From the NCBI GenBank assembly GCA_002898395.1, contig BEHE01000028.1:1-12334 (forward strand): a DNA stretch of 12,334 bases. The letters run 5' to 3'. Source of the DNA: Candidatus Calditenuaceae archaeon HR02. Lineage in GTDB: Archaea; Thermoproteota; Nitrososphaeria_A; Caldarchaeales; Calditenuaceae. The notes under the pieces are model-generated. The model was not told where the DNA came from. It worked only from the letters and a program-made list of their open reading frames with translations, and made no database searches. A program made the translations under genes and the position numbers. Positions 1 to 12,334 of this stretch are shown here, piece after piece (positions within the stretch are counted from its first letter, which is position 1; each line of letters opens with the position of its first letter).

Positions 1-447
1 GAGGAGCTGCGCTCGAGGCTAATGCCACCTATGCCTGCGATTCAGTCTGTGGCCTCGGTGGTCGCCGGAATCATGACCACCATCGGTATGCAGATACTTC
101 ATCAAGGGCGCCTCGGAAAGCCGCCAACAGGCCTCATTGTTTTTGACGGCCTCAACTCTCGCCTCTCCCGCGTCAAAATCTCAAGAGATCCACACTGCAT
201 AGTATGCAGTGAAGACTATTCCGCCCCCCTCGAGTTCTCGTTCGATTTAAACGAGACTGTTTTGAAGCTTAAAGAAACACTGGCATCAGCCTTCGGATTC
301 CCTGACCCTGAAGTGTTATACGCTGGGAGGCGACTAGATGACGATGATATCCTAGCCAGGGTTGGTGTGAAGGACAGAGACATTATTTACGTCTCTACGA
401 CACGGCTTTTTGAGCCTCTAGCAATCAGGATAGTCTCCCCCACCTGA
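1..447 (+). CDS. C-terminal part of a ThiF/MoeB-family E1-like adenylyltransferase (5' end lies outside the window) with an extra C-terminal ubiquitin-like beta-grasp domain
   Basis: Frame 1 is open from nt 1. PAIQSVASVVAGIMTTIGMQILHQG...GLIVFDGLNSRLSRVKISRDPHCIVC matches the conserved C-terminal region of MoeB/ThiF (G-rich helix, xFDxxxxxFxxxxxxRxPxCxxC). The last ~75 aa align by eye with ubiquitin (see findings). Confidence 0.6.
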   Translation, partial: EELRSRLMPPMPAIQSVASVVAGIMTTIGMQILHQGRLGKPPTGLIVFDGLNSRLSRVKISRDPHCIVCSEDYSAPLEFSFDLNETVLKLKETLASAFGFPDPEVLYAGRRLDDDDILARVGVKDRDIIYVSTTRLFEPLAIRIVSPT

Positions 448-467
448 GTGTTTAGGAGGCGGCGCTC

Positions 468-1427
468 CTAGTCTTTCTCCGAAAGTATCCGCGCCACCTG
501 GGCCTCGTCGATGTTTCCACCCGTCAACATCAATACAACTTTCTTGCCGGCTATGCTGTTGCTCATCTTGTATGCTGCTGCGGTGGCTGCCGCGCCCGCA
601 TGCTCAGCTATTTGCCTGACGTGCCTGTAGAGCTTCCTTATAGCTCTCTCCATCTCACCATCTGAGACAAGCACAACATCATCAATCCTTCCACGGAGAA
701 TTGAGAAGGGGACATCATATGCCTTAGCCACGGCAAGACCCTCCGCCCTCGTCTCCACCTTATCCCTCGAGACTATCCTCCCTTGCTTCAGAGACTCATA
801 GAAGGCCGGAGCACCCTCGGCCTGAACACCTATTACCCTTATCGAGGGGTCGACCGTCTTATAGACGATGCAAGCGCCTATCGCACCCGAGCCGCCTCCT
901 ATCGGGTTGAAGACCACGTCCACACCCGGAAGCCCCCTCAGAACCTCTAGGTGCATGGTCGCCACGCCCGGGTAGAGTAGCGTCTCGTTTATTGCGTGGA
1001 TATATCTGTAGCCCCTCTCCCGGGCCAGGGCCTCAGCATAGAGGGCAGCCTCGTCAAAGAAGTTTCCATATGTTATGACGTGGGCGCCGAGCTGTTGGAG
1101 TGCCTCCTTCTTAACGTCCGACACCCAGCTAGGCATCACCACATGCACGTCAACCCCGAAGAGGCTTCCAGCATACGCTATTGACTGGGCATGATTCCCC
1201 ATGGACGCCGTTATTACCCCAGTCCTCCTCACCTCCTCAAACATCTTGTACATATAGTAGATCCCGCCCCTGACCTTGAAGGAGTGGGTGGGATTCAGAT
1301 TCTCGAGCTTAACCCATACCTCACAGCCCAACTCCCTTGAGAGACCCTTAGAATAGATGAGCGGGGTGGGCCTAAGATATCTCTTCAATATCTGCGAGGC
1401 CTCGATAACGGTCCTCAGCGTTATCAT
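468..1427 (-). CDS. PLP-dependent threonine/serine dehydratase (threonine ammonia-lyase family, short form without ACT regulatory domain)
   Basis: 319 aa ORF. SFKVRGG motif carries the PLP-binding Lys. GGGSGAIG is the glycine-rich phosphate loop. Overall fold-type II (Trp-synthase beta-like) pattern with an ATG start. Confidence 0.85.
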   Translation of the reverse strand: MITLRTVIEASQILKRYLRPTPLIYSKGLSRELGCEVWVKLENLNPTHSFKVRGGIYYMYKMFEEVRRTGVITASMGNHAQSIAYAGSLFGVDVHVVMPSWVSDVKKEALQQLGAHVITYGNFFDEAALYAEALARERGYRYIHAINETLLYPGVATMHLEVLRGLPGVDVVFNPIGGGSGAIGACIVYKTVDPSIRVIGVQAEGAPAFYESLKQGRIVSRDKVETRAEGLAVAKAYDVPFSILRGRIDDVVLVSDGEMERAIRKLYRHVRQIAEHAGAAATAAAYKMSNSIAGKKVVLMLTGGNIDEAQVARILSEKD

Positions 1428-1447
1428 GCCCAGAAACTAAGCATTCG

Positions 1448-1460
1448 TTAAATTAAAAAA
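1448..1460 (-). promoter_or_regulatory. TATA-like box for the dehydratase gene
   Basis: The minus strand reads CTTTTTAATTTAA 21-33 nt upstream of the ATG at 1427. The spacing fits a leaderless or short-leader archaeal transcript. Confidence 0.35.
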
Positions 1461-1762
1461 GATTCCCAGCAACCGTCGACGCCTAGCAGCTTAGAAGAGC
1501 TTCCGCGAATCGAGGGTCATTGCGTGTTCTCATAGGTCTGGAAAACCTTTAAACTTAAGGATTGAGAGCAGTGTTTAGGGCAATGAAGTGTCTGGCCAGG
1601 CTGAATCGATGATTGGGATCTTGAGCGCGGAGCCCCTTTAAATAGCTGAAAAAATCCTGAAATCCCCGCTATTACAGTCTTTTTCCCGCACTCTAACAAC
1701 ATTAATACAAAACCCTAATATGCATGGTGCTGGCCTCATGGGTATGGGTGTCTGCCAAGTAG

Positions 1763-2050
1763 ATGTCGGAGACCCGTGAGAGTGTCCTGATTACTAGGCT
1801 TGTCTTAGACGTCCTGAAACCCCACCAGCCCGATATTGTCGAGTTTAGTAAGAGGTTGGCAGGGGTCAAGGGGGTGAGGAGGGTGGACTCCTCTGTCCTC
1901 GAGATGGATGCGGAAACAGAGACAGTCAAGCTAATCATCGATGGCAATGACTTGGATGTAGAGGTGATAGGAGAGACGATTAAGGCTCTGGGCGGAGCCA
2001 TACATAGTGTCGACGCAACCGTCGTTGAGAAGATAGAGCGCAAGAGGTAG
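1763..2050 (+). CDS. DUF211 (COG1888) family small protein
   Basis: 95 aa. RLVLDVLKPHQPDIVEFSKRLAGVKGVRRV...ETIKALGGAIHSVD is the characteristic DUF211 signature. A TAG stop lies immediately upstream of the ATG. Confidence 0.8.
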   Translation: MSETRESVLITRLVLDVLKPHQPDIVEFSKRLAGVKGVRRVDSSVLEMDAETETVKLIIDGNDLDVEVIGETIKALGGAIHSVDATVVEKIERKR

Positions 2051-2059
2051 TGGCCCAGC

Positions 2060-2656
2060 ATGGTTTTCGGCTGGCTACGCAATCGTTTGAAGACGGTATT
2101 CGAGGTTACAGAGACAAGGGGTGTTGCTCGACGCTATTTTTCACTTCAGGTCTTCGACGGGGCCATGGTGGGCGTCGGGCTGGTCTTCGGACTCCACCTC
2201 TCAGGCCCCCATCCGTTCAGAGTTGTCGCGCAGACAGTCGTCGCCGTGTCTATTGCCATGGTTATTTCGGGGTGGACAGGAGCTCTAATATCGGAGAAGG
2301 CTGAGCAGGAGGCTAGGATCAGGAGACTTGAGCTCGCGACCCTCACAGCCCTGAGGAACACCCTCCACACGAGGGTGGGTTCTATAGCTGTGCTACTAGT
2401 CGCGCTTGTGAACGCCCTTTCACCGGTAGTAGCGCTGCTGACGGTTTCACTACCATACATGATAACGACCCTCTTGGGAGGCGAGACAGTATATGGGTTG
2501 ATATCCTCCCTCGCAGTCACCGCAGCCCTACTCCTTACAGCCGGCGCGGTAGTCGGTCGGGCCGCTGGGATAAATGTGCTTAAAACCTCAGGCCAGATGA
2601 TAGGTGCTGGCCTAGCCGCCGCAGGGCTTATAATTCTCTTCGAGACCCTCTTCTGA
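2060..2656 (+). CDS. VIT1/CCC1-like (COG1814, TIGR00267-type) integral membrane protein
   Basis: 198 aa. It has an N-terminal cytosolic segment (TRGVARRYFSLQVFDGAMVGVGLVFG) followed by several hydrophobic helices. It starts 9 nt after the DUF211 stop, so it is probably co-transcribed. Confidence 0.55.
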   Translation: MVFGWLRNRLKTVFEVTETRGVARRYFSLQVFDGAMVGVGLVFGLHLSGPHPFRVVAQTVVAVSIAMVISGWTGALISEKAEQEARIRRLELATLTALRNTLHTRVGSIAVLLVALVNALSPVVALLTVSLPYMITTLLGGETVYGLISSLAVTAALLLTAGAVVGRAAGINVLKTSGQMIGAGLAAAGLIILFETLF

Positions 2657-2670
2657 GATCCAGGCACGGA

Positions 2671-3756
2671 TTAGAAGTCGGTGAGCCTACTCTGACCCCT
2701 CTCGCTGCTAAGGTCGTAGACCCTGACCCCGATCCTTCGAAGTTCCTCTTCTAGCCCGCTTAGAAGGGCCCTTAAGAGCTGGCGGGAGACGTTCTCCAAC
2801 TCGGTTATCTCTTGCGTTTGGTGTGGGAGGGCCATGCTCTTGGTAACCGGCTTCATCCCCCTTGTTACACCTATTAGGGATACGCCTTTGAACCCATAGC
2901 CTAGTTCGATGACCCTTCGGTGTAGTTCGCGAATGGCCCCCGCCAGCTGCCCCCATATCTCAGCCTCATCCCGAGTCTGGCGCTTCAGCGTAATCATTCT
3001 ACTCATCTGTTTCGCCTCACCCCTTGGGGTCACCTGCTCAAAATATTCGCCGCGGCTGGCGAGATAGATGAACCGCCCAACCCTGAATCCGAAAACTTCC
3101 ATGAGCTTGTCGGAGGGGGTGTTTACAAGGTCGCCGATCGTTTTTATCCCCATATCCCGGAGCCTTTTGGCAGTTTTCACCCCTACATAGGGTATATCCT
3201 CTACGGGTTTGGGCTTTAGATACTGGTCCTCTGTTCCGGGTCTTATAACGAGTAGACCGTCGGGCTTAGAGTCGTCTGCCGCCATCTTTGCTAATAGCTT
3301 GTTCTTCGCAATCCCTATACTGCAGGTCAGACCAGTCCTCGCCCTAATCTCCTTTTTCAAAGACTCCATTAGACGGGCAGCATTCTCGAAGGAGCCTGCA
3401 GCCACCTCGAGCAGGCTCAGAAACGCCTCATCAATGCTAGCCACCTCAATTACGTCTGCGAACCTGCCGGCTATCTCGAAGACCTGATGTGAAAGCGCGG
3501 AGTAATAGGGCATATCGACTGGGAGGAACACTGCGTCCACGCCGCGAAGAAGCTCCTTTGCCCGCCAAATTGGAATCCCAGATCTCACCCCGTACCGCCT
3601 AGCCACATAGTTGCTGGTGGCTACCACTCCGGAATCCGGTGTCCTGCCAGAATAGACGCAGACCACTATGGGCTTATCCCGGATGGCCGGGTTGCGTAGC
3701 TCTTCAGCCTGCGCGTAGAAATAGTCTATGTCTAGGCAGGCTACGGGACCGTTCAC
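2671..3756 (-). CDS. dinB: Y-family DNA polymerase IV (Dpo4/Dbh type)
   Basis: 361 aa, collinear with Sulfolobus Dpo4: LDIDYFYAQAEELRNP..KPIVVCVYSGRT.DSGVVATSNYVARRYGV, SIDEAFL, SIGIAKNKLLAKMAADDSKP, RRIGVRV. The start codon is GTG (plus strand cac at 3754-3756). Confidence 0.95.
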   Translation of the reverse strand: MNGPVACLDIDYFYAQAEELRNPAIRDKPIVVCVYSGRTPDSGVVATSNYVARRYGVRSGIPIWRAKELLRGVDAVFLPVDMPYYSALSHQVFEIAGRFADVIEVASIDEAFLSLLEVAAGSFENAARLMESLKKEIRARTGLTCSIGIAKNKLLAKMAADDSKPDGLLVIRPGTEDQYLKPKPVEDIPYVGVKTAKRLRDMGIKTIGDLVNTPSDKLMEVFGFRVGRFIYLASRGEYFEQVTPRGEAKQMSRMITLKRQTRDEAEIWGQLAGAIRELHRRVIELGYGFKGVSLIGVTRGMKPVTKSMALPHQTQEITELENVSRQLLRALLSGLEEELRRIGVRVYDLSSERGQSRLTDF

Positions 3757-3777
3757 TGCGTCGTCCCTTTAGAGCGT

Positions 3778-3786
3778 ATTATAAAA
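3778..3786 (-). promoter_or_regulatory. TATA-like box for dinB
   Basis: The minus strand reads TTTTATAAT 22-30 nt upstream of the GTG start, which implies a leaderless or near-leaderless mRNA. Confidence 0.4.
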
Positions 3787-3848
3787 CTTTTAACCCTTAT
3801 CCGACAACCAATCTCTAAATTGTTATTTCACCACCTAAAGCCCAAGAA

Positions 3849-3862
3849 TTTAATATATATTT
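3849..3862 (+). promoter_or_regulatory. TATA-like box for mevalonate kinase
   Basis: TTTAATATATATTT lies 35-48 nt upstream of the ATG at 3897. Confidence 0.4.
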
Positions 3863-3896
3863 AGCGGACACATAATAGTTGGTTAGAGAGACTAGT

Positions 3897-4868
3897 ATGG
3901 AATCTGTGACATACTCGGCACCCGCCAAGGTCATATTCTGCGGTGAACATTATGTCGTTTACGGGGGCAGGGCTATTGCGTGTGCTATTCCTAAGAGGGC
4001 CTACGCCACAGTAGCCCGCAGGAACGACTCGCTATTGTCAATTGAGTCGCAGGACGCAAAGATATCGGCAGTATGGAAGGGGGACAAGCTGGTTAAGTGC
4101 TCGGATCAGAGTGCGCCTACGAGGCTGCGCCCACTCAAAATAATGATTGACCGCATATCTGAAATGTATGGTGTCAAGGGATTTTCCGTCGCCATCAAGT
4201 CCCAAATTCCCAGAGGGATGGGGCTCGGCTCCTCGGCCTCGGTATCACTCGCAGTGGCGTCTGCATGCCTCGCCGCGAGTGGTCACGAGGCTAATCAGAC
4301 CGAGGTTTTAGAGATTGCCTCAATTTCTGAGTCTGAAATACATTATAGGGCATCAGGTGTAGATCTTGCTGCGTCTTTGACTGGAGGGTTTATATCCTAT
4401 GTCAGGGGCGAGAGGCCGCGACCCATACCCGTCGGCGAGAAATTCAATATTATACTTGTAAGCACTAAGAAGGGAAGGAGGACTGGTAGCATTGTTAAGC
4501 AGGTCTCAACCCTTAGAGAACAGTTCATCAACGTCTTCGACAGGCTTAGACTAGTGAATGATGAGGTCGCTGCCGAGATGGAAGTTGCGCTGAGGAATCT
4601 CAGGTTTGAGAGACTCGGCTCCCTCTTTACGATTCAGCATAACCTGCTTAAGACCATTGGAGTCTCGAATAAGACTTTAGATGAAGCCGTTGAGCACGCT
4701 CTTAAGGGAGGTGCCTTAGGCGCAAAGCTCACTGGAGCTGGTGGAGGGGGCTGCGTAATCGCGATAGCACCTCAAAATAGGGTTAAAGAGGTCGCTAAAA
4801 TTATCTCCACCAAATTCCCCGCCGAGGTCTTGACGGTACCCCATGAAGGGCTTAGGCGAGAGAAGTAA
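3897..4868 (+). CDS. mvk: mevalonate kinase (GHMP kinase family)
   Basis: SAPAKVIFCGEHYVVYG is the N-terminal mevalonate kinase motif. PRGMGLGSSASVSLAVA is GHMP motif II. KLTGAGGGGCVIA is motif III. I prefer ATG 3897 over the TTG at 3879 used by the ORF track, because alignment with archaeal MVK N-termini begins there. Confidence 0.9.
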   Translation: MESVTYSAPAKVIFCGEHYVVYGGRAIACAIPKRAYATVARRNDSLLSIESQDAKISAVWKGDKLVKCSDQSAPTRLRPLKIMIDRISEMYGVKGFSVAIKSQIPRGMGLGSSASVSLAVASACLAASGHEANQTEVLEIASISESEIHYRASGVDLAASLTGGFISYVRGERPRPIPVGEKFNIILVSTKKGRRTGSIVKQVSTLREQFINVFDRLRLVNDEVAAEMEVALRNLRFERLGSLFTIQHNLLKTIGVSNKTLDEAVEHALKGGALGAKLTGAGGGGCVIAIAPQNRVKEVAKIISTKFPAEVLTVPHEGLRREK

Positions 4869-4871
4869 CCT

Positions 4872-6068
4872 TTAACTAGATTTCCGCTTAGCTAGCCTTG
4901 TGGCACTTATAACAGTTTCCAGCCCCCAAATCTTGCTGAAGCCCTCGCCGGCCTTTTGCTGGAAGACACTTCCCTTAGCATATGTCGCTATTTCATGTGA
5001 GTAGAGAGGATTCTCAGCCATTCTGCCGATAATCCTGGCTGAACCCTTGTAGAGCTCAAGCTTCACACGCCCCGTTACATTCTCTTGGGTACTTTCTATG
5101 AAGGCGTGGAGCGCGTCCATGAGCGGGTCAAGCCAGAAGCCCTGATAGACCATCTGGCTCCATATCCTCTCGACCAGGGCCTTGAAGGATAGTGTCTTGC
5201 CGTTAAGCGTGATTTTCTCCAAGTCTCTATGGGCCTTGATGAGTATGAGGGCTGCGGGAGCCTCGTAGACCTCCCTCGACTTAATTCCCACCGCCCTATC
5301 CTCTATGTGGTCTATGATTCCGAAGCCAGTTCTCCCACCGAGTATGTTGAGCTCCTGTATCAGCTCGCCTAGCGGCATGTCCCGCCCATTTAGTCCTACA
5401 GGAACCCCCCTCTCAAAGTCTATCTCCACCATCTCCACCTTGTCGGGTGCATGTTGAGGGTTGACCACGTACTTGAAGGCCTCGTAGGGTGGCTTGACCC
5501 ATGGGTCCTCCAGCTCAGCGGCCTCAATGGAGCGGCTCCAGAGATTCTCGTCTATGCTGAATCTACTCTGTCTGAAGTCCAGCTTCAGACCCCTACTCTT
5601 TGCAAACTCTATCTCCTCGTCCCTGCTCAGGTCCCACTCCCTGATCGGCGCGATGATCCTTAACTGGGGAGCCAAGACCGATATAGTTATATCGAATCTC
5701 AGCTGGTCGTTTCCTTTCCCAGTGCATCCATGTGCAACAGCCTCGCACCCTTCCCTCAAAGCAACCTCGACTACCTTTGCCGCAATAAGCGGCCTCGCAA
5801 GGGCTGTCCCTAGTGGATACTCATCTTCATAGAGCCCATTCGCCTTGATGCACGGTTTGATATAGTGTTCTACGAACTCTTTCTTCGCGTCGATGAAAAA
5901 ATGCTTTGACGCGCCTGCAGAGAGTGCCCTATCCTCAATCTCGTCGAAATCCTCGCTCTGGCCGACGTCGACCGTCACAGTTATAACCTCCGCGCCATAC
6001 TTCTCCTTCAACCAGGGGATCGAGACAGTTGTGTCAAGCCCCCCACTATAAGCTAGGGCGACCTTCAT
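4872..6068 (-). CDS. argG: argininosuccinate synthase
   Basis: 398 aa. MKVALAYSGGLDTTV is the N-type ATP-pyrophosphatase P-loop. GCTGKGNDQLRF and the length and order of motifs are typical of ArgG. Confidence 0.95.
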   Translation of the reverse strand: MKVALAYSGGLDTTVSIPWLKEKYGAEVITVTVDVGQSEDFDEIEDRALSAGASKHFFIDAKKEFVEHYIKPCIKANGLYEDEYPLGTALARPLIAAKVVEVALREGCEAVAHGCTGKGNDQLRFDITISVLAPQLRIIAPIREWDLSRDEEIEFAKSRGLKLDFRQSRFSIDENLWSRSIEAAELEDPWVKPPYEAFKYVVNPQHAPDKVEMVEIDFERGVPVGLNGRDMPLGELIQELNILGGRTGFGIIDHIEDRAVGIKSREVYEAPAALILIKAHRDLEKITLNGKTLSFKALVERIWSQMVYQGFWLDPLMDALHAFIESTQENVTGRVKLELYKGSARIIGRMAENPLYSHEIATYAKGSVFQQKAGEGFSKIWGLETVISATRLAKRKSS

Positions 6069-6091
6069 GCTTCAACCAGCACACTACGATG

Positions 6092-6100
6092 TTTTTTAAG
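6092..6100 (-). promoter_or_regulatory. TATA-like box for argG
   Basis: The minus strand reads CTTAAAAAA 24-32 nt upstream of the ATG at 6068. Confidence 0.4.
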
Positions 6101-6130
6101 ATTATTGCCTCGGGGGTTGAGGGAAACAAC

Positions 6131-6140
6131 AAATATATAC
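6131..6140 (+). promoter_or_regulatory. TATA-like box for the SCP2 gene
   Basis: AAATATATAC is centred ~27 nt upstream of the GTG at 6163. This supports that (leaderless) start. Confidence 0.4.
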
Positions 6141-6162
6141 CCAGTTTGATCTGGAATACCAC

Positions 6163-6504
6163 GTGGTTAACAAGTCTCTATCAGCACTTCGCGAACTAGT
6201 CGCACTGGCATCGGAGAAGCCTCTGATAAAGATGCGCACGGCAAGGATGGTAAAGACATTCCAGTTCAAGCCATCAGACTCCCCACCTTACTACCTCCAA
6301 ATCGTCAACGGGGTTCTAAAGGTAGGAGAGGGCGAGGCAACTAATCCAGTAGCCACAATAATAGCCACAGACGAAGACCTAGCAGGAATCATAAAGGGAA
6401 ATGTCGACCCGGTGCAGCTCTTCTTTGCCGGCCGCGTCAAGGTACAGGGTAGCCTATTCGACGCCCAAGAACTTGCCACAATCCTGAGAGACGCGGCACG
6501 ATAA
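6163..6504 (+). CDS. SCP2 (sterol carrier protein 2-like) domain protein
   Basis: 113 aa. KTFQFKPSDSPPYYLQIVNGVLKVGEG....ATIIATDEDLAGIIKGNVDPVQLFFAGRVKVQGSLFDAQELATIL follows the SCP2 domain pattern. GTG start; an alternative ATG is at 6232. Confidence 0.75.
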   Translation: MVNKSLSALRELVALASEKPLIKMRTARMVKTFQFKPSDSPPYYLQIVNGVLKVGEGEATNPVATIIATDEDLAGIIKGNVDPVQLFFAGRVKVQGSLFDAQELATILRDAAR

Positions 6505-6571
6505 GCCAGCCACCAAACCTTCGAAAAGATATTTAACATAAACTCGTATTGAGCAAAATTTTTGCAAAAGA

Positions 6572-6645
6572 TGCCGGCGGTGGGACTCGAACCCACGGCA
6601 ACGGGATTATGAGTCCCGCGCTCTACCAGCCTGAGCTACGCCGGC
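6572..6645 (-). tRNA. tRNA with CAT anticodon (elongator Met, or Ile2 if C34 is modified)
   Basis: The reverse complement folds as GCCGGCG TA GCTC AGGCTGGTA GAGC G CGGGA CTCATAA TCCCG TTGCC GTGGG TTCGAGT CCCAC CGCCGGC A. It is 74 nt, all stems are perfect, no CCA is encoded and there is no intron. Confidence 0.9.
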
Positions 6646-6850
6646 ACTCTGGCCAGCCAAACCCAACCCGCCGGCAATACAAGCAAGGAATTAGCCTCTA
6701 TTAATCCTTGATGAGCCGCGATATGCCCAAACAGGATTTGGGGGGCGTATTGGATTTAAGGGAGGACACCTGGCCTAGGCCTTCCCATGGATGAGTAACA
6801 AGCAGACTAGTTCAATCCTATTCCCAAAAAATACTTTATATCTATGCACA

Positions 6851-7645
6851 TTATTTTACTGGTTTCCCACATTTGCCGCAGAACTTGTCGCCGGGTTGGA
6901 GCGGGTTTCCACAATAGCCGCAGAAAAGCTCTCCCCCTGTAGCTGCTGTAGACGGGGCTCCGGGGGGTGGTGGGGATGGAGGCCGGAGAGAGGGTGCTGA
7001 CTCATATATGTTTGCGGCTGACCTGCCTATGAAGACCATGAAGATAGGCGAGATGATGAGGGCTATGAGCCATCCAACGAACGGTATAGCAGAAAGCCCA
7101 GCAAGCACAAGCGTTATCACGAATATTATGATTATCCAGAGAATGTAGTTCCCCCAGCCTGCTGTTCTGATTTTTGACAATATTTGGTCAAAATCAAATG
7201 CGGCCCCCATCCTTCCCGTCTTGACCATGTGTACAATCGCCATCAACGCTATTATCATTATTAAGAACACTAGAACCAACCCTATCACTACTAGCACACT
7301 ACCAACAATTCCGAGCCCGCTGAAAGGAAATAGCACGCCAGCAACAATCGCCGAAGCAGCCCCCACAGAGATCAAGGCGACAGGAACTATCATGTAGACT
7401 AATAAGACGACGAAAATTTTTGCACCATCTATCCACAGGTCCCCATATTTCTCGAGAGGTGGTGGAGCTTCTACCCTCGGTGACTCTCTGACAACCCTTG
7501 CGAAGTACCCAACCACAATGAAGTTGACTATCGGTATTATGTTCAGAACAACTAGGATGGCAAGCCTCCCGATGTCTTTGAATAGCTTGACAGTGTAGTT
7601 GTAGGCATCCCCTAAATTTTCATCGAGCCTCATACCATTACCCAC
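6851..7645 (-). CDS. DUF4013-like polytopic membrane protein with Pro-rich linker and C-terminal zinc ribbon
   Basis: GYFARVVRES....PPPLEKYGDLWIDGAKIFVVLLVYMI resembles the DUF4013 core, and there are about 6 hydrophobic helices. The C-terminus has PSLRPPSPPPPGAPS followed by CGYCGNPLQPGDKFCGKCGKPV. The ORF-track start is GTG 7645. ATG 7633 (MRLDENL...) is an equally plausible start. Confidence 0.7.
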   Translation of the reverse strand: MGNGMRLDENLGDAYNYTVKLFKDIGRLAILVVLNIIPIVNFIVVGYFARVVRESPRVEAPPPLEKYGDLWIDGAKIFVVLLVYMIVPVALISVGAASAIVAGVLFPFSGLGIVGSVLVVIGLVLVFLIMIIALMAIVHMVKTGRMGAAFDFDQILSKIRTAGWGNYILWIIIIFVITLVLAGLSAIPFVGWLIALIISPIFMVFIGRSAANIYESAPSLRPPSPPPPGAPSTAATGGELFCGYCGNPLQPGDKFCGKCGKPVK

Positions 7646-7970
7646 CTAGCTTCGATCCGCAACTAGTGCAGTATATCATGTCTGGCGCATTCACTTTTCC
7701 ACAGTTGGGACACACCTTCTCCGACGACGGGCTAGTCATGGGTGGAGTCTTTACTATAGCAGACGACTTGACGAGAACCACGTCCCCGAAAGCAATTATT
7801 TGAGACGAAGGTACTGCCTCTTCACCCCCCTCGCCCGGCTTATCATATATCAAAACAATCTTCCCCTCAGCATCATACCCAATATCCTTAACTTTTCCAA
7901 GCCTGATAGCGGAATCCGATATAATGTCCTTACCTACGATCTCATCCCTTCTGAAGTATCTTTTACCCAA
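7638..7970 (-). CDS. PRC-barrel domain protein with C-terminal zinc ribbon
   Basis: RRDEIVGKDIISDSAIRLGKVKDIGYDAEGKIVLIY...IAFGDVVLV follows the PRC-barrel pattern. The C-terminus has CPNCGKVNAPDMIYCTSCGSKL. It uses a TTG start preceded by GGTGGGTGA (SD-like) 4 nt upstream. Its stop overlaps or abuts the start of the downstream DUF4013 gene. Confidence 0.75.
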   Translation of the reverse strand: MGKRYFRRDEIVGKDIISDSAIRLGKVKDIGYDAEGKIVLIYDKPGEGGEEAVPSSQIIAFGDVVLVKSSAIVKTPPMTSPSSEKVCPNCGKVNAPDMIYCTSCGSKLGG

Positions 7971-8054
7971 AAATCACCCACCAGTACTTGGCAAATCTAG
8001 GTATTTATTCGACACATATAAGTTTTAAAAGTTTGACATGTTTAAAAATCAATT

Positions 8055-8483
8055 TGACTTTTCATAGATTCCAGTTGGGGGATATCTCGCTATGCTGGCG
8101 CGGCCGAAGCCTGATGGTGTAGGTGTCCGGCGTCTCTTTGGCTTTCCTGACAACCCTCACGGTGGAGTGGCTCTCATACAGGCGGATGTGGATAGAGTCT
8201 AAGAGAGATGCATACATGACGTATGTCTATCCCAAGACTATAAGAAGTTCTTAAAGAAGATCGGAACATCGATACTCAGGAAGCAGCATCTCATAGAATT
8301 ATCAACAAAAGCAATATGGTATTACATGGATGAGATAGGAGAGAGGAAGGACTGGTGGAAGATTTGTGAGATGCTACGGATAGCTATCGGCAGGAGAATG
8401 AAGCGCAAAGGAAAACCCAACCCCTCCCCCTTTTCTTCCTCCTTGTTACTTGCCTACCACAGTATTTGATGTATTCATAAAGA
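8055..8483 (+). repeat. Repeat copy A: diverged ~0.43 kb segment homologous to 11977-12334 (inverted); decayed coding remnant abutting the 3' end of tRNA-Thr
   Basis: Collinear blocks were matched by hand. 8074-8090 matches rc 12301-12315. 8329-8363 matches rc 12092-12126 (30/35 identical). 8394-8434 matches rc ~12020-12063. Only a broken reading frame is present (open 8203-8466, stop codon 8467-8469, no start before 8326). Confidence 0.5.
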
Positions 8484-8557
8484 AGCCTCGGGCGGGATTT
8501 GAACCCGCGACCCCCGGCTTACCAAGCCGGTGCTCCACCCGGCTGAGCTACCGAGGC
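8484..8557 (-). tRNA. tRNA-Thr(GGT)
   Basis: The reverse complement folds as GCCTCGG TA GCTC AGCCGGGTG GAGC A CCGGC TTGGTAA GCCGG GGGTC GCGGG TTCAAAT CCCGC CCGAGGC T. It is 74 nt with perfect stems, U73, no CCA and no intron. Confidence 0.9.
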
Positions 8558-8789
8558 GCACACCTATCGTTTGAAGACCGTGAATTTAGCTATTAAGGAT
8601 TTTATAGCGAAATTTTATGGATAAGAATGTTCGAGGAAGCATGGCTGGTGGGAGAGTATATGGCACTGGCATTTTGCCATGGTCGAAAGACTGGTGCTTT
8701 ACTAAGTTATTATCAGCGGTTTGCGAATCTGTTCAGGAGGGGTGGACACACTTATGAGCGGCTTGGGTTTAACTGAGTTAGTTGGAGCT

Positions 8790-8830
8790 GCGGCCGTGGT
8801 CTAGCCTGGACTAGGACGTGGGCTTTCCGA
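8790..8830 (+). tRNA. 5' piece (positions 1-38) of an interrupted/split tRNA-Gly(UCC) gene
   Basis: GCGGCCG TG GTCT AGCCTGGACTA GGAC G TGGGC TTTCCGA, after which the tRNA-like sequence ends in A/T-rich DNA. The partner piece is at 11943-11976. Confidence 0.8.
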
Positions 8831-8879
8831 GCGAATATAGATACAATCAAGTATAAGTTACTCGTAATACCTGTTGCAA

Positions 8880-8884
8880 TTTTT
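8880..8884 (+). terminator. T5 tract ~50 nt downstream of the tRNA-Gly 5' piece
   Basis: TTTTT could terminate a separately transcribed 5' half. The region is A/T-rich, so this may be chance. Confidence 0.25.
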
Positions 8885-8943
8885 AGAGAAATATAATAAG
8901 TTAAGTAATGAGAAAGTAAGAAAGTAATATCATTTGAAAACTT

Positions 8944-8953
8944 AAAATAAAAA
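8944..8953 (-). terminator. oligo-T terminator after the LAGLIDADG gene
   Basis: The minus strand reads CCCTTTTTATTTT starting ~10 nt after the TAA stop at 8963-8965. Confidence 0.4.
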
Positions 8954-8962
8954 GGGAGTGGG

Positions 8963-9814
8963 TTAGGTCGGGTTGTTTGTTATGGCTTGTAACAATTGCT
9001 GTAATCGTATCCTCTTCTTGTCTACTGTAAATCCAATTATCGCAGCGTATCTGCGAATATCTTCCTTGCGACAAATATGCAGTTCATATAATGCTTTCTT
9101 CGAAGTAATGTAACAATTTTCAGGCTCATAATAATGGCTTTTAAATCCGCCGTAGTAGATCCTTGAATATATGCCAAGCTGTTGTAAGAGATGTTTTATA
9201 TAGCGAAGTAGTTGAAGGTTTGTATTTGATATTTTTATTCTTTTCGTGCTAACTATCGGACCGCCTTCTGCGTCAGCGAATCCACGTATGAATGATTTTA
9301 CACATTCTTGGCAATGTTCTACGTATGGTATTATTGCTGAAATATCGTTGTGGTCTTTTACTCTCATACTAAGAAGGTAGAGTTCTCTACTGTATGCTCT
9401 TGCTAACCATGTTTCTTCAGACCTTATGTAATATGCTCTGTATGGTTTACTTCTCCCTAGAGCTACAGCAGCGGACCGAGCAAATTCTTCAGCAAATTCC
9501 TTATCCTTCACAGGTAAAAGGACCATGTACTTTTTCGCCTTTACTTCATAGTGTTTATATCCATCCCCTAAATATGCGCCAAGCGTGTATCCTGTCTCTG
9601 GACAATTTCTGAGTTTATTCAGTCTTTGATCAGATTTTGGTCTCCCTTTGCCATCATTCTTTGGTGTATGTATATGCCTTAGCCAGTAACTCAGCGTGGA
9701 CTTCGGGACATCTAAGCTATATTGTTGCTGGAGTATATTCCTTATTTCGTAATACGACGCCCCCTCTTTCCTTAATCTAAGTACTTCGTCATATATTTCT
9801 TCGTATTTTTTCAT
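8963..9814 (-). CDS. free-standing double-motif LAGLIDADG homing endonuclease with N-terminal helix-turn-helix domain
   Basis: Motif 1 is LGAYLGDGY. Motif 2 is IRGFADAEGG, ~99 aa later, giving D...E catalytic spacing as in single-chain enzymes such as I-DmoI. The N-terminal ~75 aa are HTH-like (GASYYEIRNILQQQYSLDVPKSTLSYWLRH). I place the start at ATG 9814 (MKKYEEIY) because GGGGAGGAGGA (SD-like) immediately precedes it. The ORF track extends to 9835. Confidence 0.85.
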   Translation of the reverse strand: MKKYEEIYDEVLRLRKEGASYYEIRNILQQQYSLDVPKSTLSYWLRHIHTPKNDGKGRPKSDQRLNKLRNCPETGYTLGAYLGDGYKHYEVKAKKYMVLLPVKDKEFAEEFARSAAVALGRSKPYRAYYIRSEETWLARAYSRELYLLSMRVKDHNDISAIIPYVEHCQECVKSFIRGFADAEGGPIVSTKRIKISNTNLQLLRYIKHLLQQLGIYSRIYYGGFKSHYYEPENCYITSKKALYELHICRKEDIRRYAAIIGFTVDKKRIRLQQLLQAITNNPT

Positions 9815-9929
9815 TCCTCCTCCCCTACAGTCCACTGTTACATTGAGTCTTTAGGAGTATAGCAGCTAAGAGGACCATGCATTTATTAGTCTTATTATAT
9901 TTATTATCCGAGATTTCACATATCTCTGT

Positions 9930-10862
9930 CTAGGCAGGGCCTTCATACGCCCCCATGGTAACGTGTTGGGGGAAGCGGCCGCTAGGCTGCGCGGCTCTGC
10001 CATGTAGAACTGTCATCAAAGTCGGAAACGCTAACTGTATTCGAAAGCACTCAGTAAAATTATCTGAAAACCAACTGGCCTCAGTGGAGTCGTTGATAGC
10101 AGTCTTTCCATCACTTGTTCCGAGTTCTCCTCCCGCGTCTTCTCCGGGACACCCTCTAGGCCTGCTCCGTTCACAGCGTGCTCCAAGCATATCTTCTAGC
10201 TCTTCACTATACGCTCCGGGAGCAGGATAGAGGTATCCGTTCACCAAAGACACGGAAGGATATCGGCCCTCATGTAGGAGATGCGTATGAGGCGCTGGCT
10301 TCGGGCCAGCGCAGCCATTATGGGAGCCTTTCACCCCAAGCTCCGGGCACCCTAAGGCTTACTAACCCTTCACCACCAACACACTCATACGCAGCGCCCC
10401 CATCGGGCCGGCCTCCCAGAGGCTCAGGCTAAAACTCCCAACGGCGAGAGCCGCCCAAGCGGAAGCCCAAGCCCAGAAGGCCCGACACAGAACCCGACCA
10501 CCCTCCGCCCGGACTCAAATATATTATCCGGGCGCCGCCAGCAAAGGTGGGAAATATATGATTCGCTCATCTTAATCAGTGCTGTCAACAGTGACCATAT
10601 CGGCCCTCCTGGAAGATGTGAGGGCCCTCAACATCTCCTCCCAGACGCCCAGCTCCTGCCAAAGCCTAAGCCTCCTCCAGGCCGTTTTGTAAGAACCGTA
10701 CTCAGCGGGCATGTCCATCCAGCGGCACCCAGTCGTCAGGACATAGAGTATGCCGTTCAGCACGCGCCTGTCATCAGCCCTAGGCCTACCACCCCTAGGC
10801 TTAGGAGGGAGAAGCGGCCTAATCAACTCCCACTCAAAGTCGCTAAGCTCCCTGAACTCCAA
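9930..10862 (-). pseudogene. decayed IS4/IS5-superfamily transposase (intact N-terminal DUF4096-like ORF 10572-10862; DDE part broken by stops and frameshifts)
   Basis: LSDFEWELIRPLLPPKPRGGRPRADDRRVLNGILYVLTTGCRWMDMPAEYGSYKTAWRRLRLWQELGVWE is the typical N-terminus of IS5/IS1031-like transposases. The ORF stops right at the first DDE aspartate region (VDSTD*). The downstream frames keep only faint transposase-like strings (e.g. GAYSEELEDML). G+C is much higher than in the flanking island DNA. Confidence 0.6.
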
Positions 10863-10887
10863 GCCGAAAACATATGACCTGAGAGAG

Positions 10888-10900
10888 CTTAAATAATTTT
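10888..10900 (+). promoter_or_regulatory. TATA-like box for the 10931 ORF
   Basis: CTTAAATAATTTT lies 31-43 nt upstream of the ATG at 10931. Confidence 0.35.
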
Positions 10901-10930
10901 GAGACGAGTTCTAAGATAAGAACTATCTGG

Positions 10931-11488
10931 ATGAATAGACCGCTCGCTTCCACTATTCTGTTGCTTATAGCAGGTGGCTTTTACATAATTGGTGGGTTCG
11001 TTGCAGCTAGCATAGTTGGGTGGCTTGGTGCTTTAACAGCCAGTCTAGGTGCTTCTGGAGTTGCACAGGAGGCGCAGGAGAGTGTTGTAATTGTCATATC
11101 TACTGGTTTTGTATCTGGAGGAGGTATTATTGTAGGTGCGCTCCTCGTTTGGACAGGAACTAGACGAAAGGTATTGATTGGTGGTATAATTGCACTAATC
11201 TTCAGCCTTATTGGTATAATAAACACTATTGGAGGTCTGATTGTAGGCTTAGTGTTAACTATAGTTGGAGCGGTCCTAGCATTCACATGGAAAGCTCATA
11301 ATGCTCATACAAGCTTAAGAACGAGCAACTATCATACATCCTCTAACTACATCAATACGCAGATAACAAAGAAGCTTAGAAACGTGCCAGATAGGTGCCC
11401 TAGATGTGGAGGATACAATATCGTAGGATACACGGGTATTTATGACTGCTTCGACTGCGGCTATAAGTTTGCTGAAGAACATGTCTAA
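10931..11488 (+). CDS. hypothetical Gly-rich 4-TM membrane protein with C-terminal zinc ribbon
   Basis: 185 aa with four hydrophobic Gly/Ile-rich helices, a polar linker, then CPRCGGYNIVGYTGIYDCFDCGYKF. I recognise no family. Confidence 0.55.
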   Translation: MNRPLASTILLLIAGGFYIIGGFVAASIVGWLGALTASLGASGVAQEAQESVVIVISTGFVSGGGIIVGALLVWTGTRRKVLIGGIIALIFSLIGIINTIGGLIVGLVLTIVGAVLAFTWKAHNAHTSLRTSNYHTSSNYINTQITKKLRNVPDRCPRCGGYNIVGYTGIYDCFDCGYKFAEEHV

Positions 11489-11796
11489 CGCTCTTGCCTC
11501 TCTAGTTCAGCAGCTAATAATGCTGCCTTCCATCGTGGTCGATTTTGCTAACGGATAATGTTTTCAGAAATGATGACTGAGTATCAATGAGAACCTTAAA
11601 AAAGATTATCTGAGATTCTTAGATATGGTCTTTGACAGTTAATGTACAATAAGGGCCTGTATTATTCTATTATTTCTATTCCCTCATCTTGGGCCTCATA
11701 GGGCCTGCTAGTTTAGGTAGTCCCATGAATATGCCAATAAACTATATGTAGTAGCATAAACTCTTCTAACTATGGACGCCTAACATTTATTATTAT

Positions 11797-11801
11797 AAAA
11801 A
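11797..11801 (-). terminator. oligo-T tract directly after the intact tRNA-Gly
   Basis: The minus strand reads TTTTTATAATAATAA immediately after the discriminator base. Confidence 0.4.
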
Positions 11802-11877
11802 TGCGGCCGGCGGGATTTGAACCCGCGATCGCTGGGTTGGAAACCCAGCGTCCTAGTCCAGGCTAGACGACGGCCGC
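11802..11877 (-). tRNA. tRNA-Gly(TCC), intact
   Basis: The reverse complement folds as GCGGCCG TC GTCT AGCCTGGACTA GGAC G CTGGG TTTCCAA CCCAG CGATC GCGGG TTCAAAT CCCGC CGGCCGC A. It is 76 nt with perfect stems and no intron. Confidence 0.92.
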
Positions 11878-11901
11878 TAGTTTAATTATTCTTTTATGGG
11901 A

Positions 11902-11910
11902 GTTATTTAG
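11902..11910 (-). promoter_or_regulatory. TATA-like box for the intact tRNA-Gly
   Basis: The minus strand reads CTAAATAAC at -33 to -25 relative to the tRNA 5' end. Confidence 0.4.
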
Positions 11911-11942
11911 GTTTCGCTCTATGATTATATGTAGTTATAGTG

Positions 11943-11976
11943 CCCAATACCCGGGTTCAAATCCCGGCGGCCGCAA
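11943..11976 (+). tRNA. 3' piece (positions 39-73) of the interrupted/split tRNA-Gly(UCC) gene
   Basis: GCCCA ATAC CCGGG TTCAAAT CCCGG CGGCCGC A. The anticodon-stem strand is complementary 5/5 to 8819-8823. The acceptor strand is complementary 7/7 to 8790-8796. It is followed by T-rich sequence (ATTTTAATAATTATGGCTTTTT). Confidence 0.8.
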
Positions 11977-12334
11977 TTTTAATAATTATGGCTTTTTCAA
12001 TGTGGTAAGTATGAGGGGATAAAGGGGGAGGGGGCGGGTTATCGTCTGCGCTTCAACATTCTCTTACCTACCCCATTTGTTGTTTTGGCTCATCTTCCAC
12101 CAATACTTCCCTTCTCCTATCTCGTCCACATAACGCCGTATCATCTTGTTGAGGGTTCGATACCCCCGCCGCTAGTAGTGGTGCATATAGTTAGGTGCCT
12201 TAAATACTCCCCAAAACACCAACAATACGTATACACAAAACAGGGCCAGATACAACACAAAGCAAAGAAAAAAACTCGTGAAGATAAATAAGCTATCCAG
12301 AGATATACCCCCGACGAGGGCTTAAAAGCCTCTA
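11977..12334 (-). repeat. Repeat copy B: inverted, diverged homologue of 8055-8483, abutting the 3' end of the tRNA-Gly 3' piece; runs off the window
   Basis: It shows the same collinear blocks as copy A. The minus-strand frame reads ...RRGYRTLNKMIRRYVDEIGEGKYWWKMSQ..., versus ...LSTKAIWYYMDEIGERKDWWKICEML... in copy A. Confidence 0.5.

Follow-up and report, generated by a model that had tools for sequence, protein, structure and literature searches.

Among the described systems that come closest to the arrangement presented here is an insertion sequence that lies at tRNA-Thr(GGU) in Caldiarchaeum subterraneum (Sugahara et al. 2012, PMC3293823). This 1,868-bp element is present in multiple copies, near tRNA genes or fragments of them, and consists of two parts, a and b. 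Region 'a', of 545 bp, has six copies that are conserved at the nucleotide level. ORF 'b', of 813 bp, has seven diverged paralogues and was annotated as a putative DNA recombinase using SVMProt; a pNOB8-type plasmid was proposed as the origin of the combined a+b insertion sequence (PMC3293823).

Three other systems offer points of comparison. The LAGLIDADG endonucleases I-DmoI and I-Tsp061I of thermophilic archaea, about 190-200 aa in length, are encoded inside BHB introns of rRNA genes. Partition of an SSV-type integrase gene into IntN and IntC leaves a gene fragment beside the 3' end of a tRNA gene and antisense to it. Free-standing homing endonucleases of phages, such as the GIY-YIG enzyme SegB of T4, are intron-less, reside among tRNA genes and promote the inheritance of the tRNA region. 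The latter belong to another nuclease superfamily than the proteins discussed below and to a bacterial virus instead of an archaeal chromosome, and none of them is known to converge, in a conserved geometry, on the 3' end of one tRNA.

The 12,334-nt contig of Candidatus Calditenuaceae archaeon HR02 that was analysed over its whole length, hereafter called the window, contains two inverted homologous segments, A and B, downstream of tRNA sequences. They probably represent the 3'-terminal quarter to third of two paralogous free-standing genes of the HTH-LAGLIDADG homing endonuclease type that would colonise the 3' flanks of tRNA genes.

Inverted segments at two tRNA 3' ends

ARAGORN and Rfam called three tRNA genes in the window (Met, Thr(GGU) and Gly(UCC)), all of them on the minus strand. 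The features around the two segments are as follows:

6570-6646, minus strand: tRNA-Met (ARAGORN, Rfam)
8123-8251, plus strand: upstream frame of segment A (…RRMWIESKRDAYMTYVYP…), matching positions 331-356 of the family HMM at E 1.5e-6 and the A4-only HMM at E 2e-4
8203-8466, plus strand: main open frame of segment A, 88 codons (…DYKKFLKKIGTSILRKQHLIELSTKAIWYYMDEIGERKDWWKICEMLRIAIGRRMKRKGKPNPSPF…), family HMM E 4e-31
8421-8434, plus strand: pyrimidine motif CCCCTCCCCCTTTT at the 3' end of the endonuclease gene, common to segments A and B and to loci L010 and L033
8484-8557, minus strand: intact tRNA-Thr(GGU), with its 3' end facing segment A (ARAGORN, Rfam)
11941-11975, plus strand: 3' piece (positions 38-73) of a split tRNA-Gly(UCC), with segment B downstream
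12000-12171, minus strand: segment B, a remnant more decayed than segment A (blastn to segment A E 1e-18; family HMM E 1.7e-3)
12164-12244, minus strand: flank upstream of segment B, homologous to positions 33-112 of L033 (blastn, 81 % over 81 nt)

An earlier note on this DNA had described A and B as inverted homologous segments of some 0.4 kb, each touching the 3' terminus of a tRNA. BLASTN of positions 8000-8490 against the reverse complement of 11941-12334 gave a single significant inverted alignment, between 8293-8450 on the plus strand and the reverse complement of 12005-12161 (110 of 160 positions identical or 69 %, 6 gaps, E 1e-18). An independent repeat search returned two pairs of inverted arms in the same region, I1 (8314-8363 with 12092-12141, 80 %) and I2 (8399-8449 with 12005-12055, 76 %). 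The inverted homology itself is thus significant with a local aligner, while its length had been overestimated: the distal 15-nt block at 8074-8088, said to pair with 12301-12315, matched at 11 of 12 positions with an E value of 1.5, which is not significant, and BLASTN detected no homology between this block and the proximal one. Since the distal block is unsupported, the homologous stretch is about 160 nt long. It does not touch the tRNA 3' termini either, as it ends 30-33 nt short of each of them. Other parts of the description were borne out. The peptides YMDEIGERKDWWK and YVDEIGEGKYWWK were found in the frames given for them, the shared sequence was formerly protein-coding, directed towards the tRNA and antisense to it, and each segment is situated a short way downstream of a tRNA 3' terminus, that of tRNA-Thr(GGU) for segment A and that of the tRNA-Gly 3' piece ending at position 11975 for segment B.

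The main frame of segment A encodes the last part of a LAGLIDADG_3 domain, followed by a C-terminal extension of two helices and by a tail that is basic, and corresponds to residues of about 245-320 in the model of the long family member P0007. It lacks a LAGLIDADG motif and has no plausible start other than an internal ATG at 8326. The one relative retrieved by a word-indexed search was P0001, a hypothetical protein of 67 aa from Candidatus Calditenuaceae archaeon HR02 (70 % identity). As the neighbouring frame at 8123-8251 matches the family HMM as well, segment A carries a frameshift by which this frame joins the main one; upstream of position 8165, approximately, the family HMM detected no family sequence on the side of segment A. 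In segment B, the frame from 12171 to 12067 (…MIRRYVDEIGEGKYWWK…), to which the E value of 1.7e-3 refers, is followed by a frameshift into 12074-12000, where an in-frame stop is present.

The only T-arm copies in the window are those of tRNA-Thr, of tRNA-Gly and of the Gly 3' piece, the third of these being the T-arm core at 11953-11966 on the plus strand. A T-arm-like sequence within segment B, GGTTCGATACC at 12154-12164, was judged to be a by-product of the codons for G-I-E-P and not a tRNA relic. A PRC-barrel gene is also present at the segment A/tRNA-Thr locus.

A family of HTH-LAGLIDADG proteins

A HMMER profile search over 1.84 billion representative proteins yielded 16 matches, most of which are stubs of 47-93 aa. 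Four matches are long, P0007 (349 aa), P0011 (410 aa), P0012 (290 aa) and P0017 (310 aa), and these were aligned through their C-terminal 60-75 residues. The peptide shared by segments A and B corresponds in this search to the C-terminal 70-130 residues of proteins of 290-410 aa. The four long proteins, the ORF of L010, P0018 and P0020-22 all score 33-63 bits with Pfam LAGLIDADG_3 (cut-off 22.5 bits). Full-length relatives contain two motifs, …LSDGY… and …GFFDGDG…, and alignment showed that both catalytic acidic residues are retained in the family, D in motif 1 and D or E in motif 2. The part of the gene with both LAGLIDADG motifs is missing from segments A and B.

Searching the PDB by sequence with the long members retrieved I-Tsp061I and I-DmoI, two endonucleases of archaeal introns. 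In the AlphaFold (AF2) model of P0007 (pLDDT 79.5), residues 16-61 form an N-terminal three-helix HTH and residues 78-254 the LAGLIDADG core, after which two long helices (260-308) make up the C-terminal part. The top 34 Foldseek matches of this model were all I-DmoI chains (E 1e-9, TMt about 0.70), and the modelled P0007 has the alpha-beta-beta-alpha-beta-beta-alpha pseudo-dimeric LAGLIDADG fold. The intact members combine an N-terminal HTH with a single-chain double-motif core, to which the subfamily of segments A and B adds a C-terminal, basic extension of two helices. They share with I-DmoI and I-Tsp061I, their best PDB matches by both sequence and structure, the fold, the double-motif core, the D/E catalytic residues and an origin in thermophilic archaea. 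They differ in being free-standing, in having the extra N-terminal HTH and, in one subfamily, the C-terminal two-helix extension, and in lying beside tRNA genes, on the strand opposite to these. The nuclease activity of the family and the place where it would cut are putative, and its spread by homing is proposed by analogy.

The HMMs used on the window were built without window sequences. Because these HMMs match segments A and B and the long proteins are LAGLIDADG proteins, the two segments are, as judged by sequence comparison, 5'-truncated LAGLIDADG pseudogene stubs and neither integrase fragments nor N-termini. When collections of genomes, viruses and metagenomes were searched with A1, an alignment of the short peptide, pattern matches were obtained, none of which was confirmed as a relative. 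DNA pattern scans with the segment A/B core and with two stretches of the 'a' region discussed below found no match in viral contigs, nor did tblastn find one in phage records. Distant LAGLIDADG_3 relatives were seen at L015, L020 and L026, directly after tRNA-Cys or tRNA-Leu.

Stepwise decay of the copies

Copies of the family are multiple, patchily distributed and often pseudogenised; at least three stubs occur in HR02, and the 12 kb analysed here contain two stubs and one intact copy. The paralogues diverge fast, to an identity of 29 %. An intermediate stage of decay is provided by L033, a 662-nt ENA contig that is 78 % identical over 213 nt to segment B together with its tRNA piece and 72 % identical to segment A. 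Between the block that matches segment B and the one that matches the flank upstream of it, L033 has kept about 310 nt of the endonuclease gene, from LAGLIDADG motif 2 onwards, that have been deleted at segment B. Its frame at 2-307 matches HMM positions 275-332 (E 1.3e-18) and retains motif 2 (…GFFDGGG…). The deletion junction of segment B is also present in the protein P0008. The series from L033 to segment B and P0008 shows stepwise decay, and since L033 has retained what segment B and P0008 have lost in a common deletion, the locus of segment B is an old, progressively eroding copy.

Recurrent location downstream of tRNA genes

Further copies were found elsewhere and, as had been anticipated, these are tied to tRNA 3' ends and not scattered. 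The loci with a tRNA downstream of the family gene are:

Segment A: tRNA-Thr(GGU), stop codon 14 nt from the tRNA
Segment B: tRNA-Gly 3' piece, segment reading towards the tRNA 3' end
L010: tRNA-Arg(CCU), gap of 47 nt after the frameshift-corrected stop
L033: 3' part of a tRNA in antisense, at which the contig ends
HR02 protein P0013: ORF tail …SGISRRQDLNLRPSGFC, a read-through of an antisense T-arm
L036: tRNA-Leu(CAG), gap of 28 nt
L035: tRNA-Leu(CAG), syntenic with L036, gap of about 75 nt

A convergent tRNA 3' neighbour (Thr, Gly, Arg or Leu) is thus present at five to six of about ten independent loci, against a rough expectation of 1.4 % (binomial p about 1e-8). No tRNA was found within 215-575 nt downstream of the family gene at L031, L032 and L034, and the contig of L002 ends 61 nt after the stop codon of its family gene.

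Alignment of the junctions revealed that homology between loci passes through CCCCTCCCCCTTTT up to …ACCACA and then stops 22-37 nt before the tRNA. These last 22-37 nt form an AT-rich trailer that belongs to the host and is specific to each locus. In L002 and in the intact ORF of the window, the pyrimidine motif is located 3' of the stop codon. Being found outside the ORF too, it is a feature at the level of DNA or RNA, most simply, and probably, the terminator of the endonuclease gene.

It could be argued that the conserved 160 nt have been kept for a function of their own, either as a small C-terminal protein or as a cis element, such as a terminator or a 3'-processing signal of the tRNA or of an antisense transcript. 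Conservation of the pyrimidine motif even outside the ORF would fit this, as would the many database ORFs of 55-93 aa that span just the conserved region in an open frame. Open stubs are, however, favoured by ascertainment, as only open frames enter protein databases, while segment B, L033 and L010 have frameshifts or stops within the conserved region and the 22-37 nt nearest to the tRNA, in which a terminator of the latter would be expected, are not conserved between loci. A function of this kind is very improbable.

The same junctions bear on the origin of the segments. The earlier note had suggested, from the likeness to the IntN geometry of SSV-type integrases, that they may be relics of related integrative elements that target tRNA genes. 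On this view, which agrees with the model of Sugahara et al., each stub would mark one end of a larger element that had been integrated at a tRNA gene by a tyrosine integrase of the SSV or pNOB8 type, with the LAGLIDADG gene as cargo near attL. Archaeal tRNA 3' ends are classic att sites, and the window does contain a fragment of an IS5-type transposase and a low-GC stretch between the tRNAs. Nevertheless, an integrase domain was absent from all window ORFs tested, the peptide has no Pfam match, and the profile search returned only LAGLIDADG proteins and stubs of them. The peptide represents the C-terminus of HTH-LAGLIDADG proteins and gives no tyrosine-recombinase signal. The window contains no direct repeat of the 3' part of tRNA-Thr. 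As the frame stops before the tRNA and homology ends 22-37 nt away from it, not within it, there is no att-spanning gene. The units at L035/L036 and L002 are, moreover, solitary inserts of 1-1.7 kb among host genes. The segments thus resemble the SSV-type partition in their place and orientation and differ from it in lacking recombinase homology and an att direct repeat, in being C-terminal, and in that both frame and homology fall short of the tRNA. What stands of the earlier reading is that they are relics of a gene of mobile-element type, albeit LAGLIDADG and not integrase; integrase-driven movement is unlikely.

At L035 and L036, the family gene has been inserted alone among housekeeping genes, with L-PSP on one side and tRNA-Leu/COX2 on the other, and in L002 the unit measures about 1.7 kb and adjoins host genes. 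The L035 and L036 proteins are intact, 58 % identical and located at one conserved locus. They look vertically inherited, which also fits a domesticated gene. The whole family might consist of a domesticated host DNA-binding protein with a WhiA-like HTH and LAGLIDADG domain and a tRNA-linked role, for instance in regulating tRNA transcription, of which segments A and B would be decayed duplicates. The N-terminal HTH, the helical and basic C-terminal extension and the occurrence of WhiA among the structural neighbours of the P0007 model (Foldseek) agree with such a role, as do the intact L035/L036 orthologues. It is less easily reconciled with the retention of both catalytic acidic residues, the location of copies next to at least four different tRNA species, the multiple, patchy and often pseudogenised copies, and the fast divergence of the paralogues. 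Domestication as the general explanation is therefore considered quite unlikely, and the copies are discussed below as genes of the homing endonuclease type.

The split tRNA-Gly(UCC) and its insert

Segment B lies next to one piece of a tRNA-Gly gene that has been split. The features of this region, in addition to the 3' piece given above, are:

8790-8829, plus strand: 5' piece (positions 1-37) of the split tRNA-Gly(UCC), forming inverted repeat I3 with the intact tRNA-Gly (90 %)
8963-9835, minus strand: intact distant paralogue, an HTH plus double-motif LAGLIDADG ORF of 290 aa and 873 bp (Pfam LAGLIDADG_3 E 4.9e-17, 62 bits)
9931-10450, minus strand: 'a'-like region, G+C-rich, non-coding and RNA-like, immediately upstream of the intact ORF
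11802-11877, minus strand: intact tRNA-Gly(UCC) inside the 3.1-kb insert, 64 nt from the 3' piece (ARAGORN, Rfam)

When 8790-8829 and 11941-11975 were joined, ARAGORN recognized a tRNA-Gly(tcc) of 75 nt, split between positions 37 and 38 by 3.1 kb and with its discriminator A at 11975. The two pieces match each other in the acceptor stem and in the anticodon stem, TGGGC/GCCCA, where the intact gene has CTGGG/CCCAG. The insert contains the intact LAGLIDADG ORF, region 'a', an IS5-type DUF4096 fragment, a DUF6114 membrane protein and, on the opposite strand, the intact tRNA-Gly(UCC), which is likely to be the functional replacement for the split copy. Cofolding of the flanks of the two pieces gave a 7-bp helix, GAGCGAA/UUCGCUC, which is 24 nt away from the 3' junction; a canonical 3-4-3 BHB did not form. 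An inversion between two tRNA-Gly copies was rejected on paper as the origin of the split, because it would result in two whole chimeric tRNAs and not in two complementary pieces. The sequence GAGCGAAT, considered as a junction motif, was not above chance (15 of 200 shuffles).

The intact ORF at 8963-9835 matches the family HMM at E 1e-28, is about 29 % identical to P0011 and is without the C-terminal extension. Its motifs are …LGDGY and …FADAEG, in which the acidic residues D (motif 1) and E (motif 2) are kept (alignment A3). What it faces, at a distance of 133 nt, is the end at which the tRNA-Gly 5' piece is broken, and not a tRNA 3' end. The region upstream of it is 74 % identical over 541 nt to positions 5187-5722 of L002, from Candidatus Pelearchaeum maunauluense, which lie upstream of P0011. 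The two 'a' blocks thus have 74 % identity while the proteins encoded by the adjoining genes, the window ORF and P0011, have only about 29 %. RNAalifold on the two 'a' copies gave 135 pairs, of which 11 are compensatory and none is broken. Many GC/GU exchanges are compatible with pairing on the strand of the ORF only. The indels are of 8, 28, 2, 3 and 1 nt, not multiples of three, and that of 28 nt lengthens a hairpin; the z-score of the minimum free energy is -3.5. Rfam has no family at E<=1 for positions 8560-11800, which include 'a', or for L002, and just the two source copies were recovered when all retrieved loci were searched by nhmmer and with a covariance model (R1) for the 222 columns at the 5' end of 'a'. 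On the ORF strand, region 'a' is apparently a structured RNA, a lead based on two sequences.

A comparison with the a+b element of C. subterraneum presents itself. In that element, a conserved region of about 545 bp immediately precedes an ORF of about 0.8 kb that has diverged; here, a block of 541 nt precedes an ORF of 873 bp, and pieces of tRNA-Gly flank the insert. The phylum is the same and so is the tRNA species, as segment A adjoins tRNA-Thr(GGU). A difference is that the ORF in the clone of Sugahara et al. lies upstream of the tRNA on the same strand and is not convergent with it. Because layout, sizes, phylum and tRNA species all match, the LAGLIDADG family can probably be equated with ORF 'b' of the published element, an identity that is drawn from the published description. 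No paper in the literature that was searched links LAGLIDADG genes to the a+b element or to tRNA disruption in archaea. The present observations thus probably represent free-standing LAGLIDADG homing endonuclease genes at archaeal tRNA flanks, and with them the re-annotation of a published element.

A proposed mechanism of spread and decay

Transcription of the family gene, which is found downstream of a tRNA gene, runs towards the latter, and the 3' end of the family gene and the pyrimidine motif are at about 45-55 nt from the tRNA 3' end. An endonuclease produced from it would cut alleles that are free of the endonuclease gene, in or beside the tRNA 3' flank, and repair from the occupied allele would copy the gene in, a form of intron-less homing. 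The conserved tRNA would offer a durable and widely available landing site, which is itself left undestroyed. After fixation, frameshifts, together with deletions that proceed from the 5' side, would erode the gene, and its 3' end, next to the tRNA, would survive longest. The 3' stub is proposed to persist because deletions into the tRNA are lethal or counter-selected and because the stub keeps the target site disrupted.

It is also possible, and is put forward here as a tentative extension, that stubs, intact ORF and region 'a' are all parts of a single type of archaeal mobile element, in which a structured RNA accompanies a LAGLIDADG endonuclease homing to tRNA genes, and that this element directly causes the fragmentation of tRNA genes. 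If so, its cuts and insertions would give rise to split and permuted tRNAs and to new intron positions, and the tRNA-Gly(UCC) cut at 37/38 would be such an event caught in the act. Region 'a' would then be a new class of endonuclease-associated RNA, perhaps an intron-derived core, perhaps an RNA that mobility requires in cis or in trans.

Significance for archaeal tRNA genes

How split, permuted and intron-laden tRNA genes of archaea originated is an old question. In the sole population-level case study, that of the tRNA-Thr of C. subterraneum, an integrase-type plasmid was blamed on indirect grounds (PMC3293823). The stubs and the intact relatives described here flag tRNA 3' flanks as a landing site for free-standing archaeal LAGLIDADG genes and point to a conserved, RNA-like partner, 'a', that has no Rfam family. 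An I-DmoI-like family located tail-to-tail with tRNA genes of several specificities is a concrete candidate for the agent, by way of a double-strand break at tRNA loci followed by repair, and may help to explain how archaeal tRNA genes get broken.

Split tRNA-Gly(UCC) gene

A tRNA-Gly(UCC) gene is interrupted exactly between positions 37 and 38, and its two pieces, which lie 3.1 kb apart and have complementary stems, were accepted by ARAGORN once joined. A canonical BHB was looked for at the split gene and none was found. An intact gene of the same specificity lies 64 nt from the 3' piece.

tRNA-Gly(UCC) genes in the window
8790-8829, + strand: 5' piece, stems matching the 3' piece
11941-11975, + strand: 3' piece, stems matching the 5' piece
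11802-11877, strand opposite to the split copy: intact gene, inside the 3.1-kb insert

A tRNA part (613-662) also adjoins the segB-like endonuclease stub in L033, a 662-nt ENA contig. It has the trailer and first 6 nt in common with the Gly 3' piece of the window, whereas the remainder differs. Its acceptor is CCGCCGC, GCC is a possible anticodon, T-loop position 54 is an unusual G, and only 3 of the 5 anticodon-stem pairs form before the contig ends. This part may represent a different Gly isoacceptor or a second broken tRNA.

Conserved block upstream of the LAGLIDADG gene

The LAGLIDADG ORF is directly preceded by a non-coding, G+C-rich block with a counterpart in L002, a Candidatus Pelearchaeum maunauluense locus; in the window, a truncated IS remnant lies just upstream of the block.

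Block copies and IS remnant
Window 9931-10450, - strand: conserved block
L002 5187-5722, + strand: counterpart, 74% identical
Window 10572-10862, - strand: IS remnant, a 96-aa ORF (DUF4096, E 1.7e-29)

Over its first 200 nt, identity between the block copies, from two genera, rises to 86%; the adjoining LAGLIDADG proteins are ~29% identical. The predicted structure is consistent across both copies (11 compensatory pairs, none broken; z = -3.5 for the block), and no Rfam family matches it. The block probably corresponds to region 'a' of the insertion sequence described by Sugahara et al. (2012). Of an IS4/IS5-family transposase, the IS remnant keeps only the DUF4096 domain, which is the N-terminal one.

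Contig ends and other assemblies

The window is the entire 12,334-nt contig, which ends inside the segB-flanking sequence; the cluster record of the window's own protein gives 12334 as the longest contig. Only one other assembly includes a portion of the window, a Logan contig of 1,128 nt (run DRR101364) that matches 10639-11766 at 99.4% identity. At the contig start lies an ORF.

22-447, + strand: ORF with a C-terminal ubiquitin-family domain (Pfam PF00240, E 1e-7)

The stretch before this domain resembles the tail of an E1/ThiF-type protein, an arrangement reminiscent of the ubiquitin-like modifier system that has been reported for Caldiarchaeum.

LAGLIDADG genes near tRNAs

Distant LAGLIDADG_3 relatives (24-27% identity) with tRNA neighbours were found in four unrelated metagenome contigs.

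L015 2824-3752: relative beside a tRNA
L020 2221-2926: relative beside a tRNA
L026 807-1469: relative beside a tRNA
L004 6001-6394: relative beside a tRNA

They lie after tRNA-Cys or tRNA-Leu(UAA), and before tRNA-Ser, on the strand of the neighbouring tRNA. Their distance of 3-70 nt from these genes is a hint that free-standing LAGLIDADG genes generally inhabit the surroundings of tRNA genes.

Follow-up and report, generated by a model that had tools for sequence, protein, structure and literature searches.

Split tRNA genes are known from Nanoarchaeum equitans, from Caldivirga maquilingensis (a tri-split tRNA-Gly) and from the Desulfurococcales (tRNA-Asp and tRNA-Lys) (PMC3218864, PMC4033280). 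In Caldiarchaeum subterraneum, an insertion of 1.87 kb stands between a tRNA-Thr(GGU) fragment and a tRNA gene (Sugahara et al. 2012, PMC3293823), and disruption of this kind is one suggested origin of split tRNAs (PMC3293823). The Caldiarchaeum element supplies a new 5' part, so that a complete tRNA is rebuilt in cis and the old fragment is left beside it; the insert is bordered by direct repeats of tRNA sequence, and a mechanism of the integrase type has been put forward. DNA encoding the archaeal LAGLIDADG endonucleases I-DmoI and I-Tsp061I also interrupts genes for stable RNA, but it lies in spliceable rRNA introns with bulge-helix-bulge motifs and is read from the same strand as the host gene.

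Mobile endonucleases can also be free-standing. In the mitochondrial atp6 gene of Allomyces, free-standing endonuclease ORFs replace the 3' end of the target gene. SegB of phage T4 is a free-standing homing endonuclease acting on a tRNA gene region (PMC2330249). In both systems a conserved target has the endonuclease gene within it or next to it, and a resistant version of the target, whole or in part, moves with that gene, so that the host keeps the function.

The tRNA-Gly(UCC) gene considered here has something in common with all of these and is identical to none. It lies in a window of 12,334 nucleotides that is one whole contig of a metagenome-assembled genome (MAG), from an archaeon of hot springs that has not been cultured. 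Its 5' piece (tRNA positions 1-38; 8790-8830, + strand) encodes the acceptor 5' strand, the D arm, the 5' strand of the anticodon stem (TGGGC) and the loop TTTCCGA, exactly as the initial annotation had read it. The 3' piece (positions 39-73; 11942-11975, + strand), identified by joining and by a T-loop motif match, contributes GCCCA, the variable loop, the T arm, the acceptor 3' strand and discriminator A. This piece had also been recognized, but had been placed one base too high, at 11943-11976, and with those coordinates ARAGORN shows a defective anticodon arm. With the correction, the canonical 75-nt cloverleaf that had been described stands: ARAGORN calls the joined molecule tRNA-Gly(tcc), with an acceptor stem of 7/7 pairs, a 5-bp anticodon stem, a perfect T arm and discriminator A. 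The resident-type tRNA-Gly(UCC) scores 62.0 bits against Rfam tRNA. The gap separating the pieces is likewise real, at 3,111 nt (8831-11941) in place of 3,112 bp, with genes on both strands, as had been stated. The previously noted repeat of GC at the break is found at 8831-8832 and 11942-11943 (compare the intact allele, ...TTTCCGAGCCCAAT...), so the break falls between tRNA positions 38/39 and 40/41. The two breakpoints are exactly complementary, with an overlap of only these 2 nt, which would represent either a 2-bp target duplication or microhomology.

That the pieces were once a single gene is clear from related genomes, in which the initial annotation had proposed to look for an uninterrupted allele. 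The exact 75-mer stands uninterrupted and 100% identical in 9 loci of related Caldarchaeales/Nitrososphaerota genomes, so that the match of the pieces, judged by sequence, is far beyond chance. Every relative examined has the intact gene and none has the split. Two of these loci, L019 and L006, align with the window at ~84% nucleotide identity across 6.2 and 5.4 kb, respectively. The native upstream (promoter) region of the gene (8745-8789, + strand) can be followed in the same way: by blastn, 8745-8832 matches L006 and L013, and 8750-8832 matches L019. The 45 nt ahead of the 5' piece are thus conserved with the region upstream of the intact gene in all three, and the motif ACTTATGAGCGGCTTGG upstream of 8790 is also kept ahead of the intact gene in relatives.

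The flanks, too, belong to a recognizable native arrangement. A divergent tRNA-Thr(GGU) gene (8484-8557, - strand; found by tRNA search, Rfam and blastn) adjoins the resident tRNA-Gly, and this divergent pair recurs in L010, L007 and L011. The order in L010 is LAGLIDADG gene, divergent tRNA-Thr and intact tRNA-Gly, LAGLIDADG fragment. The window has decayed LAGLIDADG remnants on both outer flanks. The one at 12021-12152 (- strand) runs towards the resident tRNA-Gly 3' end, in convergent orientation. It has an inverted paralogue at 8302-8433, downstream of tRNA-Thr (local alignment score 65, reached by 0/300 shuffles), and the C-terminus of the L010 LAGLIDADG protein gives weak tblastn matches at 12034-11987 and 8198-8464. 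The 12021-12152 remnant identifies this flank as part of the native tRNA-Thr/tRNA-Gly/LAGLIDADG architecture that L010 also has.

What parts the two pieces is a mosaic insert (8833-11941; 3,109 bp, or 3,111 bp with one copy of GC) that is missing from the intact alleles. Its AT-rich arms (36.6% and 40.3% GC) enclose a middle of 56.1% GC, the host flank being at 51.2%; it has no match in the plasmid collection. An intact gene on the - strand (8963-9814) runs towards the 5' piece and stops 131 bp short of its broken end; the encoded protein, of 283 aa, has a helix-turn-helix at its N-terminus and a LAGLIDADG homing endonuclease domain with two motifs (Pfam LAGLIDADG_3, E 4.9e-17; also NCBIfam matches to intein endonuclease domains). 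The AlphaFold model (pLDDT 84.7) finds its best Foldseek match in I-DmoI (E 1.4e-7, TM 0.64-0.69), with which the predicted catalytic D (in LGDGY) and E (in ADAEGG) align. By these predictions the protein is an endonuclease with an intact I-DmoI-like fold. The exact protein occurs only on this contig and in two Logan assemblies of DRR runs. Its relatives number 1,108 cluster representatives at E<=1e-3; the closest, 41-44% identical, adjoin no tRNAs, and distant ones occur in virus-like contigs. Five further kinds of locus have related LAGLIDADG genes abutting the 3' end of a tRNA, which shows that the wider family lands in tRNA genes again and again.

Also within the gap, and overlooked in the initial annotation, is a complete and canonical second tRNA-Gly(UCC) gene with the identical anticodon (11802-11877, - strand; found by ARAGORN and, with 63.4 bits, by Rfam tRNA), which we call Gly-prime. 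It stands 64 bp from the resident 3' piece and is ~84% identical to the joined 75-mer, from which it differs in its anticodon stem (CTGGG/CCCAG) with A37, in the variable loop and in the first T-stem pair. No tRNA in the viral or metagenome collections shares its anticodon arm. Its putative promoter is a TATA-like TAAATAA at -32 to -26 (11903-11909, minus strand). This sequence lies in the AT-rich spacer that forms the right end of the insert (11878-11941), which is unrelated by alignment to the region upstream of the resident gene.

The remaining cargo is miscellaneous. The ORF at 10931-11488 (+ strand) encodes a predicted membrane protein of 185 aa with a zinc ribbon at the C-terminus; its only homologues are one of 63% identity, on contig L062 (42% GC), and a single weak match. 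An IS5-family transposase gene (10572-10862, - strand) is truncated to the N-terminal ~97 of ~258 residues (Pfam DUF4096, 1.7e-29; NCBIfam transpos_IS5_3 positions 4-97/258, 4.3e-31). Next to it, a GC-rich stretch (9925-10570) has no convincing ORF, its ORFs matching nothing in Pfam, PHROG or NCBIfam, and no match of note in Rfam at E<=10; it forms many long imperfect hairpins (fold energy -284 vs -252+-5.7 kcal/mol for shuffles, z = -5.6).

Taken with the uninterrupted gene in every relative, L010 included, this mosaic of mobile DNA of different composition supports one of the two readings that had been offered, that the gene was killed by an insertion. The Caldiarchaeum case is a precedent: it is of the same order (Caldarchaeales), and there also a tRNA fragment is cut off by a compositionally foreign insertion (~2-3 kb in the two cases) encoding a DNA-acting protein, with uninterrupted alleles in relatives or the population. 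We consider it quite probable that the resident tRNA-Gly(UCC) was killed by a mosaic mobile insertion and that the carried tRNA-Gly(UCC) has taken over. Since the inserted 3.1 kb of mobile DNA carries its own complete glycine tRNA gene, the likeliest view of the locus is of a gene that has died and been replaced by an import, as opposed to one of the rare split tRNAs whose parts are rejoined as RNA. In this Calditenuaceae (Caldarchaeales) genome the resident gene was originally whole, with its usual 75 nt and no interruption; 3.1 kb of foreign mosaic DNA then entered, in the lineage of this MAG, at the 3' edge of the anticodon loop, leaving a 5' piece on its native promoter and a separate 3' piece, both most likely dead. 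Transcription of the 5' piece may continue, giving a half-molecule of no use. Decoding of GGA and GGG would have passed to Gly-prime, on the opposite strand of the insert, which would be expressed and charged and probably replaces the broken gene. With a complete tRNA-Gly(UCC) gene in the gap, the resident pieces become dispensable. Neither has diverged from the working gene in relatives (identity 100%), as would fit either an insertion of very recent date or selection that has continued.

How the DNA entered is a separate question: entry could have been endonuclease-initiated, or could have depended on an integrase or transposase since lost. The route that we prefer, though tentatively and with more doubt than belief, is a cut by the insert's own LAGLIDADG endonuclease followed by repair capture. 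The enzyme would have made a double-strand break in the resident anticodon arm, and repair would have copied or captured the endonuclease gene with linked DNA, including Gly-prime, which would itself escape cutting because its anticodon arm differs at many positions. The truncated IS5 gene and the GC-rich block would be later or earlier passengers. Since the endonuclease gene and Gly-prime stand at opposite ends of the insert, with the IS remnant between them, they may not be a unit. The insertion was not met a second time in the window or the collections searched, so that homing is only a hypothesis. The resemblance to SegB and Allomyces is one of plan. SegB is a GIY-YIG enzyme and works by gene conversion that leaves no broken gene pieces; here a LAGLIDADG enzyme, for which cleavage of the tRNA gene is presumed, lies in a target that stays broken, with a whole extra gene as putative compensation. 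The closest solved structures to the 283-aa protein are those of I-DmoI and I-Tsp061I, but here a splice motif is lacking, the ORF runs on the strand opposite to the host gene and the protein bears an extra N-terminal helix-turn-helix.

An unlikely alternative follows the model of Sugahara et al.: a plasmid or virus would have integrated into the tRNA gene by means of an integrase that deletion or rearrangement later removed, together with the tRNA segment supplied by the element, and Gly-prime and the LAGLIDADG gene would be leftover cargo. In archaea, elements usually attach at tRNA genes, and the usual scar is a leftover tRNA fragment (PMC3293823, PMC3218864). The insert is foreign in composition and visibly decayed, its IS5 gene being truncated, and distant relatives of its LAGLIDADG protein are on virus-like contigs. 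Yet Pfam, PHROG and NCBIfam searches find neither an integrase nor a fragment of one in the insert, and its borders share only GC and no direct repeat of tRNA sequence. Classical integration rebuilds the tRNA in cis; here nothing is rebuilt, and the 5' piece ends, in the anticodon loop, exactly where the 3' piece begins, so that a later deletion would need to have begun precisely at the att boundary. The enzyme that is present is a LAGLIDADG endonuclease, and the spare tRNA of the same anticodon is complete and inverted, not a hybrid.

Transposition is a good deal less probable. In that case the 3.1 kb would have moved as a non-autonomous or composite transposon, the doubled GC being a 2-bp target-site duplication. 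Some IS5 subgroups generate 2-4 bp duplications, and an IS5-family transposase fragment is present, but it is internal and truncated, not terminal. The imperfect terminal inverted repeat (CGAATATAGATACA / GCACTATAACTACA; 9/14 positions) is weak and barely above chance for AT-rich sequence, and neither the window nor any of the searched collections contains another copy of the element.

Slimmer still are the chances of the other reading that had been offered, a genuine split tRNA of the Nanoarchaeum, Caldivirga or Desulfurococcales type (or one with a giant intron), whose pieces would both be transcribed, paired through their flanks, cut by the tRNA splicing endonuclease and ligated into a working tRNA-Gly(UCC). 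The likeness is considerable. As in known split genes of thermophilic archaea, the halves are broken beside the anticodon, stand in the right order and one orientation and join into a perfect cloverleaf; the break is 1 to 3 nucleotides from the canonical 37/38 intron position and neither piece is degraded. Both pieces could be transcribed, since the 5' piece keeps its promoter and there are TATA-like sequences in the AT-rich spacer before the 3' piece. A 7-bp helix, GAGCGAA/UUCGCUC, is even possible from G37. This helix, the longest Watson-Crick match of trailer and leader, is however reached in 162/500 shuffles, and the duplex energy (-18.4 vs -16.3+-3.2 kcal/mol) also places complementarity at chance level; the helix lies 22 nt from the 3' exon, not adjacent to it as in known split tRNAs (PMC4033280). 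Five splice registers are possible and none gives a bulge-helix-bulge: of the 4 bp of the central helix, <=2 can pair. The gap holds no group I or group II intron or other Rfam family besides the Gly-prime tRNA, nor does the insert supply a 3' half in cis. The splicing architecture is absent. Because the pieces lack the means by which known split tRNAs meet and are spliced, they are most likely dead remnants, presumably not joined into a tRNA, and the lack of conservation in relatives and the complete isoacceptor gene in the gap set them further apart from split genes. The broken tRNA-Gly resembles a hypothetical first step of splitting and not a working split gene.

Finally, an assembly chimera, with the tRNA gene intact in the real genome, is scarcely credible: the window is an entire MAG contig, repeats common to tRNA genes can mislead assemblers and the right junction is without independent assembly support, but no repeat of >2 nt is common to the two breakpoints that could cause a misjoin there, their exact complementarity is not expected from a misjoin, a second Logan assembly spans 10639-11766 and the left junction is confirmed base for base by an independent Logan assembly of run DRR101361 (L033), 100% identical to the window across 8483-10662.

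The window makes up a whole contig, 12,334 bp long, of the metagenome-assembled genome "Candidatus Calditenuaceae archaeon HR02". In it, the two pieces of the resident tRNA-Gly(UCC) gene lie on the plus strand at 8790-8830 (the 5' piece) and 11942-11975 (the 3' piece), with 3,111 nt between them. The initial annotation had placed the 5' piece exactly and the 3' piece, at 11943-11976, one base too high; when joined at those coordinates the pieces have a defective anticodon arm, as judged by ARAGORN. Joined at the corrected coordinates they yield, also by ARAGORN, what had been claimed for them, a canonical 75-nt tRNA-Gly(tcc) cloverleaf with the anticodon arm GGACGTGGGCTTTCCGAGCCCAATACC (stem TGGGC/GCCCA), and the GC dinucleotide that was said to be repeated is present at both junctions. 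The joined 75-mer has the same sequence as functional genes of relatives. That the 5' piece truly runs into AT-rich DNA is confirmed by an independent Logan assembly (run DRR101361), which matches 8483-10662 at 100% identity. A second Logan contig spans 10639-11766, and the independent cover ends left of the right junction (11941/11942). No shared repeat able to cause a misjoin is found at that junction, and the breakpoints fit each other exactly.

A scan for the 3' piece in one genome per prokaryotic species returns 24 loci, nine of which (handles L004-L007, L010-L013 and L019, in Caldarchaeales, Nitrososphaerota and "Thermoproteota" metagenome-assembled genomes) carry the 75-mer uninterrupted and 100% identical; the search for an intact allele in related genomes that was proposed at the outset has thus succeeded. 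Homologous flanks accompany the intact gene in L006, L010, L013 and L019. L019 is ~84% identical to window positions 1815-8030 and L006 is ~84% identical to 2615-7983, and the stretch of 45 nt preceding the 5' piece, with ACTTATGAGCGGCTTGG in it, is also conserved ahead of the uninterrupted gene of L006, L013 and L019. L010 shares the local architecture of the window, a divergent tRNA-Thr(GGU)/tRNA-Gly(UCC) pair in which each tRNA has, converging on its 3' end, a whole or fragmentary LAGLIDADG gene. Because of these intact alleles, the conserved upstream sequence and the architecture shared with L010, the DNA on either side of the broken gene looks native, and we take the intact gene to be the ancestral state and the break to have arisen in the HR02 lineage.

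Decayed LAGLIDADG remnants, recognized by weak protein matches, lie outside the pair on the left (8198-8464, aligned core 8302-8433) and on the right (11987-12152, aligned core 12021-12152). The cores derive from LAGLIDADG C-terminal coding sequence and are inverted paralogues of each other, with an alignment score (65) that none of 300 shuffles reaches. They constitute ~130-nt inverted repeats flanking the divergent tRNA-Thr/tRNA-Gly pair, and could mediate inversion of the whole pair; the order and orientation of the tRNA cluster do vary among relatives (L019, L006 and L013 versus L007, L010 and L011). Just past the right remnant there is a T-loop motif in degenerate form (GGTTCGATACC, part of GAGGGTTCGATACCCCCGCCGCTA; 12154-12164, plus strand). 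An earlier cassette may have displaced an older tRNA-Gly and left this remnant of its 3' end, comparable with the arrangements in L013 and L064 (described below). Other archaeal tRNA-Gly genes with the same T arm and acceptor stem have ~15-40-nt introns beside the anticodon (L008, L014, L022, L023; L009, L015, L017, L025; L018, L024); none of the 12 Caldarchaeales-like loci with the resident type of tRNA-Gly has an intron.

The DNA between the pieces is a mosaic. From the left, a 131-bp AT-rich spacer is followed by an intact minus-strand gene (8963-9814) for a 283-aa protein with an N-terminal helix-turn-helix (HTH) and a double LAGLIDADG domain (Pfam LAGLIDADG_3, 4.9e-17). The D in its LGDGY and the E in its ADAEGG motif align with catalytic residues of I-DmoI, which we take to be D21 and E117. 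Its AlphaFold model (pLDDT 84.7) has I-DmoI, PI-PfuI and I-Tsp061I as its best structural matches, and the predicted protein has what defines a LAGLIDADG homing endonuclease: the two helices, the catalytic acids and the pseudo-dimeric alpha-beta-beta-alpha-beta-beta-alpha fold. To the right of this gene is a ~650-nt block (9925-10570; 56% GC) of long imperfect hairpins (fold z-score -5.6), with no credible ORF, no Pfam, PHROG or NCBIfam match as protein and no Rfam match as RNA. Then come a fragment of an IS5-family transposase gene (its first ~97 codons, identified by domain matches) and an ORF for a 185-aa membrane and zinc-ribbon protein, whose sole clear homologue is encoded on a contig of 42% GC. 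A complete tRNA-Gly(UCC) gene on the minus strand (11802-11877), the spare, which the initial annotation had missed, and a 64-bp AT-rich spacer adjoining the 3' piece complete the insert. The AT-rich arms have a GC content of 36.6% and 40.3%, compared with 51.2% in the host DNA to the left. Relatives were not found for the insert among plasmids (blastn), for the 283-aa protein among phage records (tblastn), or for the LAGLIDADG profile in IMG/VR.

Does the locus encode a working split tRNA, with halves joined at the RNA level, which was one of the two alternatives raised by the initial annotation? Its separate pieces do form a canonical cloverleaf. The known split tRNAs have, in addition, complementary leader and trailer sequences, through whose pairing a bulge-helix-bulge is built where the exons meet the flanking sequence (PMC4033280; PMC3218864). 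When the required pairs are written out in the five splice registers that the sequence allows, the 4-bp central helix never has more than two of its four pairs. The best complementarity between trailer and leader is a 7-bp helix (GAGCGAA/UUCGCUC) placed 22 nt from the 3' exon; 162 of 500 shuffles do as well or better, the duplex energy is within one standard deviation of theirs, and cofolding of the halves with 20-100 nt of flanking sequence yields nothing above chance. Neither a bulge-helix-bulge intron nor a self-splicing one interrupts the gene: no intron family of Rfam is found in the window at E<=1, or in 9840-10620 at E<=10, and, the spare tRNA aside, the gap matches neither group I nor group II introns nor any further Rfam family. 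The conserved upstream element still precedes the 5' piece; TATA-like sequences also precede the 3' piece and are uninformative in DNA that is so rich in AT. Judged from sequence, the split-tRNA reading fails on three defining features because a bulge-helix-bulge and more than chance complementarity are lacking, relatives have the intact allele and an intact isoacceptor gene with the same anticodon lies in the gap. The locus appears instead to stand outside the split-tRNA class, as a tRNA gene disrupted by mobile DNA. That was the other alternative, and it is borne out by the uninterrupted alleles and by the mobile genes (LAGLIDADG and truncated IS5) and foreign composition of the DNA in the gap.

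The resident gene is most likely dead. Its 5' piece, behind its own promoter, may still give rise to a useless half-transcript, probably stopping at the T5 run at 8880-8884, and the lost supply of tRNA-Gly(UCC) is presumably replaced by the spare gene. The latter is called by ARAGORN and by Rfam (63.4 bits) and has a TATA-like TAAATAA at -32 to -26. Glycine identity in archaea is determined by G1-C72, C2-G71, G3-C70, A73 and C35C36, and the spare tRNA carries all of these. It has its acceptor stem and D arm in common with the broken tRNA; not shared are the anticodon stem (CTGGG/CCCAG in the spare, TGGGC/GCCCA in the resident), nucleotide 37, the variable loop and the first pair of the T stem. 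A search pattern for the spare tRNA (GCTGGGTTTCCAACCCAGC...) has no match in the viral collection; against the metagenome collection its long form has none and a 19-mer has 23, all outside tRNAs. Together, the broken gene and the spare constitute two inverted repeats, 8790-8828/11839-11877 (39 nt, 90%) and 11796-11825/11952-11981 (30 nt, 93%), the first of which encloses nearly the entire insert and could serve as a substrate for inversion. A single inversion through this 39-nt repeat as the path to a classical integration product is rejected, because the flip completes the left tRNA but puts an inverted 5' half next to the 3' piece.

How did the DNA enter? Our tentative preference, by analogy, is that the LAGLIDADG enzyme made the break, because its gene is intact while its surroundings have decayed, because that gene converges on the broken end in the orientation that its relatives have at tRNA 3' ends, and because the spare differs from the resident tRNA precisely in the arm that was hit. 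Movement by a transposase is a possible route, for which the 2-bp GC duplication and a weak terminal inverted repeat speak, but the repeats match at 9 of 14 positions, which is too weak to trust. A since-lost integrase, of the kind proposed for the Caldiarchaeum tRNA-Thr (PMC3293823), is also possible, but no ORF of the insert has a tyrosine or serine recombinase domain, the borders share just the 2-nt GC repeat, the 5' piece is not followed by a 3' half from the element, nor was one found elsewhere on the plus strand of the insert, and nothing is reconstituted in cis. That the spare tRNA arose as an att hybrid is likewise rejected: its sequence is of a single type from end to end, and the resident-type G9 and TGGGC are still present in the 5' piece. 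A more elaborate proposal, to which we give a rather low probability, is that the insert is a self-compensating homing cassette, whose endonuclease would cut the resident anticodon arm and travel with a cleavage-resistant tRNA-Gly(UCC) gene that makes up for the function lost. A second copy of the insertion or of its LAGLIDADG protein was not found in the searched collections outside the HR02 population.

The HTH+LAGLIDADG_3 family has a well-conserved branch with more than 700 members at E<=0.001, the best 120 of which are 60-98% identical to the L010 protein. Members of this branch repeatedly run up to within a few nucleotides of the 3' end of an opposite-strand tRNA gene, or into it. Five tRNA species are abutted in this way: Thr and Gly(UCC) in L010 (LAGLIDADG at 3283-3621 and 4445-5458), Thr and Met in L013 (3-191 and 4445-5029), Gly(GCC) in L060 (4001-5008) and Ala(UGC), read by eye, in L064 (133-987). 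An intron-containing tRNA is also abutted, in L057-59 (LAGLIDADG in L057 at 4001-4927). That tRNA (L057 4909-5026) has a 43-nt intron, scores 47 bits with Rfam and is called "Ser(aga)" by ARAGORN; its 3' end is overlapped over 19 nt by the LAGLIDADG ORF. [quoted passage not shown] This suggests that some members of the family are mobile cassettes with tRNA genes as their landing sites; no earlier description of such cassettes was found in the literature searched. No tRNA lies beside the LAGLIDADG gene in L061, in L063 and L065 (the contexts of the closest relatives of the window's protein) or in the virus-like L026-L032. L026-L031, ENA/JGI contigs of 4-17 kb, encode a distant relative (~31-34% identical) of the window's LAGLIDADG protein as the lone opposite-strand gene among small ORFs of unknown function and DNA methyltransferases; these contigs look virus-like and have no tRNAs at all.

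Split tRNA genes are at the heart of an argument over tRNA origins: in one view tRNAs were built from two half-molecules, in the other they were broken by mobile DNA at a later stage. A clean bisection beside the anticodon by mobile DNA, with the gene whole in all relatives examined, directly supports late breakage by mobile elements and extends the single earlier example, from Caldiarchaeum. That closest precedent, a tRNA-Thr(GGU) fragment with a 1.87-kb insertion in Caldiarchaeum subterraneum (PMC3293823), is from the same order and its outcome is of the same kind. In that case the tRNA is restored in cis, and the mechanism put forward was of the integrase type, whereas the HR02 locus has no repair in cis, and has its break in the anticodon loop, an inverted and complete spare tRNA and a LAGLIDADG enzyme. 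What is new here is a LAGLIDADG homing endonuclease on board with no integrase, and what appears to be compensation by a complete spare gene rather than by rebuilding of the broken one. Were the self-compensating cassette real, it would represent a third route to harmlessness for the host, besides splicing (introns and inteins) and duplication of the target 3' end; the enzymes of the HTH+LAGLIDADG_3 branch at Nitrososphaerota tRNA 3' ends would be homing endonucleases with tRNA genes as their targets, and the broken gene would show, caught in nature, the opening step by which mobile DNA gives rise to split tRNA genes.

The locus also serves as a caution for the annotation of metagenome-assembled archaeal genomes: tRNA finders report the spare gene alone, and searches for half-tRNAs would wrongly return a split tRNA. 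A further trap appears when the intron search of ARAGORN is turned on: the program then pairs the 3' piece with the spare tRNA read in reverse complement, and calls at 11825-11975 a false "tRNA-Asn(att)" that contains a long intron.

Follow-up and report, generated by a model that had tools for sequence, protein, structure and literature searches.

A free-standing HTH-LAGLIDADG endonuclease gene from a tRNA-linked archaeal family in a segment that interrupts tRNA-Gly(UCC)

To our knowledge, homing endonucleases are thought to persist in essential genes only within self-splicing introns or inteins, and free-standing homing endonucleases are known mainly from phages. Homing endonucleases have been described in group I introns in the anticodon loops of tRNA genes, for example I-Ssp6803I in cyanobacterial tRNA-fMet, and the stand-alone endonuclease SegB homes in the tRNA region of phage T4. 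The archaeal enzymes of the I-DmoI group are encoded in rRNA BHB introns or in inteins, are read in sense and have rRNA genes or protein genes as their targets. Linkage of SegB to tRNA loci has been reported (PMC13096335), and intron-encoded rRNA endonucleases are the only ones mentioned in the Caldiarchaeum genome paper. In the open-access full-text literature we found no published account of free-standing LAGLIDADG genes of archaea that are linked to tRNA genes, which is not proof of novelty. What appears to be new here is the tRNA linkage of a whole free-standing archaeal LAGLIDADG family, and its apparent specialisation on tRNA genes.

The locus presented here is an insertion of 3109 bp (8833..11941) that interrupts a gene for tRNA-Gly(UCC), with an endonuclease gene, HEG_new, at one end and a spare tRNA gene at the other. 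It lies in the window, by which we mean the whole stretch of 12,334 nucleotides that was analysed and which is one entire contig of HR02. The 5' half of the resident tRNA gene (8790..8832, plus strand; tRNA positions 1 to 38-40) was delimited by contig comparison and ARAGORN and is convergent on HEG_new; the 3' half (11942..11975, plus strand), delimited by contig comparison, has the T-arm signature. When joined, the halves are recognised by ARAGORN as tRNA-Gly(tcc). The anticodon stem is UGGGC/GCCCA and the break falls in its 3' strand, between positions 38 and 40, a range that is given because a 2-nt GC is common to both junctions. The sequence-only reading had proposed the uninterrupted form of this gene as a target, and this form does exist in relatives: in 12 of 12 related metagenome contigs with the 5'-half pattern, the 5' half runs directly into the 3' half. 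The 5' half agrees at every position (100%) with the uninterrupted gene of 10 contigs and has one mismatch in the remaining 2, the 3' half is 100% identical in all 12, and the joined halves are exact in 10, with one D-loop mismatch in 2. The insertion into tRNA-Gly(UCC) is derived and real. We consider it probable, at roughly 70%, that HEG_new is a member of a selfish family that lands on tRNA genes, and that its 3.1-kb segment split tRNA-Gly(UCC) with a spare tRNA aboard.

HEG_new is an intact free-standing HTH-LAGLIDADG homing endonuclease gene of 283 aa (8963..9814, minus strand), identified by its open reading frame, Pfam, alignment with I-DmoI and AF2/Foldseek. The open reading frame is where the sequence-only reading had put it, with ATG at 9814-9812 and TAA at 8965-8963 of the minus strand; an alternative GTG start upstream would give 290 aa. 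The product is 100% identical to the deposited HRbin02_01883 ('Candidatus Calditenuaceae archaeon HR02'). Immediately 5' of the ATG stands GTGGACTGTAGGGGAGGAGGA. The 5' leader (9815..9930, minus strand), in which GGGGAGGAGGA abuts the ATG and is preceded, ~80-95 nt upstream, by a TATA-like stretch rich in A/T, probably holds the gene's own promoter region, as judged by reading the sequence. The stop codon is followed by CCCACTCCCTTTTTATTTTAAG, and the A/T-rich 3' spacer that extends to the tRNA break (8833..8962, minus strand; sequence and composition) opens with oligo-T runs (CCCTTTTTATTTT), plausibly an archaeal terminator. The GC content of this spacer is 35-40%, versus 47-53% in host genes. 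HEG_new is antisense to the broken tRNA, and the distance from its stop codon to the junction, earlier put at ~130 bp, measures 130 nt (8833-8962).

The family to which HEG_new belongs is large, and is expanded in Caldarchaeales (Aigarchaeota) and neighbouring Thermoproteota. Genomes were scanned for family genes with an alignment of 4 sequences, as the 36-sequence set had no conserved blocks. In this survey of homologues, which the earlier reading had suggested, neighbourhood to tRNA genes was borne out: an Rfam-confirmed tRNA is convergent within 250 bp of the endonuclease gene's 3' end in 11 of 28 genome loci (binomial P~3e-20). Four more genome loci have a tRNA seen by ARAGORN-with-introns or by eye, and in 6 a co-directional tRNA lies 150-1100 bp upstream of the family gene. 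Independent look-ups again gave tRNA linkage in 3 of 5 cases (L050 and L051/L052, tRNA-Pro, the closest relatives at 42% identity; L054, tRNA-Val). The usual place of a family gene is directly 3' of a tRNA gene, mostly in convergent orientation, and the inserted unit is usually one gene of ~1 kb amid housekeeping genes, with HisRS, ArgRS and an MFS transporter among the neighbours. The small ORFs upstream of the family genes in L050, L051 and L054 are related neither to one another nor to the window, and no conserved partner ORF was found there. The best relatives of HEG_new are 42-45% identical, and since it has no close relative there is no second copy of the insertion to prove homing.

Genomes hold several divergent paralogues of the family. 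Within one MAG, paralogues that are 80-83% identical in DNA adjoin tRNA-Val, tRNA-Ser and tRNA-Pro, and in L047 the paralogues beside tRNA-Thr and tRNA-Gly are 77% identical to one family protein over the first ~200 aa. A family tree that follows tRNA identity can be rejected, because paralogues of one genome adjoin different tRNAs. Displaced tRNA 3' fragments that resemble att remnants stand at element borders in L030, L008 and L024; a repeat of the tRNA 3' end was absent from 20 of the 22 family loci checked. In L030 the family gene lies between a complete tRNA-Val and a displaced tRNA 3' fragment, which begins with position 40 and carries compensatory T-stem differences. An ARAGORN 'tRNA-Ser' in L012 (5621-5709) looks spurious. 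The sequence of tRNA-Gly(UCC) is the same with or without a family gene downstream, and the enzymes encoded there therefore cannot cut the tRNA body alone. Since in most relatives the tRNA is intact and the family gene lies just 3' of it, the usual cleavage site of the family may be the tRNA 3' end or a site spanning the 3' flank.

The window itself contains decayed copies of the family. Remnant A (8168..8440, plus strand), the C-terminal part of a second member, was detected by blastx to aa 224-299 of the family protein P0111 in two frames (E=1.6e-8 and 1e-9). It is convergent on tRNA-Thr(GGU) (8484..8557, minus strand; ARAGORN and Rfam, 69.6 bits), whose 3' end faces it ~45 nt away. Relatives have a family gene at this position beside tRNA-Thr, full-length in L049 and L041 and frame-shifted in L047. 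A probable remnant of a third member (12005..12141, minus strand) faces the broken tRNA-Gly, convergent on its 3' end, and was recognised by its similarity to remnant A, of which it is an inverted repeat (50 nt at 80%, 51 nt at 76%; 12 of 22 aa identical); a direct match of this remnant to the family gave nothing significant. In L047, L049, L041 and L042 this place downstream of tRNA-Gly(UCC) is taken by a family gene or remnant. Beyond the right-hand remnant, the contig ends at 12334. Downstream of this one tRNA-Gly(UCC) the copies form a decay series, from the near-full-length, frame-shifted gene of L047 through the C-terminal third in L041 and the remnant in the window to a scar of ~25 codons in L043 and nothing in other relatives. 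Presence at orthologous sites is thus patchy and accompanied by degeneration. The decay series, the recent paralogues beside different tRNAs and the displaced tRNA fragments point to selfish homing elements.

The strongest competitor of this reading would have the segment enter tRNA-Gly without any role of the endonuclease, by IS5-type transposition or illegitimate recombination of foreign DNA, with HEG_new and tRNA-Gly' as mere cargo, and survive only because it chanced to bring a tRNA-Gly(UCC) of its own. The contents of the insertion lend this some support. They include an N-terminal fragment of an IS5-family transposase (10572..10862, minus strand), which consists of DUF4096 only (Pfam PF13340, E=1.7e-29) and whose NCBIfam transpos_IS5_3 match falls below the cut-off. 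They also include a G+C-rich stretch (53-60%; 9931..10571), whose 134-aa ORF has no Pfam match and for which we found neither an Rfam match nor anything similar in other loci. A further ORF of 185 aa (10931..11488, plus strand), taken from the ORF list, carries a Zn-ribbon-like CxxC...CxxC at its C-terminus and, by prediction, transmembrane segments; it has sub-threshold Pfam matches only, is not present in other loci and is a passenger. The insertion is compositionally mosaic, and since it is composite in this way, HEG_new and the spare tRNA may not be a cassette designed as a unit. Moreover, some IS5 subgroups produce short target duplications, of which the 2-nt GC common to the two junctions could be one, and a second copy of HEG_new was not found anywhere. 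Against this, the transposase is a fragment of 96 aa in the middle of the insert, the DDE part is absent from the frame translations, and convincing terminal inverted repeats were not found at the insert ends, which makes IS5-mediated insertion unlikely. HEG_new also has the orientation that is standard in its family, convergent toward the 5' part of the tRNA, and the break in L030 is at the same tRNA position. Given the family-wide linkage to tRNA genes (P~3e-20), it is unlikely that a family member and a broken tRNA came together by chance. We regard entry without the endonuclease as an improbable explanation, although one that deserves to be kept in mind.

The spare gene at the far end of the insertion, tRNA-Gly' (11802..11877, minus strand; ARAGORN and Rfam, 63.4 bits), is an intact but divergent tRNA-Gly(UCC) that lies 64 nt from the right junction. 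It is ~84% identical to the resident gene, with differences in the anticodon stem, the variable loop and the T stem. Its upstream region within the insertion (11878..11941, minus strand) has a TATA-like box, CATAAAAGAATAATTAAAC, which from the sequence may serve in its expression. Together with 32 nt upstream, tRNA-Gly' shares 77% identity with the tRNA-Gly(GCC) of L016, which likewise has a family endonuclease gene downstream. No integrase domain was found by Pfam or NCBIfam in the 4 insert ORFs scanned, and att-like repeats were not found at the insertion, where the junctions overlap by 2 nt only; integrase-type integration is thereby ruled out. A viral or plasmid source of the insert or of tRNA-Gly' was also rejected, as neither had a match in the collections searched, namely IMG/VR (DNA pattern and protein patterns), INPHARED phages (tblastn) and PLSDB plasmids.

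Several lines of evidence bear on the nature of the protein. The Pfam search that the sequence-only reading had suggested finds LAGLIDADG_3 at aa 170-261 (E=4.5e-17). In a phmmer search against the PDB, aa 74-224 align to I-DmoI across both motifs, with LGAYLGDGY on its first and IRGFADAEGG on its second, so that D84 corresponds to D21 of I-DmoI and E183 to E117. The AF2 model (pLDDT 91.3) shows an N-terminal three-helix HTH (helices 2-16, 21-32 and 38-45), a flexible linker at aa 46-71 that has low confidence, and a pseudo-symmetric core of two alpha-beta-beta-alpha-beta-beta-alpha lobes (H72-84 E E H E E H / H169-183 E E H E E E E H). With this model, the top 30-plus Foldseek matches are I-DmoI (TM 0.66-0.72, target-normalised; best match 0.70, normalised to target), followed by PI-PfuI. 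The NCBIfam matches are only to the endonuclease insert of intein-containing proteins, and intein blocks were not found in HEG_new. In the 36-member family alignment D84, D181, G184, N197 and K267 are invariant and E183 is kept in at least 90%. The assignment as an HTH-LAGLIDADG protein and the intactness of both catalytic motifs, proposed earlier from the letters, are both upheld by these results. Sequence and model together suggest that HEG_new is a homing endonuclease of the monomeric, two-domain LAGLIDADG type, which is probably active and has the HTH as an additional DNA-binding module at its N-terminus. It could alternatively be supposed that the family is no longer selfish and has become a regulator or chromatin factor associated with tRNA genes, in the manner of WhiA. 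The combination of LAGLIDADG and HTH is that of WhiA, structures of which are also among the Foldseek matches (E about 1e-6), and a place beside tRNA genes would fit. However, both motifs have kept their catalytic acidic residues, I-DmoI and the intein endonucleases match far better than WhiA, and decayed copies and scars are many, with patchy orthologous loci and several divergent paralogues per genome. Domestication is therefore very unlikely in our estimate.

Even less probable is that the two halves of tRNA-Gly(UCC) form a functional split tRNA or flank a giant intron, and are joined in RNA by the archaeal splicing endonuclease (compare Nanoarchaeum and Caldivirga). The break does adjoin the canonical intron position 37/38, and the 5' junction can pair over 7 bp (GAGCGAA/UUCGCUC) with a stretch that lies 22 nt ahead of the 3' junction. 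However, no bulge-helix-bulge (BHB) motif was found at the tRNA-Gly(UCC) junctions, where the central helix pairs 1-2 of 4 in all three registers; what forms on cofolding of the junction sequences is not a bulge but a helix of 7 bp in which the 5' junction is buried. For a thermophile, the stretches that could pair are short and rich in A/U, an unbroken tRNA-Gly(UCC) gene stands 64 nt away, and the gene is continuous in 12 of 12 relatives. With no BHB splice motif the broken gene is neither an intron-containing nor a split tRNA, and since the motif fits no register, we treat a BHB intron and trans-splicing as ruled out. No Rfam intron family matched in the window, and HEG_new, antisense as it is, is a free-standing gene and not an intron ORF, as had been claimed. 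An equally remote explanation is an assembly artefact, a chimera of metagenomic sequences fused at tRNA-like repeats, for which the MAG origin of the contig and the 29- and 24-nt near-identical inverted stretches common to the two tRNA-Gly genes could be cited, but the junctions lie outside these stretches, in the anticodon stem where both genes differ, and the halves between them make up one gene exactly, with nothing lost or gained beyond an overlap of 2 nt, which two independent chimeric joins would not yield.

According to the selfish-element reading that we prefer, members of the family would use tRNA genes as landing sites, and a 3.1-kb segment with HEG_new at one end would have landed inside the body of tRNA-Gly(UCC), at positions 38-40, and so destroyed the gene. 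Glycine decoding would presumably be kept up by tRNA-Gly' at the other end of the segment. We infer that the enzyme would cut both DNA strands within or beside a tRNA gene without the element, that repair of the break would copy the element into the site, and that tRNA-Gly' would be both resistant and functional. Classical end joining is mostly absent from archaea, and the spare and the broken tRNA gene have opposite orientations; simple homologous repair therefore does not explain the junctions. More tentatively, and with less confidence than in the reading above, we put forward that an endonuclease gene can invade an essential tRNA gene without splicing by carrying a cleavage-resistant 'spare-tyre' copy, and that a guild of HTH-LAGLIDADG enzymes in Caldarchaeales and related archaea homes to tRNA genes and breaks, replaces or rearranges them.

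The landing sites of the family are those that integrases also favour, and one of its members would have split a tRNA gene while delivering the replacement. If the enzymes cut tRNA genes, they would be a new source of tRNA gene fragmentation and of xenologous tRNA replacement in archaea, and would give a mechanistic handle on the origin of split and disrupted archaeal tRNA genes. They would also provide enzyme engineering with thermostable LAGLIDADG plus HTH scaffolds of naturally diverse specificities. Should the guild exist, there would be a concrete route to disrupted and split archaeal tRNAs; the break at 38-40 adjoins the canonical 37/38 and recurs in L030.

Among known systems, I-DmoI, I-Tsp061I, PI-PfuI and PI-SceI have the same fold, with two LAGLIDADG helices that end in a conserved acidic residue, and the I-DmoI group gives the best sequence and structure matches, yet identity is only about 19-20%. 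Unlike that group, HEG_new is free-standing, carries an N-terminal HTH on a linker of ~25 aa and is linked to tRNA. WhiA, a bacterial transcription factor whose catalytic residues are lost, shares the LAGLIDADG scaffold and HTH but is a weaker structural match; its HTH is C-terminal and there is one conserved copy per genome, whereas the family of HEG_new has an N-terminal HTH, has kept the catalytic residues and is multi-copy and decaying. The integrase elements of SSV and pNOB8 type (tyrosine integrases) also use tRNA landing sites; in contrast to these, the family has no integrase, and most of its loci have no att-type direct repeat. Enzymes of the I-Ssp6803I type have a home in the tRNA anticodon region, as HEG_new does, but there a self-splicing intron restores the tRNA, whereas here nothing splices and a second gene would come to the rescue. 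T4 SegB, too, is a stand-alone endonuclease gene beside tRNA genes, one of the free-standing phage genes whose 'intronless homing' takes place next to conserved genes. SegB is a GIY-YIG enzyme of a phage, whereas the family described here is LAGLIDADG and resides in archaeal chromosomes in many copies per genome, each by a different tRNA; and HEG_new, unlike SegB, sits inside a tRNA gene, with a spare tRNA. The mechanism presumed to be common to the free-standing endonuclease genes of phages and to this archaeal family is a cut in the allele that lacks the gene, followed by co-conversion with flanking DNA.

HEG_new, the gene at 8963-9814(-), reads from an ATG at 9814 to a TAA at 8963, with GGGGAGGAGGA immediately 5' of the start and CCCTTTTTATTTT after the stop. 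Its 283-aa product is 100% identical to a deposited hypothetical protein, HRbin02_01883, from the hot-spring MAG HR02 (Aigarchaeota/Caldarchaeales), of which the window is one whole contig of 12334 bp; an alternative in-frame GTG at 9835 would make it 7 residues longer. Pfam returned LAGLIDADG_3 (E=4.5e-17), the NCBIfam matches were endonuclease inserts of intein-containing proteins only, and phmmer against the PDB aligned aa 74-224 with I-DmoI, such that the GDG motif (D84) falls on D21 and the AEG motif (E183) on E117. A 36-member family alignment shows no variation at D84, D181, G184, N197 and K267, and at least 90% of its members keep E183. The AlphaFold2 model computed from this alignment (mean pLDDT 91.3) displays an N-terminal three-helix bundle (2-16, 21-32, 38-45), a low-confidence linker (about 46-71) and a core of two alpha-beta-beta-alpha-beta-beta-alpha lobes. 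Foldseek against the PDB matched the model to I-DmoI (E=4e-9; TM 0.70, normalised to target) as well as to PI-PfuI and further intein or intron LAGLIDADG enzymes, with WhiA far lower in the ranking, and the N-terminal part of relatives matches Pfam HTH_23, HTH_38 and HTH_7. Profile matches, I-DmoI alignment, conservation, model and HTH hits together indicate that HEG_new is a LAGLIDADG enzyme of two domains to which an HTH has been added; the acidic residues of its active site are intact, as the sequence-only reading had held for both catalytic motifs. Among 1.84 billion representatives searched exhaustively with HMMER, 1108 relatives have E<1e-3 and 290 have E<1e-10; identity to the nearest is only 41-44%.

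ARAGORN and Rfam both call complete genes for tRNA-Met (6572-6645), tRNA-Thr (8484-8557) and a spare tRNA-Gly(UCC), tRNA-Gly' (11802-11877), all on the minus strand. The resident tRNA-Gly(UCC) lies on the plus strand in two halves (8790-8832 and 11942-11975), which give a tRNA-Gly(tcc) call when joined. Since GC is present at both junctions, the anticodon stem is broken in its 3' strand somewhere between tRNA positions 38 and 40. We scanned a metagenome collection with a 22-nt pattern that is blind to interruption because it is confined to the tRNA-Gly 5' half. In 12 of the 12 contigs retrieved the 5' half runs straight into the 3' half, and the uninterrupted gene equals our joined halves exactly in 10 and with one D-loop mismatch in 2. 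This indicates that the 3109 bp at 8833-11941 are a real and derived insertion, peculiar to this contig. The contig is unlikely to be an assembly chimera, because its junctions lie at sites of difference between the two tRNA-Gly genes and the two halves fit together exactly.

HEG_new runs antisense to the broken tRNA, and 130 nt separate its stop codon from the left junction, which confirms the arrangement first read from the sequence. That it is not an intron ORF also held. No bulge-helix-bulge was found at the junctions, the central 4-bp helix having only 1-2 pairs in each of three registers; cofolding paired the half-transcripts in a 7-bp helix, inside which the 5' junction is buried with no bulge; and Rfam detected in the window neither an intron nor any RNA family besides tRNAs. 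The insertion is thereby ruled out as an intron, the broken gene is rejected as a split tRNA, and HEG_new, being free-standing, antisense and devoid of a splice motif, is rejected as an intron or intein enzyme. A 7-bp complementarity between GAGCGAA (8829-8835, at the left junction) and TTCGCTC (11913-11919, within the insert, 22 nt in from its right end) is possibly due to chance.

Read from the left, the insert holds HEG_new with its A/T-rich flanks (GC 35-40%), a G+C-rich stretch of 640 bp (9931-10571, 53-60%) without a match in Pfam, Rfam or the other loci compared, a 96-aa N-terminal fragment of an IS5-family transposase, a 185-aa membrane/Zn-ribbon ORF(+), and finally the intact tRNA-Gly', which has a TATA-like upstream region of its own and lies 64 nt from the right junction. 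The transposase fragment is without its DDE domain, and the element is rejected as an IS. No counterpart of the insert was found in collections of viruses, phages and plasmids. tRNA-Gly' shares about 84% identity with the resident gene, the differences lying in anticodon stem, variable loop and T stem; its nearest relative among the fetched loci, 32 nt of upstream sequence included, is a tRNA-Gly(GCC) (L016) with a co-directional family gene downstream.

The family of HEG_new is linked to tRNA genes. A scan of one genome per GTDB species by pattern and tblastn returned 30 loci, 28 of them archaeal (Caldarchaeales/Aigarchaeota mostly, some Nitrososphaerota and Bathyarchaeia), with three or four copies in several MAGs. 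With the endonuclease gene drawn on the plus strand, an Rfam-confirmed minus-strand tRNA lies within 250 bp of its 3' end in 11 of the 28 (L014, L017, L018, L020, L022, L023, L024, L025, L028, L030, L035), and several of these ORFs abut the 3' end of the tRNA or run into it. Against the background of 8 other tRNAs in 277 kb of the same loci, the binomial probability is about 3e-20. Four further cases (L010, L011, L012, L027) were called by ARAGORN with introns or by eye, and in six loci a tRNA of the same direction lies 150-1100 bp upstream (L013, L015, L016, L024, L026, L027). Look-ups independent of the scan agree. Two proteins, P0153 and P0154, which at 42% identity are the closest relatives, are encoded amid housekeeping genes with a convergent intron-containing tRNA-Pro at 45-80 bp; P0183 overlaps a convergent tRNA-Val, and no tRNA is adjacent to P0004 or P0247. 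No tRNA was found near the distant members P0003 (L001-L006) and P0237 (L056), whose surroundings are virus-like, with many short co-directional ORFs and DNA methyltransferases; tRNA linkage thus belongs to a subgroup of the HTH-LAGLIDADG proteins rather than to all of them.

P0004 (L053:5001-6602, 533 aa) is a tandem of an extra N-terminal LAGLIDADG unit with degenerate motifs (LGNG, ADARG) and a full HTH-LAGLIDADG protein, and a second family gene lies 1.6 kb upstream. Intron-containing tRNAs stand beside many family genes (L010, L011, L017, L022, L023, L024, L025, L030, L050, L051), some with introns that are long or at non-canonical positions. At L023:6488-6620 the adjacent tRNA-Val occurs twice, 100% identical with a run of N between, probably a scaffolding gap artefact.

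Decayed copies are found in the window itself. An inverted repeat pairs 8314-8449 with 12005-12141. The left remnant, 8168-8400(+), stops about 45 nt short of the 3' end of tRNA-Thr(-); two of its frames match the C-terminal part of P0111, a protein of the family (E about 1e-8 to 1e-9). The right arm faces the 3' end of the broken tRNA-Gly in convergent orientation and shares 12 of 22 aa with the left remnant; compared with the family directly, it gave no significant match. Three loci (L047, L049, L041) have the undecayed layout of endonuclease gene, convergent tRNA-Thr, tRNA-Gly(UCC) and convergent endonuclease gene, and a family gene probably occupied the 3' flank of the resident tRNA-Gly before a second element hit the tRNA body. 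Downstream of tRNA-Gly(UCC) the copies form a decay series, from essentially full-length though frame-shifted (L047) through the C-terminal third (L041) and the remnant in the window to a scar (L043). This scar, ~25 codons on the minus strand, antisense, in the first ~100 nt after the tRNA (about 759-860) and ending in RRYLPRELRIKRRRPEFPQPKS and a stop, joins the family N-terminal motif directly to C-terminal-tail-like sequence, as if nearly all of the gene had been lost by deletion. At that position five other contigs carry an unrelated gene. The tRNA-Met region (6572-6712), with about 70-140 bp around it, is flipped relative to L041:339-449 and L048:11717-11856, as judged against the neighbouring mvk/argG/SCP2 genes; a family-gene remnant is convergent on tRNA-Met in L041, and none is found at the tRNA-Met of the window.

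In one MAG, SKYB24 (L011, L014, L020, L052), paralogues of 80-83% DNA identity lie beside tRNA-Val, tRNA-Ser and tRNA-Pro. The L011/L014 similarity continues through the spacer and ends about 25 nt into the tRNA 3' end, and L020 and L052 have a 200-nt 5' segment at 92% identity in common, the remainder of the genes being different. These patterns indicate recent intragenomic spread and recombination between copies; with the decay series, they suggest that family genes behave as selfish elements. tRNA fragments border the element in three loci. In a Bathyarchaeota MAG (L030:2843-3986) a complete intron-containing tRNA-Val(-) lies 4 nt past the stop of the family gene (2945-3892(+)), and a displaced tRNA 3' fragment(-) of 34-37 nt, 85% identical, lies about 69 nt upstream of its start. 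The fragment has compensatory T-stem differences and starts at tRNA position 40; this break position coincides with that of the window. In the closest genome relative, Ca. Terraquivivens (L008, 45% identity), tRNA pieces are scrambled around the family gene (4716-4760 and 6925-6976): a T arm and acceptor without 5' partner lie 1.2 kb upstream, and a 19-nt 3'-terminal fragment after the stop adjoins an opposite-strand 3' fragment of another tRNA. At L024:6880-7213 the 3' two-thirds of a tRNA-Lys(UUU), with degenerate T stem, lie beside the stop, between the family gene and a complete intron-containing tRNA-Arg. An att-like repeat of the tRNA 3' end was not found in most loci and the insert in the window has no integrase, which argues against integrase-type elements, and these are rejected.

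We consider a homing-type cycle the most likely reading of the HEG_new family. The enzyme would cut a tRNA locus without the element, repair would copy the element into the cut, and tRNA genes, conserved and universally present, would serve as landing sites. The usual position is just 3' of the tRNA, and the tRNA-Gly(UCC) sequence is the same with or without a downstream family gene. Enzymes of 3'-flank members therefore cannot recognise the tRNA body alone; on this sequence comparison, their site must extend into the flank or the enzymes must be inactive. HEG_new lies inside the tRNA gene and keeps the usual orientation, convergent toward the 5' part. The intact anticodon-arm sequence, proposed as its target from the sequence, no longer occurs in its own genome, which is consistent with that target without amounting to evidence for it. 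Simple homologous repair does not account for the 2-nt overlap or for the inverted orientation of the spare tRNA. The spare tRNA may belong to a cassette by design, or it may only explain why this accident survived; we keep both readings, because the insert is a composite and there is no second copy of HEG_new. The facts of the sequence-only reading were all correct and its interpretation is supported, with the cleavage target still a candidate.

In sequence and predicted structure HEG_new has its fold and chemistry in common with I-DmoI-type enzymes. The lifestyle of its family is like that of free-standing phage endonucleases such as T4 SegB, which is found in a tRNA cluster, and the choice of landing site is like that of tRNA-targeting integrases. 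We found no description of a tRNA-linked free-standing archaeal LAGLIDADG family in open-access full texts, which is not proof of novelty. Fold, chemistry and kind of endonuclease are known; what appears to be new is the tRNA-linked, free-standing archaeal LAGLIDADG family.

What the first reader, a model, noticed from the sequence alone, without database searches (positions are those of the whole stretch)
11802..11976. The insertion carries its own intact tRNA-Gly(UCC), inverted and with re-coded stems, 65 bp from the orphaned 3' piece
An intact tRNA-Gly with the same UCC anticodon sits inside the insertion, next to its right edge. It has a TATA-like box and an oligo-T terminator. Its first 29 nt match the broken gene at 28/29 positions, differing only at position 9. 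Around the break point it differs: anticodon stem CTGGG/CCCAG versus TGGGC/GCCCA, loop TTTCCAA versus TTTCCGA, variable loop CGATC versus ATAC, and T stem GCGGG versus CCGGG. This is the pattern expected if a mobile cassette disrupts the resident isoacceptor and supplies a functionally equivalent copy whose sequence at the target site is not recognisable. That would make the cassette hard to lose (addiction) and immune to re-cleavage. I am not aware of this arrangement being described for archaeal tRNA genes. The nearest analogy I know is free-standing homing endonucleases in phage tRNA clusters (T4 SegB).
Basis: partly seen in the sequence, partly recalled or inferred. Interest (0 to 1): 0.8.

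Follow-up and report, generated by a model that had tools for sequence, protein, structure and literature searches.

The report
Split tRNA-Gly gene with foreign replacement
In a hot-spring archaeon, foreign DNA carrying a homing-endonuclease gene and a complete substitute tRNA-Gly(UCC) gene has cut the resident tRNA-Gly(UCC) gene in two, and the same layout recurs at other tRNA genes, which points to an undescribed way in which selfish DNA breaks and replaces archaeal tRNA genes.

Summary
An intact tRNA-Gly(UCC), Gly', lies at 11802-11877(-). It sits 64 nt from an orphan 3' piece (11942-11975,+) and 3 kb from an orphan 5' piece (8790-8832,+).

Rejoined, the two pieces are 75/75 identical to the only tRNA-Gly(UCC) of nine related Caldarchaeales. 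Gly' is 67/76 identical to that gene and was found nowhere else. So the broken gene is the resident and Gly' is foreign.

No bulge-helix-bulge (BHB) motif can rejoin the pieces, so the resident gene is dead.

The insertion holds four things:
- an I-DmoI-like LAGLIDADG gene;
- a decayed IS;
- a membrane-protein gene;
- Gly'.

The endonuclease and membrane genes share a foreign GC3 of about 0.35, against 0.50-0.67 for host genes.

The endonuclease belongs to a family of at least 468 members. In 30 of 68 metagenome loci a member sits tail-to-tail against a tRNA gene. Five unrelated loci keep orphan tRNA pieces beside an intact but different copy. One of them, L181 (tRNA-Ala), repeats this window's layout.

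The cassette reading is therefore largely supported. Endonuclease activity, immunity of Gly', dependence on Gly', and physical unity of endonuclease gene and Gly' are not shown. Sugahara et al. (2012) described a related case at tRNA-Thr and attributed it to an integrase.

The parts
8790..8832 (+). Orphan 5' piece of the resident tRNA-Gly(UCC): acceptor, D arm, anticodon stem 5' strand, loop TTTCCGA, plus GC. Its own upstream flank (8745-8789) is retained.
   Evidence: 100% identical over 44 nt to the tRNA-Gly(UCC) of L015, L020 and L028. 84% over 83-88 nt including the flank to L008, L090 and L032..
8833..8962 (-). AT-rich (25% GC) tail downstream of the endonuclease gene. It starts with the family's C-rich motif and forms the left end of the insertion.
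   Evidence: Weak nhmmer match of the family's downstream motif at 8949-8972 (E 0.21).
8963..9814 (-). Intact LAGLIDADG homing-endonuclease gene (283 aa, HRbin02_01883) with an N-terminal helical DNA-binding-like extension.
   Evidence: Pfam LAGLIDADG_3, E 4.9e-17. Identical to P0001. AF2 model pLDDT 92, best PDB match I-DmoI at E 1e-8. Catalytic D84 and E183 invariant in 71 homologues. GC3 0.344.
9930..10862 (-). Decayed IS5-type insertion sequence: DUF4096 transposase N-terminal ORF at 10572-10862, and GC-rich DNA at 9930-10571 without an intact ORF.
   Evidence: Pfam DUF4096, E 1.7e-29. No Pfam hit for the rest. Faint resemblance to a DDE C-terminus by eye. GC3 0.70, unlike its neighbours.
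10931..11488 (+). Cargo gene for a 185-aa membrane protein with a C-terminal zinc ribbon.
   Evidence: GC3 0.349, the same as the endonuclease gene. Its only close homologue (63%) stands alone on a 41%-GC metagenome contig, L120.
11802..11877 (-). Gly': an intact, foreign tRNA-Gly(UCC) gene. An oligo-T follows at 11797-11801 and an AT-rich upstream region lies at 11878-11941.
   Evidence: 67/76 to the resident type and at best 69/76 to any of 116 loci. Its 23-mer is absent from genome representatives, viral contigs and JGI metagenome contigs.
11942..11975 (+). Orphan 3' piece of the resident tRNA-Gly(UCC): anticodon stem 3' strand, variable loop, T arm, acceptor and discriminator.
   Evidence: 97-100% identical over 34-37 nt to six relatives (100% in four of them). 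The rejoined gene is 75/75 identical to nine relatives.
11999..12141 (-). Remnant of an older endonuclease-gene tail lying against the 3' end of the resident tRNA-Gly.
   Evidence: nhmmer family motif, E 0.004. 72% identical over 123 nt to the remnant beside tRNA-Thr. L020 has an endonuclease-gene fragment in the same place.
8209..8483 (+). Remnant of an endonuclease gene C-terminus and tail lying against the 3' end of tRNA-Thr(GGU) (8484-8557,-).
   Evidence: tblastn with the L020 homologue, E 4e-8. nhmmer motif at 8389-8456, E 8.5e-5.

Best explanation
The resident, probably single-copy tRNA-Gly(UCC) gene of this Calditenuaceae archaeon was broken at the 3' edge of its anticodon loop (tRNA positions 38-40). 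About 2.1 kb of AT-rich foreign DNA was captured in the break, and an IS later added about 1 kb. The captured DNA carries a LAGLIDADG homing-endonuclease gene from a family that lives tail-to-tail against tRNA genes in thermophilic archaea. It also carries a complete tRNA-Gly(UCC) gene of foreign sequence with its own promoter-like and terminator sequences.

The most likely course of events is this. An endonuclease of this family cut the resident gene. The break was repaired by end joining or by one-sided copying of donor DNA that held the endonuclease gene and neighbouring genes. Only products that brought a working tRNA-Gly(UCC) could survive, because GGA codons need it. The insertion splits the presumed target, and Gly' differs from the target at the break, so the new allele should escape further cutting.

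Shown:
- The resident and foreign assignments.
- The absence of a splicing motif.
- The foreign composition of the insertion.
- The link between the endonuclease family and tRNA genes.
- The recurrence of orphan pieces beside substitute tRNAs.

Inferred:
- Endonuclease activity and cut site.
- Immunity of Gly'.
- Dependence of the cell on Gly'.
- A single insertion event.
For: 1. Resident versus foreign.
- The rejoined pieces are 75/75 identical to the tRNA-Gly(UCC) of nine Caldarchaeales genomes. Gly' is 67/76 identical to them.
- The flank of the 5' piece is homologous to the relatives' flanks.
- Relative L008, a 1.55-Mb contig, has one copy only.

2. Dead gene. No BHB geometry regenerates the tRNA at any of the three possible junction registers.

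3. Foreign composition. GC3 is 0.344 for the endonuclease gene and 0.349 for the membrane-protein gene, against 0.50-0.67 for six host genes. The Gly' flanks are 25-36% GC. The IS gene has GC3 0.70 and so is a separate arrival.

4. Endonuclease.
- Pfam LAGLIDADG_3 hit.
- AF2 model with pLDDT 92 matching I-DmoI at E 1e-8.
- Invariant catalytic Asp and Glu.

5. Family behaviour.
- At least 468 homologue clusters.
- 30 of 68 metagenome loci have a convergent tRNA within 500 nt of the gene's end, against about 0.7 expected from the background density in the same loci. No locus has a tRNA on that strand within 500 nt upstream (0 of 74).
- 18 different anticodons are involved.
- A conserved tail abuts the tRNA discriminator base.

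6. Recurrence.
- L181: tRNA-Ala 5' piece, endonuclease gene, inverted intact tRNA-Ala with an intron and a different T stem, then a 3' piece. The cassette is 42-49% GC in flanks of 59-63% GC next to a NuoD gene.
- L197 and L032: an orphan 3' piece beyond the endonuclease gene.
- L198, L200 and L202: an orphan tRNA-Pro 5' piece 40 nt upstream of a different intact tRNA-Pro.

7. The locus was visited before. Decayed endonuclease tails lie against both the resident tRNA-Gly and tRNA-Thr, as in relative L020.
Against: - In this window the endonuclease gene and Gly' are 2 kb apart, on the same strand, and separated by an IS and a cargo gene. They are not in the convergent pair seen elsewhere.
- No endonuclease-tail motif is detectable next to Gly'.
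- The closest homologue of this endonuclease is only 37-38% identical, and no donor was found.
- The differences between Gly' and the resident gene fall where tRNA-Gly genes of different orders differ anyway.
- The rest of the HR02 genome could not be searched for further tRNA-Gly(UCC) genes.
- The window is a whole metagenome-assembled contig, and read support for the junctions could not be checked.
- The IS looks decayed, which fits poorly with a very recent event, although 75 nt of unchanged tRNA sequence sets only a loose limit on age.
Confidence: 0.6

Rival explanations
1. Several unrelated events. The foreign DNA with Gly' reached the tRNA-Gly gene by some other route, such as IS activity, illegitimate recombination or an unseen integrase. 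The endonuclease gene is a passenger or a separate later arrival, and the presence of Gly' reflects only survivor selection.
For: - Endonuclease gene and Gly' are not in the canonical convergent pair, and no endonuclease-tail motif lies beside Gly'.
- An IS remnant sits in the middle of the insertion.
- The membrane-protein gene occurs without either partner on L120.
Against: - The endonuclease and membrane-protein genes have the same unusual GC3.
- The family is tied to tRNA genes about 40-fold above background.
- L181 shows endonuclease gene and substitute tRNA together between orphan halves with nothing else present.
Confidence: 0.2
2. Integrase-mediated integration of a plasmid or virus into the tRNA gene (SSV or pNOB8 type), as proposed for the tRNA-Thr locus of Caldiarchaeum subterraneum. 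The tRNA pieces would be attachment-site remnants.
For: - tRNA-Gly 3' parts are known attachment sites. SSV integrase genes match the 3' 40 nt of Gly' at 82-88%.
- The Sugahara 2012 model (PMC3293823).
Against: - No integrase domain in any ORF of the insertion.
- No direct repeat of a tRNA segment, only a 2-bp GC overlap.
- The intact tRNA is inverted relative to the pieces and differs from the resident over its whole length, including position 9, so it is not a reconstituted hybrid.
Confidence: 0.07
3. The resident gene still works as a giant-intron or split tRNA that is cis- or trans-spliced, and Gly' is just an extra copy.
For: - The pieces are unmutated (75/75), collinear and on the same strand.
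- A 7-bp complement (GAGCGAA at 8829-8835, TTCGCTC at 11916-11922) pairs in the predicted fold of the joined ends.
- Split tRNAs exist in Thermoproteota (PMC3218864).
Against: - No BHB or near-BHB at any junction register that would give the right product.
- The predicted fold is a three-way junction with the 3' junction 20 nt away from the helix.
- Genes on the opposite strand and an oligo-T terminator lie inside the 3.1 kb.
Confidence: 0.05
4. Assembly chimera. The contig joins reads from different strains or organisms at tRNA-like repeats.
For: - The window is a complete 12.3-kb contig of a metagenome bin.
- It ends 359 nt beyond the 3' piece, inside repeated endonuclease-tail sequence.
Against: - The junctions (8832/8833 and 11941/11942) do not lie in any sequence repeated within the contig.
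- The longest exact match between the resident pieces and Gly' is 20 nt and lies elsewhere.
- The same architecture occurs in independently assembled contigs (L181, L197, L198/L200/L202).
Confidence: 0.05

Closest known systems
Mobile-element model of tRNA gene disruption at the tRNA-Thr(GGU) locus of Candidatus Caldiarchaeum subterraneum (Sugahara et al. 2012, PLoS One, PMC3293823)
   Same: - Same archaeal order.
- An orphan tRNA fragment lies beside an intact gene whose corresponding part came in with a 1.87-kb insertion.
- The insertion holds an 813-bp ORF present in seven copies per genome, one of them next to another tRNA-Thr gene.
- The substituted part differs at the break (an extra intron), and the authors suggest this blocks further invasion.
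   Different: - There only positions 1-27 were substituted, in direct orientation. Here a whole gene is supplied, inverted.
- The authors ascribed the event to a pNOB8-type integrase on the basis of dinucleotide composition and a machine-learning function call.
- Here the ORF is a LAGLIDADG endonuclease and no integrase is present.
- Whether their ORF 'b' belongs to this family could not be tested, because the sequences are held only as images.
Phage T4 SegB, a free-standing homing endonuclease in a tRNA gene cluster (Brok-Volchanskaya et al. 2008, PMC2330249)
   Same: - A free-standing endonuclease gene among tRNA genes.
- SegB recognises a tRNA-gene sequence (the T-psi-C motif).
- Its action spreads its own gene together with neighbouring tRNA genes and displaces the recipient's tRNA region.
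   Different: - SegB is a GIY-YIG enzyme of a bacteriophage.
- Its transfer goes by homologous repair between co-infecting phages and leaves no orphan gene halves.
- Here the enzyme is a LAGLIDADG type in a cellular archaeal chromosome, the essential host gene is physically split, and a foreign isoacceptor takes over.
Archaeal intron-encoded LAGLIDADG endonucleases in rRNA BHB introns (I-DmoI, I-PorI, I-Tsp061I)
   Same: - Best structural match of the encoded protein.
- Archaeal, thermophilic, monomeric two-domain enzymes that invade conserved RNA genes.
   Different: - Those genes sit inside introns that the tRNA-splicing endonuclease removes, so the host gene stays functional.
- Here there is no BHB. 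Function is instead rescued by a second gene copy at the DNA level.
- This family also carries an N-terminal helical extension of about 60 aa.
Split and intron-containing archaeal tRNA genes, and the Randau-Soll idea that they protect against mobile elements (discussed in PMC3218864 and PMC4390854)
   Same: - tRNA gene halves separated in the genome.
- Breaks near the anticodon and variable regions.
- Substitute copies in L181, L197 and L198 carry introns or insertions near the break positions.
   Different: The halves here lack the complementary leader and BHB needed for trans-splicing and appear to be dead remnants.

Membership tests
LAGLIDADG homing endonuclease (monomeric, two-domain, I-DmoI-like) | Two LAGLIDADG motifs, each ending in a catalytic acidic residue | tested here: met
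   Motifs LGAYLGDGY and IRGFADAEGG are present. D84 and E183 are invariant in 71 homologues. Pfam LAGLIDADG_3, E 4.9e-17.
LAGLIDADG homing endonuclease (monomeric, two-domain, I-DmoI-like) | alpha-beta-beta-alpha-beta-beta-alpha double-domain fold | tested here: met
   AF2 model with pLDDT 92.2. Foldseek best matches are I-DmoI (E 1.3e-8, TM 0.68-0.71 on the target) and PI-PfuI.
LAGLIDADG homing endonuclease (monomeric, two-domain, I-DmoI-like) | Site-specific cleavage of the allele that lacks the endonuclease gene | not testable with these tools
   Needs purified protein and the intact resident tRNA-Gly(UCC) gene as substrate.
LAGLIDADG homing endonuclease (monomeric, two-domain, I-DmoI-like) | Presence/absence polymorphism of the gene at one site among close relatives | tested here: met
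   L090 and L008 have an uninterrupted tRNA-Gly(UCC) with no endonuclease gene. L020 has a fragment beside it. The window has an intact gene inside it.
Archaeal BHB intron or split tRNA | Bulge-helix-bulge motif at the exon/intervening-sequence junctions that yields the mature tRNA | tested here: not met
   For all three junction registers at most 2 of 4 central-helix pairs form and no flanking helix of two consecutive pairs adjoins either bulge. No BHB in the flanks gives the right product.
Integrase-type integrative element (SSV or pNOB8 type) | Tyrosine-recombinase gene, intact or split at the attachment site | tested here: not met
   No integrase domain in any ORF of 8833-11941 or of the rest of the contig. 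The contig ends at 12334, so an integrase further away is not excluded.
Integrase-type integrative element (SSV or pNOB8 type) | Direct repeat of a tRNA segment at both ends, with a reconstituted tRNA in the same orientation | tested here: not met
   Only GC is shared by the two junctions. The intact tRNA is inverted and is not a hybrid.
Free-standing homing endonuclease with co-transfer of neighbouring tRNA genes (SegB-like behaviour) | Endonuclease gene outside any intron or intein, lying next to tRNA genes | tested here: met
   30 of 68 family loci have a convergent tRNA within 500 nt. In the window the gene lies 130 nt from the tRNA-Gly 5' piece.
Free-standing homing endonuclease with co-transfer of neighbouring tRNA genes (SegB-like behaviour) | Neighbouring tRNA sequence is transferred with the endonuclease gene and displaces the recipient's | tested here: inconclusive
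   Orphan pieces beside intact copies of different sequence in L181, L197, L032, L198/L200/L202 and the window fit this. No donor-recipient pair was observed.
Addiction module (loss of the element is lethal) | The element carries the only functional copy of an essential gene | not testable with these tools
   The rest of the HR02 genome is not in the searchable collections. A relative has one copy. Archaeal tRNA sets are reported as mostly non-redundant (PMC3293823).

The most novel reading that the evidence does not exclude
A large family of free-standing LAGLIDADG endonucleases in thermophilic Thermoproteota (Caldarchaeales among them) specifically attacks tRNA genes. It travels with whole or partial substitute tRNA genes whose sequence or introns at the cut site make them immune. 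If so, this family is a main driver of tRNA gene fragmentation, non-canonical intron gain and isoacceptor replacement in archaea. This window would be the extreme case, in which a complete foreign tRNA has taken over from a split resident gene.
Probability: 0.35. Interest if true: 0.9.

Novelty: new variant of a known kind. Interest (0 to 1): 0.75.

Why it matters
How archaeal tRNA genes came to be interrupted, split and scattered has been debated for two decades. The leading idea, protection against mobile elements that target tRNA genes, has lacked an identified aggressor other than integrases.

This work names a candidate: an abundant and probably active endonuclease family that sits physically against tRNA genes. 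Several loci appear to be caught in the act, with orphan halves next to a different working copy.

The idea becomes directly testable. One can express the enzyme, cut the resident and substitute genes, and compare introns and stem changes with the cut sites.

It would also be an unusual persistence strategy for selfish DNA: destroy an essential single-copy RNA gene and supply the only replacement. A further consequence is horizontal replacement of tRNA genes, which matters for using tRNAs as phylogenetic or integration-site markers.

Tried and rejected
- **BHB intron or split tRNA.** Rejected: no motif at any junction register, and the fold of the joined ends is a three-way junction.
- **Gly' is the native, syntenic gene.** This looked possible because relatives carry tRNA-Gly on the same strand as Gly' just after the PRC-barrel gene. 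Rejected: their sequence and 5' flank match the broken gene, not Gly'. The tRNA-Thr/tRNA-Gly block is inverted in the window relative to L032.
- **An endonuclease-tail remnant next to Gly'.** It seemed visible by eye. Rejected: the motif profile finds none there.
- **Donor search for Gly'.** Its 23-mer is absent from viral contigs and from JGI metagenome contigs. The 17-mer anticodon arm hits only jumbo-phage tRNA arrays, which are unrelated. None of the 116 genome loci has it.
- **Vehicle search.** tblastn with the endonuclease found no homologue in phage or plasmid records or in viral contigs. A blastn of Gly' against phage records hit only SSV integrase attachment sites.
- **Exact look-up of the source contig with the longest ORFs.** Failed because of the start-codon choice.
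- **Terminal inverted repeats or a target duplication of the insertion.** Nothing convincing beyond the 2-bp GC.
- **Pfam on the GC-rich 9930-10571.** No hit.
- **Whether ORF 'b' of Sugahara et al. is a family member.** The supplement holds images only, and cluster names gave no Caldiarchaeum entry.
Full report
**Source and anatomy**

The window is the whole 12,334-bp contig of the metagenome bin 'Candidatus Calditenuaceae archaeon HR02'. The 283-aa product of 8963-9814(-) is identical to HRbin02_01883, whose longest contig is 12,334 bp.

- Positions 1-8030 carry housekeeping genes: a PLP enzyme, a Y-family polymerase, a GHMP kinase, argininosuccinate synthase, tRNA-Met, a DUF4013 protein and a PRC-barrel protein.
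- Positions 1815-8030 of this part are 84% identical at the DNA level to two other Caldarchaeales genomes, L090 and L008.
- Synteny ends at 8030.
- The rest of the contig, in order:
  - tRNA-Thr(GGU), 8484-8557(-);
  - a 5' piece of tRNA-Gly(UCC), 8790-8832(+);
  - 3.1 kb of other DNA;
  - the intact tRNA-Gly(UCC) of the finding, Gly', 11802-11877(-);
  - a 3' piece of tRNA-Gly(UCC), 11942-11975(+).

**The observation**

- Gly' scores 63.4 bits against the Rfam tRNA model, as good as the relatives' genes at 62 bits. It folds as a cloverleaf.
- It has G1-C72, C2-G71, G3-C70 and A73.
- Five T follow it, and AT-rich sequence precedes it.
- Its first 29 nt match the 5' piece at 28/29.
- The break lies after tRNA position 38, 39 or 40. 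GC is present at both junctions, so the exact point is ambiguous.

**Which copy is resident**

I scanned one genome per species (185,579 species) for the 29-nt 5' part with position 9 left free. This gave 116 loci across Thermoproteota.

- In nine of them, all Caldarchaeales-type and including the two close relatives, the gene is identical at 75 of 75 positions to the window's two pieces joined together. Gly' shares only 67 of 76 positions with that gene.
- About 45 nt upstream of the 5' piece is also homologous to the relatives' upstream flank.
- None of the 116 loci has the anticodon arm of Gly'. Its nearest relatives, at 69/76, are the tRNA-Gly(UCC) genes of Acidilobaceae and Desulfurococcales, which share C9, A37 and the CGATC variable loop.
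- A 23-mer specific to Gly' occurs in no viral contig and no JGI metagenome contig.
- Relative L008, a 1.55-Mb contig, has a single match to the 29-mer.

The broken gene is the native one and the intact one is foreign. The second test, for further copies in this genome, could not be run, because HR02 is not in the searchable collections.

**Is the broken gene still usable?**

For each of the three possible junction registers I checked the bulge-helix-bulge geometry that the archaeal splicing endonuclease needs. That geometry is a 4-bp helix flanked by 3-nt bulges cut after their second base.

- At most two of the four central pairs form, and the flanking helices do not form.
- The joined ends fold into a three-way junction, with a 7-bp helix 20 nt away from the 3' junction.
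- The intervening DNA contains genes on both strands and a terminator.

I conclude that the resident gene is inactive.

**What the insertion is**

From left to right it contains the following.

- A 130-nt, 25%-GC tail.
- A LAGLIDADG gene on the minus strand.
- An IS5-type remnant. Its DUF4096 ORF has E 1.7e-29, and the remaining 640 bp have no recognisable domain.
- A gene for a 185-aa membrane protein with a zinc ribbon.
- 313 nt of 36%-GC DNA.
- Gly'.
- A 64-nt, 25%-GC spacer.

Third-position GC is 0.344 for the endonuclease gene and 0.349 for the membrane-protein gene. It is 0.50-0.67 for six host genes and 0.70 for the IS gene. This argues that the endonuclease gene, the membrane-protein gene and the Gly' region came from one AT-richer source, and that the IS arrived separately.

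The only close homologue of the membrane protein (63%) sits alone on a 41%-GC metagenome contig with neither partner.

**The endonuclease**

- The protein has both LAGLIDADG motifs with their acidic residues. These residues are invariant in an alignment of 71 homologues.
- Its AlphaFold model (pLDDT 92.2) matches I-DmoI (E 1e-8, TM about 0.7 on the target) and PI-PfuI. It has an extra helical N-terminal region of about 60 residues.
- Sequence similarity to I-DmoI is marginal (E 0.03).

**The endonuclease family lives against tRNA genes**

*Close relatives of the source organism*

- L020 has a homologue (32% identity) tail-to-tail with tRNA-Thr, and a C-terminal fragment tail-to-tail with tRNA-Gly.
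- L032 has a remnant beside tRNA-Thr.
- Homologues from the protein database lie beside a tRNA called Leu(CAG) without, and Cys(GCA) with, ARAGORN's intron option (L118, L119).

*Metagenome survey*

- A profile scan of JGI metagenomes found at least 294 relatives, of which 80 loci were fetched.
- Of the 68 loci with at least 200 nt downstream, 30 have a tRNA on the opposite strand within 500 nt of the gene's end, mostly 50-130 nt away. About 0.7 would be expected from the tRNA density elsewhere in the same loci.
- None has a tRNA on that strand upstream, and five have one on the same strand upstream.
- Three more downstream tRNAs appear by similarity search (L161, L189, L203).
- Eighteen anticodons are represented.

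*Conserved tail and older visits*

- Between the stop codon and the tRNA lies a conserved tail in two variants. In one variant the same ...AAAATAATAACTAATAT ends exactly at the discriminator base of Thr, Pro, Arg and Trp genes.
- A profile of the other variant finds decayed copies in the window against the 3' ends of tRNA-Thr (8389-8456, E 8.5e-5) and of the resident tRNA-Gly (11999-12056, E 0.004). It gives a weak match at the stop of the intact gene and none beside Gly'.
- The two decayed copies are 72% identical to each other.
- This locus had therefore been visited by such genes before the present insertion.
- The protein family has at least 468 clusters at E <= 1e-10. Where named, they are annotated only as 'intein-encoded DNA endonuclease-like' or 'LAGLIDADG family homing endonuclease'.

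**Recurrence of the architecture**

*L181, the closest parallel (JGI contig Ga0079992_120400)*

The layout, from left to right, is:
- the first 42 nt (tRNA positions 1-43) of a tRNA-Ala(CGC), 321-362(+);
- a family endonuclease gene (+);
- its conserved tail;
- an intact tRNA-Ala(CGC), 1485-1574(-), 59 bits;
- 109 nt of spacer;
- a tRNA-Ala 3' piece, about 1684-1718(+).

The intact copy shares its first 32 nt with the orphan. It differs in having an 18-nt intron in the anticodon loop, A38 instead of C38, and a T stem CCGGG/CCCGG instead of GGGGG/CCCCC. CCCGGG occurs at both junctions. The cassette is 42-49% GC within flanks of 59-63% GC that include a NuoD gene.

Apart from the orientation of the endonuclease gene and the extra cargo, this is the window's layout at a different tRNA.

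*Other loci with orphan pieces*

- L197 has an orphan tRNA-Pro 3' piece beyond the endonuclease gene. The intact tRNA-Pro(CGG) has a different T stem and an insertion near the variable loop.
- L032 has an orphan tRNA-Thr 3' piece beyond the endonuclease remnant.
- L198, L200 and L202 have an orphan tRNA-Pro 5' piece (to about position 27) 40 nt upstream of an intact tRNA-Pro(GGG) with a different D stem and an intron.

Break points fall near position 27 or in positions 38-45.

**Mechanism**

The best reading has four steps.

- An endonuclease of this family cut the resident gene.
- Donor DNA holding the endonuclease gene and its neighbours was captured by end joining or one-sided repair.
- Only products containing a working tRNA-Gly(UCC) survived.
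- The split target and the divergent Gly' escape further cutting.

Where both sides are homologous, such events would leave a clean endonuclease-tRNA pair. That may be what most loci show.

None of the steps involving enzyme activity, cut site, immunity or dependence is demonstrated. In this window the endonuclease gene and Gly' are not adjacent, so a single event is inferred only from composition and from L181.

The differences between Gly' and the resident gene lie where lineages differ anyway. The 'recoding' is therefore compatible with immunity but is not evidence for it.

**Comparison with what is known**

- **Sugahara et al. 2012 (PMC3293823).** This is the closest published case. In Caldiarchaeum subterraneum, of the same order, a 1.87-kb insertion at tRNA-Thr(GGU) left an orphan 5' fragment and supplied positions 1-27 with an extra intron. 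It carried an 813-bp ORF present seven times in the genome. The authors attributed the event to a pNOB8-type integrase. I suspect that ORF belongs to the present family, but I could not test this.
- **T4 SegB (PMC2330249).** This is the closest mechanistic analogue. It is a free-standing endonuclease that recognises the T-psi-C motif of tRNA genes and spreads itself together with neighbouring tRNA genes. It belongs to a different enzyme family, acts in a phage, and does not split a host gene.
- **Intron-encoded archaeal LAGLIDADG enzymes.** These are the closest structures, but they depend on RNA splicing, which is absent here.
- **Literature search.** I found no paper linking LAGLIDADG genes to the 3' ends of archaeal tRNA genes. 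The library is limited to open-access texts.

**Verdict**

- The thing is best filed as a new variant of free-standing homing-endonuclease behaviour, overlapping a phenomenon glimpsed in 2012.
- The wider pattern found on the way is at least as interesting as the single locus: an abundant endonuclease family attached to tRNA genes, with orphan tRNA pieces beside substitute copies.

Noticed in passing
L125-L204 (80 JGI metagenome loci); also L020, L032, L118, L119: The LAGLIDADG family of the window's endonuclease sits tail-to-tail against tRNA genes of at least 18 anticodons in 30 of 68 loci, roughly 40 times the background. A conserved non-coding tail ends exactly at the tRNA discriminator base. 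This association seems not to have been described.
   Followed up: partly
L184 198-698; L128 3969-4438; L151 172-666; L170 3607-4101; L198 4023-4482 and about 10 more loci: A conserved element of about 500 nt lies 0.5-1 kb upstream of many family endonuclease genes. ARAGORN with its intron option mis-calls it as a tRNA-Thr with a 409-nt intron. It may correspond to the 545-bp repeated region 'a' that Sugahara et al. found coupled to their ORF 'b'.
   Followed up: no
L128 4778-4849; L158 4810-4879; L166 3010-3078: Rfam 'DUF3800-X RNA' matches above the gathering score (40-46 bits) lie 120-220 nt upstream of the endonuclease gene, on the same strand, in three loci.
   Followed up: no
L032 5371-5407(+), with tRNA-Thr 4362-4435(+) and an endonuclease remnant 4546-4992(-): A close relative of the source organism carries an orphan tRNA-Thr 3' piece of a different sequence type (like the intron-containing tRNA-Thr of L107) beyond an endonuclease remnant. 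The tRNA-Thr(GGU) type shared with the window may therefore itself be an earlier replacement.
   Followed up: partly
window 8314-8449 and 12005-12141: Two inverted repeats (50 and 51 nt, 76-80% complementary) flank the whole tRNA-Thr/tRNA-Gly region. They are decayed endonuclease-gene tails. As repeats they could promote inversions, and the tRNA-Thr/tRNA-Gly block is indeed inverted relative to L032.
   Followed up: partly
window 11825-11975: With its intron option, ARAGORN reports a spurious 'tRNA-Asn(att)' with a 79-nt intron. The cause is the inverted repeat formed by the 3' part of Gly' and the orphan 3' piece (11796-11825 versus 11952-11981, 93% complementary). Automatic annotation could mislabel this locus.
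   Followed up: yes
window 12334 (contig end): The contig stops 359 nt beyond the orphan 3' piece, inside the decayed endonuclease sequence. Repeated copies of this family probably break assemblies at tRNA loci, which would hide similar cases in metagenome bins.
   Followed up: no
L178 4563-4640; L188 2250-2327: A degenerate tRNA-Gly-like sequence (79% identical to a tRNA-Gly(UCC), not callable as a tRNA) lies about 690 nt downstream of the endonuclease gene in two related contigs. It is possibly a decayed displaced tRNA.
   Followed up: no
L121 2924-3011; L124 1500-1587 (IMG/VR contigs): The 17-nt anticodon arm of Gly' also occurs in tRNA-Gly(UCC) genes inside large tRNA arrays of jumbo-phage-like contigs. 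They are otherwise unrelated, so this is probably coincidence.
   Followed up: no
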